In this document: positions 1 through 48,971 of the stretch, in pieces
How the letters are laid out: each line of letters opens with the position of its first letter
How positions within the stretch are numbered: position 1 is the stretch's first letter
Source: an uncultured Pseudomonadales bacterium
GTDB lineage: Bacteria; Patescibacteriota; Microgenomatia; UBA1400; PJMF01
DNA length: 48,971 bases
Direction of reading: 5' to 3'
Assembly (NCBI GenBank): GCA_964533345.1
Contig: CAZHLX010000002.1
Coordinates: 1-48,971, forward strand
Program-made: the position numbers and the translations under genes
Notes under the pieces: generated by a model
The model's database searches: none
What the model was told of the DNA's origin: nothing
What the model saw: only the letters and a program-made list of their open reading frames with translations

Positions 1-378
1 TCCTTTGTAAACAGAAACATAAATCTTTTGCGGATCTAGTTCTACCTCTTCTACTAGAAAAGAGAAAATCCACTCTAGTTGTTCCTTTTTGAAGTAATCT
101 CCAAAAGACCAATTACCCAACATTTCAAAAAAAGTAATATGACGATTGTCTCCAACTTCTTCGATATCTTGAGAGCGGAAACATTTCTGAGAGTCAACTA
201 CTCTAGTTCCTTTGGGATGAGGCTGACCTAAAAAGTAAGGCAATAATGGTTGCATCCCAGAACCAGTAAATAAAGTGGTTGGATCATTTTCTGGGACCAA
301 AGAAGAAGAGGGAACTATTGCATGCTCCTTACTAGCAAAAAAGTCTAAATATGCTTGGCGAAGTTCGTCTGGAGTCAT
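1..378 (-). CDS. alaS: Alanyl-tRNA synthetase, N-terminal fragment (continues beyond the window start)
   Basis: The reverse-strand ATG at 378 opens MTPDELRQAYLDFFASKEHAIVPSSSLVPENDPTTLFTGSGMQPLLPYFLG...FEMLGNWSFGDYFK. This is the conserved class II AlaRS N-terminus. The frame stays open to position 1. Confidence 0.85.
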   Translation of the reverse strand, partial: MTPDELRQAYLDFFASKEHAIVPSSSLVPENDPTTLFTGSGMQPLLPYFLGQPHPKGTRVVDSQKCFRSQDIEEVGDNRHITFFEMLGNWSFGDYFKKEQLEWIFSFLVEEVELDPQKIYVSVYKG

Positions 379-387
379 AGACACGAA

Positions 388-714
388 TTATACACCCTTA
401 AATTGCTTCTGTTTGGTTTTTCGATTGTAAGTTCTTTTCTTCTTAAGAGATTTGGGCTGATCTATCTCAATATCAAGTTTTTTCAACAGCTCATCTTTAG
501 CCGCATGTAAAAACTCACCTAGATTCTCAAAATCAAGATTTTCTTTTAAAACTCCTTCATCGACTAAGTGTTGATGAGCATTCTCCCACTCTGAGGCAAT
601 CTTTTTTCGAGTTTTTTCACCCTGTTTAGTACCAAATAAATAATATCCAACTACACCAGAAAATAAGCCCAATGCAAACCCAGTAGTAAAAGATTGATGA
701 TTATTTTTTTCCAT
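388..714 (-). CDS. YtxH-like small membrane/stress protein
   Basis: 108 aa with an N-terminal hydrophobic helix (FTTGFALGLFSGVVGYYLFGTKQGEKTRKKI) followed by a charged helical tail, as in YtxH-domain proteins. Confidence 0.55.
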   Translation of the reverse strand: MEKNNHQSFTTGFALGLFSGVVGYYLFGTKQGEKTRKKIASEWENAHQHLVDEGVLKENLDFENLGEFLHAAKDELLKKLDIEIDQPKSLKKKRTYNRKTKQKQFKGV

Positions 715-985
715 CTTTTTTGACTTCTTTATCTTTGTTTAACCATCCTACAAAAGCTTCAAAAACCTTCATTCCTGTCCCCAATCCTGAGGCAACTCCA
801 GAAATCTTCTGAAGGGGAGCTACAATAGCTGAAATTTTTTCATCAGCTGTCTGCAAAGCTTCATTAACTTTCTTAAGAGTTTTTTTGAGCTCTAACAAAA
901 CTAAAACCATCTGTACTCCAACTACACTCAAAACAATAGTTAGGGCTACTAAGGCAATGGCAAAAACAGTTGGAACTAATTCCAT
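701..985 (-). CDS. DUF948-like single-pass membrane protein
   Basis: 94 aa with an N-terminal TM helix followed by a coiled helical region (LKKTLKKVNEALQTADEKI). It overlaps the downstream YtxH-like gene by 14 nt, a common pairing. Confidence 0.45.
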   Translation of the reverse strand: MELVPTVFAIALVALTIVLSVVGVQMVLVLLELKKTLKKVNEALQTADEKISAIVAPLQKISGVASGLGTGMKVFEAFVGWLNKDKEVKKDGKK

Positions 986-1033
986 ATTAAGATCCTTTCA
1001 ATAAATATATAGATTTAATATAACAAATCTGAA

Positions 1034-1678
1034 CTAAAACTTCACTCTAACAGAACGTTGTACCAATGAAGATTTACCCTGACGATCTTGGGCCTCTACA
1101 GAGATAGTATTTATCCCCTCGCGAGGCAGATACACTTCGGTCTCAAAACTACCATCTGCCTGTAGAGCAACTGGCTGAGAGTTAACTGTCACAATAGCAT
1201 CAACATCAGTCTGGCCAGTGACACTAACTCGAGCTGCCACTAACGAGTCTTCAGTAGGATTAATTATCTCAAGGCTTGGAGGTTGAGTAAGCTGATACCA
1301 CTGATAACCCACGTAACTAATCAAAGTCATAAAAGTTAATGCTAATCCTAAAACCACAAAGACTGCCGGACCCCAAAACTGACGTTTCTTCAAAACTGGT
1401 TTGATAAACTCTCGAGGTACAAGTTGGCCCTTCACACTTTCCTTAAAATCTCTCCTCAAGAGAGCGATTAGAGGCTGGTGATCAAATCCAAATAGCTGAG
1501 AATAAATTTTGATGTAACCCTTAACAAAAGTAGCCGCAGGCAACTTTTCAAACTGATTGTCTTCTAGAGCTTGGAGATATTTAAGCTTAATTCTAGTTTT
1601 TTGGGACAACTTTTCCAGAGACAACCGATGGCGCTGTCTTTCTTCTTTAAGAATTTCACCAATGCTTTTGGTTTTCAT
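1034..1678 (-). CDS. RodZ-like helix-turn-helix membrane protein
   Basis: N-terminal XRE-type HTH (IGEILKEERQRHRLSLEKLSQKTRIKLKYLQALE), then ...VKGYIK, one TM segment, and a beta-rich extracytoplasmic C-terminus. Confidence 0.6.
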   Translation of the reverse strand: MKTKSIGEILKEERQRHRLSLEKLSQKTRIKLKYLQALEDNQFEKLPAATFVKGYIKIYSQLFGFDHQPLIALLRRDFKESVKGQLVPREFIKPVLKKRQFWGPAVFVVLGLALTFMTLISYVGYQWYQLTQPPSLEIINPTEDSLVAARVSVTGQTDVDAIVTVNSQPVALQADGSFETEVYLPREGINTISVEAQDRQGKSSLVQRSVRVKF

Positions 1679-1682
1679 AACT

Positions 1683-2132
1683 CTAAGCTGATAATGCTTG
1701 ACGAACTAGTTCTGAAACTTTGCTACCATCAGCTTTTCCTTGAACTTTAGCCATTACCTGACCAATAGCTGGACCCATCTGAGGATTTTCAAGACCACTC
1801 AAAACTTCTTTAATCACCTGGTTAAGCTCTTCATCAGACATTTGTTCTGGCAAATAACTCTCTAAAACTTTAAGTTTACCTTCTTCCTCAGCCACCAAAT
1901 CATCACGACCAGCTTTCTGATACTCTTCAATTGATTCTTTGACTTGTTTAACTTGCTTAGCCACGATTTTTTCTACTCCAAGATCATCTTGTTCTCCATT
2001 ATCAATCTCAAAATTTTTAATTTGTGATCTTAAAAAACGAACTGTATCTAGCTTGACTTTATCACCACTCTTCATAGCTTGTTTCATATCATCAATTAGT
2101 TGCTGACTTAAAGACATATTTCCTTTCACCAA
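1683..2132 (-). CDS. GatB/YqeY domain protein
   Basis: LSQQLIDDMKQAMKSGDKVKLDTVRFLRSQIKNFEID...YLPEQMSDEEL is typical of the YqeY family. The true start may be the internal MSLSQQ. Confidence 0.8.
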   Translation of the reverse strand: MVKGNMSLSQQLIDDMKQAMKSGDKVKLDTVRFLRSQIKNFEIDNGEQDDLGVEKIVAKQVKQVKESIEEYQKAGRDDLVAEEEGKLKVLESYLPEQMSDEELNQVIKEVLSGLENPQMGPAIGQVMAKVQGKADGSKVSELVRQALSA

Positions 2133-2169
2133 AATATTTACTGAAGTGCCTCGATTGTAACATGGAGAA

Positions 2170-2178
2170 TGGTATACT
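2170..2178 (+). promoter_or_regulatory. Putative extended -10 promoter (TGGTATACT) for the LemA-TPM-prmC block
   Basis: TGn+TATACT lies 34 nt upstream of the ATG at 2212. An AAGGAA Shine-Dalgarno sits between them. Confidence 0.3.
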
Positions 2179-2211
2179 GATGACTAAAGTAGCAATTTAT
2201 TTAAGGAAAAA

Positions 2212-2778
2212 ATGAAGAAAAACTTACTTGGGTTGGGAGTTGGTGTCCTCATTCTAGTCATGTGGTTAGCTGGGACCTACAACGGCCTAGTTGGTCTTGG
2301 ACAACAAGTTGATAGTCAGTGGGCTCAAGTTGAAACTCAATATCAACGCCGATATGACTTAGTACCAAACTTAGTTGAATCTACCAAGGGTATTCTAACT
2401 CAAGAACAAGAAGTTTTCTCTCAAATTGCTGAGGCTAGACAAGGCTACGCTGGTGCTGGAAACACCAGTCAGAAAGTAGAAGCAGCCAGTCAAATGGAAT
2501 CAGCCTTGAGCAGACTGTTAGTTATTGTTGAGAACTACCCAGAATTGAAATCTAATGAGACTGTTCAAGATCTGATGGTAGAGCTGGCCGGAACTGAAAA
2601 TAGAGTCAGTGTTGAAAGAAAACGCTATAACGATTCTGTTCGTGGCTATAATACTAAGGTTAAAACTTTCCCCACCATGCTAGTAGCAAATATGTTTGGC
2701 TATAATGAAAAACCATATTTTGAAGCTATCGAAGCTGCTGAGTCTGCACCAGAAGTAAATTTAGATCTTAATGATTAA
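2212..2778 (+). CDS. lemA: LemA family membrane protein
   Basis: N-terminal TM helix, then YNGLV...QWAQVETQYQRRYDLVPNLVE...ENYPELK...ELAGTENRVSVERKRYN, the LemA signature. Confidence 0.85.
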   Translation: MKKNLLGLGVGVLILVMWLAGTYNGLVGLGQQVDSQWAQVETQYQRRYDLVPNLVESTKGILTQEQEVFSQIAEARQGYAGAGNTSQKVEAASQMESALSRLLVIVENYPELKSNETVQDLMVELAGTENRVSVERKRYNDSVRGYNTKVKTFPTMLVANMFGYNEKPYFEAIEAAESAPEVNLDLND

Positions 2779-3682
2779 AAAACTACTTTTAAGTTTTCTA
2801 TTCTTATTAATCAGTGGTTTGATCTTGGTATCACCAACAAGAGCTTATGATGTTCCATCATATGATGGTTTCGTGAATGACTATGCAGAGATACTTTCCC
2901 CAAAAATAGAGGATCAACTAGAAACTGAGCTCCAAACTACAGCTGAGGCTTCCGATGGAGCTGAGATTGCTGTTACTACCATCACTAGTTTAGATGGAGA
3001 CAGTGTGGAGAATGTTGCTCAAGAGTTTTTTGACACCTGGAAAATAGGAAAAAAACACTTGGATAATGGAGTTCTATTATTGATAGCAGTCGAAGATAGA
3101 CAGCTAAGAATTCACACTGGTTATGGAGCTGAGAGTGTAATTACTGATGCTGAGGCAGGTAGAATTATCAGGAATGTCATCACTCCAGAGTTTAAAAATG
3201 GTGATTATGAATCTGGAATCGTACAAGGAGTTGCTGCTATTACACAACAGTTTACCGAAAGCCCCGGGTTTGCCCCTGGAATAGACCCCATAAACAAAGA
3301 CTCCGGCCTATTAGAAAGCTTTGCTGAAATGTTCTTTGGGATTCTAGGAATTGTAACTATAGTGATGGTGGTAATTTATACACTCTCTTGGTTTGGCCGC
3401 AGTAAAGCTTGGTGGCCAGGAGGGTTAGTTGGTTTGATTTTTGGTCTTATTATGAATGGTGTCGTGACAGCCGTCTTTTTTGGAATCTTCGGGCTGATCA
3501 TGGACTACATCCTTTCTAAAAATTACAAACAACTCAAAAAAGCAAAAAAATCGACAAGTTGGAAAAATACCTGGGGTGGATTTAAAACAACTTCTTCTGG
3601 GAGATCTTCAGGCTCTTTTAGCTCTGGAGGTGGATTCAGTGGTGGCTCAAGCGGTGGTGGTGGCGCCAGCGGTGGCTGGTAA
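2771..3682 (+). CDS. TPM-domain (YgcG-like) membrane protein with a Gly/Ser-rich tail
   Basis: Signal/TM segment, then VNDYAEILSP...IAVTTITSLDG...GVLLLIAVEDRQLRIHTGYG (TPM phosphatase-like domain), TM helices and a GGFSGGSSGGGGASGGW tail. It overlaps the lemA stop by 8 nt, the classic LemA-TPM pair. Confidence 0.75.
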   Translation: MIKKLLLSFLFLLISGLILVSPTRAYDVPSYDGFVNDYAEILSPKIEDQLETELQTTAEASDGAEIAVTTITSLDGDSVENVAQEFFDTWKIGKKHLDNGVLLLIAVEDRQLRIHTGYGAESVITDAEAGRIIRNVITPEFKNGDYESGIVQGVAAITQQFTESPGFAPGIDPINKDSGLLESFAEMFFGILGIVTIVMVVIYTLSWFGRSKAWWPGGLVGLIFGLIMNGVVTAVFFGIFGLIMDYILSKNYKQLKKAKKSTSWKNTWGGFKTTSSGRSSGSFSSGGGFSGGSSGGGGASGGW

Positions 3683-3684
3683 CT

Positions 3685-4437
3685 ATGAAAAAAAGACAAC
3701 TCTCCCCATATGAAAAAACCCATCTACAAAGATTCGGAAAAAGCGATATCAATATTGATGATTATGGAGAAATGCCAGTTGAACAAATAACTGGTAAAGT
3801 TGAGTTTGGTGAGTATGTTTTTGAAGTTACAGCTGATGTCCTGATCCCTAGAATTGAGTCAGAAGAGTTAATTAGCTTAGCAATAGACCAAGTTAGAAAG
3901 CTAAATAAAAAAAAGGTGTCCATAGCTGACATTGGTTGTGGTAGTGGAGCTATTGGAATCAGCATTTTTCTGGCATTACAAAACAAAGATATCTCCACAG
4001 AGATGTATCTCAGTGATGTCTCTCCTAAGGCGTTGTCTGTAGCAGAACACAATTCAATTAAATTAATTAAAAATCAAAAAATAAAATTGATTGAGTCAGA
4101 TCTATTATCGAGCTATCCGACTGATACAAAATTTGATCTGATTATTGCTAATCTTCCCTATATACCTTCACCTAGAATCCAAGTACTAGATGCATCAGTG
4201 ACTGACTATGAGCCCCATCTAGCTTTAGATGGTGGGGTTGATGGCTTAACTTTAATTAAGAGACTAATTGAACAGGCCAAAATAAAACTTAAACCCAAGG
4301 GATCAGTCTTACTAGAGGTTGACTATACGCACGATGAAAACTTTCTGAAAAAAAACTTAAGTTTAGAAGGACTATCTATTGAAGTCAGGCAGGACCAATT
4401 TCACCGAACTCGATTTGTCATTTTATCCAAAAAATAA
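3685..4437 (+). CDS. prmC: Release-factor glutamine N5-methyltransferase-like (PrmC/HemK family) with a variant NLPY motif
   Basis: VLIPRIESEELI, the SAM motif DIGCGSGAIGI, the catalytic-position IIANLPYIPS, and EPHLALDGGVDGL. Confidence 0.65.
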   Translation: MKKRQLSPYEKTHLQRFGKSDINIDDYGEMPVEQITGKVEFGEYVFEVTADVLIPRIESEELISLAIDQVRKLNKKKVSIADIGCGSGAIGISIFLALQNKDISTEMYLSDVSPKALSVAEHNSIKLIKNQKIKLIESDLLSSYPTDTKFDLIIANLPYIPSPRIQVLDASVTDYEPHLALDGGVDGLTLIKRLIEQAKIKLKPKGSVLLEVDYTHDENFLKKNLSLEGLSIEVRQDQFHRTRFVILSKK

Positions 4438-5393
4438 ACCAACATCTCTTTTGTCTCTACATTAGTAGTTAGTTTATTAATCTGGGATTGAACTTTATTA
4501 GTTAACTCATCAAGATCTTTCTTGACCAACTCTCTAACTTGATATTTCTCTATTAATTTTAAGATGTTATCTACTTTATCTCCCTCTGCTTTAACTCCAG
4601 CTTTTTGTAGAAGATAATAATAATATAAAGTTTTTTTACCTTCTCTTATATCAGCTCCAATAGGTTTACCTGTTTTATTTTGATCACCAAATAAACCAAT
4701 CTCATCATCTTTAATCTGAAAGATTAAACCAATGTTCTTTCCTAGCTCATCTAATTGAGATACTACCTGTTCATTTCTATTGGCTAGAATCGCCCCAGCT
4801 ATAAGTGGTAAACAAATTGTGTAACCAGCCGTTTTATCTAGATACATTTGTAAGATGTTATCCCTATCAATCTCCTCTCCATTCATAAGAGCTAACTCCA
4901 CATCATGCATCTCTCCTAAGGCTGTGATACTAAGTTGATGAGAAAAAACAGGTACTAACTTCATCGTAAGCAACTCATAAACTAAGAAAAAAACCACATC
5001 TCCTACACAGATAGCGATACTTTCTCCAAATTTCTCAGGATTTTGATATTCTCTATCCTTTGCTAATCCTTGATGTTGAGCGTGAAATGTTTCTTGTCCT
5101 CTCCTTAAGTTATCTTGGTCGATCACATCATCATGAATTAAAAATCCTGTTCCAGCTAATTCAATAGCGACAGCAGCTTTTAGAACTTCTTCTGAGTACT
5201 TCTTTCCACTAAGCCTTTCATAAGTATTAATCAACAAGCTTCCACGAATCATTTTTCCACTCACAACAAGCTGAGATAATTTTTCAAAAACTACTGAAGA
5301 GTAAACCGAGTTTTGATGAGCCTTTTGTTTTTTATTTAAAAAACTAATTAGAAACTCACTTATCTCAGTTTTATAAGAAATAAAGTTATCCAT
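4401..5393 (-). CDS. Polyprenyl (geranylgeranyl/farnesyl) diphosphate synthase
   Basis: Contains the first (FLIHDDVIDQD) and second (IKDDEIG) aspartate-rich motifs of trans-isoprenyl diphosphate synthases. Confidence 0.85.
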   Translation of the reverse strand: MDNFISYKTEISEFLISFLNKKQKAHQNSVYSSVVFEKLSQLVVSGKMIRGSLLINTYERLSGKKYSEEVLKAAVAIELAGTGFLIHDDVIDQDNLRRGQETFHAQHQGLAKDREYQNPEKFGESIAICVGDVVFFLVYELLTMKLVPVFSHQLSITALGEMHDVELALMNGEEIDRDNILQMYLDKTAGYTICLPLIAGAILANRNEQVVSQLDELGKNIGLIFQIKDDEIGLFGDQNKTGKPIGADIREGKKTLYYYYLLQKAGVKAEGDKVDNILKLIEKYQVRELVKKDLDELTNKVQSQINKLTTNVETKEMLVYFLDKMTNRVR

Positions 5394-5449
5394 AAGCTAT
5401 ATTCTACACCCCCTGACTTATTAAATAAAAATAGTTACAATACATCGAT

Positions 5450-6664
5450 ATGAACGATTACCAACCATCCAAAAAGATTTTACAAAGATATGCTGATGTT
5501 TTAATTAACTGTGCTCTTAACTCTGGAGAAGGAATTAAAAAAGGTGAAGTGGTTAGGCTGATGGTGCCAGATATCGCCAAGCCTTTGGCAAGAGAGCTGC
5601 AAAATACGGTCTTAAGGGCAGGGGGTCATCCGATGCTCCAACTTATTCCAACTGAGTTTGATAAAGATTTCTTTACTCTAGCAAATGATGAGCAGCTAAC
5701 ATTCTTCCCTCAACCATACCTCAAAGAGAGAGTGAAACTGATTGATCATCAGGTTTATATTATTGCTGATCCCAATCCTTTTGAGCTCAAGGATATTGAT
5801 CCACAGAAATTCATCAAATCTAGAGATGCAAAAAAGTCTTACCGAGATTGGCTCGATGCTAAAGAGAGTAAAAAACAATTTACTTGGACAATTGGACTAT
5901 GGGGAGTACCAGCAAAAGCTGAAATAGTTGGTTTATCGCTCGAACAATACTGGCAACAGATTATTAAAGCTTGTTTCTTAGATCAAGAAAACCCGATCAA
6001 AGAGTGGCAACACATTTTTGAGATGCAAAGATCAATTAAAGAATCACTTAATCAGATGAGCATTGAGTGGTTAGATATTAAGGGACCGGATATTGACCTA
6101 AAAGTTAAGCTAGGAGCAGACAGAATTTGGAATGGTGGAAGTGGTCGTAATATTCCCAGTTTTGAGTTCTTTACTTCTCCAGATTGGAGAGGGACAGAAG
6201 GTTGGGTGAAATTCAACCAACCTCTCTATCGTTATGGAAATGTGATTGAAGATATTTATCTAGAATTTAAGGATGGATTAGTAAGCAAGGCTAAAGCTAA
6301 AAAAGGCAATAAGTTCCTTCAAGAAATGCTTAAAAGCCCTAATGCTGACAAAATTGGGGAGTATTCATTGACTGATAAAAGAATGTCTCGTATCACTCAT
6401 GTCATGGCTGAGACTCTCTATGATGAGAATATTGGTGGTCCTTATGGAAATACTCATTTAGCTGTTGGTAAAGCTTACAAAGATTGTTTCCGAGGGGATC
6501 CCGACAGTGTCAACAAAAAAGAATGGGAAGAGATGGGCTTCAATGACTCAGCTGAACATACAGATATTGTTTCTACCACTGATAGAACTGTGACTGCAAC
6601 CATGACAGATGGCAGTCAGAAAATAATCTATGAAAAAGGTAAATTCACTTTCTATAAGGATTAA
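5450..6664 (+). CDS. Aminopeptidase, M29 (AmpS/PepS-like) family
   Basis: 404 aa. It begins YADVLINCALNSGEGIKKGEVV and ends in ...ENIGGPYGNTHLAVGKAY...HTDIV, as in thermophilic-metalloprotease M29 aminopeptidases. Confidence 0.75.
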   Translation: MNDYQPSKKILQRYADVLINCALNSGEGIKKGEVVRLMVPDIAKPLARELQNTVLRAGGHPMLQLIPTEFDKDFFTLANDEQLTFFPQPYLKERVKLIDHQVYIIADPNPFELKDIDPQKFIKSRDAKKSYRDWLDAKESKKQFTWTIGLWGVPAKAEIVGLSLEQYWQQIIKACFLDQENPIKEWQHIFEMQRSIKESLNQMSIEWLDIKGPDIDLKVKLGADRIWNGGSGRNIPSFEFFTSPDWRGTEGWVKFNQPLYRYGNVIEDIYLEFKDGLVSKAKAKKGNKFLQEMLKSPNADKIGEYSLTDKRMSRITHVMAETLYDENIGGPYGNTHLAVGKAYKDCFRGDPDSVNKKEWEEMGFNDSAEHTDIVSTTDRTVTATMTDGSQKIIYEKGKFTFYKD

Positions 6665-7441
6665 ATGATTATCAAGTCTTCTTCAGAACTCCAAACATAT
6701 AAACAAGCTACTAAGATCTCTACTCAGATCTTAAGAGAGCTTTATCAAGCTATTAAACCAGGCATTCTTCCGATTGAAATTGATCAGTTGGCTGGAAAGC
6801 TATGTAAGGAAAATGGTGTTCAGCCTTCATTTAAAGGCGTCGTAAATGGGAATCTAATTTATAAACATAACAGTTGCATCTCCGTTAATGATGAAATTCT
6901 ACATGGAATACCAAACGCTCAAAGAAAAATCCAAGAAGGTGATTTGGTTAAAGTTGATTTTGGAATTATCCACCAAGGATTATTCACAGACCATTGTTTT
7001 ACTGTAGGTGTAGGAGAAATATCAGAACAAGAGAAACAACTCTTAAAAATAGGTCGTGAAGCAGTTCTAAATGCTGTGAAGTTAGCTAAGCCTGGCAATT
7101 ACACCGGTGATCTGGGTCATGCTATGCATACTGCTGCTTTCAGAGCCGGTTTTGATACTCTCAAACAATATATTGGGCATGGGATTGGAAGAAGCCTCCA
7201 TGAATATCCAGAGATCCCTGCCTATGGCCAAGCTGGGTCTGGTTCAGAGCTAAGGAAAAACATGATTGTCTGTATTGAGTGTCAAGTTGTACCAGGTAGT
7301 GATCAAGTTTATATTGAAGACAATGGCTGGACTGTTAAAACTACAGATGGCAACAAGGGAGTTATGTTTGAGTACATGGTCAGAGTCGACAAAAAACCTG
7401 AAATTTTAACCACAACTCAAGATTGGTCTTTGATAGTTTAA
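6665..7441 (+). CDS. map: Methionine aminopeptidase type I
   Basis: CISVNDEILHGIP, VKVDFG, GHGIGRSLHEYPEIP, IECQV and WTVKTTDG provide the MetAP-I metal ligand pattern. Confidence 0.9.
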   Translation: MIIKSSSELQTYKQATKISTQILRELYQAIKPGILPIEIDQLAGKLCKENGVQPSFKGVVNGNLIYKHNSCISVNDEILHGIPNAQRKIQEGDLVKVDFGIIHQGLFTDHCFTVGVGEISEQEKQLLKIGREAVLNAVKLAKPGNYTGDLGHAMHTAAFRAGFDTLKQYIGHGIGRSLHEYPEIPAYGQAGSGSELRKNMIVCIECQVVPGSDQVYIEDNGWTVKTTDGNKGVMFEYMVRVDKKPEILTTTQDWSLIV

Positions 7442-8364
7442 CGCCTGAATACTTCCAAAAATTTTTCCCAAAAACTTTTTTTAGGTGATATCTGAGCTTG
7501 ATCAAGATTTAAATTAAGTAATAGGATCGCAGAAATGATTACCAAAGAACCAATTAACTCATTAAGAGTTGGAACCTCTCTGAAAAATAAATAAGCGAAG
7601 ATCCCTGCAAAAAATAACTCTGAAGAAATAATGATTGTTCCTAGATTTAAATCAAAGTTCTTAAAACCAACTAGAGTCAAAAACTGGACAGCTACCAGCA
7701 TTAACCCAAACCAAGAACCTACTACCCAGGATCCAGTTGACATTGCCGGTAAAGAAAATCCCCCCACAAGCAATGCTAAGAGTGGGACAGTTACCACCAA
7801 TCCCAACATCCGCAAACTAGTTAGGACAAATTTATCCACTTTTCCAGATAGAAACTTAGCAGAACTCTGCACCACACTATCAGCTACCCCATTAAGTAAA
7901 GCCCAAAGCAAACCAATATTTATTGTTGCTAGAGAGAGTGGGTAACTGTAAATCAGTAATCCTATAAAAGATAATCCTAAAACTATTTTTTTAATACGAG
8001 TAATTTTTTCTTTAAAGAAGAAGTAACCGATTAATAATGAGGTAATCAAGGAAGCTGTGTATAAGCCAAAAATAGTGGTAGTTATTTTTGTTAAGAGTAT
8101 GGAATAAACAAAACTTACAATTGTAATTGGAAGAGATAAAATATAGATGGCTAGAGCAAGTTTAGAAACTTTTTTGAAGACAAATCTTTCCTTCAAAAGA
8201 AATGAAGCTAGCGCTGCAAACCCAAATCCAGTCGCTCCCCTTAAGAACACTTGTTGATAAACATCTAACCCCTGATTATTGAGGTATCTTACATAAACTC
8301 CAAAACTAGCAAAAATAACTGCTGTTAATAATAAAGATAAAAATCCTTTGACCTGAGGTTTCAT
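7438..8364 (-). CDS. EamA/DMT-family transporter
   Basis: 308 aa with about 10 predicted TM helices in a duplicated 5+5 arrangement. It is convergent with map, overlapping by 4 nt. Confidence 0.65.
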   Translation of the reverse strand: MKPQVKGFLSLLLTAVIFASFGVYVRYLNNQGLDVYQQVFLRGATGFGFAALASFLLKERFVFKKVSKLALAIYILSLPITIVSFVYSILLTKITTTIFGLYTASLITSLLIGYFFFKEKITRIKKIVLGLSFIGLLIYSYPLSLATINIGLLWALLNGVADSVVQSSAKFLSGKVDKFVLTSLRMLGLVVTVPLLALLVGGFSLPAMSTGSWVVGSWFGLMLVAVQFLTLVGFKNFDLNLGTIIISSELFFAGIFAYLFFREVPTLNELIGSLVIISAILLLNLNLDQAQISPKKSFWEKFLEVFRR

Positions 8365-8435
8365 AACTTCTCTATTCTATCCTATTTATTAAATTTAAAA
8401 ACATCCTCCTGACAAATTAATTATTCTCTAGTACC

Positions 8436-10931
8436 TTGATCTATACTGTGAAGCAACCATTGAAACCTGTCTCCTATCAAGGCCAAAAGTTCAGCACACC
8501 CATGATGCATCAGTATGTGAAATTGAAAAAAAAATACCATGACTGCTTATTACTCTATCGTCTCGGAGATTTTTATGAGCTTTTTCTAGAGGACGCAATC
8601 ATAGGAGCTGAGATCTTAGATATTATTCTTACCAAAAGACCGCGTGGTAAGGATGGCGATGTTCCCATGGCAGGAGTCCCTTTCCATGCTTTAGAAAGCT
8701 ATCTAACAAAACTTGTTAAATCAGGATACAAGGTTGCTATCTGCGAACAAACCAGTGAACCTGGGAATGGAAAGCTCGTAGAAAGAGAAGTAGTGAGGAT
8801 CGTGACTCCAGGGACTCTTCTCAACGAAAGATCTCTAACAAAAAATGAGAATAATTATTTGATTAGTCTGACCATTAAAGGTGAGAGCTTTGGACTTTCA
8901 GCGGTAGATCTGTCTACTGGACAACTCTTATCAGGAACCTTTAAAAATGAGCATAGCGACCTAGATACTATCTTGCATGAACAGCTTCATCGTCTTAATC
9001 CCAGTGAATGCATCCTCTCTACTAATGCTTACAATGATCCTAGTATCTTAAAACTACTTCGTTTGCATCATGGTTTAAATGTTTATTGCTACCATGATTG
9101 GAAAGATCAACAATCCTGGGCAGAAGAAGTTATCAAAACCCAATTTGAAGTCAGCACCCTAAAGAGTTTCGAGATAGAAGATCAACCATTAGCCATAGTA
9201 GCTACAGCTAACTTAATCAGCTATTTAAAAGAAACTCAATTTAGTCAATTAAAGCACCTACATACAATTGGTAGTTTTGAGACAGACACTCATGTTCAAA
9301 TGGATAGAGCTACTATTAGAAATTTAGAGCTTTTTTCAACTCTTCGTGACCATCATCTTAAGGGATCTCTCATCAGCCTCTTAGATGAAACTCAGACCGC
9401 CATGGGAGGGAGATTACTTAGGCAATGGATTAAACAACCTTTATTTAAATTAGAAGAACTTAATAATAGACTAGAAGGAGTTGAGTATTTCGTAGAACAG
9501 AGACAACTCAGAAAACAGCTTAGAGAGATATTAAGCCAAATTAATGATATCGAAAGAATCCTCTCAAAACTTTCAGTCGGAATTGGCAATCCTAGAGACC
9601 TAATTGCTTTAAAGGAGTCCCTTAAAAATTGTGTTGAGATTAAAGAATCCATTCCACAAACAAACTCAAAATTAATTAATCAACTTACTGCAAATATTGC
9701 TACCAGCATTAACCAAATCATTCACTTAATAACTACCTGGATTATCGATGACCCACCAGTTGATCCTAAAAATGGAGGTCTAATTAAAGATGGAATCAAT
9801 CCAAAACTAGACCAGCTCAACTTAACTATTAATAAGAGCAAGGACTGGATCATAGAATTGGAACAAACAGAGAGACAACGAACAAAAATCTCTTCACTTA
9901 AAATAGGCTTCAACAATGTTTTTGGTTACTACATTGAAATTAGTAAGGCTCACTCCAAATCAGCTCCAGCTGATTATGATCGTAAGCAAACACTAGTCAA
10001 TGCCGAGCGCTTTATCACTCCAGAACTAAAAAAACATGAATCAATTATCCTCAATGCTCAAGAAAAAACTACTAAGATTGAGTATCAACTTTTTCAGGAT
10101 CTAATTAAACAAATCTTAGAATTCCTCCCAATTTTACAAATTACTGCTCAAAGTATTGCCCAACTAGACTTATTAATGAATTTAGCTCATCTAGCCCAGA
10201 GATATCATTACACGAAACCAACCCTCTCCAATAGAAATGAGATTATAGTTAGTGGTGGTAGACACCCAGTTGTAGAACAAACCTTAGAAGACAAAACATT
10301 TGTCCCCAATGACGTTTCTCTTAATCAAGAGAATCAACAAATGCTGCTTATAACTGGACCCAATATGGCTGGAAAGTCAGTCTTGATGAGACAAGTTGCC
10401 CTAATCGTCTTACTAGCCCAGATTGGGAGTTTTGTTCCAGCAAAATCAGCCAAGATTGGCTTAGTAGATAGGATTTTTGTTAGAAGCGGTGCCTCTGATG
10501 TAATTACTGAAGGCCTCTCAACATTCATGGTAGAGATGGTTGAAGCAGCCTACATTCTGAATCATGCCACTGACAAAAGCCTGGTTATTTTTGATGAGAT
10601 TGGACGAGGTACTAGTACCTATGATGGCATCAGTATCGCTTGGGCATTAGCTGAATACTTAGTTCTAGATAAGAATCATCGTCCTAAGACCCTATTTGCT
10701 ACTCATTATCATGAGTTACAAACATTAGCTGATGAGTACCCACAGAGAATAAAAAACTATCAGGTGGCTGTAGAAGAACTAGATGGACAACTCATTTTCT
10801 TACACACCCTTAAAGAAGGTGGGGCTGATCATAGTCATGGAGTGGCGGTAGCAAAATTAGCAGGAATCCCCAGGGAAATCACAGATAAAGCTGCTCAGGT
10901 ATTAACCAAACTAGAGAAAAGAAGTGCCTAG
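8436..10931 (+). CDS. mutS: DNA mismatch repair protein MutS
   Basis: TPMMHQYVKLKKKY, FYELF, Walker A GPNMAGKS, DEIGRGTSTYDG and THYHEL. The exact start (TTG 8436, GTG 8448 or ATG 8503) is uncertain. Confidence 0.95.
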   Translation: MIYTVKQPLKPVSYQGQKFSTPMMHQYVKLKKKYHDCLLLYRLGDFYELFLEDAIIGAEILDIILTKRPRGKDGDVPMAGVPFHALESYLTKLVKSGYKVAICEQTSEPGNGKLVEREVVRIVTPGTLLNERSLTKNENNYLISLTIKGESFGLSAVDLSTGQLLSGTFKNEHSDLDTILHEQLHRLNPSECILSTNAYNDPSILKLLRLHHGLNVYCYHDWKDQQSWAEEVIKTQFEVSTLKSFEIEDQPLAIVATANLISYLKETQFSQLKHLHTIGSFETDTHVQMDRATIRNLELFSTLRDHHLKGSLISLLDETQTAMGGRLLRQWIKQPLFKLEELNNRLEGVEYFVEQRQLRKQLREILSQINDIERILSKLSVGIGNPRDLIALKESLKNCVEIKESIPQTNSKLINQLTANIATSINQIIHLITTWIIDDPPVDPKNGGLIKDGINPKLDQLNLTINKSKDWIIELEQTERQRTKISSLKIGFNNVFGYYIEISKAHSKSAPADYDRKQTLVNAERFITPELKKHESIILNAQEKTTKIEYQLFQDLIKQILEFLPILQITAQSIAQLDLLMNLAHLAQRYHYTKPTLSNRNEIIVSGGRHPVVEQTLEDKTFVPNDVSLNQENQQMLLITGPNMAGKSVLMRQVALIVLLAQIGSFVPAKSAKIGLVDRIFVRSGASDVITEGLSTFMVEMVEAAYILNHATDKSLVIFDEIGRGTSTYDGISIAWALAEYLVLDKNHRPKTLFATHYHELQTLADEYPQRIKNYQVAVEELDGQLIFLHTLKEGGADHSHGVAVAKLAGIPREITDKAAQVLTKLEKRSA

Positions 10932-12585
10932 AATAAAAACTCTTCCACAAGCTGTTGTAAACAAAATTGCAGCTGGAGAAGTAGTAGAAAACCCAGCTTC
11001 AATTATTAAAGAATTGATTGAGAATAGCTTAGATGCCAAAGCTACTCAGATAAAGATTGAACTAAAGAAATCAGGTAAAGAGAAAATTGTAGTAACTGAT
11101 GATGGTCACGGGATGGTGAAAGAAGACTTAAAACTCGCAACACTTCCTCATACCACCAGCAAAATTCGTCATCTTGATGATTTATTAGGAGTTTTATCTT
11201 TTGGCTTTCGTGGAGAAGCTTTAGCAAGCATAGACCAAGTTAGCCAGCTAACCATTGCTAGTCGACCTACTGAAGAACAGACTGGCTTCGTTGTTCAAAA
11301 AGAAACTCAACAGATCAAGCCGCTAGGGATGCCAATCGGCACGCAAGTTGTTATTGAAGATCTCTTTAACACCATCCCTGCTAGAAAAAAATTTCTTAAG
11401 TCAAAAACAATGGAGTTAAATAAAATAATTAAGATTGTTACCCAATTAGCCTTAGCCAATCACCAAATCGGATTTCAGCTCCTGAATGATAAGAAACTTA
11501 TCATCGATGTACCAGCCCAACAAACTTTTATTAATCGTGTAGAAGAGTTACTTGGTTTAGAAAAACCTCAGCTTTTACCAGTTGATTTCTCACAACCACA
11601 TCTTAAAATCACTGGATTTATTGGCAAACCACCTCTGTCCAGATCTATTAATAATCGACAGTATCTATTCGTCAATCAGCGCAGTATCACCCACAGTGGT
11701 ATAGAAAAAACAGTTCGTCATGCTTATGGAAACCTCATCGAAAAAAGTCATCATCCTATTTTTGTTTTATTTATTAAAGCTCCTCCTCAAACAGTTGATG
11801 TCAATGTACATCCACAGAAAGAGACTATCTCCTTTATAGATGAGAGCTTAATCAAAAAAGCTATTCATGAAGCTATCAGTCAATCTCTCTTTTCATATGA
11901 GTCTAATCCACAAAAAACATTGATTTTTAAAGATAATGATTTTAGGCTTTCATATCTCAGTCAACAGCTTAAAGAAGAAGTGACTCCATGGTCAGTAAAA
12001 GACTTGGCTAAAACAGAGCAGATTTTGCAAGTTCACAACTTATATTTAATTGCTGCTACTAAACAAGGAGTTATTTTAATTGATCAGCATGCAGCTCATG
12101 AGAGGATTCTTTATGAGCAATTTAAGGCTGCTTTTAATGAAAAAAAGAAGCAATCATTCAAGTTGAAAAAATCGCTTATTATTAAACTCTCACCTACCGA
12201 CTCTCAAATTTTGGAGTCACAACTTGAATCCTTAACAGAGTTGGGATTTGATTTAACTTCTTTTGGTCAGACTTCTTTTAAGATCAATGCTCTGCCAAAA
12301 CTACTAAAAGATCATCAACCCAAAGAACTTATCCTCAATTTAATTGATGAGTTACACCACCATCAATCTAGTTATGCTACCAACACCCTGATTGAACGAA
12401 CCCTAAGTTCTTTAGCCTGCAGAGCTGCAATAAAAGCTGGAGATCTTCTGACTGAGACTGAGAGTAAAAAGTTGCTCAAGAAACTTAGCCAGACTAAAAC
12501 TCAATACACTTGTCCTCATGGTAGGCCCGTTTCAATTGAGTTAAGCTTAAATGAATTGGGGAGAATGTTTAAAAGAATTAAATGA
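10924..12585 (+). CDS. mutL: DNA mismatch repair endonuclease MutL
   Basis: NKIAAGEVVENPASIIKELIENSLDA (GHKL ATPase), the endonuclease motif DQHAAHERILYE, and the C-terminal CPHGRP. A GTG start overlaps the mutS stop by 8 nt. Confidence 0.95.
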   Translation: MPRIKTLPQAVVNKIAAGEVVENPASIIKELIENSLDAKATQIKIELKKSGKEKIVVTDDGHGMVKEDLKLATLPHTTSKIRHLDDLLGVLSFGFRGEALASIDQVSQLTIASRPTEEQTGFVVQKETQQIKPLGMPIGTQVVIEDLFNTIPARKKFLKSKTMELNKIIKIVTQLALANHQIGFQLLNDKKLIIDVPAQQTFINRVEELLGLEKPQLLPVDFSQPHLKITGFIGKPPLSRSINNRQYLFVNQRSITHSGIEKTVRHAYGNLIEKSHHPIFVLFIKAPPQTVDVNVHPQKETISFIDESLIKKAIHEAISQSLFSYESNPQKTLIFKDNDFRLSYLSQQLKEEVTPWSVKDLAKTEQILQVHNLYLIAATKQGVILIDQHAAHERILYEQFKAAFNEKKKQSFKLKKSLIIKLSPTDSQILESQLESLTELGFDLTSFGQTSFKINALPKLLKDHQPKELILNLIDELHHHQSSYATNTLIERTLSSLACRAAIKAGDLLTETESKKLLKKLSQTKTQYTCPHGRPVSIELSLNELGRMFKRIK

Positions 12586-14258
12586 AAAAAATTATAAAAT
12601 CTTTAATTTTTCCAGTTATTATCCTGGTCATAACTTTAAGTGCTTTATTTCCTTTATTTTCTAATCAACTTTTATACAGTGATGATGCTGAACTGCATGC
12701 GGCAAGAGTTGCCAACTATTATCTAGCAATCAAACAAAATCAGATTCCCCCTCGTTGGGCACCAAATCTAGATAGTGGTTATGGCTCTCCCGTTTTTAAT
12801 TTTACTTACCCGCTCCCATATATGATTAGTTCTGTGATCTATATGGCTTTGCCTATAAACATAGTCACCTCACTAAATTTAACTATCATTTTATTGACTA
12901 CTCTAGGAGTAACAGGTGCTTATTTTACTGCTAGAAAATTTTCCCTTTCCCAATTGAGGTCAACAATAGCAGCAATCCTATATCTATCTGCACCATATAC
13001 TCTGATCAATATCTATTCTCGGACAGCATTAGGAGAAATCTCATTCTTTTCTTTTTTACCATGGATGATGTGGAGCATTGAACATTTTATTAGGGACAAA
13101 AAGATCAAGTTCTATATTCCAATCGCACTAGTTATAAGTCTATCTCTATTGATTTTAAGTCATCAGACCTCAGCTTTGATTACCCTCCCTATTTTAGCCA
13201 TCTATTACTTAACTAGAATTGAAAAAAACAAACAAAGAATGACTTTAATTAAACGAACTCTACCCTTGTTTATTACTTCTATTATTTTAACTGCTTGGTA
13301 CTGGCTGCCTGCTCTTATAGAAAAGCAATTCATCATTCTAGATAGAGCCGATACAATTACCAACTACTTAACTCAATTTCCCAAAAGAACATCTTTCTTT
13401 TTTCATAATATTATTGGGCTAGATAGGCTTAATACCTTTAAGTTGGTATCTGTGTCTTACAGCTTTTGGATGTTGTTCTTCAGCTCACTTTGGATAGGAG
13501 TTAAAAATAAAAAAGCTAAAACCACTTGGTTTTTATTACTCATTTCACTCTTGATTCTAATACTCATGATGCCTTTTACTCGACCTATTTGGCTAGTCTC
13601 TGGATTAGGAAATTATATTCAATATCCATGGAGATTACTTTCAGTTCTTACTCTGACATCTCTACTGATGTACTTGCACTTAATCAAACAAAAAAAATAC
13701 TGGCTAGACGGAGTGTTAGTTATCATTAGCACTGTCGCGATATTTACCTATGCCCAACCCAGGGGCTTTCAAAGTTGGAGTGACTATGAACTTCTGGAGT
13801 ACTTCAAAACCACGACTACCTTTAATGAGTTTCAACCCATCTGGGCAGCTGAATATACAAGGAATTTTCCTAAAGAAAAACTTTCCTTCAGAAACCCACA
13901 GCAACAACTTTATGAGGATGAAGTAATTCATCCTGTTGAGGGAGTAAGTTATGAGATTGATCACTGGCTAGGATCAACCATGAGCTATGAAATACAAAGT
14001 GATGAATCTATTGAAGTAATTCAGAAAACATATTATTTCCCTGGGTGGAAGTTAAATGTTAATAACCAACCCCAAAAAATAATTTATCAAGATAATGAAT
14101 TCCCTGGTCATATCACCTATCATTTAAATCCTGGCAAACATCAAATAAAACTTAATTTTACCCAAGATACTAAACCTAGAAAGATTGCCTCATATCTATT
14201 TTTATTAGGCATAATCAGCTTAGTTATCTATTATTTCCCTCAGAAAAAAACAAAATAG
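12582..14258 (+). CDS. Large polytopic membrane protein, PTPS-related/GT-C-like (putative glycosyltransferase)
   Basis: 558 aa with at least 10 TM helices. The N-terminal DDAELHAARVANYYLAIKQNQIPPRWAPNLDSGYGSPVFNFTYPLPY resembles the membrane 6-pyruvoyl-tetrahydropterin-synthase-related family. It has a soluble C-terminal domain and a 4-nt overlap with mutL. Confidence 0.45.
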   Translation: MKKIIKSLIFPVIILVITLSALFPLFSNQLLYSDDAELHAARVANYYLAIKQNQIPPRWAPNLDSGYGSPVFNFTYPLPYMISSVIYMALPINIVTSLNLTIILLTTLGVTGAYFTARKFSLSQLRSTIAAILYLSAPYTLINIYSRTALGEISFFSFLPWMMWSIEHFIRDKKIKFYIPIALVISLSLLILSHQTSALITLPILAIYYLTRIEKNKQRMTLIKRTLPLFITSIILTAWYWLPALIEKQFIILDRADTITNYLTQFPKRTSFFFHNIIGLDRLNTFKLVSVSYSFWMLFFSSLWIGVKNKKAKTTWFLLLISLLILILMMPFTRPIWLVSGLGNYIQYPWRLLSVLTLTSLLMYLHLIKQKKYWLDGVLVIISTVAIFTYAQPRGFQSWSDYELLEYFKTTTTFNEFQPIWAAEYTRNFPKEKLSFRNPQQQLYEDEVIHPVEGVSYEIDHWLGSTMSYEIQSDESIEVIQKTYYFPGWKLNVNNQPQKIIYQDNEFPGHITYHLNPGKHQIKLNFTQDTKPRKIASYLFLLGIISLVIYYFPQKKTK

Positions 14259-14273
14259 TGCTATCATAGTTTT

Positions 14274-16058
14274 GTGAAGAAAATTCTTGCCATATTGGGA
14301 GGTATCACCTTATTATCTTTTTTAATTTGGTCTCGTTTTTATCAACTCAATCTCCTACCGGCCAGTCTTACTCATGATGAAACAATTTATGCAGCAAATG
14401 CTAAATCATACCTTCTTCAGGGGAGAGACCTGACTCAAACTCATAATCCTTGGGACATAAGCCCGATTCACCCTCTGTATGCAGAGTGGCCAGCCACAGT
14501 TATGAGTTTAGGGTTTATACTCATCAATAATCCTCTTTTAGCAACTCATTTTTCTTCAGCCTTGATGGGAGTTATTTTCCCATTTATATTTGGTTGGCTG
14601 CTATGGGGACTATGGAAAAACAAGCAATTAACAGTTATCGGGATAGTTATCGCTGCAACTAATCCTTTAATCTGGCAATTTAGCCGTCTTAGCTATGACA
14701 CCTTTTACTCTGTTTTCTTTTACCTAGTAGGAGGGGCTATTTTTGTTAATCTCAAAGGAAAAAAAGCATGGTGGAGTTTGCCTTTATTGATTATTGGTTT
14801 TTTCCAGTATCAAGGCTTGAAGTTGTTACTCTTTCCTTGGATAGGTGTTTTATTTTTACTTAAAAATCAAAGTCTTAATAAGGTCAGAGATAATGTTTTG
14901 AGATCAACTGGGATAATAATGATCACAACTGTTGTAGTAAGTCTTTTCTATGGGTTAGTTGTTCTTCCCAAACAACAAACTAATAATCGTCTCAACAGTA
15001 CTATCTTTTCTGGATCAGATATTATTGCTCAACAAGTTGATACTGATCGCCGCTTATCTCTAGTTTCTCATTGGAATAAATACGTCTCTAATAAACTCAC
15101 TCAAAATGGCTGGTTTATGATCGACAGGTTTATTGATGCCTTCAATCCTTATCTACTTTTTAGATATGGTGAGCCTAGCCAGAGTGGTTTTGCAATCTGG
15201 ACACATGGCATTTTCTACTTGATAGATGCTTTGATGATTATTTTAGGAATATCAATGCTTTTAGGAAAAAAGAAAACTAAACTAAGTGGTTTTCTGATTC
15301 TATTCTCTTTACTAATCTTCAGCGTTCCTAATGTTATTAATACCATGAGTGAGTGGCATATTCCTCGAACATTTTTGGCTTATACCATGCTCTTAATTAT
15401 AATTTCCTGGGGTGGACTGTTAGCTTGGCAAGATAAATTCTGGAGATGGATAGTCGGTGGAGCTTATTTAATTAGTATCATTCATTTTGGTTACCAATAT
15501 TTCTATCGTTACCCAGTCACCCATCTTGACGCTGGAACCTGGGATGAAAGAGTCGTCTCAACTTACGCAAGTCATATAAGTGATAACCAGCTAATCTGGA
15601 TTTATACCGATACTCCTGAAATGACCTTTTATAATTACCTTCTATATACCAATAAAATTAACAAAAATAATTTAGACAAAATTAAAAATACTATTATTAA
15701 GAATAAAGACCTAACAAAGAAGCACTATTCACTTGCAAATGTAATCGTGACCAATGACTGTGTTGAATTAACAGAAAACAAAGTTCATCTCTGGAAAACT
15801 GGTCATAGTTTCTGTAAAGATGAAGGCGAGAATGATGAAGCTTCCTTTGCTAGAGAGAGACAAACTCAGTCCCAGAGATTGTCTATACCAGCCGTACTAG
15901 ATAGTGGAGAAACTTATCGAATCTATGGAGACAAAACTTGCAATCAATATCAGCTCTCATCTTTTGTTCATCTTCAACATCTAGATGATCTTAATTTAGA
16001 TAAAATGAATACTCAACAGTTCTGCCAAAAATGGATAACAGACTTAAGAAGTTTATAA
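14274..16058 (+). CDS. GT-C fold glycosyltransferase, family 39 / ArnT-PMT-like
   Basis: 594 aa. The first loop motif THDETIYAANAKSYLLQGRD matches the DE-x-x-Y-A pattern of ArnT/PMT enzymes. There are many TM helices and a C-terminal soluble domain. Confidence 0.5.
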   Translation: MKKILAILGGITLLSFLIWSRFYQLNLLPASLTHDETIYAANAKSYLLQGRDLTQTHNPWDISPIHPLYAEWPATVMSLGFILINNPLLATHFSSALMGVIFPFIFGWLLWGLWKNKQLTVIGIVIAATNPLIWQFSRLSYDTFYSVFFYLVGGAIFVNLKGKKAWWSLPLLIIGFFQYQGLKLLLFPWIGVLFLLKNQSLNKVRDNVLRSTGIIMITTVVVSLFYGLVVLPKQQTNNRLNSTIFSGSDIIAQQVDTDRRLSLVSHWNKYVSNKLTQNGWFMIDRFIDAFNPYLLFRYGEPSQSGFAIWTHGIFYLIDALMIILGISMLLGKKKTKLSGFLILFSLLIFSVPNVINTMSEWHIPRTFLAYTMLLIIISWGGLLAWQDKFWRWIVGGAYLISIIHFGYQYFYRYPVTHLDAGTWDERVVSTYASHISDNQLIWIYTDTPEMTFYNYLLYTNKINKNNLDKIKNTIIKNKDLTKKHYSLANVIVTNDCVELTENKVHLWKTGHSFCKDEGENDEASFARERQTQSQRLSIPAVLDSGETYRIYGDKTCNQYQLSSFVHLQHLDDLNLDKMNTQQFCQKWITDLRSL

Positions 16059-16376
16059 ATGAGTAGTTTTAATCAGCAAGTTTATCAGCTTCTCAAACAA
16101 GTTCCTTTAGGAAGAGTCACCACCTACAAATCTCTTGCTCAAGCACTTAATACCAAAGCTTATCAAGCTGTCGGAAATGCTTTGAGAAATAATCCCAATG
16201 CTCCTCATATACCTTGTCATCGAGTAGTAAAGAGCAGTGGTACTATTGGTGGTTTTAATGGAAAAATAAAGGGTCAAGAGATTCAAAGAAAGATTAAGCT
16301 GCTTAATAGAGAAGGGGTGAGAATTGAGAGAGGAAAAATACTAAACTTTGAGAAGATATTTTTTAACTGCTCGTAG
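16059..16376 (+). CDS. Methylated-DNA-protein-cysteine methyltransferase (MGMT/Ogt) DNA-binding/active-site domain only
   Basis: VPLGRVTTYKSLA...NPNAPHIPCHRVVKSSGTIGGF carries the PCHRV active-site cysteine. The start abuts the stop of the upstream gene. Confidence 0.8.
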   Translation: MSSFNQQVYQLLKQVPLGRVTTYKSLAQALNTKAYQAVGNALRNNPNAPHIPCHRVVKSSGTIGGFNGKIKGQEIQRKIKLLNREGVRIERGKILNFEKIFFNCS

Positions 16377-16760
16377 AACTTTTTTACTTGCTGAAAAAGT
16401 AATTTTATCTAAAGCATCCTTATACTCGAACCAACCATAATCAGCTACTTCTTCTTCTTGGACTTTGACTTGTTTATCACTCACCCAAGCTGGGTAGTAA
16501 ATCACAGTTTTATGTAGAATTTCCCCATCTTTCTTTGGATAGTACTCTTCACTAAAAGTAGTAGTCTCATCAACTTGATATTGTCTAATCCCAGTTTCTT
16601 CTTCAAATTCACGTTGAGCTGATTCTAAAGGAATTTCATTACCCTCAGCATGACCCTTAGGGAAAGCCCAATGACCTTCAATATGTTGAGTTAGCAGGAA
16701 CTCAACTCGATCTTCATCTTTATACATCGGAATCAAACCAAAGGAAGCATCTTTTTTCAT
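16341..16760 (-). CDS. Nudix hydrolase (Ap4A-hydrolase-like)
   Basis: The Nudix box is GHWAFPKGHAEGNEIPLESAQREFEEETGI. It is convergent with the MGMT gene, with a 36-nt overlap. Confidence 0.85.
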   Translation of the reverse strand: MKKDASFGLIPMYKDEDRVEFLLTQHIEGHWAFPKGHAEGNEIPLESAQREFEEETGIRQYQVDETTTFSEEYYPKKDGEILHKTVIYYPAWVSDKQVKVQEEEVADYGWFEYKDALDKITFSASKKVLRAVKKYLLKV

Positions 16761-16813
16761 AAGTACATTCTATGCTATACATTGAGATACATAAAGAAGT
16801 TATAAGGAGCCTT

Positions 16814-17338
16814 ATGTCAGACCAACCTTTAGTCCATTTAGTCACTGATGATGAAGTTAAGGGACAAGCTAAAGAAATTTTTGAACAAATAAAAGCTAAA
16901 ACTGGGAAAGTTCCTAAGTGGATGAGAGTTATGGCTAATTGCGAAGATGTTTTTGTAGGATTTTTTGGTCTTTTTAAAGCTTCAATGGATGATGCCCCAC
17001 TTGATTCTAAGCTTAAATGGAAAGTAGCATACTATGTTTCAGAACTTAACAAATGTGAGTTTTGCGTGAGTGTCTCTAAGATGCAGCTCATGGGCCTAGG
17101 TATGGCAGAGAGTGAAGTATCTGATCTAGAGAATACTTACAATGAAAGAGAAAAAATCGCCATTGAGTACTCAGAAGCTGCAACAGATCATGCATATAAT
17201 ATTGATCCTGAAGTTATGAGTAAAGCCAAGGCTGAGTTTAATGACGAAGAGTTGGTTGAACTAACCAGTGTAGTGGGATTATTTAACTTCATTAACCGCT
17301 TTAATGACTCTCTTGGTGTCTTACCCGACTCAGAATAG
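16814..17338 (+). CDS. AhpD-like / carboxymuconolactone decarboxylase family protein
   Basis: KVPKWMRVMANCEDV... and the CxxC-type CEFCV motif. I chose the ATG at 16814 because it has an AAGGAG Shine-Dalgarno. The ORF-track start at 16772 lacks one and overlaps a TGcTATACA -10-like box. Confidence 0.65.
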   Translation: MSDQPLVHLVTDDEVKGQAKEIFEQIKAKTGKVPKWMRVMANCEDVFVGFFGLFKASMDDAPLDSKLKWKVAYYVSELNKCEFCVSVSKMQLMGLGMAESEVSDLENTYNEREKIAIEYSEAATDHAYNIDPEVMSKAKAEFNDEELVELTSVVGLFNFINRFNDSLGVLPDSE

Positions 17339-17341
17339 CTC

Positions 17342-18577
17342 TTAACTAAACATTAACCATTCTGGTTTTAAGATTAGTAAAATACCAATTGCTAACATTA
17401 GTAGCCCACCTATCAACCTAGAAAAGTGAGCATACTTACTTTCAATGCCAGTCATTTTTAGAGTAATCATTGCTGCAATGAATACAAACAAATCATCAAT
17501 CATGAAGATGATGATATAGAACACTAAATACAAGTAATACTGCCAAGTTGGTAGGTTTGATAAAGACAAAATTTGAGTATAGATTGCTGGCAAACCAGCG
17601 CTACAAAAAAGCTCAACAATATTAACTGTAAAAGCCAAGAGGGTAATCCCTAATAAGGCTAATCCTAGTTTTTGTTGACTAACTAACTTCTTTAGTTTAG
17701 AAAAAACCTGCTGCCTCTTTTCAGTATCAGTAACTTTACACGCAGCATTCTTATTAGTGAAGTAATCATAAAGACTATAGATTCCTGCACCTAAAGCCAC
17801 CAAAGCAATAGTTAATCTTACCCAGAAAACTAAACCTAAAAATAAGAATAAGTTAAGCCAAGCAGAAAGAAACAAAAAGTAAACTAATCCAGAAGCCAAG
17901 ATAAAAGTAATCCCTAAGATCCACATTCTTTTTCTATCCTTCATTCCCAATAATAAGCTAATTAAAAAGACTAGAGTCCACATCGCACACGGATTAAAAC
18001 CATCTAATAGGGCAACAATAAAAGTGATTGCAGGGAGTGATAAATCTTTTAGATTAATTTTCCCAAAAATAGGCAAGCTTAATTGTCTATCTATCTCTAA
18101 AGGGACTTCTTTTTCATTGATACTAGAAGACACTTCAGCTTCATCATTTTTTTCAGTTGGCTTGGATTCTATAAACTCTGCCACCTGATCTTCACAAGAA
18201 CTATCCCAGCTATCTACACATTTTATTACTAAAGATTTAATTTCTCTTCCAGTTGTTTCTTCACTCAAATAACCAGTAATCGCTTGATTACCAATTAGTG
18301 TAAAAGGAACACCGCCCACTTGTAGACCTAGCTTCTCCCCAACCATCCTAAAAAGATTAGCATTTGCTCTGTTTTCAGAAACTTCAAAAGCTCTCAACTC
18401 CACTTGATCATACTCCTCAGACAAACCAAGTACTAATGAAGCAGCTTGAGAACAATGAGGACAAGTCTTTGAATGAAAGAAATTAATTATCACCTTATTC
18501 TCAACTTGAGCTGAGACTGGTGAAACCAGAACAAACAAAAAAGTAAAAACTAGCAATAAATATTTAATGAATTTCAC
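17342..18577 (-). CDS. Secreted thioredoxin-fold domain (CPHC) fused to a DsbD_2-like polytopic membrane domain
   Basis: A signal peptide is followed by FFHSKTCPHCSQA...GGVPFTLIG (Trx/Grx fold). The membrane domain has LLDGFNPCAMW and ELFCSAGLP cysteines in TM helices, like DsbD/CcdA-superfamily electron conduits. Confidence 0.6.
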   Translation of the reverse strand: MKFIKYLLLVFTFLFVLVSPVSAQVENKVIINFFHSKTCPHCSQAASLVLGLSEEYDQVELRAFEVSENRANANLFRMVGEKLGLQVGGVPFTLIGNQAITGYLSEETTGREIKSLVIKCVDSWDSSCEDQVAEFIESKPTEKNDEAEVSSSINEKEVPLEIDRQLSLPIFGKINLKDLSLPAITFIVALLDGFNPCAMWTLVFLISLLLGMKDRKRMWILGITFILASGLVYFLFLSAWLNLFLFLGLVFWVRLTIALVALGAGIYSLYDYFTNKNAACKVTDTEKRQQVFSKLKKLVSQQKLGLALLGITLLAFTVNIVELFCSAGLPAIYTQILSLSNLPTWQYYLYLVFYIIIFMIDDLFVFIAAMITLKMTGIESKYAHFSRLIGGLLMLAIGILLILKPEWLMFS

Positions 18578-18622
18578 TCACCAAGTTTACCACCAGAAAT
18601 AAATTACGATAATGAGTAGTAG

Positions 18623-19192
18623 TTAGTCTGCTTTAGCAGGTTTAATCTTAAGCTTCTTTTTCCAACCTAAATCAAGAGCAGACTCTATTTTTTTCTCAGC
18701 CTCTTCTAAATCCAAGCCCAACACGTGTGCTGTTTCTTGTTTAAATCGATTCATCACCATATAAAAAGTATTGCGCTTGCTGATTGTGAAATTCTTATCT
18801 TCATCTCTTTTCTCTTCCCAAAGTGTTTTAAGAACTTCAGATAATTCATGGAGAACATTATCACTGATAGTTCTCTTGACCTTCAATTGATTGAACTGGG
18901 CCTTAGTGTACTCACCTTGTCTTAAAAACTTTAGCTCTTCTTTCAAGGTAGTTTTATTGACTGGGAGCCTAATAGTGGTCTTATCAATATTTCCTAAGGG
19001 AATAGAGAGTTTAAGAGTTTCATTACGTCTAGTTTTGTAAAGAGGCTCAAAATAAATAATCTTATCTTTATCTCCATCGCTATTCTCAAACTTCTCTACT
19101 TTAGAAATTTTATGAACAACTCCAAACCTAATGATTACATCTCCTCTTTTTAGATCTTTTAATTCTTCAACCATAGATGGACATTCTAACAT
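18623..19192 (-). CDS. CarD/CdnL-like RNA-polymerase-binding regulator
   Basis: N-terminal LKRGDVIIRFGVVHKISKVEKF...YFEPL...LSIPLGNIDKTTIRLPV resembles the CarD_CdnL_TRCF domain. Confidence 0.55.
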   Translation of the reverse strand: MLECPSMVEELKDLKRGDVIIRFGVVHKISKVEKFENSDGDKDKIIYFEPLYKTRRNETLKLSIPLGNIDKTTIRLPVNKTTLKEELKFLRQGEYTKAQFNQLKVKRTISDNVLHELSEVLKTLWEEKRDEDKNFTISKRNTFYMVMNRFKQETAHVLGLDLEEAEKKIESALDLGWKKKLKIKPAKAD

Positions 19193-19229
19193 AGCCTGTC
19201 CAGAGGAGTAAGTATGTCATGCAATAAAC

Positions 19230-19266
19230 TTGCACAGAATTACTAATGAGACTACAATCTGTAGTA
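19230..19266 (+). promoter_or_regulatory. Sigma70-type promoter TTGCAC-17-TACAAT with an overlapping 16-bp palindromic operator O1 (ACTACAATCTGTAGTA, 19251-19266)
   Basis: The -35 is at 19230-19235 and the -10 at 19253-19258. The inverted repeat ACTACA-N4-GTAGTA contains the TACA/TGTA core typical of BlaI/MecI/CopY boxes. The ATG at 19266 is 7 nt after the -10. Confidence 0.5.
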
Positions 19267-19604
19267 TGTCAAATGATATGAGTTGCTGCTTAGGACCTCT
19301 AGAGAGAGAGATACTGGAAATTTCATGGGAAAAAGATTGTCCTAGTGTTAAGTGTGTTTTAGTTGAGCTTAATAAATCAAGAAAAAAAACTGACAAACTT
19401 GCCTATACTACAGTTATGACCATCATGAAGAGATTGGTTAAGAAGAAAATTTTAGTCAGAAAGAAAGATGGTCGCTGTTATCGTTATGAAACAAAAGAGA
19501 CGAAAGAAGAGTTTGTCAGAAGAGTCAGTAGTTGCACTATCCAAAGTCTAAAAAGCAAATTTGGAGATGTTGCAATTGAAGCCTTGAGAAAAGAACTAAA
19601 ATAA
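19266..19604 (+). CDS. BlaI/MecI/CopY-family winged-helix repressor
   Basis: LGPLEREILEISWEK...SVKCVLVEL...KLAYTTVMTIMKRLVKKKILVRKKDGRCYRYE is the penicillinase-repressor fold. I moved the start from the track's TTG at 19230, which is the -35 box, to ATG 19266. ATG 19278 is an alternative. Confidence 0.75.
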   Translation: MSNDMSCCLGPLEREILEISWEKDCPSVKCVLVELNKSRKKTDKLAYTTVMTIMKRLVKKKILVRKKDGRCYRYETKETKEEFVRRVSSCTIQSLKSKFGDVAIEALRKELK

Positions 19605-19612
19605 TATATTTC

Positions 19613-19631
19613 CAATGGTTGACAACCATTG
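19613..19631. promoter_or_regulatory. Perfect 19-bp palindrome CAATGGTTG-A-CAACCATTG centred on a TTGACA -35 box
   Basis: All 9+9 positions pair when checked base by base. No U-tract follows, so a DNA-binding site is more likely than a terminator. Confidence 0.4.
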
Positions 19632-19656
19632 CTTGGAGACACTACACTCCGTAGTA
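19619..19656 (+). promoter_or_regulatory. Promoter TTGACA-18-TACACT for dsbA-ccdA with operator O2 (ACTACACTCCGTAGTA, 19641-19656) over the -10
   Basis: O2 matches O1 at 14 of 16 positions and has the same arms, ACTACA...GTAGTA. An AAAGGA Shine-Dalgarno and the ATG at 19680 lie downstream. Confidence 0.5.
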
Positions 19657-19679
19657 CTCTTACACGAAAGGATTTTCTA

Positions 19680-20429
19680 ATGTCTAACAGTTATTCACCT
19701 AATAGTACAAAAAATTTTGTAATAGATAATTTTGGTCTCATCTTTTTAGCGGTGGCCTTTTTTGTGGGGGGCTTCTTTACAGGTTCCATGTGGACCGAAA
19801 ATAAAATGATGAAATCTGATACTGTTGTTCAAGTAGAAAAAGAAGCTGATCAGAAACCAACAGAAGAAAAAAATAATCTTGACCAAATGCCACAAATTAA
19901 TGGTGATGATCATTTCAGAGGAGCAAAAAATCCAAAGATCTACTTAGTTGAGTACTCAGATTATGAATGCCCATTCTGTCAGAAGTTCCACCCCACTATG
20001 GAACAAGTTGTGGAGAAATATGGTGATCAAGTAGCTTGGGTCTTTAGACACTACCCACTTAGTTTTCATCCTAATGCTCAACCATCGGCTGAAGCTGCTG
20101 AGTGTATTGCTGACAGAAATGGAAATGATGCATTCTGGTCATTTACTGATGAAATATTCGCTCAAAATGAAAAATTGGGTGGCAAGCTAAGTTCCGAAGC
20201 CATAGATGCAGCCATTACTGCTAGTGGGGCTGATCTCCAGGAGATAAAAACATGTATTGATAATGGTGAAATGACCGATATTGTTTCAGCACACCAAACT
20301 GGTGGAGCCGCAGCAGGAGTTTCTGGTACTCCAGGAACTGTATTGGTAACAACCGATGGCCAATATGAGCTAATTGGTGGAGCTTTACCATTCGCACAAG
20401 TTGAACAAATAATTCAAAAATACTTGTAA
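19680..20429 (+). CDS. Membrane-anchored DsbA/BdbD-like thiol:disulfide oxidoreductase (CPFC)
   Basis: An N-terminal TM anchor is followed by VEYSDYECPFCQKFHP...FRHYPLSFHPNA...GVSGTPGTVL (the cis-Pro loop). I chose ATG 19680 over the track's TTG at 19629, which lies inside the promoter. Confidence 0.8.
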   Translation: MSNSYSPNSTKNFVIDNFGLIFLAVAFFVGGFFTGSMWTENKMMKSDTVVQVEKEADQKPTEEKNNLDQMPQINGDDHFRGAKNPKIYLVEYSDYECPFCQKFHPTMEQVVEKYGDQVAWVFRHYPLSFHPNAQPSAEAAECIADRNGNDAFWSFTDEIFAQNEKLGGKLSSEAIDAAITASGADLQEIKTCIDNGEMTDIVSAHQTGGAAAGVSGTPGTVLVTTDGQYELIGGALPFAQVEQIIQKYL

Positions 20430-20431
20430 AA

Positions 20432-21184
20432 ATGCCTGATCTAAGCCTGCTAGATGGTTCTGAAGTTAATTTATTGATAGCTTTTTTAGCGGGAGTCATC
20501 ACTTTCTTTGCAAGTTGCCTACTACCCTTAGTTCCAACTTATTTAGCTTACCTATCTGGAGTCTCATTGAATGATGCTGATAATGGGCAACAAAGATGGA
20601 GAATATTTCAAACAGGTTTACTATTTGTAATTGGTTTCATCTCCACTTTTGTTCTACTGGGACTGGCTGCAAGTCAGTTCGGAGGACTAATCAACTCTTA
20701 TAGAGATATCGTAGAAAAAGTTGCTGGCGTTTTATTTGTCTTGCTTGGATTATTCATGCTGGGAGTTTTTAAAAGTTCTTTTTTAAGTAAAGAAAGGAAG
20801 TTCAACCTCCATGGAAGATTTCAACAATACAAATCTTTACATGCAATATTAACAGGAGTAGCCTTTGGGTTTGGCTGGACACCATGCATTGGTCCTGTAT
20901 TGGCTGTAATCTTATTTTGGGCTGCCCAAGCAGACTCATCTCTAAAAGGAGCCCTTCTACTAACTGTCTACGGGATTGGGTTGGGGATACCCTTTTTGAT
21001 AATTTCACTTGGATTTGAGAAAATTATTCCCTGGTTAAAGAGAAATGCTCATATCTCTAAAGTAACTAATCTTATTTCTGGAATTATTATTCTGCTCGCT
21101 GGAATTTTACTAATCAAAGGTGACTTCCAAGAGCTTTCACTTTTTATCTTAAGACTCTTCAACCTAGAGGGACTATCCATCTAA
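20432..21184 (+). CDS. ccdA: Cytochrome c biogenesis/thiol-reductant transfer protein CcdA (DsbD TM-domain family)
   Basis: Six TM helices carry the two conserved cysteines (FFASCLLPLVP and WTPCIGPVL). The start is 2 nt after the dsbA-like stop. Confidence 0.85.
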   Translation: MPDLSLLDGSEVNLLIAFLAGVITFFASCLLPLVPTYLAYLSGVSLNDADNGQQRWRIFQTGLLFVIGFISTFVLLGLAASQFGGLINSYRDIVEKVAGVLFVLLGLFMLGVFKSSFLSKERKFNLHGRFQQYKSLHAILTGVAFGFGWTPCIGPVLAVILFWAAQADSSLKGALLLTVYGIGLGIPFLIISLGFEKIIPWLKRNAHISKVTNLISGIIILLAGILLIKGDFQELSLFILRLFNLEGLSI

Positions 21185-21197
21185 CAAGCATTGCTCA

Positions 21198-21206
21198 TGC
21201 TAGAAT
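21198..21206 (+). promoter_or_regulatory. Extended -10 element TGCTAGAAT, 8 nt upstream of the MFS ATG (candidate leaderless transcript)
   Basis: TGn+TAGAAT at 21198-21206, ATG at 21215, and no Shine-Dalgarno in the 8-nt gap. Confidence 0.35.
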
Positions 21207-21214
21207 AGCTCTTT

Positions 21215-22387
21215 ATGACTTGGAAAAGAGAACATACTATTATCGGAGCGATTAAGGTCACTGAAGTTCTCGGTTTTTCTCTTATTCTTCCATTCTTACC
21301 CTTCTATGCTCAAAGCTTGGGTGCTAACCCTTTTCAAGTAGGATTGGTACTAATGACCTTTTCTCTATTTCAGTTTATCTCTGCACCAATCATGGGAAAG
21401 CTAAGTGATGCCTATGGAAGAAGACCTCTGTTAATAATTTCTCAAATCTCTACTTTCGTAAGTTTCATTATTCTAGGTTTTGCTAATAACCTTTGGATGC
21501 TTTTTCTATCAAGAATAATAGATGGTTTGTTTGGGAGTAATTTTACAATTGCTCAGGCATACCTAAGTGATATCACTCCCAAGAATGATCGCACTAAAAT
21601 CTACAGTCTTACTGGAATCTCATTTAGTATTGGCTTTTTTATTGGTCCAGCATTAGGAGGTTACTTATCAAAATTTAGTTTCTCTTTGCCTTCATTTCTA
21701 GCTGCAGCGATGGCTCTGATAACTATCATCACTACTTATGTTTATTTGCCAGAAACAGTGACTCGTAAAAAAAGATTTGTTTGGTCATGGGAAATTTTGA
21801 AACTCAAAAGATTTTCTCTTTTAAGAGAAAAGCCAGCAATATCTTTACCTCTATGGGAGTTCTTTCTCTATGTACTAACTCATGGTTTATGGGTGAGTAG
21901 TTTTGCCCTCTATGCTGAGAGGCAGCTAGGATTTGACTCAGAGGCTACCGGGTATCTATTTGCAGTAATTGGTGGAGTTAGTATCTTTATTAAGGGACTA
22001 ATTCTCCCACAACTACTTAAAAGATTTAATGAGGACAAACTCCGTATCTGGGGAGCAATCTTAATTGTACTTTCTTTAGTAATAACTCCTTTTATCCAAT
22101 TTGGATACCTATTAACAATCTCAACAATCATGTTTACTTTTGGCGCCAGTATTCTTAGACCAAGCTTAACAGCTCACATTTCTAGAAATGCTCCAGAGAA
22201 AAAACAAGGTGAGATGATGGGAATCACTGATTCGTTAGGAAGTATTTCTCAGATAATTGGACCATTTGTTGGAGGATTCTTGATCAAAAATTTCTTTCCT
22301 GGAAGTCTAGGAATAGCAGCAGCTAGTATTATGATGATCGGTCTAGTTATCTTAATAATGGATAAAAGAATAATTTCTAAAAGTTAG
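21215..22387 (+). CDS. MFS transporter (12-TM, drug/H+ antiporter-like)
   Basis: MFS motif A-like GKLSDAYGRRPLL plus about 12 hydrophobic helices. Confidence 0.8.
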   Translation: MTWKREHTIIGAIKVTEVLGFSLILPFLPFYAQSLGANPFQVGLVLMTFSLFQFISAPIMGKLSDAYGRRPLLIISQISTFVSFIILGFANNLWMLFLSRIIDGLFGSNFTIAQAYLSDITPKNDRTKIYSLTGISFSIGFFIGPALGGYLSKFSFSLPSFLAAAMALITIITTYVYLPETVTRKKRFVWSWEILKLKRFSLLREKPAISLPLWEFFLYVLTHGLWVSSFALYAERQLGFDSEATGYLFAVIGGVSIFIKGLILPQLLKRFNEDKLRIWGAILIVLSLVITPFIQFGYLLTISTIMFTFGASILRPSLTAHISRNAPEKKQGEMMGITDSLGSISQIIGPFVGGFLIKNFFPGSLGIAAASIMMIGLVILIMDKRIISKS

Positions 22388-22388
22388 C

Positions 22389-23264
22389 TTACAAAATCAT
22401 ACTTTCATTCTCAAATTTTGATTCATCTTTATTTAAGATATATACATCTTGGTTATATTCATTAACTCCGACCTTCTCAGCTTCACCAGCAACAACTTTT
22501 TCTAAGGATCTACAGTGAAAACAACCTCCGTCTCCTTGTGGACATTTAAATCTTTCTAGCTTGCGAGCTAACTTAATCTGCTTAGCAATTGCTAATACTT
22601 CATCATGGGCTTCCACTAAGTCAGGTAAAACCTGTTCTTTAGGTTCATCATATATGCCTAGATACCAATAGCTGGCTTTGCTGACTTTTCTCTGCTGTGT
22701 ATTGTGAACTAACAAGTGATAAATTGGCAGCTGAAGTGATCCATTTTGGTCTTCTTTTTTACTGGTTTTAAAATCGATAATGTGAACTGAGTCAGAATCA
22801 GGTAAGTACTCTAACCAATCTACCTTTCCACACAAAATAATTTCATCTTCTTCTGACAACCAATATTGAGGTAAGTCTTCTTTAATCTTCACTGCCAAGT
22901 TATCTAAAGGACCGTGATTATTTATCACTCGACGTAACATCTCCTCACCACGATCTTTATATATTTTTTCCTGACTTTCACTATTAAACCCACCCTTTTT
23001 ACCCTGATATTTTTTCCAAACCTCATCAAACTTTTCTATCAAAGATTCTTTGAACCGTTCAGTTGTAGGAATAACAGATAAATTTTCTACTACTTCATGA
23101 ACTGCAGCTCCTAAAGCTAGAGGAGCACTCATTAACTGAATTTTTCTTCCAGTTTCTGGATTCTTATAAACATTATTTAAGTAATAAGCTCGAGGACATT
23201 TTATAAAATCGCTAATAGAACTATGAGAAACCCAGGTTGCAGTAAACTTATCAGGCATAATCAT
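22389..23264 (-). CDS. PD-(D/E)XK nuclease, Cas4/AddB-like with a four-cysteine cluster
   Basis: An N-terminal Cys (KCPRAYYL), the catalytic-like GKVDWLEY...IIDFKTSK (D...D/E-x-K), and a C-terminal C-x6-C-x2-C (CPQGDGGCFHC). Confidence 0.65.
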   Translation of the reverse strand: MIMPDKFTATWVSHSSISDFIKCPRAYYLNNVYKNPETGRKIQLMSAPLALGAAVHEVVENLSVIPTTERFKESLIEKFDEVWKKYQGKKGGFNSESQEKIYKDRGEEMLRRVINNHGPLDNLAVKIKEDLPQYWLSEEDEIILCGKVDWLEYLPDSDSVHIIDFKTSKKEDQNGSLQLPIYHLLVHNTQQRKVSKASYWYLGIYDEPKEQVLPDLVEAHDEVLAIAKQIKLARKLERFKCPQGDGGCFHCRSLEKVVAGEAEKVGVNEYNQDVYILNKDESKFENESMIL

Positions 23265-23267
23265 ATT

Positions 23268-25100
23268 CTAAAGCAAAGATCTAACTTTCTCTACGATAGC
23301 TTGAGCATCAATTTGAGCTAACTCTAACAACTCTGTTGGCTGACCACTTCGAGGTTGTTCTTTAACAAATAGCGAATACACAGGGGTACTTTGATTCACT
23401 AAAGCCGCCATGACTGCTTCTCCAATTCCACCTGCTTGATAATGATCTTCTACTGTGATGATCGCTTGAGTTTCTTGAGCAGCTTTATTTAATGAAATTA
23501 AATCTAAAGGCTTGATACTATAAAGATCAATTACTCTAATGTTTATTTGATGCTTACGAAGCTGCTTATAAGCTCTGACAGCCTCGTGCAGAGTTACCCC
23601 AGCTCCAACAACAGTCACTTTATCTCTACTAGATTTATAGATAGTTTTGCTTCCACCAATTTCGAACTTATCATCATCTTTATAAATAATAGGGGTATCC
23701 ATTCTAGTAGTCCGCAAATAAAAGATTCCTTTGTTTTTAGCCATGACATCAACAAGTTTCTCTATACTGATGGCATCACTTGGATAAAAAACAACACTTT
23801 TATCAATTGATCTCATCATCGAGATATCTTCCAAACCCATCTGTGAGAAACCATCTTCCCCTATAGAAACCCCAGCATGTGAGCCAACTACCTTCAAATT
23901 AGCTTGAGAATAAGCTGCCATTCTAATTTGATCAAATGTTCTAGTAAAAAAGGCACTGAAAGTAGAAACGAAAGGAATCTTACCCATCTTAGATAGACCT
24001 ACTCCAACACTAACCATATTCTGCTCAGCAATAAACATCTCAAAGAATCTATCTGGAAAAACTTTTTTAAACAATTCTGAGTAAGTGGAGTTACTTACTT
24101 CAGCATCAAGAGCAACAATCTTTTCATTTTCAGCTCCCAATTTCAATAGAGCATTCCCATAAGCTTTACGAGTTGCTAATTTCTTTTTCTGAGGTTTAAT
24201 AAGTTCTTTTTTTAGATCAGTCTTCTCAGACTTCATCCTAGAAATTTTGGCCTTTTCAGGGAGCTTAACTTCTCCTTTTAAGCTAATATCTATATCTCCC
24301 AACTCAATTAGAGCTTGTTGTAATTTATCTTCAGTTAGAGCTTTTCCATGCCAATTATCTTGATCAGCTAAAAAAGAAATTCCTTGACCTTTGATTGTCT
24401 TGGCGACAATCATTACCGGTGAGTTTTTTACTTGGTTAGCTTTTTGATAAGCTTTTTTTATCTCAGATAGATCATGTCCATTGATGACTATTGTTTCCCA
24501 ACCAAAAGCTCGAGCTTTATATGCGTAATCGTTAACATCATGCCCTTGCTGGGTTTCCCCTCTCTGACCTAAACGATTTACGTCAATAATCGCAATTAAA
24601 TCATCTAGTTTATAGTGTGCGGCCAGCTGCATCGCCTCCCAGATCTGTCCTTCTGCCATCTCACTATCACCTAATAAAACATAAGTTTTATAAGAAAGAT
24701 TGTCCAAATACTTTGCATTTAAGGCTATTCCTACTCCCACAGACAAACCTTGACCCAATGAGCCGGTTGCCGCCTCAGTATAGGGAAAACGCATGCTGGG
24801 ATGACCTTCTAATGGGCTATCTATTCTTCTTAATTTCTTTATCTCAGACTCTGTCAACTTTCCTGCGACAGCATAAAGGGAATAAAACAAAGGTGAGGCA
24901 TGACCTTTAGAAAAAATCAGTCGATCATTATTATGATAATTAGGATTTTCCAAAGAAAATCTAAAAAAACCACCAAAAAACAATGTCCCCATTAACTCAA
25001 CTGCGGATAAAGATGAAGTAAGATGCCCAGATTTGGCTGCTGAAGTTGAGATCAGACAATAATAACGCAGCAACTTAAACAACTGGGACAGATTAGCCAT
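23268..25100 (-). CDS. tkt: Transketolase
   Basis: GHLTSSLS, SKGHASP, GSLGQGLSVGVG and GDSEMAEGQIWEA (ThDP binding), followed by the pyrimidine-binding and C-terminal domains. Confidence 0.9.
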   Translation of the reverse strand: MANLSQLFKLLRYYCLISTSAAKSGHLTSSLSAVELMGTLFFGGFFRFSLENPNYHNNDRLIFSKGHASPLFYSLYAVAGKLTESEIKKLRRIDSPLEGHPSMRFPYTEAATGSLGQGLSVGVGIALNAKYLDNLSYKTYVLLGDSEMAEGQIWEAMQLAAHYKLDDLIAIIDVNRLGQRGETQQGHDVNDYAYKARAFGWETIVINGHDLSEIKKAYQKANQVKNSPVMIVAKTIKGQGISFLADQDNWHGKALTEDKLQQALIELGDIDISLKGEVKLPEKAKISRMKSEKTDLKKELIKPQKKKLATRKAYGNALLKLGAENEKIVALDAEVSNSTYSELFKKVFPDRFFEMFIAEQNMVSVGVGLSKMGKIPFVSTFSAFFTRTFDQIRMAAYSQANLKVVGSHAGVSIGEDGFSQMGLEDISMMRSIDKSVVFYPSDAISIEKLVDVMAKNKGIFYLRTTRMDTPIIYKDDDKFEIGGSKTIYKSSRDKVTVVGAGVTLHEAVRAYKQLRKHQINIRVIDLYSIKPLDLISLNKAAQETQAIITVEDHYQAGGIGEAVMAALVNQSTPVYSLFVKEQPRSGQPTELLELAQIDAQAIVEKVRSLL

Positions 25101-25128
25101 AATTTAAGGGTATCACAAGGCTCAGCTT

Positions 25129-25557
25129 TTAGCGTGAGACACTAATAGTCTCACTGTTCTCAGCATCATCAGCTGTCACAGTGACAATATTATTTGAATC
25201 TACCTCAATACTGTAACCAGTATTGGCAGCAGTTCCATTTTCTGGATCTAAAGGCATGGTTTTAAGATAAGGTGCTAAAGGAGTACTTAGATCATCACAC
25301 CCAGTACAACTTCCAAGCTCTGTTGATGCTTGACCCGTAGCCAAACCAGTAGGCAGATTGCCATCATTATCAACAATGTATTCATGGGTAGCCGTCAGGA
25401 TACTATTAACATCATTCCAGCGCCGAGAGTTGCGAGCATCACCAAAGCGAGTAACTGGATCAAGCGCCACAAATACTACTGCTGCCAGCAAGGCGATAAT
25501 AGCAATAACAACTAAGATTTCAATTAGGGTAAAACCTTTTTGGAATGTTTTTTTCAT
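25129..25557 (-). CDS. Type IV pilin (probable major subunit), with a prepilin-type N-terminal cleavage/methylation signal
   Basis: MKKTFQKG|FTLIEILVVIAIIALLAAV has Gly-1, Phe+1 and Glu+5. It is a small 142-aa protein and the last gene of the pilus array. Confidence 0.85.
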   Translation of the reverse strand: MKKTFQKGFTLIEILVVIAIIALLAAVVFVALDPVTRFGDARNSRRWNDVNSILTATHEYIVDNDGNLPTGLATGQASTELGSCTGCDDLSTPLAPYLKTMPLDPENGTAANTGYSIEVDSNNIVTVTADDAENSETISVSR

Positions 25558-26820
25558 TTATTCTGTCTCCTTATTTTTTCCAACTACCACTATCACATCA
25601 TAGTCAGCATCACTGGTCAAGACTTCTTGACTAAGAACTATCTCATAGTCGCTATTTAATGCTCTTTCTAGATCATCAAAAATTTGATCTGGAATACTCT
25701 CTTTTAACTGAATCTCTGTCTCTTCATAATCATAGTTATCTGCATTGCCTGTTTCAAAATTCTCAAAGCCTTCTGCTGCTAGAATGTCTTCCACTACTCC
25801 TGCTTCTCCACTAATTCCACTCCCATTTAAAATTTGAACGAAATACTGAGCTAAATCAACTGATTCAGATGAGGGTGAGGGGTATACTTCTTCTTCAATA
25901 AGCACTTCTGTTTCTTCTATAACTACTGGCATTTCTTCTTGATTTTTTTCACTTGGTTGAAGAACATTAAAACTCTCCGGCAACCAGCCTCTAAAACTTA
26001 ATAAAGCTAGGAGCAATATACCCAATGCTGGAATGAGCGCTAACATTTTTACATTTTTACTGAGAGATTTCCTCTCTTTATCATCATTATTTTCTCTAAT
26101 CCTAGGCTTTGCTTTTTTTTCAATCACTTCATTCTTATCTTGCATTTTTACAATTCCCACCATGGGATGAAGATCTCTTTGTTTGAGATCTTTTACCTCC
26201 ATGTCATATCTTTCCCTAACAAAAATCATTAGAGATCCAATCTCTTTTTTAGGTTCAGAAGTATTCAAAGATTCTGAGCCAATTACTGCAGATTGATTTA
26301 CCACAACTGCCAAATTCCTATAACCTTGATAAATTAAAAGAATTGACTCTTTTTTAAACTTTATCTGACTAGCTAAAGCTAAACTTAAAGGTTCAACTCT
26401 ATTTACCTTAATATCTACTTCTTTAAAAGCTGCCATTATTTTTTCATATCTTTCTGTCACAAAAGCTGAAACTTGAATGGTAGTTTTATCCTCAGTCTTA
26501 TTCAAAATACGATGATGCCAATTTAAACCAGAAATATCTTCTGGAATTCTCTCTATAACTAGTTGTTTGAGAGCATCTACTAATAACTCATCCTTTTTCA
26601 GAGAAATCTGCTCATAGAGTACATATGAAAGATCATCACCTAAAATCACATAGGCTGATCTTCCAAAGGTTGATTTAATTTCTTTAAAGATAGGCTCGAA
26701 ATCTTCTTCTTTCCAAGATTCAGCTAGTAACTGCTCATTCTTGACCTGATCTCCCACAACCTGCCCGACTCGGATAGTCTCTCTATCTAGATAGATAACA
26801 GTTTTTTTTTGATTAAACAT
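25558..26820 (-). CDS. Pilus assembly protein: PilM/PilN-like N-terminal part, central TM helix, C-terminal LytR_C-like domain
   Basis: The cytoplasmic N-terminal region is about 250 aa. It is followed by a TM helix (MLALIPALGILLLALLSF) and a C-terminus VQILNGSGISGEAGVVEDILAAEGFENFETGNADNYDYEETEIQ, typical of the LytR cell-envelope C-terminal domain. Start and stop directly abut the flanking pilus genes. Confidence 0.45.
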   Translation of the reverse strand: MFNQKKTVIYLDRETIRVGQVVGDQVKNEQLLAESWKEEDFEPIFKEIKSTFGRSAYVILGDDLSYVLYEQISLKKDELLVDALKQLVIERIPEDISGLNWHHRILNKTEDKTTIQVSAFVTERYEKIMAAFKEVDIKVNRVEPLSLALASQIKFKKESILLIYQGYRNLAVVVNQSAVIGSESLNTSEPKKEIGSLMIFVRERYDMEVKDLKQRDLHPMVGIVKMQDKNEVIEKKAKPRIRENNDDKERKSLSKNVKMLALIPALGILLLALLSFRGWLPESFNVLQPSEKNQEEMPVVIEETEVLIEEEVYPSPSSESVDLAQYFVQILNGSGISGEAGVVEDILAAEGFENFETGNADNYDYEETEIQLKESIPDQIFDDLERALNSDYEIVLSQEVLTSDADYDVIVVVGKNKETE

Positions 26821-27219
26821 TTATATTTCTTGCCAGGTTAAAATATTTATACTTTGACCGGTTCTTTTTACAGTCAACTGTAATTGACGAACAAACTGAG
26901 GAGGACCACTGATTGTTCCCGTCACATCAATAGTTCTATCACTGCCTGCCCCAATCACATTAATAGTACAAGAACCATTACCTACCTGCAACGATCCACC
27001 TGAATAATTTACGTCATCACGTAAACGCAACAATGACTCTTCGACACAACTTTCAGCTACTTTAAGAACCTCTGCTCCTTTTTTATAAGTGAGTGAGTTT
27101 TGAGCTTCACCTATTCCAATCATACTGATCGAAACTGCTATTGCTAAAGCTACTGCAGAAATAATCAATAAGCTTGAAATTGCCATTAATCCAGCTTGTT
27201 TTTTATTAGTGTTTTTCAT
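26821..27219 (-). CDS. PilX_N-like minor pilus protein (N-terminal hydrophobic helix without Glu+5)
   Basis: KKQAGLMAISSLLIISAVALAIAVSISMIG resembles PilX N-terminal segments. Position within the pseudopilin block also supports the call. Confidence 0.45.
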   Translation of the reverse strand: MKNTNKKQAGLMAISSLLIISAVALAIAVSISMIGIGEAQNSLTYKKGAEVLKVAESCVEESLLRLRDDVNYSGGSLQVGNGSCTINVIGAGSDRTIDVTGTISGPPQFVRQLQLTVKRTGQSINILTWQEI

Positions 27220-27222
27220 AGT

Positions 27223-28557
27223 TTATGGTGCACAGCAACATGTATCAGACTTACTACCTCCCGTACAAAGATAATTTCCTCCTGATAAGTTTGTCTCTCC
27301 ATTATTTCTACAGGTTCTAGCATTTTTTCTACATGTTCCTCCAGTGTAACTATTCTGCTGACAGTATTCAGTACATGAAGTCGGGCTAGGTGTCGAAGTA
27401 GGACTTGGTTGGGGCGTACCACTAGGAAGAGGTGAGGAAGATGGCGTGGGACTTGGAACTGGAGCACAACAACAAGTATCAGCCTTTCTCCCCCCTGTAC
27501 AAAACACACTCCCACTGGTTTCACGTGTTTCTCCATTATTGTCGCATTGATTTTTATTTGCTCTACAAATACCGTCACCATATCCCAAAGACTGACAAAT
27601 TTCTGGACATGAGCTAGGTGATGGACTTGGAGAAGGAGATGAGGATGGACTTGGTGTTGGAGTTGGAGATGGTTGGCCCCCAGATTCTTCAATATAAAAC
27701 TCAGCTTTAGCTACAGCTCCATCACCCAAAATAAACTCTAATGAAAATGTTCCACCATCTATCCTGCTATCAAAATCTAAACTATCTAAGTTTACTATTC
27801 CTGCTGTGGGAGAAAGTATATAGTTAGTAAGATCTAGGTTTGATCCTGATCCTTGACTTCCAGACCAGATGCTATTTCCATCTAAAACTACTTGAGTAAT
27901 ATTTTCTCCACCAGCTGTACCCATCCAACTAATTGTTAGTTGATTAATTGTAAGATCAATATTACCCGTATTTTCTATAGTTATGCCCTCAATACTTCTG
28001 TTATTTGCAGAAGCAACCACACCACTTAAATCAATTAATAAGCTGCGACTTTGATTAAATGCAGAGTTAAGCTCAATAGACTCAGCCAAGGAAATACTAG
28101 CATCATAAGCGGCAGCTCCATCTTGAGCCTGATCAATACTTAGCTCAATATTCAATTGTTTACTATCAGTATTACTACTACTAAATTCACTAAAGTTTAA
28201 GTTCGAAACTATGACTTTATCATTAGTCAAATCATACGGACCACCACCTGGAGTAGTAATTTGAAGAGTATTCCCGTTCAATAATAAAGAAGTAGTGCCA
28301 TCAGGATTAGTTAATTGAAGCTCAGTACTACTAATTACATTAAAATTAGCTGCTCTTCTAAGCTCATAATTAATTCTTCCCATAGCCACTCTAGCTGATT
28401 GCTCAACCACTTGTTGTGCATGAGCCTTTTGCCGACCATAAATGATGTCCCAAATAAAATTGGTCATCCCCACCAAAAATATTGACACAATTGCTACATA
28501 AAGAATTAACTCTATTAAAGAAAAGCCGCCAGTAGTTTTTATAAGTATCTTCTTCAT
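27223..28557 (-). CDS. Large pseudopilin (444 aa) with two tandem C-terminal 8-Cys CCCAP modules
   Basis: I reset the start to ATG 28557 (MKKILIKTTGG|FSLIELILYVAIVSIF, Glu+5), which forms an ATGA overlap with the upstream stop. The central beta-rich region is followed by PS linker - module - PST linker - module - stop. Confidence 0.8.
   Translation of the reverse strand: MKKILIKTTGGFSLIELILYVAIVSIFLVGMTNFIWDIIYGRQKAHAQQVVEQSARVAMGRINYELRRAANFNVISSTELQLTNPDGTTSLLLNGNTLQITTPGGGPYDLTNDKVIVSNLNFSEFSSSNTDSKQLNIELSIDQAQDGAAAYDASISLAESIELNSAFNQSRSLLIDLSGVVASANNRSIEGITIENTGNIDLTINQLTISWMGTAGGENITQVVLDGNSIWSGSQGSGSNLDLTNYILSPTAGIVNLDSLDFDSRIDGGTFSLEFILGDGAVAKAEFYIEESGGQPSPTPTPSPSSSPSPSPSPSSCPEICQSLGYGDGICRANKNQCDNNGETRETSGSVFCTGGRKADTCCCAPVPSPTPSSSPLPSGTPQPSPTSTPSPTSCTEYCQQNSYTGGTCRKNARTCRNNGETNLSGGNYLCTGGSKSDTCCCAP
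27226..27375 (-). repeat. Cys-rich module copy B2 (CTEYCQQNSYTGGTCRKNARTCRNNGETNLSGGNYLCTGGSKSDTCCCAP)
   Basis: I translated this by hand from the reverse strand. Its spacing is identical to the other two copies, and it is the exact C-terminus. Confidence 0.85.
27376..27459 (-). repeat. Low-complexity Pro/Ser/Thr linker (VPSPTPSSSPLPSGTPQPSPTSTPSPTS)
   Basis: A 28-aa PST-rich spacer between modules B1 and B2. Confidence 0.8.
27460..27609 (-). repeat. Cys-rich module copy B1 (CPEICQSLGYGDGICRANKNQCDNNGETRETSGSVFCTGGRKADTCCCAP)
   Basis: Translated by hand. The CCCAP codons TGT TGT TGT GCT CCA end at 27460. Confidence 0.85.
27610..27681 (-). repeat. Low-complexity Pro/Ser linker (GGQPSPTPTPSPSSSPSPSPSPSS)
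   Basis: A 24-aa spacer preceding module B1. The DNA is a degenerate GGA/TGG-type repeat on the plus strand. Confidence 0.8.
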
Positions 28558-29222
28558 GGTGCACAACAGCAAGTATCTGCTCCTCCACCTCCAGTACAAT
28601 AAGTGTCACCAACTGATTCGTATGTTTCCCCATTATTATTACATTGATTCGCATTAGCTCTGCATGTACCAGTAGAATAACTTTGGCTTACACAATAATC
28701 ACTACAGGTAGTAACTCCTCCCGTTCCACCCCCACCTGACCCTGCTCCTACTGAAAGCTGCCAATCAGTTAGATATTGATTTAACTCGACCATGTTATTT
28801 CTAGTTGGTGTAAAATCCCAGCTTACATTAACATTAATCAAATAGGTCTGATCATCTACCGTTCCCCCTGTGGAAATCACATCACCATTGCCATCTCTCT
28901 CCACCTGACTAACTGTAATTGTCCGAGTGTATCTACCACTGGGATCTACATCACTACTTCCACTAAAAACCCAATTTCCACCACTATTACTCAATCCATA
29001 GGTGCCTACACTCAGGTTATTCCAATCTTGATTTCTAATCGACTGAACTGCTTCTAGTCCCTCTTCCGCAATTAGAGTTGCTTTCACCTCTTCTTTAGCC
29101 AAACGAGTTGAGGAGAAGGAACCTAAGACAACAATGGTAGTGCTTCCAGCGATAATGACAAATAAAGCTACAGCAATAATAACTTCAATGATGCTCATCC
29201 CTGACTGAGACTTAATTGACAT
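28554..29222 (-). CDS. Pseudopilin (222 aa) with a single C-terminal 8-Cys CCCAP module
   Basis: MSIKSQSG|MSIIEVIIAVALFVIIAG (Glu+5), a globular region, a Gly-rich linker SGGGGTGGVTT, then the module and stop. Confidence 0.8.
   Translation of the reverse strand: MSIKSQSGMSIIEVIIAVALFVIIAGSTTIVVLGSFSSTRLAKEEVKATLIAEEGLEAVQSIRNQDWNNLSVGTYGLSNSGGNWVFSGSSDVDPSGRYTRTITVSQVERDGNGDVISTGGTVDDQTYLINVNVSWDFTPTRNNMVELNQYLTDWQLSVGAGSGGGGTGGVTTCSDYCVSQSYSTGTCRANANQCNNNGETYESVGDTYCTGGGGADTCCCAP
28557..28706 (-). repeat. Cys-rich module copy A (CSDYCVSQSYSTGTCRANANQCNNNGETYESVGDTYCTGGGGADTCCCAP)
   Basis: The first Cys codon is at 28704-28706 and the last Pro codon at 28557-28559, both checked against the DNA. 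Confidence 0.85.
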
Positions 29223-29649
29223 TCACTACTCCCACTTCATTAACTGTCACCGTAGAGCTACTACCATCATTAGCTGTCAGAATATAAGTGGCTACAACAT
29301 CCGGCTCACCAACAACTCTACTAAAAACTACTTCATCATTAGTAATACTGATGCTCCCAGGAATATTAAAGCTTGTATCAAAACTAGGATCACGAGTGAT
29401 ATAGCTATTGCCCTTGAAAAGAGTCATTTGATTACCACTCACACTCACTCCCCACTGGCTATTTTCTTTACCACTCATTGAGTTAAGTTGGGCTGTAATT
29501 AAAATAGAAGCTAATTCATTAGTCTTATTTTCTAAATAATTAGTAACTAAAAATCTCTGCCCAATAGCAGACCCAGAAACTCCAATAATCGAAACTATAG
29601 CGACTACTAAAAGTAACTCAATAAGAGTAAACCCATTTTTTCTCTTCAT
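29212..29649 (-). CDS. Pseudopilin (145 aa) without a Cys module
   Basis: I reset the start to ATG 29649 (MKRKNG|FTLIELLLVVAIVSII, Glu+5). There is an 11-nt overlap with the next pseudopilin. Confidence 0.8.
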   Translation of the reverse strand: MKRKNGFTLIELLLVVAIVSIIGVSGSAIGQRFLVTNYLENKTNELASILITAQLNSMSGKENSQWGVSVSGNQMTLFKGNSYITRDPSFDTSFNIPGSISITNDEVVFSRVVGEPDVVATYILTANDGSSSTVTVNEVGVVNVN

Positions 29650-29762
29650 GGATTTGACAGGGAGATAAAAACTAATCCAACAACGATAGCCCACACAACA
29701 ATAACTCCCAATCCAAGGAAGAATGGCAGAGGGCTAGTTGGGTCATAATTTTTTACACTCAT
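29646..29762 (-). CDS. Unannotated 38-aa hydrophobic micro-ORF between pilC and the first pseudopilin
   Basis: Hand translation gives MSVKNYDPTSPLPFFLGLGVIVVWAIVVGLVFISLSNP*. The ATG is 1 nt after the pilC TAG and is preceded by AGGAGG. Its TGA forms an ATGA overlap with the pseudopilin ATG, so it fills the whole gap. Confidence 0.4.
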   Translation of the reverse strand: MSVKNYDPTSPLPFFLGLGVIVVWAIVVGLVFISLSNP

Positions 29763-29763
29763 C

Positions 29764-30822
29764 CTACCTCCTAATACTACCTGTTAACTCATAGATTGGA
29801 CTGATAATAGCCATAGCAACAAATGCCACCATCAGCCCCACACCTAATAAAAGGAATGGTTCTAAAATTGTAGTCAGATTTTTACTGATATTATCAATTT
29901 CTTCTTCATAGTAGTCGCCTAAATATAATAACGTCTCATCAACTTTTCCTGTTCTCTCGCCAATTGAGATCATTCTTGAAACAAGTTGTGGAAAACAAGT
30001 TTGATTAACTTTCTCAATTGCCTCTCCAATTGGCTGCCCTTTCTGAAGAGATTGCTCAACCTTCTGAATGTCTTGCTGCAGTTTTACATTAGAAACTGTC
30101 TCTGACACTACTGCTAAACTCTGAGCAATTGGAACTCCACTTTGAATAAGAACCCCTAGATTTCTAGAAAATCTAGCAAACTGAGCACTACTAATCATCT
30201 GCCCAATCAGGGGCAATTTAAACTTAGCTCCATCCCACTTTGGTTTAACACTGGGCAAATGAGTAATGAAGTATGAGAGCCCAAATAATCCAATTAATCC
30301 TAAAATTATCCATAATCCATAATCCCTGATACCAATCGCTATGAACAACAAGATCTTAGTTGCAAAAGGAAGATCAATGTCGAAAGCAGTAAAGAGATCA
30401 ATTAACTGCGGCAGAATAAAAAATGAAATTACTCCTCCCATAATTAGAGTCGCAAATAAAATCAAACTTGGATAGAGCATTGCTCCTTGAACTTTTTTCT
30501 TAAGCTGTAGATCTTTAGCTAACTGCTTGGCTAAGAAGGATAGGTTCTCTTCTAGTGTTCCTGATTCTTCTCCAATTGAGACTAGACTAGTGTATAAACC
30601 ATCAAAAACACGAGGGTGGCTCTTCAAGGAATTAGCTAAAGACTTACCATTCTCTACATCAGAAACTACTTTTTTTAATATTTCTTTTAACCCTGAGTCA
30701 TGAGTTTGGTTTTTAGCAATATCTAAAGCCTCAGCCAAAGGAATTCCCGCCTTAATCATCGTTGCAAGATGCTTGGTGAAAATTAGTTTTTCGTTAGCTT
30801 TTACTGGAGAGAGTAATTTCAT
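29764..30822 (-). CDS. pilC: Type IV pilus/T2SS platform protein PilC (GspF family)
   Basis: Two T2SSF repeats (FTKHLATMIKAGIPLAEAL... and FARFSRNLGVLIQSGVPIAQSL...) and 3 TM segments. Confidence 0.9.
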   Translation of the reverse strand: MKLLSPVKANEKLIFTKHLATMIKAGIPLAEALDIAKNQTHDSGLKEILKKVVSDVENGKSLANSLKSHPRVFDGLYTSLVSIGEESGTLEENLSFLAKQLAKDLQLKKKVQGAMLYPSLILFATLIMGGVISFFILPQLIDLFTAFDIDLPFATKILLFIAIGIRDYGLWIILGLIGLFGLSYFITHLPSVKPKWDGAKFKLPLIGQMISSAQFARFSRNLGVLIQSGVPIAQSLAVVSETVSNVKLQQDIQKVEQSLQKGQPIGEAIEKVNQTCFPQLVSRMISIGERTGKVDETLLYLGDYYEEEIDNISKNLTTILEPFLLLGVGLMVAFVAMAIISPIYELTGSIRR

Positions 30823-30849
30823 GGGCAGTAGTGATTTAATTAATTAAAC

Positions 30850-32523
30850 TTATTCCTTAGTAACTCTTAATATTTCTTCTAAAGTAGTTATTCCTTTTTT
30901 AATCTTATCTAGACCATCCTCAAAGATGGTGGTCATACCCTCTTCAACAGCAATTTGATGAATAATACTGGCATCTTTTTGCTCAGTGATTGCTTCTCTG
31001 ATTTTTTCTGAAACTTCTAATACCTCAAACACACCTACTCTTCCCACATAACCACTCCCATGACAGACATCACACCCTTTCCCTTTATAGAAAGAAGATA
31101 CAGCACCTAAGTGTTTGTCCAGAATTTCTGGCTTCACAGCTGAATCTTTCAAATACTCTTCCTTAGTAACTGAAACTCGACAGCTTTGACAAATCTTTCT
31201 AACCAAACGCTGAGCAATTACCACATTCACTGTAGAAGCGAGAAGGTATGGCTCAACATCCATATCAATTAATCTTGGGAAAGCAGTTGCCGCATCATTA
31301 GTATGCAATGTAGACAATACTAAGTGCCCAGTCATAGCTGAATTGATTGCAATTCCAGCTGTCTCTTCATCACGTATTTCACCAACTAAAATAATATCTG
31401 GATCTTGGCGAACAATAGAGCGTAATCCCTTAGCAAAAGTCAGCTCTGTCTTAACATTGACTTGAATTTGGTTGACTCTCTCCAGGTCATACTCCACTGG
31501 ATCCTCAATGGTCATGATGTTGACATCTTTACGATTTAAAATTTTTAAGATTGCATATAAAGAAGTTGTCTTACCAGAACCAGTTGGCCCGGTGGAAAGA
31601 ATCATCCCATGTGGACGCTCATAAGCTGCGGTGACTCTTTTCAAACCATCAGCTTGCATTCCTAGATCTTGTAGAGATAATTGTCGAGAGCGTTCTGACA
31701 AAAGGCGCATTACTATTTTTTCACCTTCTGTAACTGGAACTATAGAAACACGCAAATCTAACTCTTCTTGATCTGTCTGAAACTGAAGTTTTCCATCTTG
31801 TGCAGTTTGGTGTTCATCAATTCTTAAACGGGCCATAACCTTAATCCTCATAACAATTTGAGGATGTAAATCCCTAGGAAGTGAAGTCACATCATGAAGC
31901 ACCCCATCAATTCTGAATCGAACTAATGCTTCATTATCTAAAGGCTCTAAATGAACATCAGAAGCTTTATTTTGATATGCATACCAGATAATGGTATCAA
32001 CTATTTTAATAATTGGTGGTTCTGCCTTTTCAGTTTTTTTAGCTTTTTCTACATTCTCACTAATAATTTCTTCAAAGGCTGATGATACATCCTGAACGTA
32101 TAAGCTTAAGACATCCATAATATCTGACTTGAGAGCCAAATATGCTTTTACTGGCAGACCAGTCTTCTTTTCTACGAATTCACGTATCTGTGAATCATGA
32201 GGGTTCGCCATTGCCAGGTGCAATCCAGACTCATCCTTCTTGAAAGCAATTACGAGCTGCTTTCGAGCAACTATCTCTGGAACAACTTTTAACACCTCTT
32301 CATGGATATGAGTTTTACCTAGTACTATGTGGGGAACATCAATTAGATCAGCAACTAATCTAACCAAATCTTTTTGATCAATTAAGTTTTTTTCTAAAAG
32401 AATATCTCCTAGAGATTTCTTTTGAAGATCAGCCTCTTCAAAGGCAGCCTTAAGCTTATCAACGGGAATAACCTTTAACTCTGCTAAAGACTTAAGTAGT
32501 TGTTTGTTGTCATACAAAGACAT
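30850..32523 (-). CDS. pilB: Type IV pilus assembly ATPase PilB (GspE family)
   Basis: An N-terminal T2SE_N domain, Walker A GPTGSGKTT, Asp/His boxes (VGEIRDEETA, TGHLVLSTLHTN), and the tetracysteine CQSC...CDVCHGSG. Confidence 0.9.
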   Translation of the reverse strand: MSLYDNKQLLKSLAELKVIPVDKLKAAFEEADLQKKSLGDILLEKNLIDQKDLVRLVADLIDVPHIVLGKTHIHEEVLKVVPEIVARKQLVIAFKKDESGLHLAMANPHDSQIREFVEKKTGLPVKAYLALKSDIMDVLSLYVQDVSSAFEEIISENVEKAKKTEKAEPPIIKIVDTIIWYAYQNKASDVHLEPLDNEALVRFRIDGVLHDVTSLPRDLHPQIVMRIKVMARLRIDEHQTAQDGKLQFQTDQEELDLRVSIVPVTEGEKIVMRLLSERSRQLSLQDLGMQADGLKRVTAAYERPHGMILSTGPTGSGKTTSLYAILKILNRKDVNIMTIEDPVEYDLERVNQIQVNVKTELTFAKGLRSIVRQDPDIILVGEIRDEETAGIAINSAMTGHLVLSTLHTNDAATAFPRLIDMDVEPYLLASTVNVVIAQRLVRKICQSCRVSVTKEEYLKDSAVKPEILDKHLGAVSSFYKGKGCDVCHGSGYVGRVGVFEVLEVSEKIREAITEQKDASIIHQIAVEEGMTTIFEDGLDKIKKGITTLEEILRVTKE

Positions 32524-32540
32524 ATTTTCATCCTAAAGAT

Positions 32541-32906
32541 CTATTCAGATTTATAAGTTTCAACCTTCTTTACCAGATCTTCTAGCTCCATATCTGCTTT
32601 GACCACATAATCATCAGCTCCCAATTCTTTTGCTTTATCAATATCCTCTTTTTGACCTAAGTTTGAGGCTACGATAACTGGAATACTTTTATATGATTCA
32701 TTTGTTTTTATCTCTTCCAGAGTGGTAAAACCATCTTTATTCGGCATGATCAAATCAAGCAAGATTACTTCTGGAGTAAACTCTTCTAAAATTTTTAAGG
32801 CCTCAACTCCATCACCAGCAATTTGAACATCAAAGCCAACTTTTGTCAGCTTTACTCGATAAGCATTGGCCAAAAACTTGTCATCTTCAGCAATTAAAAT
32901 TTTCAT
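32541..32906 (-). CDS. Single-domain (CheY-like) response regulator
   Basis: I reset the start to ATG 32906 (MKILIAEDD...ILLDLIMPNKDG...VIVASN...DYVVKA). It is a receiver domain only, with no output domain. Confidence 0.85.
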   Translation of the reverse strand: MKILIAEDDKFLANAYRVKLTKVGFDVQIAGDGVEALKILEEFTPEVILLDLIMPNKDGFTTLEEIKTNESYKSIPVIVASNLGQKEDIDKAKELGADDYVVKADMELEDLVKKVETYKSE

Positions 32907-32907
32907 T

Positions 32908-33315
32908 TTACTTCTCCTTTTTATCACTGGTAATAAACTCATCAAATGTCTTGACAATCTCATCTAAACGATGTTCTGCCTTCAAGAGGTACTTCTTTGC
33001 TCCTAGAGCTAACATGCTATGGATTTTGTCATCACTGGCAGAGTTACTTACTACCACCACCGGAATATTGCTCCACTTATCATTAGATTTAAACTGATTC
33101 ATCAAATCTAAACCATTTAAATCCTCCCCTAAGTAATAATCCAACCAAATAGCATCAGGTAGTTCTGGTAAATTTTTCAAGTAATCTATAGCCTGATCAC
33201 CTGTAGTAGCAGTGATGGCTTCATAGCCACTTGCCTCTAGCTTCTTGGCAATGGCCTGAAGCAATAGAGCCTCGTCTTCAATTACTAAAATTGTTCTTTT
33301 ATAAGTAGCTACCAT
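32908..33315 (-). CDS. Single-domain (CheY-like) response regulator
   Basis: ILVIEDEALL...AIWLDYYLGEDLNG...VVVVSN...KKYLLKA. It is a receiver domain only. Confidence 0.85.
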   Translation of the reverse strand: MVATYKRTILVIEDEALLLQAIAKKLEASGYEAITATTGDQAIDYLKNLPELPDAIWLDYYLGEDLNGLDLMNQFKSNDKWSNIPVVVVSNSASDDKIHSMLALGAKKYLLKAEHRLDEIVKTFDEFITSDKKEK

Positions 33316-35723
33316 TAGGAGTCACCTTTCTGTGGTTTATCTTCTTTTGTATCACTTTGAGGCTCTTTTTTCACCTCTGCTTTTTTTTCCTGAGACTTAA
33401 GATGACCCTCACCCAAACGAACCTCACCTTCCTTAGCTTTCATTCCACTCAAAGGTAGAGAAAACCAAAAAGTAGTACCATCACCTTCTTTACTCTCAAA
33501 CCAAATTTTGCCATGTGAAGACTCAACAATTGCCTTAGTTAGATAGAGACCCAATCCTGTACCATCAGTCTCAGTCTTGGTAACATTTGAAGCCCGATGG
33601 AATTTTTCAAACATTTTTTCTTGATCTTTTACAGGGATGCCTAATCCATTATCACTTATCTGTGAAATAACATTTTCTTTATCTTTAGAAATAAGAACTG
33701 TAATCTCTCCCTTTTTGGGAGTGTATTTAATGGCATTGGTAAGAAGATTGCGATACACTTCTATAGTTAAATTTGGATCTACACTAATCTTGCCCATTCT
33801 CTCATTTTTGCTGCAGATTACACTTAACTCTTTTTCCTTAATTTTTGGCTCTAACTCAATTAACAACTCGTTAACTAACTCATTCAGATCCGTTGGTTTT
33901 GGCTCAACAATGATCCGACCAGACTCTATTCTGGAGATATTCAGTAATCCATTTACTAAGGCGATCATCCTTTGATTTGATTGATCAACATTTTCAACCA
34001 TCTCTTTTTGTTCTTTAGAAAGCTCTCCTGCATCTCCTGCTAGGAGCATCTCTAAGAACCATTTCATAGCAGACAAAGGCGTGCGAAGTTGATGTGACGC
34101 AAGTGAAATAAACTCTGTTTTCATTCGATCTATTTCTTTTTCACGAGTCACATCACGTTCTATCCCCACAAAGAAAACAACTTCATCTTTGTCATTTAGG
34201 ACAGGAGAAATATTTGCGATTGCAATATATTCTTGACCATTTTTTCTCTTATTTTTTATTTCACCTACAAAATTTTCACCACTTTTTATTGTGTTCCAAA
34301 GTTTTTTATATGTATCAAGATCAGCTAGCCCTCCCCACAATTCCTTTGATCCAGCCTTTTTCCCAATTACTTCTTGATTGCTAAAGCCAGTAATTCTCTC
34401 AACGGCTGAGTTGGCATATAGAACTATTCCTTCTGCATCTGTGATTACAATATGATCTGAGGCATGCTCAACAGCTAATTGGAACTTTTCTAACTCTTTA
34501 GACTGCTTTTCAGCAAATTGCTTTTCGTCTGCCACATCTTCAAGAACATTTAAGATGGCCTTGCGCTGATTACTAACATCCTTTGATGTCTGTTGAATTT
34601 TTTCTGTCTGCTCATATACTTTCTGGTCAATTTCCGCTCTGGACTGTTTAATAGCTAGTGTCATCTCATCAAAGGCACGAGAAAGCATTCCTACTTCGTC
34701 TTTGGATTTAGTGCCAACTTTATGATCAAGATCACCTCTTTTTATTTTCTCTACTCCAATCTGTAATTTGTGAATAGGTCGTGTAATTTTTCTAGAAAAT
34801 CTCAGGATTAAAAATACAAAAAACACATAAGCAATAACAATCATTACTATTCTTAGTCTTAACAAACTATCAAGTGAAGCAAAAGCTTCTTTATGATCAA
34901 TTTTCGCCACTAGGCCTAAGTCAAAGTCATCCAAGTATTTACTCACAGCAATCACCTCTTCACCTCTATAATCTAAATGGCCGTTAATTCTTTTCTGTTC
35001 ACCATGCAAGGCATCTTTCATTGGCTTTGCTACTTGAGAATCATGGTCATCAATTTCTGAAGATTTTGCTGAAAACTTTCTTTCACTAATATATGTAATG
35101 TGGTGATTGTCATCTTCAAAAGCGAGCAGCACTTCACCTGTCTCACCAATTCCTGTGTCTTCACTTAGAATTAATGAAAGTGACTCTATATTAACAACAG
35201 AAATTGCTACCCCAATTAACTCATCATTTAAGATCAAAGGACCTGAAACATAAATCTTTAACTGCCCACGATCTTCTACAAAAAAAACATCCTCTTTCTC
35301 TTTCCCTCTTAGATAAAAATCTTTTCCTTCACATTCTGTTCCTAAATAGCTCTGGTCAGTGGAGATTATTACTTTACCCTCTAAGTTGATAATACAAATT
35401 CTTTCTAAACTGGGTATTGGAGCAGCAGCATCCTCAATAATGCTTAAAACTGTTTCTAAATGCTCTTCTTTTGGATTATCGTTATACTCAGCAAGAGTTT
35501 GGCGAAGTTTTGTTCTACTAGTAATTAGTTTCAATCTTTCAATCTGTTGCTCAAAATATGTCTCAACATGGTTTTTTCTGGATTCAGCAGTTGTTTCCAA
35601 GTGCTTAAATACCTGATTATGAAACTCAATGGAAGTGTATTTAGCAATTGAAAGGCTAATGAAACCAATAATCAAAAATGATGGTAGTAAAACAGCTAAT
35701 AATAGCTTTGATTTAATTTTCAT
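33315..35723 (-). CDS. Sensor histidine kinase: TM - Cache-like extracytoplasmic domain - TM - HAMP - PAS - HisKA - HATPase_c
   Basis: Two TM helices flank a loop of about 260 aa. HAMP (RPIHKLQIGVEKIKRGDLDHKV...DEVGMLSRAFDEM), PAS (HIVITDAEGIVLYANSAVERITGF), H-box FISLASHQLRTPL, N/G boxes NLLTNAIKYT, DNGLGIP and GTGLGLYL. Confidence 0.9.
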   Translation of the reverse strand: MKIKSKLLLAVLLPSFLIIGFISLSIAKYTSIEFHNQVFKHLETTAESRKNHVETYFEQQIERLKLITSRTKLRQTLAEYNDNPKEEHLETVLSIIEDAAAPIPSLERICIINLEGKVIISTDQSYLGTECEGKDFYLRGKEKEDVFFVEDRGQLKIYVSGPLILNDELIGVAISVVNIESLSLILSEDTGIGETGEVLLAFEDDNHHITYISERKFSAKSSEIDDHDSQVAKPMKDALHGEQKRINGHLDYRGEEVIAVSKYLDDFDLGLVAKIDHKEAFASLDSLLRLRIVMIVIAYVFFVFLILRFSRKITRPIHKLQIGVEKIKRGDLDHKVGTKSKDEVGMLSRAFDEMTLAIKQSRAEIDQKVYEQTEKIQQTSKDVSNQRKAILNVLEDVADEKQFAEKQSKELEKFQLAVEHASDHIVITDAEGIVLYANSAVERITGFSNQEVIGKKAGSKELWGGLADLDTYKKLWNTIKSGENFVGEIKNKRKNGQEYIAIANISPVLNDKDEVVFFVGIERDVTREKEIDRMKTEFISLASHQLRTPLSAMKWFLEMLLAGDAGELSKEQKEMVENVDQSNQRMIALVNGLLNISRIESGRIIVEPKPTDLNELVNELLIELEPKIKEKELSVICSKNERMGKISVDPNLTIEVYRNLLTNAIKYTPKKGEITVLISKDKENVISQISDNGLGIPVKDQEKMFEKFHRASNVTKTETDGTGLGLYLTKAIVESSHGKIWFESKEGDGTTFWFSLPLSGMKAKEGEVRLGEGHLKSQEKKAEVKKEPQSDTKEDKPQKGDS

Positions 35724-36984
35724 TTTTCTTTTTTATCTCTTTTTTAAGCTCAACCATTTTTAATTCCCTCCCCACCATAGATTGATTAAGCTTCTCTAAC
35801 TCCTCAGTTCTCTCTTTTACTTGCTCTTCAACGTGTTCTCTTGAAGAAACCAATTGGTTAATCATCTCATTAAAGGCCTCCGCCAACTTTCCAATTTCAT
35901 CTTCAGATCTTATCTCAACCCTTGTTTTTAGATTGCCGGCAGAAATATCTTCAGCTGCCTGAGTTAAATCAGATAAAGGACGTGATAATCTTGTGATCAG
36001 CAGCGAAATTATTACTCCAGCAAAGATGGCCGCAAATACAACAAATGCGGTAATTGTATGAGCGCTTTTTGTGGCAAAAGATTCAACAATTTCTAAATCC
36101 ATTTCTCCAACGATATAAAAGTCTAAATCTCCTATCCTCGCTACACTAAGGAGCTCTTCTTCATTATCAATCTTGTCACTAACTTCAAATGTCTTTGAAC
36201 CGTCTAAAGAATCTAGCTCATCAAGAACCTCAGAATAATCAAGAGCTCTAATTTCTTCATTTGCGTAGCGTTTATTCTCAGTTATTTCAGACAAAACTGA
36301 TTCTGGAAGCTGACCCAAACTGCAAAAAAGCTTCTTTTCATCATTAGAGAAAATAACTACTCCATAGCTATCAACCAACATAATTTTTCTATTATCCAAA
36401 ACTTGGTCAGATATTGTTTCATGTATTGCTTCTGGCTTAAGCTTAGCAACAGCCACCCCAATTATTTGACCATCAGAGGATAAAATGGGATGCGAGAAAT
36501 AGTATCCAAGTTTCCCACTAGTTACTCCAACTGCAACATCAGTAAATGATTCTCCACTAACAGCCTCTTTAAAATAATCTCTAAATGAATAATTTTTTCC
36601 TATAAACCTCTCATCAGTTGATGCAACAGTCAAACCATCTTTATCCATCAGATAAATGGCTGAGTACATATCTGCAATATTAAAATCATAAAGCAAACCA
36701 TGATTAATTACGTGATCTAGATCATCTCCAGTAGGATCCTCTAACATCCCCACCACATTGTGTTGAGTTGCAATTGTTTTAACCAAATCCTGAGAATGAT
36801 TAAAGACTTGCTTTGTCTCATGTGCTTGGATAGTTGTTGCCACTAAAGCATCATCCTTTGTTACCTCACTCATAATGTTTTTTGAAATAAAATAAGTAGC
36901 TACTGATGCAAAAGCTCCAAAGAAAATAATTATTCCTAAAATTGAACCAATGACCTTTGTTTTTACAGACCTAAGTTTAAGCAT
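35713..36984 (-). CDS. Membrane sensor without an output domain: TM - dCache-like domain - TM - HAMP - short coiled coil
   Basis: An N-terminal TM helix, a loop of about 270 aa (MYSAIYLMDKDGLTVAST...YFSHPI...GVAVAKL), a second TM helix and HAMP (RPLSDLTQAAEDISAGNLKTRV...DEIGKLAEAFNEM). It ends after EELEKLNQSMVGRELKMVELKKEIKK. Confidence 0.7.
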   Translation of the reverse strand: MLKLRSVKTKVIGSILGIIIFFGAFASVATYFISKNIMSEVTKDDALVATTIQAHETKQVFNHSQDLVKTIATQHNVVGMLEDPTGDDLDHVINHGLLYDFNIADMYSAIYLMDKDGLTVASTDERFIGKNYSFRDYFKEAVSGESFTDVAVGVTSGKLGYYFSHPILSSDGQIIGVAVAKLKPEAIHETISDQVLDNRKIMLVDSYGVVIFSNDEKKLFCSLGQLPESVLSEITENKRYANEEIRALDYSEVLDELDSLDGSKTFEVSDKIDNEEELLSVARIGDLDFYIVGEMDLEIVESFATKSAHTITAFVVFAAIFAGVIISLLITRLSRPLSDLTQAAEDISAGNLKTRVEIRSEDEIGKLAEAFNEMINQLVSSREHVEEQVKERTEELEKLNQSMVGRELKMVELKKEIKKKNEN

Positions 36985-37576
36985 TACTACCTTTTAAGGT
37001 TTCATCGTTAAGATGACCTGTTTTACGAGCTAATTTCTTTAAAGCTTCTTTAAGCTCAATCATCTTCAACTCCCTATTTACCATTAATTTATTAAATTTT
37101 TCTAATTCTTCGAGATTTTCTCGGAGTTTCTCTTCAATATTCATCCTTTTAGAAACATCGTTATAAACTGCCATAATTTCTCCCGATGGCAATTTATAAA
37201 TATGGTTTTCTCTCCAGAAAACTTTTTCTCCATCCTCATATTTAGTTGGTTCAAGATATTTTTCTTTCCCTGTTTTATAAACTTCCTGGAATGATTTTAA
37301 TAAACCCATTTCTTCTACTCCAGGAAAGACGCTCTTCAAATCTTTTCCAATGACATCTTTCTTTTTTAAACCCTCAATCTTTTCTGCAGCATGATTAAAA
37401 TCCTTAAAAATAAATTTTTTACCTCTCTCTTTGACTTCATAAACGGCTATTCCACTGGGAACATTATTAAATAAAGACTCATAAAGAAGCTCATGTTCGG
37501 CGGATGATAGAGAAGATTTTTTTCTAACCGTTTTTTTAGTAGTAGTGGTTTTCTTTTTGGCAGGCATACAAAACAA
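36977..37576 (-). CDS. Cytoplasmic PAS-domain protein ending in the same coiled-coil motif
   Basis: A Lys/Thr-rich N-terminus, then a PAS core (LLYESLFNNVPSGIAVYEV...FKDFNHAAEKIEGL...), ending in EELEKFNKLMVNRELKMIELKEALKK. Confidence 0.65.
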   Translation of the reverse strand: MFCMPAKKKTTTTKKTVRKKSSLSSAEHELLYESLFNNVPSGIAVYEVKERGKKFIFKDFNHAAEKIEGLKKKDVIGKDLKSVFPGVEEMGLLKSFQEVYKTGKEKYLEPTKYEDGEKVFWRENHIYKLPSGEIMAVYNDVSKRMNIEEKLRENLEELEKFNKLMVNRELKMIELKEALKKLARKTGHLNDETLKGSNA

Positions 37577-37656
37577 TTAATAACTCCTAAATAGGATAAC
37601 AGTTTTCAGATGTCTACTACAATGGGTAAGACACGATTTATAGGATTAAATTAAGT

Positions 37657-40212
37657 CTATTTAGAATACTTTTTAGAAAGCCAAAATAGTTTGAGAAGTT
37701 CCACCACAATTAATAGGAGAACACTCATTCCCACTACTAATCCCCATTGAGACCAATTCAGAGCTGTTAAACCAAAAAGATTTTGTAAGTGAGGGACATG
37801 GACTGCTGCAATAGTTAATAAAACCCCAACTCCGCATGCTTCTAATAACCACTTATTTCTCCAAGGGGGATCATGAATAATACTCGTACTCAAACTTCTA
37901 CTAGAGAGCACATACATCAACGAATCAAGAGAAAGTGTAGCAAAGACAATTGACCTGGCTGTTTCTACTCCCAGCCTTGGATAAAGCCACATGAACAAAA
38001 TTAATAACCCTCCACCCGTTAGCAATGAAATCATTGCAATTAAGATCCTAACTTCATTATCGATGATTGGAGCATCATGACTAATAGGTTTTCTTTTAAG
38101 CTCATCACCGTCAGGAGGATCAAGAGTGAGAGCTAAATTAGGCAGACCATCATCTACTAAGTTGATCCATAGAATTTGAGCAGCAGTAATAGGCAGAGGG
38201 AGTTTTAGAATTAAGCTTCCAATAACCAGGATTAACTCTGAAAAAGTATCACTTAATAAATAAAGGGCTATCTTTCGCAGGTTATTGAAAATCAACCTTC
38301 CTTCTTCAATCGCAGAGAGAACAGTGCTGAAATCATTCTTCAATAAAACTAAATCTGAAGCTTCTCTAGCAACTTCAGAAGCTTCATCTACTACGATCCC
38401 GATATCAGCCGCACTTAAGGCAGGAGCATCATTAACTCCATCACCCATCATTCCAACAACTTGGTTATTTTCTTGAAGGGTTTTTACAATCTGTAGCTTT
38501 TGAGAAGGTTTTGTCCGAGCAAACAACTTAATCTGGTCAATCTTTTTCTTAAGTTGTGTGGGGGTAATCTTCTCTAGTTCTTCACCAGTCATAATCTCAT
38601 CTTTATTTACCTCTAAACCAATCTGTTTCATGATTGCTTGTGCAGTAGCAGCATAGTCACCGGTTACTACAATTGGTCTAATCCCAGCTTCTCCAGCAGT
38701 TTTTAGAGCTTCTGCAATTCCAGATCGAATAGGATCACTGAATGCCATTAATCCTAAAAATTCTATTTTATGCTGAGGAATTTTATTTTTTCTTAAACTG
38801 GTAAATGCCTTCTCAGCTTGCTGACGCTGATTGTGATGACTACTAGCCAAACCAATTACTCTCCAACCTTGCTCAGTCCATTCTTTGATTGTCTGCTGAT
38901 AATGTTTCTGTTTCGCTGCTGAAATCTTACAAAATCCCATCACTACTTCAGGTGCACCCACCATAAACAACTCAAACTTAGACTGAGCTGCAACAAACCT
39001 TCTCTCTGTAGAGAATGAGAGAAGTTGTAAGTTCTTATATCTAGAAAGTATTTTCTCTGGATCAACTAGATGAGAGTTCTCTTTTTCTTGCTCTCGTGCC
39101 CAGTTCATTCGGGCTAGGTCTAAGGGATCACGGCGATCATTAGCTAAAACTGCAGCTACTTGAGCTCGACCTGGGTCAGTGAAATCAGTCTTAACCGTCT
39201 TAAGCTTTCCTTCCGTTAATGTCCCAGTCTTATCTAAACAAATCGTATTAATACTACCTAATGTCTCTGCTGCCATTAGATGCTTTACTACTGCTTTACG
39301 TTTAAGAATCCGATGCATCCCGAGTGCCAATACAGCCGTAAGAGAAACCACTAACCCCTCCGGAATTGCTGCCACAGCCAATGCCACTGTGATAGTAAAC
39401 ATCTCAATCCAGTCTTTCCCTGTTGATAATCCAAGTAAAAATACAGCTACAGAAAGAATTAAGACTAGAATGGTAAGCCACTTAGCCAACCTAGCAAGCC
39501 TCTTTGCCAGGGGTGTCTCAGTATGTCCTTGCTGTTGAACTTGATGAGCAATCTTACCCAGCATGGTGTTGGCTCCAGTATGAGTCACAATCATGGTCGC
39601 CGAACCTGTAGAAACTATTGTGCCCATAAAAGCCTGAGAATTTTCAGGCTTTTTTTCAAGATCTCGCAAACAATTAGTGAAATCAGCAATGGTTCTGATT
39701 TTTTTCTTTGGAAAATAAGTTTCCTTCTGCACTGGCTCGCTCTCACCAGTAACAACCGCTTCATTTATCCAACAATCTAGTTCATTGATAATAATTCCAT
39801 CAGCAGGAACTTTGTCTCCTTGTTTTAGCAATACCACATCTCCAGGAACAATTTTCTCTACTTCAATTTCTTTTTCCTGATGATCACGAATTACCCAAGC
39901 ATGAGGAGTAAGTACCGTCTTGAGAGACTCTAAAGTCTTATAAGCATTCCTCTCCTGAACAAAACCTAGAATTGTATTAACAATAACTGCTAGACCAATC
40001 ACGACACTATCAGTTACCTCATGAAGAAAAATGGTTATCACCATCGCCACTAACAAAACAATTACTAAAGGATTCTTAAATTGAGTCAAAAAGAAATATA
40101 GATCACTGGGAGGTGGTTTATGAGGAATAGAATTAGGACCAAACTCCTGGCGTTGTTGCGCCACGTGTTTTGTTGTTAATCCTGACTGCCAGAAATCAGC
40201 TAGCTTGGGCAT
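37657..40212 (-). CDS. Cation-transporting P-type ATPase (type II, Ca2+/Mg2+-like)
   Basis: TGES, the phosphorylation site CLDKTGTLTEG, VTGD, the hinge MMGDGVNDAPALSAADIG, and about 10 TM helices. Confidence 0.9.
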   Translation of the reverse strand: MPKLADFWQSGLTTKHVAQQRQEFGPNSIPHKPPPSDLYFFLTQFKNPLVIVLLVAMVITIFLHEVTDSVVIGLAVIVNTILGFVQERNAYKTLESLKTVLTPHAWVIRDHQEKEIEVEKIVPGDVVLLKQGDKVPADGIIINELDCWINEAVVTGESEPVQKETYFPKKKIRTIADFTNCLRDLEKKPENSQAFMGTIVSTGSATMIVTHTGANTMLGKIAHQVQQQGHTETPLAKRLARLAKWLTILVLILSVAVFLLGLSTGKDWIEMFTITVALAVAAIPEGLVVSLTAVLALGMHRILKRKAVVKHLMAAETLGSINTICLDKTGTLTEGKLKTVKTDFTDPGRAQVAAVLANDRRDPLDLARMNWAREQEKENSHLVDPEKILSRYKNLQLLSFSTERRFVAAQSKFELFMVGAPEVVMGFCKISAAKQKHYQQTIKEWTEQGWRVIGLASSHHNQRQQAEKAFTSLRKNKIPQHKIEFLGLMAFSDPIRSGIAEALKTAGEAGIRPIVVTGDYAATAQAIMKQIGLEVNKDEIMTGEELEKITPTQLKKKIDQIKLFARTKPSQKLQIVKTLQENNQVVGMMGDGVNDAPALSAADIGIVVDEASEVAREASDLVLLKNDFSTVLSAIEEGRLIFNNLRKIALYLLSDTFSELILVIGSLILKLPLPITAAQILWINLVDDGLPNLALTLDPPDGDELKRKPISHDAPIIDNEVRILIAMISLLTGGGLLILFMWLYPRLGVETARSIVFATLSLDSLMYVLSSRSLSTSIIHDPPWRNKWLLEACGVGVLLTIAAVHVPHLQNLFGLTALNWSQWGLVVGMSVLLLIVVELLKLFWLSKKYSK

Positions 40213-40227
40213 GTAAGACTAATTGTA

Positions 40228-41331
40228 CTAAACTAGTTGTTCCCAAGGAAACTCTAGTTTTCCGAAGTGTCCATAGGCAGCTGTCGGAAGATAAATTGGA
40301 CGTCGCAGATCAAAAGCTTCAATGATTCCCTTAACTGAAGTATCTAGTAACTCATCTACAAAGGTCTCTATCTCTTCCAAATTTTTCTTTTCTGTTCCAA
40401 AAGTATTGATTGTTTTCATGACTGGCTGAGGATGACCAATGCAGTAAGCTAAGCCAATCTCTATCTGATCAGCAAAACCCTGATTAACTAAATTCTTAGC
40501 AATATACCTAGCGGCATATGCTCCTGATCGATCAACTTTAGTAGGGTCTTTTCCGGAAAATGCTCCACCACCTACACGAGCGTAGCCACCATAACCATCT
40601 ACAATTATTTTTCTACCAGTCATGCCAGTATCACTAGCTGGTCCTCCGATATGCCACACACCAGTCCCGTTGACTGTAAGCTGATCTGGTTCAAGACTGA
40701 AACTATATTCTTTTAAGACTGGTAACACTACTTGTTCAAATAAATCTTGTTTTACTTGATCTAGAGAAATTTCCTCATCATGAGGCACAGCCAACACTAC
40801 TGTTTCAACTTCGACTGGCTTACCTTTTTCATACTTCACCGTCACCTGAGACTTTCCATCTGGTCTAAGATAAGACAGTTCCTTCTCACGAACTTGATCA
40901 ATTCTTTTGACTAATTTATGAGATAAAACTATCGGTAAAGGCATTAACTCTGGGGTATCATTATTTGCAAAACCAAACATCATTCCTTGGTCACCTGCTC
41001 CATCATCATCTACTCCTGTGGCAATTTCTGGTGACTGTTGGTGAATATAAACAGAGATTGGAGATTGGTGGGTAAAACCAAACTTCTTATCATTGTAACC
41101 AAGCCTTTTTATTTGTTGTCTAGCAATCTCATCATAATCAAGTTTGGCAGTAGTAGTAATTTCACCAGCCAGAACTGTTCTATCAGCTGTCACTAAAGCT
41201 TCAACGGCAACTCTGCCGTTGGAATCCCTTTGCAGGACTGCGTCTAGAATTGCATCAGAGATTTGATCAGCAACTTTATCTGGATGCCCAGCACAAACTG
41301 ATTCTGAAGTAAAATGAGTGGTTAAAAACAT
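40228..41331 (-). CDS. metK: S-adenosylmethionine synthetase
   Basis: I reset the start to ATG 41331, which has a GGGAGG Shine-Dalgarno. FTSESVCAGHPDKVADQISDAILDA, GAGDQGMMFGFA, DTGMTGRKIIVDGYGG and GGGAFSGKDPTKVDRS are present. Confidence 0.95.
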   Translation of the reverse strand: MFLTTHFTSESVCAGHPDKVADQISDAILDAVLQRDSNGRVAVEALVTADRTVLAGEITTTAKLDYDEIARQQIKRLGYNDKKFGFTHQSPISVYIHQQSPEIATGVDDDGAGDQGMMFGFANNDTPELMPLPIVLSHKLVKRIDQVREKELSYLRPDGKSQVTVKYEKGKPVEVETVVLAVPHDEEISLDQVKQDLFEQVVLPVLKEYSFSLEPDQLTVNGTGVWHIGGPASDTGMTGRKIIVDGYGGYARVGGGAFSGKDPTKVDRSGAYAARYIAKNLVNQGFADQIEIGLAYCIGHPQPVMKTINTFGTEKKNLEEIETFVDELLDTSVKGIIEAFDLRRPIYLPTAAYGHFGKLEFPWEQLV

Positions 41332-41360
41332 AAAAGCCTCCCTTTTTAATTGAGAGGCTC
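41332..41360 (-). promoter_or_regulatory. Expression-platform hairpin that sequesters the metK Shine-Dalgarno (AGCCUCUC / GGGAGGCU) followed by UUUU-AUG
   Basis: The reverse strand reads GAGCCUCUCaauuaaaaaGGGAGGCUUUUAUG. The stem is 8 bp including one G-U pair, and the 3' arm is the SD itself. Confidence 0.5.
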
Positions 41361-41370
41361 TAAAATTAAT

Positions 41371-41470
41371 ACATCTGTCCACTCAAGGCCGGAAGTAGCA
41401 CCTTTTTGTCCTAAACAAACGGTTGCTGGATGGATTATCGAGCCGGATCTCTACCCATCTCTCTGGATGT
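41371..41470 (-). promoter_or_regulatory. SAM-I (S-box) riboswitch aptamer in the metK leader
   Basis: The reverse-strand RNA is ACAUCCAGAGAGAUGGGUAGAGAUCCGGCUCGAUAAUCCAUCCAGCAACCGUUUGUUUAGGACAAAAAGGUGCUACUUCCGGCCUUGAGUGGACAGAUGU. P1 is ACAUC/GAUGU, P2 is GAUGG/CCAUC and P3 is UUUGU/ACAAA. The conserved AGAGAG, GCAACC and AAGGUGCUA blocks occur in S-box order. Confidence 0.7.
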
Positions 41471-41506
41471 AAAAAGAATTATAAACGATTAAAGAGTAAA
41501 AAAAAA

Positions 41507-42709
41507 CTACGCTTGTCCAGCCGCACTTAGCTTGAGTACAAACCGATCAAGAGTAAATGGTGACAAGATTGCTATCAGCTCAAACGTAAAGATAGAGAGC
41601 TCAAAAGCTGATGGAATCAAGTTAGTAATGAAGAAAGCCCCCAAGCCAATTAAGGTAGCATTAAATAAGTTGGTTTTAAACATCTCATTCTGAGTTAAGT
41701 CCACTACCTCATCAGAAATACCTTCTTGTTTGGCTAATTTCCCCTGACGAATAATATCTTGCAAACCAAACCAAATCACCATAATAAAAGTCGCAATTGC
41801 TGTAACAGTATTTAAAGTTCTATTAGGAATAGAGACATCACCTGAGAAGATTCTCATCTCCCAAGAAAGAGGGAAGCTTCTTACCAAGAAGTAAGTAATG
41901 ATAAATAAAACTATCGTGGAGCTACCCAAAAGACTCAAAGTTTGTTTAGATTTTTGTTGAGATTCTAACTGCGGTGATGATAATGAAGGACTAATCTCCT
42001 GTTCTTCTTTTTGCTCTTCTTTCGCTTCTGCTTGGGCCTTCTTTTCTGCCAAGACAGCAAATCTATTTCTCATCCTTTTAGCAACATAAATAAAGACATG
42101 CGACAACAAAATAAGGATCCATACTAAGATCACAACCCACCCCCCTAAGTCTTTAGAATCAGTCACTACTGGATAAGGAAGCTTAAACCACAAACCTTGC
42201 AGTGGATATTCTGGATAAGGGACGAACTTCCAAAAAATATTGGGGTCAATTTTATTAGCATAAAAATCTGTTAAAAATAATCGTCCAATAGAAATAAAGA
42301 GAGTTAACTGAATCATGAAATCAACAATATAGAAAAGAAAAGTTAGGTTACCTTGTCTGAATGACTTTTTAACCCTAGCAATCTGCTGTTCTTCTTGCTT
42401 GAGTTCATCAACCTTGTCCTGAAACTTTCTGATGTTTTGTGCTTGCATTACCCTAATAGTACGAAAAGGAATCATCAAGATTGTTTGAGTGACTCCTAAT
42501 AGGACCACTGAAACCCATATTTTCTTAGTTAAACCATAAAAACCAAATAAAATATTTGCATAAAAATTAAAAGTCCAACCTTTGAAAAAAGCGACCACTA
42601 AGAAAACTAAGATAGCTGCAGCTAAACCACTCATAACTGGCAACAGAACCCCTGAAGAGGTAATCTTCGTATCTTTCATCAACATGGGGTTGCTTTGACT
42701 ATCCGTCAT
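41507..42709 (-). CDS. Polytopic membrane protein, possibly a divergent YidC/Oxa1-family insertase
   Basis: VVLLGVTQTILMIPFRTIRVMQAQNIRKFQDKVDELKQ resembles the YidC TM1-amphipathic helix region (L..R..L.PL..KQ..S..KMQ..QPE...I). An inserted charged loop and extra TM helices make the call tentative. Confidence 0.35.
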   Translation of the reverse strand: MTDSQSNPMLMKDTKITSSGVLLPVMSGLAAAILVFLVVAFFKGWTFNFYANILFGFYGLTKKIWVSVVLLGVTQTILMIPFRTIRVMQAQNIRKFQDKVDELKQEEQQIARVKKSFRQGNLTFLFYIVDFMIQLTLFISIGRLFLTDFYANKIDPNIFWKFVPYPEYPLQGLWFKLPYPVVTDSKDLGGWVVILVWILILLSHVFIYVAKRMRNRFAVLAEKKAQAEAKEEQKEEQEISPSLSSPQLESQQKSKQTLSLLGSSTIVLFIITYFLVRSFPLSWEMRIFSGDVSIPNRTLNTVTAIATFIMVIWFGLQDIIRQGKLAKQEGISDEVVDLTQNEMFKTNLFNATLIGLGAFFITNLIPSAFELSIFTFELIAILSPFTLDRFVLKLSAAGQA

Positions 42710-42750
42710 ATCATTTGATTATACATGAAGTTAAATAACGAAAACGATCT

Positions 42751-43164
42751 CTATGAAAATTTTTTATGAGTAACAAAGCTTCCAATCACTCCAACAATAA
42801 AACCAATTGGGCTGATCACCATTGCTAAAAAGAAAAATAGAACATGAGCTGCGCCCATCAATTTAGACAACCAACCAATATGTTCAAGCTTAATTCCCAA
42901 AGCATAAAAGAGATTATGAAACAGAACTCCGACCATGACTCCAGCTGCAGAGAAACCAACCATCAGCAAATATTTTCGATGTTTTTTTCTTAATTTTGAT
43001 TTTGAAACCAAGAATACTAAAATAGCTCCTAGAATTGAAAAAAGAATAAATGGCAATAATCCTTGATAAACATCGCTCACGGTGGGGACAAATATAGTCA
43101 AAATTATCCAGATAAAAGTTAAAATTAAGCTCAAAAAAGTAAATCGACGTAGTTTAGAGATCAT
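42751..43164 (-). CDS. Hypothetical 4-TM membrane protein
   Basis: 137 aa with four hydrophobic helices. It overlaps the upstream gene by 11 nt. I recognise no motif. Confidence 0.4.
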   Translation of the reverse strand: MISKLRRFTFLSLILTFIWIILTIFVPTVSDVYQGLLPFILFSILGAILVFLVSKSKLRKKHRKYLLMVGFSAAGVMVGVLFHNLFYALGIKLEHIGWLSKLMGAAHVLFFFLAMVISPIGFIVGVIGSFVTHKKFS

Positions 43165-43882
43165 CTGTTTCTAATTTTAGTTTAATTGAGTCAGATTCTG
43201 AAGCACTAGCTGTTGCCTCTAGATTGACTTTTAACTTAGATTCTGAGGTTGATTCAAGTTCTGGTTTATCTTCTATTTTATTCATCTCTAGCATGATTGG
43301 CTCTTCTAAGATTATTTCCTTGGTAATTATTTCTTCGATAGGCATGATGTAGGTAATAGTTTTATTAGGAACATCATATATCTCAACTGCATAACCATAT
43401 CCTGGATAACCTTTTTCTTGCCAGAACACTCCCATCTCCCGATAAACTTTGGCTGGAGCGATCATGTAGCTAAGCATGTTTCTAATTGGAAACTCAACTA
43501 TCACTGATTTTTGGTGGGGAACTTTCTTAACTTTAAAAGTTTCTTCAATTTGATCTACCTTATCAAGGTCAGTAATTTCTAAGATACTCCCTACCTCGCT
43601 TCTGAGTTGATCTGCTGGAACTTCTTGAGGATCATCAAAGTAAAGACCTACTCCACGATATGTTTCTATCCCCATTTCTAATAGACCTTCATAGACCTCA
43701 TCCATAGCAGGCTTGACCTTATGATAGGCACCTAGATGCTCTTTATAGACAATAGTATATGGACCAGTCTCTCGCTCAACGATAGTAATTGATTCAAATA
43801 ACCCAGCATGAGCCAGAACAGCCACCACCAACAGGAATATAGCTAAGAAAATAACACCTAAAATTTTGAGAACTTTTTTCAT
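43154..43882 (-). CDS. Membrane-anchored GyrI-like/SOUL-type small-molecule-binding domain protein
   Basis: An N-terminal TM helix is followed by GPYTIVYKEHLGAYHKVKPAMDEVYEGLLEMGIETYRGVGLYFDDPQEVPADQLRSEVG, typical of GyrI-like effector-binding domains. The tail is acidic and Ser-rich. Confidence 0.45.
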   Translation of the reverse strand: MKKVLKILGVIFLAIFLLVVAVLAHAGLFESITIVERETGPYTIVYKEHLGAYHKVKPAMDEVYEGLLEMGIETYRGVGLYFDDPQEVPADQLRSEVGSILEITDLDKVDQIEETFKVKKVPHQKSVIVEFPIRNMLSYMIAPAKVYREMGVFWQEKGYPGYGYAVEIYDVPNKTITYIMPIEEIITKEIILEEPIMLEMNKIEDKPELESTSESKLKVNLEATASASESDSIKLKLETDDL

Positions 43883-43965
43883 ATACCTTGAGTTTAATTT
43901 AACAAACCAAACCCAAAAAGTTATACATTTATTGTATCACAACACACTCTAAAAATTACTTGATA

Positions 43966-45090
43966 TCAATCAATCTCCAATGATTTTCCTGTATGAATTC
44001 TAACTAGTTTTTCTGCTAAAAATTCAGCAATGTTAAACACCCTTATTTTCCCACCTGTAACCTTAGGATCAAAAATATCTGGAGATTGCCTGATAGAGTT
44101 ACTTATCCAGACCTCATCTACTTCTGAATCTCTTATTTTTTCTAAAGCTCCATCCAATAACAATCCGTGTGGGGCAACTACTATTACTCTTGATGCACCT
44201 TTTTCTTTAAGAATTCTAGCTGCATCAATAATTGTTCCACCCCCAGCAATCATGTCATCAACTAGCACTACAGTCTTCCCTTCTACAGAAGGCCCATTGT
44301 AATCAAGTGCTTCTGATTTTCCGCTATCTTTTTCCCTAAACTTAGTAACTTTTCCATTATTAGGATGACCTAACAAGCGTTTACACCAACCATTTGCCAT
44401 AGAATCAGAACCATCAGGCGATGCTACAACTGTGTTCTCTAAATCAAGCACCCGTTTCAAAATAGGAATAAAAAACTCACTACTGTAGATGATGTCAAAA
44501 ACATCAGCAAAACCAGCTATTTGATCTTTGTGAACATCCATAGCTACAAATCTATCTGCCCCATTTGCTTCAAGAGAAGAAAGAATAGCTTTAGCCGCAA
44601 TCCCCACTCTGGGCATATCTTTTCTATCCGATCGAGCGTAAGACATATAAGGCATAAAGACTGTTGTTTCTGCAGAGGAAGCTCGGCGAGCATTCTCGCA
44701 TGCAATAATTAGCTCTACTAGCTGATCATTAATATCAGACTCTCCCTCAGTTCTTTCAGGAGCAAAAGATTGGAAAATGATGGTATGCTTTTTCCTCAAA
44801 CTATTCCTAAAGATAGGTCTGCGCTCTCCATCATTAAAAACCCTAACAGCATCAGTTTCATCTTTCTGCTCCATAATTGGGTCTATTATTTTCCCAACCT
44901 CCATACTTACTAACTCTGCTAACTCTGGGTTTCCAGAGCCAGTGGCTATCTCTAAATTTTTGAGTTGAAAACAGTTCTTTATTGCTGATTCCAATTTTTT
45001 GAATAGAAGTCTTAAGTGATTTGACAATAAAAAATCTTGTTTTAAAAATTTGGTTGTTTCTCCAGTAATAATCTCAGGAGTTATGGCCAT
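43966..45090 (-). CDS. prs: Ribose-phosphate pyrophosphokinase (PRPP synthetase) with an N-terminal extension of about 40 aa
   Basis: LEIATGSGNPELAELV, FMPYMSYARSDRK, and the PRPP-binding loop VVLVDDMIAGGGTI. The conserved core starts near residue 45 of the ORF. Confidence 0.85.
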   Translation of the reverse strand: MAITPEIITGETTKFLKQDFLLSNHLRLLFKKLESAIKNCFQLKNLEIATGSGNPELAELVSMEVGKIIDPIMEQKDETDAVRVFNDGERRPIFRNSLRKKHTIIFQSFAPERTEGESDINDQLVELIIACENARRASSAETTVFMPYMSYARSDRKDMPRVGIAAKAILSSLEANGADRFVAMDVHKDQIAGFADVFDIIYSSEFFIPILKRVLDLENTVVASPDGSDSMANGWCKRLLGHPNNGKVTKFREKDSGKSEALDYNGPSVEGKTVVLVDDMIAGGGTIIDAARILKEKGASRVIVVAPHGLLLDGALEKIRDSEVDEVWISNSIRQSPDIFDPKVTGGKIRVFNIAEFLAEKLVRIHTGKSLEID

Positions 45091-45109
45091 TAAAAAACTT
45101 TCTAGGCAG

Positions 45110-45133
45110 AAAAAAGATGTCTATTCAGACATC
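45110..45133 (-). terminator. Terminator-like hairpin in the prs leader (GAUGUCU-gaau-AGACAUC + UUUUUU), 19 nt upstream of the prs ATG
   Basis: The reverse strand reads GATGTCTGAATAGACATCTTTTTTCTG: a 7-bp perfect stem, a 4-nt loop and a 6-U tract. No minus-strand gene lies upstream, so it is not a conventional gene-end terminator. Confidence 0.4.
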
Positions 45134-45206
45134 ATCATATTTTTTACTATATAAGACATGGTTTGAAATTTAAAGAAGCTGTTTTTATTACTTTCAAATC
45201 ACCAGA

Positions 45207-45215
45207 TGCTACAAT
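45207..45215 (+). promoter_or_regulatory. Extended -10 element TGCTACAAT, 8 nt upstream of the LCP gene ATG (candidate leaderless transcript)
   Basis: TGn+TACAAT at 45207-45215, ATG at 45224, and no Shine-Dalgarno between them. Confidence 0.35.
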
Positions 45216-45223
45216 ACTAAGCA

Positions 45224-46315
45224 ATGAATCATTTTTTTCAGAAGTTAATTCATAAGCAAACTGTAGAAAAAAAAGCAGTCCTCTTTGTAGTTATCTTATT
45301 GATAATCACCATTTCTGCCACGATTACCTATCTATCTTCACAAAAAAGTCCAACCCCCCAAGCAGAAGAGTTTCCACCTGTACTAGCAGCTCAGACTGAT
45401 CTGGGAGAAGAACCTGAAGACCTAAAGACTCTGGCAGTTGTTTTACTTGGATATGGTGGAGCTGGTCATCAAGGTGGTTTTCTAACCGACGTTATCCAAA
45501 TACTGCACGTAGATTTTGAAAAATCTAAAGTGAGCATGATCTCTGTCCCTCGTGATCTTTGGGTCCAACTTCCTAATGGTAGACAGGCTAAGATCAATAC
45601 CGCTTTTACTCTAGGGGAAGACCCCAACCAACCTGTCGCCAGTGGCGGGCAGGTAGCTAAACAAATGGCAGCCAACGTAACTGGACTTCCAGTTAATTAC
45701 TTTATCGCCATTGATTTTGTCGGCTTTAAACGCTTAATTGGAGAAGAGCTAAAAGGTATTACCGTTAACGTTCCTGAGACATTAGACGATCCTTGGTATC
45801 CAATAAAGGGTGAAGAACTTAACCCTTGCGGGATGACTCCTCAGGAAGTAGCTGATTTAACAGCTAGCTATTCAGGATTTGAACTAGAAAAGCAATTTGA
45901 GTGTCGTTATGAGCACCTCCATTTTCAAAAAGGTTTGGTTTATATGGAAGGAAAAGATGCCTTAGCCTATGTCCGATCTCGCCATGGATCCACAGGTGGT
46001 GACTTCTCTAGGAGTGAGAGACAACATGCCTTACTAAAAGCTATAAGAAACAAACTTTTATCAATTGAAGTCTTTGAAAAAGCTCCAAAAATATTTGAAC
46101 AGGTTGATCAACATGTTACTTCTGATATAGATCTAGAAATTGTAAAGTATTTACTACCTGCATTAAAAAGTGCTACGGAATTTGAGACTCAAAGTGTGGT
46201 GCTAAGTACTGCTAATGTTTTTACTTCTTCAAAGTCATCTAGTGGCGCGTTTATTATTACCCCAAAAGTAAGCTGGGAAAACGTCCATGATTACATTCAA
46301 CAGCAACTGAATTAA
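45224..46315 (+). CDS. LytR-CpsA-Psr (LCP) family cell-envelope phosphotransferase
   Basis: An N-terminal TM anchor is followed by SMISVPRDLWVQLPNG...AKINTAF...VNYFIAIDFVGFKRLI...ALAYVRSRHGS...DFSRSERQHALLKAI. Confidence 0.85.
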   Translation: MNHFFQKLIHKQTVEKKAVLFVVILLIITISATITYLSSQKSPTPQAEEFPPVLAAQTDLGEEPEDLKTLAVVLLGYGGAGHQGGFLTDVIQILHVDFEKSKVSMISVPRDLWVQLPNGRQAKINTAFTLGEDPNQPVASGGQVAKQMAANVTGLPVNYFIAIDFVGFKRLIGEELKGITVNVPETLDDPWYPIKGEELNPCGMTPQEVADLTASYSGFELEKQFECRYEHLHFQKGLVYMEGKDALAYVRSRHGSTGGDFSRSERQHALLKAIRNKLLSIEVFEKAPKIFEQVDQHVTSDIDLEIVKYLLPALKSATEFETQSVVLSTANVFTSSKSSSGAFIITPKVSWENVHDYIQQQLN

Positions 46316-47652
46316 TCTGATAGGCCTCTGGACCGACCCAAATCAATTTCTTCCTGACAAAACTCTTCAATTGGTTTTTCTACTCTTATTGGTTTGATAA
46401 TTTTATTAATTAAATCAGCTGAACCATTTACATTAAACTGTTCAAAAAAGAAAATGAATCTTTCTTTAAGAGCTTCTCGTAATTGAGATTTGTTTTTTTC
46501 TTCAATACCCCAGGCAGCTTGCTTAAATGGCTTCCATGCTTTTTTACGGAGCTTGTAATGAAACTGCTCATCATTATCTGTCTGTTTACGTTCATCTTGT
46601 TTATTCTTGTCCAACCAAGCATACATCTCAGCTAAAAGTTCTTCAGGAAAAGCAGGATGATCAAAAATCAAGTTCTGTAAGCCTGTTGCCAAATGAATCT
46701 CAACTGTCCCAGTTTGAGAAAAGTCATCAAATAACTCCTCACTGATAGTAGAAGCTCCATGCTGAACTGCACCACCGATTTGATACTCATCTCTCGCAAC
46801 CTGTGAAATGTCTCTCAAAACAGAAAAGTCTACATCAACATCAGCCAGGGAACCATCTCCCAACATTACTCCACCATGGCTAGTTCCAGTCTGAACACTA
46901 ACCTTGCTGATTCCAACTACATCTGGATTCAACCCTGAACTCAGTCCATCCATATAAGCTCTAAAATCAGCAACAGTACTATTTTTTCCACCAATATGCC
47001 CAATCTCACCTCCAATAGAGATAGTCACTGCATCTGGTTCCAGATCTCGAATAAAATTAATCATCTCTAATGAGTACTTCACATTGGATTGTTGTTGTTC
47101 AGCTTCGTTAGCCTTTCCCAAATCAACTAGAGTCGACATATCAATATCAATATTATAAAAACCAGCCGTAATAGCTTCTTTGATTAAGTTCTTAATATTC
47201 TCAATCTCTCCTTCGTTGGGAATACCAGCTTGCTCAGCTTTTGCTTGAAAATGATCTCCTTGAACAAAAAGTGGACCAGACCAACCCTCTCTGAGAGCTG
47301 CTGCCATTAAAACAACTGTGTACTCTTCAGGACGTTGATCGGTATAGATCATCTCTGAGCGGGCTATTTCAAAAATCAAAGCTCCAACCTGTTTTTCTTT
47401 TGCAGCTTGAAAAGAAGCGCGTGCAGTGTCGTAAGCTATCCCTCGAATATTAAATGCAGGCACAGTTAAGTTGGCTGAAACCTCACCAGTGGCTTTTGCT
47501 AAATAAAAGTCATGAATTGAGGCAGGGATAATACCTTGAGCATTAGCTTGCTGCCAAATAGAGAATCGGGCATTCTTTTTTTCAAGATTTTCCCCAAAAA
47601 CAGCCTGATAAACCAGTTCATCTATTGGATGATCAAAATTATTACGCTTCAT
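46312..47652 (-). CDS. fba: Class II (metal-dependent) fructose/tagatose-bisphosphate aldolase, long form
   Basis: VPAFNIRG, the QGDHFQ, GGEIGHIGG, TGTSHGG and VQHGAST metal/phosphate-binding pattern, and a helical C-terminal extension of about 100 aa. Confidence 0.75.
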   Translation of the reverse strand: MKRNNFDHPIDELVYQAVFGENLEKKNARFSIWQQANAQGIIPASIHDFYLAKATGEVSANLTVPAFNIRGIAYDTARASFQAAKEKQVGALIFEIARSEMIYTDQRPEEYTVVLMAAALREGWSGPLFVQGDHFQAKAEQAGIPNEGEIENIKNLIKEAITAGFYNIDIDMSTLVDLGKANEAEQQQSNVKYSLEMINFIRDLEPDAVTISIGGEIGHIGGKNSTVADFRAYMDGLSSGLNPDVVGISKVSVQTGTSHGGVMLGDGSLADVDVDFSVLRDISQVARDEYQIGGAVQHGASTISEELFDDFSQTGTVEIHLATGLQNLIFDHPAFPEELLAEMYAWLDKNKQDERKQTDNDEQFHYKLRKKAWKPFKQAAWGIEEKNKSQLREALKERFIFFFEQFNVNGSADLINKIIKPIRVEKPIEEFCQEEIDLGRSRGLSD

Positions 47653-47657
47653 AACTG

Positions 47658-47705
47658 AAAAACCCCCTTATCGGCTCATTATACACAAGCTGACTAAGGG
47701 GGTTT
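47658..47705 (-). terminator. Intrinsic terminator of the upstream gene, whose 3' arm contains the fba Shine-Dalgarno
   Basis: The reverse strand reads AAACCCCCTTA-(24 nt loop containing TATAAT)-TAAGGGGGTTTTTCAGTTATG. The stem is 8-11 bp and GC-rich, followed by a U-run. The AAGGGGG in the 3' arm lies 9-10 nt before the ATG at 47652. Confidence 0.5.
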
Positions 47706-47719
47706 AAGAGACTAAATAA

Positions 47720-48250
47720 TTAGTTGCCAAACCATCTTCCTAAGATACTTTGAACAAAATCATCAACTCTTTCTCTCAAAGAAGATGCTTGAGTTTCATC
47801 AAGTTCATGTCTCTCTACTATATGATCGACTTTTTCATTAGCTCTCTGAGTTAAGAAAGTCTCTGCGTCTTCCTGAGTTTTTCCATTTTCTAGCAACACG
47901 TCACCCATGGTCTCTCCATTTTGATGTGCCTCTCTCATTTCTTCACGAGTTACACCGGTAAACTCTTCCATCTCTGCTTTCTTTTCATCGCGCATTGATC
48001 TGTGTTCTTCCCTCATTTGAGCACGTTCTTCTTCACTCAAGTTTTGATGTTCTTCTCTAAACTGCTCTCTCATCTCTGCAGGGATCAAACCTTCACCCCG
48101 TCTTTCCTTAAAAGATCTTCTCATTCCTTGACCATCACCATTTCCTTCTCCTTTGCCAAAACCCATGAAGGCTTCTGCTGATTGAGGAGCAATCATAACT
48201 CCAGTTACAGCAACTAGTGTACTTAATGTAAGTAGACGTTTTTTATTCAT
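47720..48250 (-). CDS. Secreted, highly charged helical protein with MRE-x-H repeats (function unknown)
   Basis: A signal peptide (LLTLSTLVAVTGVMIAPQSAEA) is followed by a Glu/Arg/His-rich region with the repeated motifs EMREQFREEHQN, AQMREEHRS and EEMREAHQN. Confidence 0.45.
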   Translation of the reverse strand: MNKKRLLTLSTLVAVTGVMIAPQSAEAFMGFGKGEGNGDGQGMRRSFKERRGEGLIPAEMREQFREEHQNLSEEERAQMREEHRSMRDEKKAEMEEFTGVTREEMREAHQNGETMGDVLLENGKTQEDAETFLTQRANEKVDHIVERHELDETQASSLRERVDDFVQSILGRWFGN

Positions 48251-48313
48251 AATTTAAGTTCCTTTCTACTTGTATAGGTAATACAAGCAAAAAGAAAATT
48301 TTATTTCACGGAG

Positions 48314-48586
48314 TTAAATCTTCCACACTAAGTGAGTAATGTTGAGTCCACCTTGAAGTAGCTTGAGGGCTTTTTTCATCTCATACTGACTCAAGCCCTC
48401 ATCATAGGGTTCACGTTTTGGGATATCACCAGTGTAGTACTTCTCAATCACTCCCATAGCCCTATCATCACCAATTTGCCCCAATGACCAAATAGCAAAG
48501 TTTCTTTCCCGAAAACTATTACTTTCATCATCAAGGACTTTGGATAATGCTTCGACACAATCTCCTTCGTGCTTACTTTGAGCCAT
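48314..48586 (-). CDS. HEAT-repeat-like small protein with an uncertain 5' end
   Basis: ERNFAIWSLGQIGDDRAMGVIEKYY resembles a HEAT/PBS-lyase repeat. The frame stays open about 120 nt upstream through a TM-like segment that has no ATG/GTG/TTG codon. Confidence 0.35.
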   Translation of the reverse strand: MAQSKHEGDCVEALSKVLDDESNSFRERNFAIWSLGQIGDDRAMGVIEKYYTGDIPKREPYDEGLSQYEMKKALKLLQGGLNITHLVWKI

Positions 48587-48744
48587 TAAACATCGCTCTC
48601 TGACATCTACTCCGATCCAAGTGCTTGTAATTAAAAAAATTAAAATAAAGAAACCAGTTCCGAGAACTATCCAGTATAAGAACCATTGAGACAGCTTCTC
48701 TTTATGGCAACTCTATCGTTGCTTTTTTGGCGATTAGTTTATAC

Positions 48745-48971
48745 ATGGGTTTAGTTTCATTACTTCGAACCAGAGTAAAAGGAATACTAGCTGATGAACG
48801 TCAACAAAAAGTGTCAGAAAAAGCTGCTCAAGTTGCCTTCAGAATACTTTTGCCGATGTTGCTTCTCACTTCTGTGGGTTTGATGGTTGGTGGTGGAAAT
48901 GAGGAATTTCATTATGTCAACATGATTATTAGCGAAGATCAATTTCATCTTCATGTGTGTGTTCTTGGTCA
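48745..48971 (+). CDS. Partial membrane protein (DUF2178-like?) running off the window end
   Basis: From ATG 48745 the frame reads MGLVSLLRTRVKGILADERQQKVSEKAAQVAFRILLPMLLLTSVGLMVGGGNEEF.... The TM-RxRVKxxxADER-helix-TM layout resembles DUF2178. The frame is open from 48649, so the start is uncertain. Confidence 0.3.
   Translation, partial: MGLVSLLRTRVKGILADERQQKVSEKAAQVAFRILLPMLLLTSVGLMVGGGNEEFHYVNMIISEDQFHLHVCVLG

Follow-up and report, generated by a model that had tools for sequence, protein, structure and literature searches.

The repressor-dsbA-ccdA locus described here appears, on balance, to be an autoregulated BlaI/CopY module whose repressor, as read from the sequence, would act as a one-component, cysteine-based switch for copper or thiol stress that was derived from a two-component one. 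The locus lies in a window of 48,971 nt, which is the whole stretch of DNA analysed, from the assembly (905 kb, 87% complete) of an uncultured marine bacterium of the Candidate Phyla Radiation (CPR).

The first-pass annotation had identified the three genes as coding for a BlaI/CopY-type repressor, a DsbA-like protein and CcdA, and these identities were borne out by Pfam matches. The repressor gene (19266..19604, + strand) corresponds to 112 amino acids, residues 9-107 of which match PF03965 (Penicillinase_R) with 62.4 bits against a cut-off of 22.6, and its assignment to the BlaI/CopY family is also based on the fold model and on alignments. It was the sole PF03965 gene in a genome-wide search. 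The following gene (19680..20429, + strand) encodes a membrane-anchored, DsbA-like (ScsC-like) thioredoxin-fold protein of 249 amino acids with a CPFC active site, scoring 72.5 bits with Thioredoxin_4 and 47.8 bits with DSBA. A Shine-Dalgarno sequence, AAGGA (19668-19672), is found 7 nt ahead of its ATG, and only 2 nt separate its stop codon from the start of ccdA (20432..21184, + strand). The CcdA protein, a minimal DsbD-type membrane thiol-electron transporter of 250 amino acids (DsbD_TM, 70.2 bits, residues 14-227; DsbD_2, 54.9 bits), has two membrane cysteines, within FASCLLP and WTPCIGP. Next is the gene for a Tet/MdtG-like transporter of the major facilitator superfamily (MFS; 21215..22387, + strand; MFS_1, 212 bits), and the order repressor-dsbA-ccdA-MFS was kept throughout the clade in the synteny comparison. 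No terminator-like site was found by the terminator scan in the interval between ccdA and the MFS gene, which may be co-transcribed with ccdA or have a promoter of its own and is a putative regulon member only. An AhpD-like gene and a gene for a Trx-membrane fusion protein adjoin the locus (Pfam/NCBIfam).

Two operators, their agreement at 14 of 16 positions and their overlap with the -10 boxes of two promoters had been proposed earlier, and all of these were verified by coordinate in the sequence. The repressor promoter (19230..19258, + strand) consists of the -35 box TTGCAC (19230-19235), a 17-nt spacer and the -10 box TACAAT (19253-19258); the promoter scan read it as TGCACA-16-TACAAT, shifted by one base and with the same -10 end at 19258. 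Operator O1 (19251..19266; ACTACAATCTGTAGTA, extended form ACTACAATCTGTAGT(A)) covers this -10 box and abuts the repressor start codon, its dyad being ACTACA-ATC-TGTAGT in a 6-3-6 arrangement. Because the ATG is only 7 nt past the -10 box and O1 touches the start codon, the repressor mRNA is probably leaderless. Eight clade members and the loci L007 and L107 keep the TTG of the -35 box, TACAAT and the spacing of 7 nt to the ATG. Among RNA sequencing runs, none was found to contain this sequence. The promoter of the dsbA-ccdA operon (19619..19648, + strand), TTGACA with an 18-nt spacer and TACACT, is conserved in the genus and ranks first among the sigma-70-like matches of the region (10 of 12 positions). 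Operator O2 (19641..19656; ACTACACTCCGTAGTA, extended form ACTACACTCCGTAGT(A)) covers its -10 box. The true dyad of the sites is ACTAC-N5-GTAGT (TACA-N3-TGTA). A further palindrome of 19 bp, CAATGGTTGACAACCATTG (19613..19631), is perfect and has its centre at the dsbA -35 box, as had been claimed, but the genus comparison found it perfect in this genome only: across the genus its left arm and TTGACA are kept, and the right arm is down to 6-8 of 9 complementary positions. As RNA it would form an 8-bp stem without a U tract, and the terminator scan made no call there.

Within the window, the exact operator pattern was found at O1 and O2 only. Genome-wide, ACTAC-N5-GTAGT occurred 9 times against 0.45 expected, and a scan with the 16-mer pattern that the first-pass annotation had put forward revealed strong enrichment, with 5 sites against 0.10 expected and no more than 1 in any of 40 Markov shuffles. 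With a position weight matrix (PWM) trained on 60 non-identical family sites, which flank BlaI-family genes in other genomes and have an embedded -10 box, O1 scored 23.2 bits and O2 20.7 bits (null maximum, 18.3 bits). The family-wide site, TACTACA[A/C]T-N2-[C/T]GTAGTA, has TACA/TGTA half-sites 3 bp apart; it is found with BlaI-family genes in many Patescibacteria and in every case encloses the -10 box. The O1 sequence is unchanged in L004, L005, L023, L025, L026 and L028 and degenerate in L006; O2 is kept in all clade loci, and both operators are conserved in seven clade loci despite drifting flanks. A second operator precedes dsbA with or without an intervening M56 protease gene, the loci with such a gene being L007, L011, L013, L017, L032, L043, L053, L054, L061, L072, L076, L096 and L103. 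The genome G003 has no repressor gene and retains a perfect O2 before dsbA; either the embedded promoter could thus account for much of the conservation of O2, or the repressor was lost recently.

Outside the locus, the top-scoring site is a perfect 6-3-6 palindrome located 15 nt upstream of a nitroreductase gene, which is genome-specific and not present in relatives, leaving its site without a conservation test. Another pattern match lies between lon and a conserved gene for a metallothionein-like peptide (25 amino acids, 8 Cys), with a PWM score of 16.8, below the null maximum. In three genomes an operator-type palindrome precedes the lon promoter by about 20 nt, and in a repressor-less genome of the genus the lon/peptide palindrome has been abolished and the peptide gene is cut short. 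The nitroreductase and peptide genes are candidate further targets of the repressor. In a sister genome a third operator was found, with a cupredoxin gene on one side and a DoxX gene on the other. TACA-N2-TGTA has three occurrences in the genome, none of them at this locus. Pattern scans of the window and the genome showed no operator sites near pilus genes, so an earlier suggested link to cysteine-rich pilins is without support.

The repressor has six cysteines, at positions 7, 8, 25, 30, 71 and 90. C25 and C30 (C25-x4-C30) are invariant in 14/14 clade members and missing in the M56-linked sister P0015/L007, and the clade alignment showed C8, C71 and C90 not to be conserved. The idea of a cysteine switch, raised in the first-pass annotation, stays the best guess and is strengthened by the invariant C25-x4-C30, but the vicinal pair C7-C8 that had been highlighted is not the conserved feature, C8 being variable. 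The C-terminus ends in ...FGDVAIEALRKELK, without cysteine past position 90, and the CopY-type motif CxCx4CxC was not found in the repressor sequence, in agreement with the earlier statement that a C-terminal metal site of this type is lacking. Among 74 M56-linked repressors the median number of cysteines is 0 and the maximum 3, as against 2-6 in the protease-less dsbA-ccdA clades.

The closest solved sequence is that of BlaI from M. tuberculosis (2g9w), other close ones being BlaI and MecI of S. aureus and CopR. An AlphaFold2 model of the repressor (pLDDT 79.5) had its best fold matches to BlaI and MecI, and the top 12 Foldseek matches were all BlaI/MecI (probability 0.99-1.00, TM about 0.5). 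The modelled helices span residues 11-21, 28-37, 41-59, 80-99 and 101-111, with the wing at 63-76, and the third dimerisation helix, the last one at the C-terminus, is absent. C25 is predicted to fall in the loop that leads into helix 2 and C30 within the first turn of that helix, within the stretch in which the model is least confident (residues 21-30, mean pLDDT 66). In the profile alignment Ala106-Leu107 occupies the position of the scissile Asn101-Phe102 of BlaI/MecI. The family Phe that aligns with Phe102 is present in all 17 aligned M56-linked, dsbA-associated repressors, and it is replaced by Leu in both cysteine-rich protease-less clades.

An M56 protease was not found in this genome, the one weak match being an HtpX/M48 gene that adjoins lemA. 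Nor was a BlaR1-type sensor found in this and five other genomes of the genus, in which the only matches were to HtpX/M48 (17-28 bits); three of the five others are 97-99% complete and gave the same negative for M56. The earlier observation that the repressor has no BlaR1-type partner was thus extended to six genomes, but the absence is, by comparison with relatives, a secondary loss of the M56 gene in the clade, because relatives have such a gene between the repressor gene and dsbA. In these relatives an M56 protease with HExxH adjoins the repressor gene. The M56 proteins are of 276-397 amino acids with short tails, and the genes served by these loci code for DsbA-like proteins, CcdA and copper-linked proteins; HMA-DsbD_2-cupredoxin fusions and a GILT/Trx protein are the output of related cassettes. 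A penicillin-binding sensor domain or a beta-lactamase/PBP2a output was absent both here and in the M56 loci of relatives. An extracytoplasmic tri-cysteine tail, C-x(4-7)-C-x(3-4)-C, is found in M56 proteins of the Patescibacteria type only, and the ancestral cassette, a switch of the PetR/PetP type, comprises a repressor gene, a tri-Cys-tailed M56 gene and an operator, followed by copper-linked genes or by dsbA, to which ccdA is sometimes added.

Protease-less loci also occur in two other lineages. A second dsbA-ccdA lineage (L081, L099) shows the same combination of features, has a CPC...C cluster and is placed elsewhere in the repressor tree, which has 120 columns and weakly supported deep branches and whose well-supported branches force no more than one loss. 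The third lineage (L008, L030, L031) has no cysteines and retains the Phe; loss of the protease therefore does not require gain of cysteines.

A phmmer search of the DsbA-like protein against solved structures gave 4n30, deposited as a protein disulfide isomerase, as the best match, followed by entries for the copper-tolerance protein ScsC, namely 4gxz (2e-12), 4xvw, 6nen and 6mhh. The earlier proposal that the DsbA-like protein and CcdA form a reductase or isomerase branch was strengthened by these closest solved relatives, which include ScsC, the partner of the DsbD-class protein ScsB. The CcdA partner matches the membrane core only, without the N-terminal periplasmic domains of the ScsB type. 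The same note had called for a search for DsbB or VKOR; DsbB was not found in the genome, and a VKOR and a second DsbA paralogue were located elsewhere in it, so an oxidative partner is not missing from this organism. Control of the scs operon in Salmonella is exerted through the Cpx system and is not known to involve a BlaI-type repressor. As in the ScsC/ScsB (suppressor-of-copper-sensitivity) systems, a DsbA-like protein is encoded here beside a membrane electron transporter of the DsbD superfamily, the differences being the minimal 250-amino-acid CcdA, which is without the ScsB periplasmic domains, and the membrane anchor of the DsbA-like protein (PMC5524982, PMC3322552, PMC11634996). Part of the published work on Scs describes the Salmonella operon as copper-induced.

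The repressor shares the PF03965 winged helix and a helical dimerisation domain with BlaI/BlaR1 and MecI/MecR1 of Staphylococcus and Bacillus and with BlaI/BlaR of M. tuberculosis, and autoregulation via promoter palindromes, predicted here, is also common to them. It differs from these systems in having no M56 partner, no penicillin-binding sensor in the lineage, no beta-lactamase, no last helix and Ala-Leu in place of Asn-Phe. BlaR-like proteases with short, non-penicillin-binding tails form a large class that controls envelope genes (PMC13492132), and this class includes the relatives of the present locus as well as CenIR of C. difficile, an atypical BlaIR without a transpeptidase domain (PMC13492132). 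In contrast to CenIR, the protease is entirely gone at this locus, and no motif like the tri-cysteine tail of the Patescibacteria relatives has been described for CenR.

PetR/PetP of Synechocystis sp. PCC 6803 also has a regulator of the BlaI/CopY family and an operator of the xACA-N3-TGTx form, GACA-N3-TGTC compared with TACA-N3-TGTA here, and forms a copper-dependent switch (Garcia-Canas et al., bioRxiv 10.1101/2020.07.31.226407). In relatives of the locus the partner is likewise a sensor-less, BlaR-like membrane protease, and cupredoxins are among the outputs. The present locus is distinguished from PetR/PetP by the lack of a protease partner in the genome or the genus, by Leu in place of the Phe of the BlaI cleavage site and by the clade-specific set of cysteines, and its output is the DsbA-like protein and CcdA, whereas PetR/PetP controls plastocyanin and cytochrome c6. 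With CopY/CopR of Firmicutes (TIGR02698) the locus has in common the fold family, a one-component organization without protease, two promoter-overlapping operators and TACA/TGTA half-sites, and cysteine thiolates are proposed as the sensing ligands in both, here from sequence comparison. However, the repressor scores only 36.6 bits with the TIGR02698 model (cut-off 121.95), and it lacks the C-terminal CxCx4CxC, its cysteines being N-terminal or placed in the first turn of helix 2 and the loop leading to it. The half-sites are also spaced by 3 bp and not 2, and no copA or copZ is under its control. The CopY/CopR operator is RNYKACANNYGTMRNY, and the cop box, KACA-NN-TGTM, has the 2-bp spacing (PMC7253601).

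We infer the sensing step: because the protease partner was lost and conserved cysteines were gained, the repressor itself may respond to copper or to thiol stress. The data are compatible with either copper or thiol oxidation as the signal. It is possible, if rather doubtful, that cytoplasmic thiol oxidation or electrophile stress is sensed instead of copper, in the manner of OhrR, YodB and QsrR, with a C25-C30 or intersubunit disulfide, or S-alkylation, freeing the repressor. The joint outcome would be more of the nitroreductase, of an efflux pump and of the reductant that CcdA and the DsbA-like protein supply to the envelope. The perfect palindrome before the nitroreductase gene, the MFS exporter after ccdA clade-wide, the neighbouring AhpD-like and Trx-membrane fusion genes and the modelled placement of C25 and C30, resembling a stretched CxxC motif, are consistent with this. 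The nitroreductase is nevertheless found in this genome only, the metallothionein-like peptide is a candidate target, and the family context points to copper, through the ScsC-like output, the HMA/cupredoxin outputs in relatives, the operator-adjacent cupredoxin gene of the sister genome and the example of PetR/PetP.

Somewhat less probable is that the repressor senses nothing. It would then be either a signal-less, autoregulated homeostat that buffers DsbA/CcdA or a protein whose level is set by HtpX, Lon, FtsH or an unlinked factor, and its cysteines would be structural, for example in a Zn(Cys)4 clamp, or incidental. The protease-less lineage without any cysteine fits such a role, as do the HtpX/M48 protease, a distant M56 relative kept in all genomes of the genus, the palindrome upstream of the lon promoter and the homeostatic control that negative autoregulation from a leaderless transcript would give by itself. 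The Leu aligned with the scissile Phe and the missing last helix argue against continued cleavage of the BlaR type, and the invariance of C25 and C30, together with the CPC...C cluster of the second protease-less dsbA-ccdA lineage, argues for selection on thiols.

That the palindromes are instead promoter-associated sequence (a -10 box with a chance or structural dyad) or sites of another factor is very improbable, even though O2 persists in G003 and the core is found upstream of an xerC-like recombinase gene in four genomes, where it could be a dif-like site, and inside a Ham1-like coding region, where the encoded protein accounts for its conservation, since sites with conserved arms and variable centres hold the autoregulatory position at BlaI-family genes in dozens of genomes of several CPR classes, the half-sites are those of BlaI, MecI and CopY (PMC7253601) with the PetR spacing, the genome has a single PF03965 gene and the lon/peptide palindrome was lost in a repressor-less genome.

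According to the favoured reading, that of a one-component, cysteine-based switch, a repressor dimer would occlude both -10 boxes at O1 and O2, silencing its own gene and dsbA-ccdA. The clade lost the M56 gene, the equivalent of Phe102 (now Leu) and the last helix, and gained the invariant Cys25-x4-Cys30 at the start of helix 2 and Cys7 or Cys8 just before helix 1. Derepression would no longer be proteolytic and would proceed via the new thiolates, either by binding of Cu(I) or another thiophilic metal or by oxidation or alkylation. The output would be an inducible reducing or isomerising envelope branch, an analogue of ScsC/ScsB beside the housekeeping VKOR and second DsbA, and this ScsC-like/CcdA branch would repair disulfides damaged by copper or oxidants.

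More tentatively, a protease-coupled envelope sensor may have been converted, possibly twice independently, into a one-component repressor that reads Cu(I) or thiol stress directly through a new thiolate site (C7/C8, C25 and C30) and controls both the ScsC/CcdA-like repair branch and the metallothionein-like peptide. If true, a minimal CPR genome would encode a thiolate site positioned differently from the CxC site at the C-terminus of CopY.

The open reading frame at 19266-19604 is predicted to encode a 112-amino-acid repressor of the family PF03965 (Penicillinase_R, 62.4 bits), and its score against the CopY equivalog model is far under the cut-off. Among solved sequences BlaI of M. tuberculosis (2g9w) is nearest and S. 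aureus BlaI and MecI come next; structures of BlaI and MecI are also the best matches to an AlphaFold2 model of the protein (pLDDT 79.5), which consists of a winged helix and two C-terminal helices. The repressor gene is followed by a gene for a membrane-anchored DsbA-like protein of the Thioredoxin_4/DSBA type with a CPFC active site (19680-20429), by a ccdA gene (20432-21184, DsbD_TM) and by an MFS transporter gene. A locus search run with a seven-sequence alignment found at least 531 loci encoding a relative, and homologues assign the organism to Candidatus Pacebacteria (CPR). Several CPR-type loci (L028-L032, L037, L049, L054 and others) lie in public MAG records titled 'uncultured Pseudomonadales' or 'uncultured Gammaproteobacteria'; of these loci, L028 has exactly the size and content of contig C1 of the genus genome G001. 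Taxonomy taken from such record titles is unreliable.

The coordinates proposed in the first-pass annotation for two operators, a 19-bp palindrome and the promoters were all confirmed by reading the sequence of 19000-21500 and by a promoter scan. Operator O1 (ACTACAATCTGTAGTA, 19251-19266) and operator O2 (ACTACACTCCGTAGTA, 19641-19656) are identical at 14 of 16 positions and share the symmetric core ACTAC-N5-GTAGT; O1 reads ACTACA-ATC-TGTAGT, i.e. TACA-N3-TGTA. The dsbA promoter, TTGACA-18-TACACT (19619-19648), ranked first in the region in the promoter scan, which also recovered the repressor promoter, ending in TACAAT at 19258. O1 and O2 are the sole copies of the exact operator pattern within the window. 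Across the 905-kb assembly, 9 copies of ACTAC-N5-GTAGT were counted against an expectation of 0.45, and 5 of the 16-mer of the first-pass annotation against 0.10.

The gene order repressor-dsbA-ccdA-MFS is kept in the genus genomes and in three further contigs of the window's clade, with 62-72 % identity of the repressor; one genus genome, G004 (locus L006), is without ccdA. While the bases around the operators drift, O2 is kept in all clade loci compared; O1 is unchanged in six of them, and the seventh, L006, carries a degenerate copy. In all clade loci compared the start codon follows the TACAAT box of O1 at a distance of exactly 7 nt, suggesting that the repressor mRNA is probably leaderless; transcription is predicted to start at about 19265-19266 for the repressor gene and at about 19655 for dsbA. 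Outside the clade, BlaI-family genes of Microgenomates, Saccharibacteria, Magasanikbacteria and other groups are flanked by sites that read TACTACA[A/C]T-N2-[C/T]GTAGTA, 60 of them non-identical. The perfect 19-bp palindrome (19613-19631) was rejected both as a conserved second site, because its left arm and the -35 box are conserved across the genus and its right arm is not, and as a terminator, since it has no U tract and received no terminator call in the scan. Among public sequencing runs, a search for RNA data on transcription starts found no RNA runs with this sequence; the runs matched were DNA from one seawater study, and those containing the sequence were seawater metagenomes only. 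The predicted wiring of the repressor, two operators and the dsbA-ccdA pair is well supported by these comparisons; the observation behind the first-pass annotation held, and its interpretation was borne out in part.

The repressor had also been described as having no BlaR1-type sensor. This was upheld in the genus, as the HtpX gene was the sole match when all six genus genomes were searched with a profile built from the M56 proteins of relatives. A weak Pfam M56 match on contig C79 of the same genome was ruled out as a BlaR1 partner, being an HtpX/M48 gene beside lemA that is common to all genus genomes. The absence is, however, on comparison of the loci, a secondary loss: more distant relatives keep, between the repressor gene and dsbA, a gene for a membrane protein of 276-397 amino acids with an HExxH motif and matches to Peptidase_M56 and M48. 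In these relatives the second operator is found after the M56 gene and directly before dsbA, so that the twin-operator design is ancestral. In Patescibacteria (L007, L010-L017, L032-L107) the M56 proteins terminate in an extracytoplasmic tail with the motif C-x(4-7)-C-x(3-4)-C. This tri-cysteine tail is absent from the homologues of Chloroflexota, whose tails contain no cysteine, and from those of Bacillota, most of which have a single C-terminal cysteine immediately following the last membrane helix. What the second operator precedes varies among the relatives: DsbA-like proteins, alone or together with CcdA, are encoded there, as are a GILT/Trx protein, HMA-DsbD_2-cupredoxin fusions and DsbD_2-cupredoxin proteins. 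In the closest sister genome with an M56 gene, a third operator separates a plastocyanin/azurin-family gene from a DoxX gene. Daviesbacteria-type cassettes (L060, L074, L077, L080, L101) carry behind the second operator a gene for a conserved membrane protein of about 90 amino acids (...LRVPKPNLQIVVLGLIAVITLFQT...), for which no family match was found.

Loss of the protease is accompanied by changes in the repressor itself. A phenylalanine corresponding by profile alignment to the scissile Phe102 of BlaI/MecI is kept in all 17 M56-linked, dsbA-associated repressors aligned; in protease-bearing relatives it is part of a conserved Ala-Phe bond. The clade of the window has leucine at this position and the protein ends five residues further on, so that the last helix is absent. 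Cysteines C25 and C30, in the motif CP[S/N]V[K/R]C, are invariant in the 14 clade members, and the M56-linked sister (P0015/L007) has neither of them; 12 of the 14 also have C7, and C8, C71 and C90 are variable. In the predicted model C25 is in the loop preceding helix 2, C30 in the first turn of that helix, and C7 and C8 immediately ahead of helix 1. A second protease-less dsbA-ccdA lineage (L081, L099), placed elsewhere in the repressor tree, also has leucine and is cysteine-rich (VC-LGPLE, ECPCNVRSVC). The repressors of these two clades contain 2-6 cysteines, compared with a median of 0 and a maximum of 3 in M56-linked repressors (n = 74). The sensing step may be pictured as one in which thiolates of the repressor would bind copper or become oxidised. 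Alternatively, the repressor could receive no signal, or another protease could control it; the repressors of a third protease-less lineage (L008, L030, L031) are free of cysteines and retain the phenylalanine, so the link of protease loss with cysteine gain and the phenylalanine change is not absolute.

The architecture of the M56-bearing relatives is that of PetR/PetP of Synechocystis, a BlaI/CopY-family regulator with a sensor-less BlaR protease, which is copper-dependent and has the operator GACA-N3-TGTC (bioRxiv 10.1101/2020.07.31.226407). The N3 spacing of the present operators is also that of PetR, whereas CopY and BlaI boxes have 2 bp (PMC7253601). PetR/PetP is the only one of the relatives compared here for which copper dependence has been shown. 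BlaI/BlaR-type switches are mostly unrelated to beta-lactams, with signals that are largely unknown, and work on CenIR noted that most BlaR-like proteins are without a penicillin-binding domain, their signals likewise unknown (PMC13492132). Literature searches gave no genuine match for BlaI with DsbA, no paper linking BlaI to Saccharibacteria, and, for BlaR1 with Patescibacteria, two matches only, both beta-lactamase surveys. What distinguishes the present locus is that the derivative found here is protease-less and its repressor rich in cysteine.

The DsbA-like protein has its top similarity to 4n30, deposited as a protein disulfide isomerase, and next to the ScsC copper-sensitivity suppressors 4gxz, 4xvw, 6nen and 6mhh; the partner of ScsC is the DsbD-class membrane protein ScsB (PMC3322552). 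The pair had been proposed to couple DsbA to CcdA rather than to DsbB or VKOR. No DsbB was found in the genome. A stand-alone VKOR of 158 amino acids is encoded on contig C13 (locus L020:1235-2399), adjoining a gene for an ArsR-type regulator fused to a YHS (metal-binding) domain. A further DsbA paralogue, the second in the genome, has the active site CPAC and is encoded in the vicinity of suf/ferredoxin genes. The dsbA-ccdA pair is best read as a putative inducible reducing or isomerising branch beside a housekeeping oxidative one.

Divergent from the repressor gene throughout the clade, and also in L008, is a gene for a protein of 180-189 amino acids (18623-19192, minus strand, in the window), which has no Pfam or NCBIfam match and by eye is similar to the N-terminal domain of CarD/CdnL. 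Translation of this gene probably begins at the second ATG, 8 nt past a conserved TGTTAGAAT box, and its mRNA may therefore also be leaderless. Genes for an AhpD/CMD-like protein and a 411-amino-acid protein (16772-18577) also adjoin the module. In the latter protein a secreted thioredoxin fold with CPHC is fused to a polytopic membrane domain that has cysteines in NPC and CSAGLP; the membrane part had no family match in the libraries searched, and no second copy of the protein was found elsewhere in the genome.

In the genome-wide operator scan the 16-mer matched, besides O1 and O2, at three other places: one in front of a nitroreductase gene, one in the interval that separates lon from a small gene, and one within a gene. 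Sites near pilus genes, which the first-pass annotation had envisaged, were not found in the scan. The small gene, outside the window (C7:23357-23434, plus strand), encodes a peptide of 25 amino acids with 8 cysteines (MCGDCGCGHEEEKKESCDCGEDCDC), which looks metallothionein-like from its sequence, and has a strong Shine-Dalgarno sequence and a terminator. The palindrome ACTACTTGCTGTAGT (C7:23290-23304) is located about 50 nt upstream, between this ORF and the divergent lon. The ORF is conserved in G001 and G002, each with the identical palindrome. The genus genome G003, 99 % complete, has lost the repressor, ccdA and MFS genes (L146, G003:C2:6000-11000); its CarD-like gene is immediately followed by the dsbA promoter, in which a perfect O2 is retained. 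In this genome the palindrome between lon and the peptide gene has been lost, and the peptide gene is cut down to 15 codons.

Of the operator-like sites outside the module locus, the best is ACTACACAATGTAGT, a perfect 6-3-6 palindrome with the highest score (23.5) against a matrix built from the 60 family sites, 15 nt before the ATG of the nitroreductase gene (PF00881, C1:56782-57401). This gene is missing from nine related genomes; it may have been acquired recently and brought into the regulon, or its contig may be contamination, the assembly being rated 5.6 % contaminated. In four genomes (the present one, L127, L131 and L123) a conserved palindrome with ACTAC/GTAGT arms and variable centres precedes a xerC-like recombinase gene by 80-240 nt, here as TACTACTAC-TATAA-GTAGTAGTA in a 1.2-kb ORF-poor spacer (C5:9217-9239). 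It had no match in Rfam and could be another operator or a site of the dif type. A high-scoring site in front of the ATP synthase operon (C30:6981, 21 bits), reminiscent of the M. tuberculosis BlaI regulon, was dropped because neither three genus genomes nor more distant relatives conserve it, and motif copies in a Ham1-like gene (contig C47, G001, G003, G004) are explained by coding-sequence conservation.

The locus represents a natural experiment on the BlaI/BlaR-type switch, in which one clade lost the protease, exchanged the phenylalanine for leucine and gained a conserved cysteine pair, a combination that points to thiolate-reactive ligand chemistry, with copper or an oxidant, for the Patescibacteria subfamily as a whole. 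It also suggests a way in which signalling architectures become simpler as genomes are reduced, and leads to the prediction, for organisms beyond culture, of a small regulon of envelope disulfide repair that is open to testing.

Follow-up and report, generated by a model that had tools for sequence, protein, structure and literature searches.

The window analysed here is a single stretch of DNA of 48,971 nucleotides, in which the genes for T2SSE, T2SSF and N_methyl proteins form one co-directional cluster (25129-32523; Table 1). Two minor pilins of this cluster, termed pilin A and pilin B, are encoded beside the assembly machinery (PilB ATPase, PilC platform and major pilin) and carry three copies of a 50-amino acid module with eight cysteines. 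The true start of pilin B is the ATG at 28557, opening the sequence MKKILIKTTGG|FSLIE of a reading frame that ends at 27223, and this ATG shares bases with the TGA of pilin A in an ATGA overlap. The first minor pilin likely begins at MKRKNG, at about position 29649, and relatives of this FimU/GspH-position pilin are found elsewhere with the module (for example P0032, P0055 and P0070). The 132-amino acid protein has no Pfam match, so its PilX/GspK role is taken from its position; a protein of this type carrying the module is P0024. The major pilin presumably resembles the pilins of the candidate phyla. The window also encodes LCP and LytR_C proteins, and contains neither a prepilin peptidase gene nor rRNA or tRNA genes. 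Together with a pilus cluster that has no secretin gene, this gene content suggests a candidate-phyla affiliation. A DsbA-like and CcdA-like pair encoded 6 kb away may form or shuffle disulfides outside the cytoplasm, possibly including those of the module. The module is present on the same pilins in the type IV pilus operons of three other assemblies (L001, L002 and L005), with 0 to 2 copies on the pilin B orthologue and 0-3 copies on orthologous pilins overall.

Table 1. Features of the pilus gene cluster, its module-bearing pilins and the neighbouring thiol-redox pair, in window coordinates
Feature	Position	Strand	Basis and remarks
DsbA-like thioredoxin-fold protein	19629-20429	+	Thioredoxin_4 E 7e-20, DSBA E 2e-12
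CcdA/DsbD-type membrane protein	20432-21184	+	DsbD_TM E 2e-19
Probable major pilin, 142 aa (GFTLIE)	25129..25557	-	N_methyl E 6.7e-9; orthologues in L001, L002, L005
Membrane protein, 420 aa, PilM/N position	25558..26820	-	C-terminal LytR_C E 5e-9; syntenic in L002
132-aa protein, N-terminal hydrophobic helix, PilX/GspK position, no module	26821..27219	-	Gene order conserved in L001, L002, L005
Pilin B, 444-aa minor pilin, PilW/GspJ position	27223..28557	-	Signal G|FSLIE; ORF
Module copy B2	27226..27375	-	C terminus of pilin B; translation checked, then TAA
Pro/Ser/Thr linker B1-B2 (VPSPTPSSSPLPSGTPQPSPTSTPSPTS)	27376..27459	-	Read from sequence; similar linkers family-wide
Module copy B1	27460..27609	-	Internal to pilin B; Pro/Ser/Thr linker after; translation checked
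Pilin A, 222-aa PilV/GspI-like minor pilin, one module	28554..29222	-	Signal ...SQSG|MSIIE; sub-threshold profile matches, AlphaFold2
Module copy A	28557..28706	-	50 aa, 8 Cys; C terminus of pilin A; translation checked, then TGA
Gly-rich linker of pilin A (~residues 156-172, ...LSVGAGSGGGGTGGVTT)	28707..28757	-	pLDDT <50 at residues 161-167, full-length model
First minor pilin of operon, no module	29212..29694	-	GFTLIE; FimU/GspH position; N_methyl E 6.7e-8
PilC-type platform protein	29764..30822	-	T2SSF E 1.5e-62
PilB-type assembly ATPase	30850..32523	-	T2SSE E 1e-130 + MshEN

The three co-linear copies reported in the initial annotation are found on the minus strand with translations identical letter for letter, and a six-frame regular expression scan of the window returns no fourth copy. 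The cysteine spacing is invariant across copies A, B1 and B2, and copies A and B2 form the literal ends of their proteins, both as originally described. Any two copies share 61-64% of their nucleotides and 56-62% of their residues, and 11-12 of the 28-31 shared residues in each pair are encoded by different codons. The proportions of synonymous and nonsynonymous differences (Nei-Gojobori) are pS 0.62-0.80 compared with pN 0.28-0.33 for the window copies, and pS 0.62-0.93 and pN 0.20-0.36 when the L001 and L002 copies are added, with synonymous sites among the three window copies near saturation. As pS lies far above pN, the copies are old and maintained by purifying selection on the protein sequence; these values and the codon differences bear out the earlier reading that conservation is at the level of protein and does not reflect a recent DNA duplication.

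Both carriers have the canonical prepilin signals first noted for them, G|MSIIE in pilin A and G|FSLIE in pilin B, with the Gly-ending leader, Glu at +5 and hydrophobic α1-N helix of class III signal peptides. The N_methyl scores of the carriers are 20.9 and 18.4 bits compared with the Pfam cut-off of 21.2, and TIGR02532 falls slightly under its cut-off on both N termini. Pilin A has sub-threshold NCBIfam matches to PilV (TIGR02523, 21.3 bits compared with 52.2) and GspI (15.6 compared with 44.35), and no exact copy of it is on record in the assembly collection searched. The full-length AlphaFold2 model of pilin A has a canonical pilin fold (pLDDT 91.8) with a helix spanning residues 11-65 followed by a β-sheet, and its top PDB fold match in Foldseek is the tip pseudopilin EpsI (2ret_A, probability 0.91 but E 0.07). 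In this model the pilin fold is joined through a linker with pLDDT <50 to an independent module with pLDDT 94-98, a predicted arrangement that fits the modular pilin architecture of a pilin, a linker and a separately folded module (Raynaud et al. 2021, PMC8179133). Pilin B consists of a pilin body followed by ~120 amino acids of an unassigned domain and then a linker-module-linker-module segment. Its NCBIfam matches are weak (PRK10557, HpsC and TIGR02599), the body has no match in a PDB sequence search, and the middle domain has no Pfam match.

The three-copy pattern is far beyond chance, with HMM homologues down to E 7e-42 in 1.84 billion proteins. Clustered at the 50% identity level, the homologues fall into 165 clusters with E<=1e-3, of which 58 reach E<=1e-10. 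Comparison of the module with Pfam and NCBIfam gives nothing above threshold, in line with the original description of an uncatalogued conserved domain. The sole name returned by a cluster look-up of the relatives is "pseudopilin PulG." A word-index homologue search returned nothing for the three-copy profile and one 65-amino acid protein for a 120-member profile, which does not indicate rarity because the index-free search gave 165 clusters and the index misses the family. Carriers were counted in the best 150 of the 165 clusters, leaving 146 true carriers after four exclusions: P0023, P0140 and P0147 are false positives with many weak repeat matches, and P0128 matches only partially (module residues 22-50). 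At least 98 of the 146 carriers are type IV pilins, with 53 PilV/GspI-like proteins having the pilin A body, 27 having a pilin B-like body, a further 10 being bacterial prepilins of other kinds and 8 being class III pilins of archaeal type. About a third of the 146 are without a recognizable pilin N terminus, some being fragments and others simple membrane-anchored proteins, and the latter indicate a general surface module that is not specific to pili.

The carriers are proteins of 150-900 amino acids with one to three module copies each, and in 121 of the 146 the module ends no more than 3 residues from the C terminus. The 20 residues upstream of the module are 55% Pro/Ser/Thr/Gly compared with a background of 33%, and the linkers reach a length of about 30 residues. 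The module occurs on subunits in the H, I, J and X positions of the presumed tip complex. The proposals that homologues are attached preferentially to pilin-type N termini and that the module usually follows a linker and ends the protein are borne out by this census. The archaeal pilins and the membrane-anchored non-pilin proteins show that the module is not exclusive to pilins or to bacteria. As judged from the sequences retrieved, the family is widespread, mostly on pilins of uncultivated bacteria and also in some archaea.

AlphaFold2 predicts an ordered fold for module copy A (pLDDT 94.6), as had been anticipated, with helices at residues 2-7, 19-24 and 31-36 and strands at 12-16 and 45-49, and the secondary structure is the same for the module alone and within full-length pilin A. 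Foldseek returns 0 PDB matches for the module, a short domain with a large insert being a hard case, and noise only (E>3) against viral models. In the model C1 and C5 are placed on helix 2-7 and C46 and C48 on strand 45-49, and natural variants lose cysteines from these two elements together, Cys-5 with Cys-48 in six modules and Cys-1 with Cys-46 in two. This co-loss points to disulfides C1-C46 and C5-C48, with the other two probably being C15-C47 and C22-C37, and favors the four-disulfide domain put forward in the initial annotation. Strand 12-16 spans both G13, conserved in 163 of 168 modules, and C15, which is invariant (168 of 168). A thioester-type covalent adhesin was also considered and dropped, all eight cysteines being taken up as pairs and Gln-21 being only about 50% conserved.

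The arrangement of cysteines follows the signature of the cis-defensins (CS-αβ), among them the plant (PF00304), arthropod and fungal (PF01097) and bacterial defensins: the helix carries CxxxC, the next strand ends in GxC, and CxC is found on the last strand. The pairing suggested by co-loss would be of the same i-j, i+4-j+2 type (C1-C46 and C5-C48), the GxC of the γ-core is present on the post-helix strand (G13 and C15), and plant defensins have exactly the same C-x3-C-x9-C-x6-C spacing. Substantial differences from the cis-defensins occur elsewhere. No cysteine precedes the helix in the module, and the third canonical disulfide is therefore not available in its usual form: because the module begins at C1, C15 must pair with C22, C37 or C47, and because there is no pre-helix cysteine this bond must be rewired to the middle cysteine of the CCC triplet. 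A 28-residue two-helix insert with its own cysteine pair is present in place of a short hairpin, and the module is anionic (median net charge -2, copy A about -4) and part of large membrane-anchored proteins, whereas cis-defensins are short, cationic, free secreted peptides that act as antimicrobials or toxins.

Sub-threshold searches of 120 members match PF24552 (Defensin-like) in 63 (best E 0.0026), Gamma-thionin PF00304 in 21 (best E 2.4e-4), and the arthropod defensin and scorpion toxin families in five each, the recurrent weak profile matches being almost exclusively to defensin families. The best-scoring PDB sequence matches are also mostly defensins, aligned from chain residue 11-22. 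A comparison in hhalign with manually entered plant defensin sequences gives a probability of 56% and P=1e-4 for residues 1-22 only, with the β-defensin, knottin and EGF controls each under 1%. The alignments conflict in one respect, as Gamma-thionin and hhalign place Cys-22 on the first cysteine of the CxC whereas co-loss places the CxC at 46-48. Since Foldseek found no similar structure, the defensin relation rests on the cysteine signature and the sub-threshold matches. The view that the module belongs to no assignable family is therefore retained as regards above-threshold matches and is qualified by the CxxxC...GxC...CxC signature and the weak defensin-family matches, which may reflect homology to defensins as opposed to convergence.

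Free-standing bacterial cis-defensins exist, including PF24552-like defensins and actinodefensin, and a 2024 survey that excluded proteins >130 amino acids or with a transmembrane segment catalogued no more than 74 of them (PMC11561630). No uncultivated bacteria or archaea are listed there, whereas the module occurs in both. That the module is a deeply divergent but true cis-defensin homologue, acting as a host-recognition head at the tips of pili in ultra-small episymbiotic bacteria and archaea, is a speculative and unlikely proposal. If true, the CS-αβ scaffold would be an ancient prokaryotic tethered cell surface-binding domain shared by two domains of life, and free antimicrobial defensins could have arisen by release of such tethered binding modules.

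The explanation considered the better bet for these observations as a whole is that the autonomous four-disulfide module of the tip pilins serves as a multivalent ligand-binding (adhesin) head. The 50-amino acid unit would be an extracellular mini-domain locked by its disulfides, with a core resembling the cis-defensin helix and strand arrangement in which disulfides join the CxxxC of the helix to the CxC of the C-terminal strand, and with the conserved 28-residue insert placed between its two strands. In the course of evolution it would have been grafted, singly or in up to three tandem copies and by way of flexible Gly or Pro/Ser/Thr linkers, onto the C termini of minor pilins of PilV/GspI type and PilW/GspJ position, which would prime assembly of the type IV pilus and end at the filament tip. 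Following prepilin cleavage and PilB/PilC-driven assembly, the two pilins of the window would display three copies at the tip, where the module would bind some component of the cell surface of a partner or host in the manner of other modular-pilin effector modules. The tip location is suggested by the known PilV/W/X and GspI/J/K proteins, and by analogy with the effectors of modular tip pilins adhesion is the most likely role.

Alternatively, the module could be a rigid protease-resistant cap or inter-subunit clasp that stabilizes the tip complex, for example through binding between the A and B modules, with no external ligand. Its disulfide-locked nature and its presence on several subunits of one presumed complex (the H, I, J and X positions) would suit such a role, but linkers of up to ~30 residues, tandem repeats and a variable copy number typify displayed binding modules, and the presence of the module both on archaeal pilins whose bodies are unrelated and on anchored proteins that are not pilins makes a purely structural function distinctly unlikely. 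A role as a functional defensin or toxin that is carried on the pilus tip and attacks the partner envelope, for instance by lipid II binding or membrane perturbation, would be consistent with the cysteine signature, the weak matches in the defensin and scorpion toxin families and the existence of free-standing bacterial cis-defensins. The modules are mostly anionic, which makes an antimicrobial role unlikely in comparison with the cationic antimicrobial defensins; they are also without the pre-helix segment of the aligned defensins, have the 28-residue insert in place of the inter-strand loop, and are covalently tethered to a pilin with no evident processing site, and delivery of an effector is accordingly regarded as quite improbable.

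The metal or cluster site that the initial annotation had offered as its second option would draw on the high cysteine density, including the CCC triplet, and on conserved Asp, Glu and Asn residues that could supply extra ligands. The loss of cysteines strictly in pairs, at positions fitting a known disulfide pattern, favors disulfides over a metal site, and an extracellular domain on secreted pilins, with DsbA-like and CcdA-like genes nearby and a very confident metal-free AlphaFold2 model, leaves thiolate coordination highly improbable.

The means by which ultra-small host-dependent bacteria and archaea recognize and attach to their partners are largely unknown, with type IV pili being leading candidates. 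In the one cultivated system examined, a Saccharibacterium, host binding depends on minor pilins with accessory domains, in this case a minor pilin whose accessory domain lies at the C terminus (PMC11623550). In many uncultivated lineages the module recurs on pilins of the tip complex, it is found on archaeal pilins as well, and as a compact, easily synthesized unit with a confident predicted fold it offers a handle for ligand fishing, antibodies and host prediction. The module could readily be proposed as a new Pfam or InterPro family and would add a large prokaryotic family of domains with the defensin signature.

Hevein/CBM18-type modules provide a functional analogy only, as domains of 40-50 amino acids with four disulfides and conserved Tyr, Gly and polar residues that occur in tandem on linkers; their cysteine pattern is unlike that of the module, and there is no profile match. 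A novel pilus of the candidate phyla (10.64898/2026.03.03.709456) was considered as a related system and set aside, being of the unrelated donor-strand type. The closest counterparts are the modular type IV pilins, which include two pilins of Streptococcus sanguinis, PilB bearing a vWA module and PilC bearing a lectin module, and CofB of ETEC (PMC8179133, PMC9934059), a strategy that is frequent in bacteria of the candidate phyla (PMC8179133). The carriers share with these the N-terminal pilin, linker and C-terminal module and are likewise minor pilins expected at the tip. In place of the large vWA, lectin, β-sandwich and β-propeller modules, the carriers have a 50-amino acid four-disulfide mini-domain, often in tandem, on two adjacent minor pilins at once and absent from Pfam and NCBIfam; adhesion modules are among those grafted onto the known modular pilins, and the module described here is a putative addition to them.

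The gene order resembles that of the FimU-PilV-PilW-PilX and GspH-I-J-K sets, with four consecutive pilin-like genes adjoining pilB and pilC and with pilin A resembling PilV/GspI in its weak NCBIfam matches and its best fold match, EpsI. In a difference with those systems, sequence similarity is marginal and the pilus cluster contains neither a PilY1-type adhesin gene nor a secretin gene, and adhesion may be provided by the pilins of the window themselves, by means of their modules, in place of a PilY1-type adhesin.

The three 50-residue, eight-cysteine modules lie on two successive pilins, with copy A on pilin A, copy B1 internal in pilin B and copy B2 at its C terminus, and stop codons directly follow copies A and B2. 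Their translations and coordinates in the initial annotation are exact, and no fourth copy occurs in any frame of the window. Among the three copies identity is 61-64% for DNA and 56-62% for protein. Across these and orthologous copies from other assemblies, synonymous differences amount to a proportion of 0.62-0.93, near saturation, compared with 0.20-0.36 for non-synonymous ones, indicating old duplications kept by protein-level selection and bearing out the earlier statement that conservation is at the protein level and does not reflect recent DNA duplication.

The modules sit within a co-directional type IV pilus operon on the minus strand. The stop codon of pilin A and the start of pilin B overlap as ATGA (28554-28557), suggesting coupled translation, and the first pilin and pilin A genes overlap by 11 nucleotides (29212-29222); such overlaps of successive minor pilin genes are consistent with translational coupling of tip-complex subunits. 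The gene content, with no secretin gene in the pilus cluster and with LCP and LytR_C proteins in the window, suggests a monoderm, candidate-phyla-like organism. The C-terminal LytR_C domain on the PilM/PilN-position protein is an unusual fusion, kept in locus L002 of another assembly (2911-3978). A receiver gene adjoins pilB here and also in locus L005 of a further assembly, suggesting sensory control of the pilus. Pilin B additionally contains a domain of ~120 residues, situated after the pilin body and before the first linker (motif ISWxGTxGGENITxV), common to 27 pilin B relatives; it has no Pfam match and no PDB sequence match and constitutes a second uncatalogued domain.

Features of the window
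Feature	Position	Strand
214-aa protein, HTH_25 and Glucodextranase_B-like domains	1034-1678	-
Span of Pfam-less ORFs	14274-16058	
Span of Pfam-less ORFs	16772-19192	
BlaI-type repressor (Penicillinase_R)	19230-19604	+
DsbA-like thioredoxin-fold protein	19629-20429	+
CcdA/DsbD-type membrane protein	20432-21184	+
Probable major pilin, 142 aa	25129-25557	-
420-aa protein, PilM/N position, LytR_C domain	25558-26820	-
132-aa protein, PilX position	26821-27219	-
Pilin B, 444 aa counted from ATG at 28557	27223-28557	-
Module copy B2	27226-27375	-
Module copy B1	27460-27609	-
Pilin B middle domain, residues ~170-290	27700-28060	-
Pilin A, 222 aa	28554-29222	-
Module copy A	28557-28706	-
Prepilin, GFTLIE	29212-29694	-
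PilC platform	29764-30822	-
PilB ATPase	30850-32523	-
Two stand-alone receivers, 802-aa dCache-HAMP-PAS histidine kinase, 423-aa dCache-HAMP protein (upstream of pilB, adjoining)	32541-36984	-
Span of Pfam-less ORFs	36977-37576	
SAM riboswitch RF00162, 51.5 bits	41368-41473	-
Span of Pfam-less ORFs	42751-43164	
Span of Pfam-less ORFs	47720-48250	

Elsewhere in the window the riboswitch lies upstream of a SAM synthetase gene, whose listed GTG start (41382) overlaps it, so translation probably begins further downstream. The 214-aa protein pairs its N-terminal HTH_25 domain oddly with the C-terminal Glucodextranase_B-like domain. No Pfam match at E<=1e-4 was obtained for ORFs of 594, 188, 411, 189, 199, 137 and 176 aa (the cut-off being 1e-3 for the 176-aa ORF), and the window contains no rRNA or tRNA gene.

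No Pfam or NCBIfam model reaches threshold on the module, in agreement with the earlier failure to assign it to a family, but its core is defensin-like (see below). A profile of the three copies, as had been proposed, was run with HMMER, without a word index, against 1.84 billion cluster representatives and recovers a family of 165 proteins (E<=1e-3), of which 58 reach E<=1e-10 and 6 reach E<=1e-30. A word-indexed search with the same profile gave no match, which is a limitation of that tool for short Cys- and Gly-rich domains and not to be read as absence of the family. Exactly eight cysteines are present in 153 of the 165 extracted modules, with the consensus C-x2-Y-C-x3-G-Y-x2-G-T-C-R-x-N-x2-Q-C-x2-N-G-E-T-x-E-x-G-G-D-x-Y-C-T-G-G-x3-D-T-C-C-C-x-P; beside the cysteines, Gly-13, Arg-16 and Gly-33 are nearly invariant and Asn-18, Glu-27, Asp/Asn-34, Asp-44 and Thr-45 are strongly conserved.

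The best 150 of the 165 matches contain 146 true carriers, with P0023, P0140 and P0147 set aside as artefacts of many weak repeat matches and P0128 because its match covers only part of the module. Typed by N terminus or body homology, 53 of the 146 have the PilV/GspI-like body of pilin A, 27 that of pilin B, 10 are other bacterial prepilins and 8 have archaeal-type class III signal peptides. The proposed attachment to pilin-like N termini is seen in these classes. The remaining 48 have no recognizable pilin N terminus; among them are fragmentary genes, archaeal pilins that are truncated, proteins anchored in the membrane by a single N-terminal segment, a PilX-position protein (P0024) and a signal-peptidase-I-like protein (P0067; SGSMEP motif in its N-terminal part, module at its C terminus). 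Similarly, the idea that the module ends the protein after a linker applies to most carriers: the last module lies within 3 residues of the C terminus in 121/146, and Pro/Ser/Thr/Gly make up 55% of the 20 residues preceding the module, compared with a 33% background. One module is present in 127 carriers, two in 18 and three in one. P0142 has three divergent tandem copies, and P0002 has ~120 residues between two modules, a stretch that by eye looks fibronectin-III-like.

The same operon with modules on the same pilins occurs in three other assemblies, where the pilin A orthologue of L001 carries one module and the next pilin none, both pilins of L002 carry one each, and in L005 the 222-aa pilin has one and the 443-aa pilin two. 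P0013 has an archaeal signal peptide and is encoded on a 147-kb contig that also encodes a thermosome; four more genes with archaeal pilin-type N termini follow, so that the module is borne by analogous filament subunits of bacteria and archaea alike. On the archaeal contig L003 (thermosome gene at 3479-5116), the region 8001-12387 encodes a 750-aa pilin with a tandem pair of modules in mid-protein and, at the C terminus, a third, shortened variant (C-x3-C-x9-C-x3-C...CCC), again followed by four genes with archaeal pilin-type N termini.

The AlphaFold2 model of the module, built with a 120-member alignment, is very confident (mean pLDDT 94.6, pTM 0.74) and predicts the ordered domain envisaged initially, with helix 2-7, strand 12-16, helices 19-24 and 31-36, and strand 45-49. 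These elements recur at residues 173-221 of the full-length pilin A model (pLDDT 91.8), preceded by a canonical pilin (α1 helix 11-65, β-sheet 73-152) and a linker whose pLDDT drops under 50 (residues 161-167). Compared with the PDB, this model matches the tip pseudopilin EpsI best (2ret_A; probability 0.91, E 0.07). Disulfides were inferred from natural cysteine variation. Every six-cysteine variant has lost either Cys-5 and Cys-48 (six modules) or Cys-1 and Cys-46 (two modules), and this paired loss favours two disulfides, 1-46 and 5-48, over a metal-thiolate cluster, making the metal site first raised as an alternative use of the eight cysteines very improbable. For the remaining cysteines, the way the strands alternate and where the two inserted helices lie would suggest bonds 15-47 and 22-37. 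The DsbA-like and CcdA/DsbD-type genes, 6 kb from the modules, are consistent with extracytoplasmic disulfide handling, and with the preceding repressor gene (19230-21184) may form a thiol-disulfide module relevant to folding eight-cysteine domains.

In well-studied systems minor pilins FimU/PilV/PilW/PilX or GspH/I/J/K prime assembly and remain at the filament tip (PMC11623550). Modular pilins, in which a pilin module bears an effector module grafted on a linker, are a recognized route to new pilus binding functions (PMC8179133, PMC9934059), and efficient host binding by a cultivated Saccharibacterium depends on a minor pilin that bears an accessory domain at its C terminus (PMC11623550). By analogy, the module is probably a tip-displayed ligand-binding module that would act as a multivalent head on flexible tethers and not as a structural element. 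A rigid independent mini-domain, flexible tethers, tandem copies and variable copy number on orthologues fit such a head, as do its occurrence on several of the subunits in a single presumed tip complex and its reuse on other anchored proteins and archaeal pilins. A purely structural cap or clasp is unlikely given this anatomy. The two-helix insert and its surroundings hold a cluster of the strongly conserved polar and aromatic residues (Arg-16, Asn-18, Asn-25-Gly-26-Glu-27, Gly-33-Asp-34, Tyr-36 and Asp-44-Thr-45), and the binding surface would most naturally lie there.

Cysteine-stabilized αβ (cis-)defensins are defined by a helical CxxxC bonded to CxC on the last strand, plus GxC on the strand between. 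The module has all three features, with the pairing taken from cysteine co-loss. The best PDB sequence match of the three-copy profile is a 36-aa defensin (2ru0), aligning CDRHCVSKGYTGGNCRGKIRQ to module residues 1-21, and with the 120-member profile defensins are 4 of the 7 PDB matches at E<=10, including the top one (plant 4uj0, 2ru0, insect 2ny9 and 2e3e). Below curated thresholds, 63 of the 120 modules touch PF24552 (Defensin-like), 21 Gamma-thionin, and 5 each arthropod defensin and a scorpion toxin family, any other Pfam family being touched by at most 3. With manually entered defensin and control sequences, hhalign matches residues 1-22 to a small plant-defensin alignment (P=1e-4, probability 56%) compared with <1% for β-defensin, knottin and EGF controls. 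However, Foldseek found no PDB or viral structure similar to the module, and the alignments disagree, PF24552 spanning the whole module with an insertion and Gamma-thionin being local to residues 1-23. The canonical third defensin disulfide is impossible because no cysteine precedes the helix, and the defensin hairpin is replaced by a 28-residue two-helix insert. The modules are anionic (median net charge -2) and, unlike free defensin peptides, are domains of large anchored proteins. A defensin-type effector attacking the envelope, to which the cysteine core might point, is quite unlikely for them. Taken together, these features allow the module to be called only defensin-like in its core, with superfamily membership unproven. 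A published census of bacterial defensins comprises 74 free peptides, found in Proteobacteria, one Acidobacterium and one Actinobacterium; by design it left out any protein longer than 130 aa or having a transmembrane segment (PMC11561630). The module family is large and uncatalogued, its fold is predicted with confidence, its cysteine core is of defensin type and its distribution across the domains of life is unusual; the modular minor pilin is already known as a kind of system, and what is new is the module.
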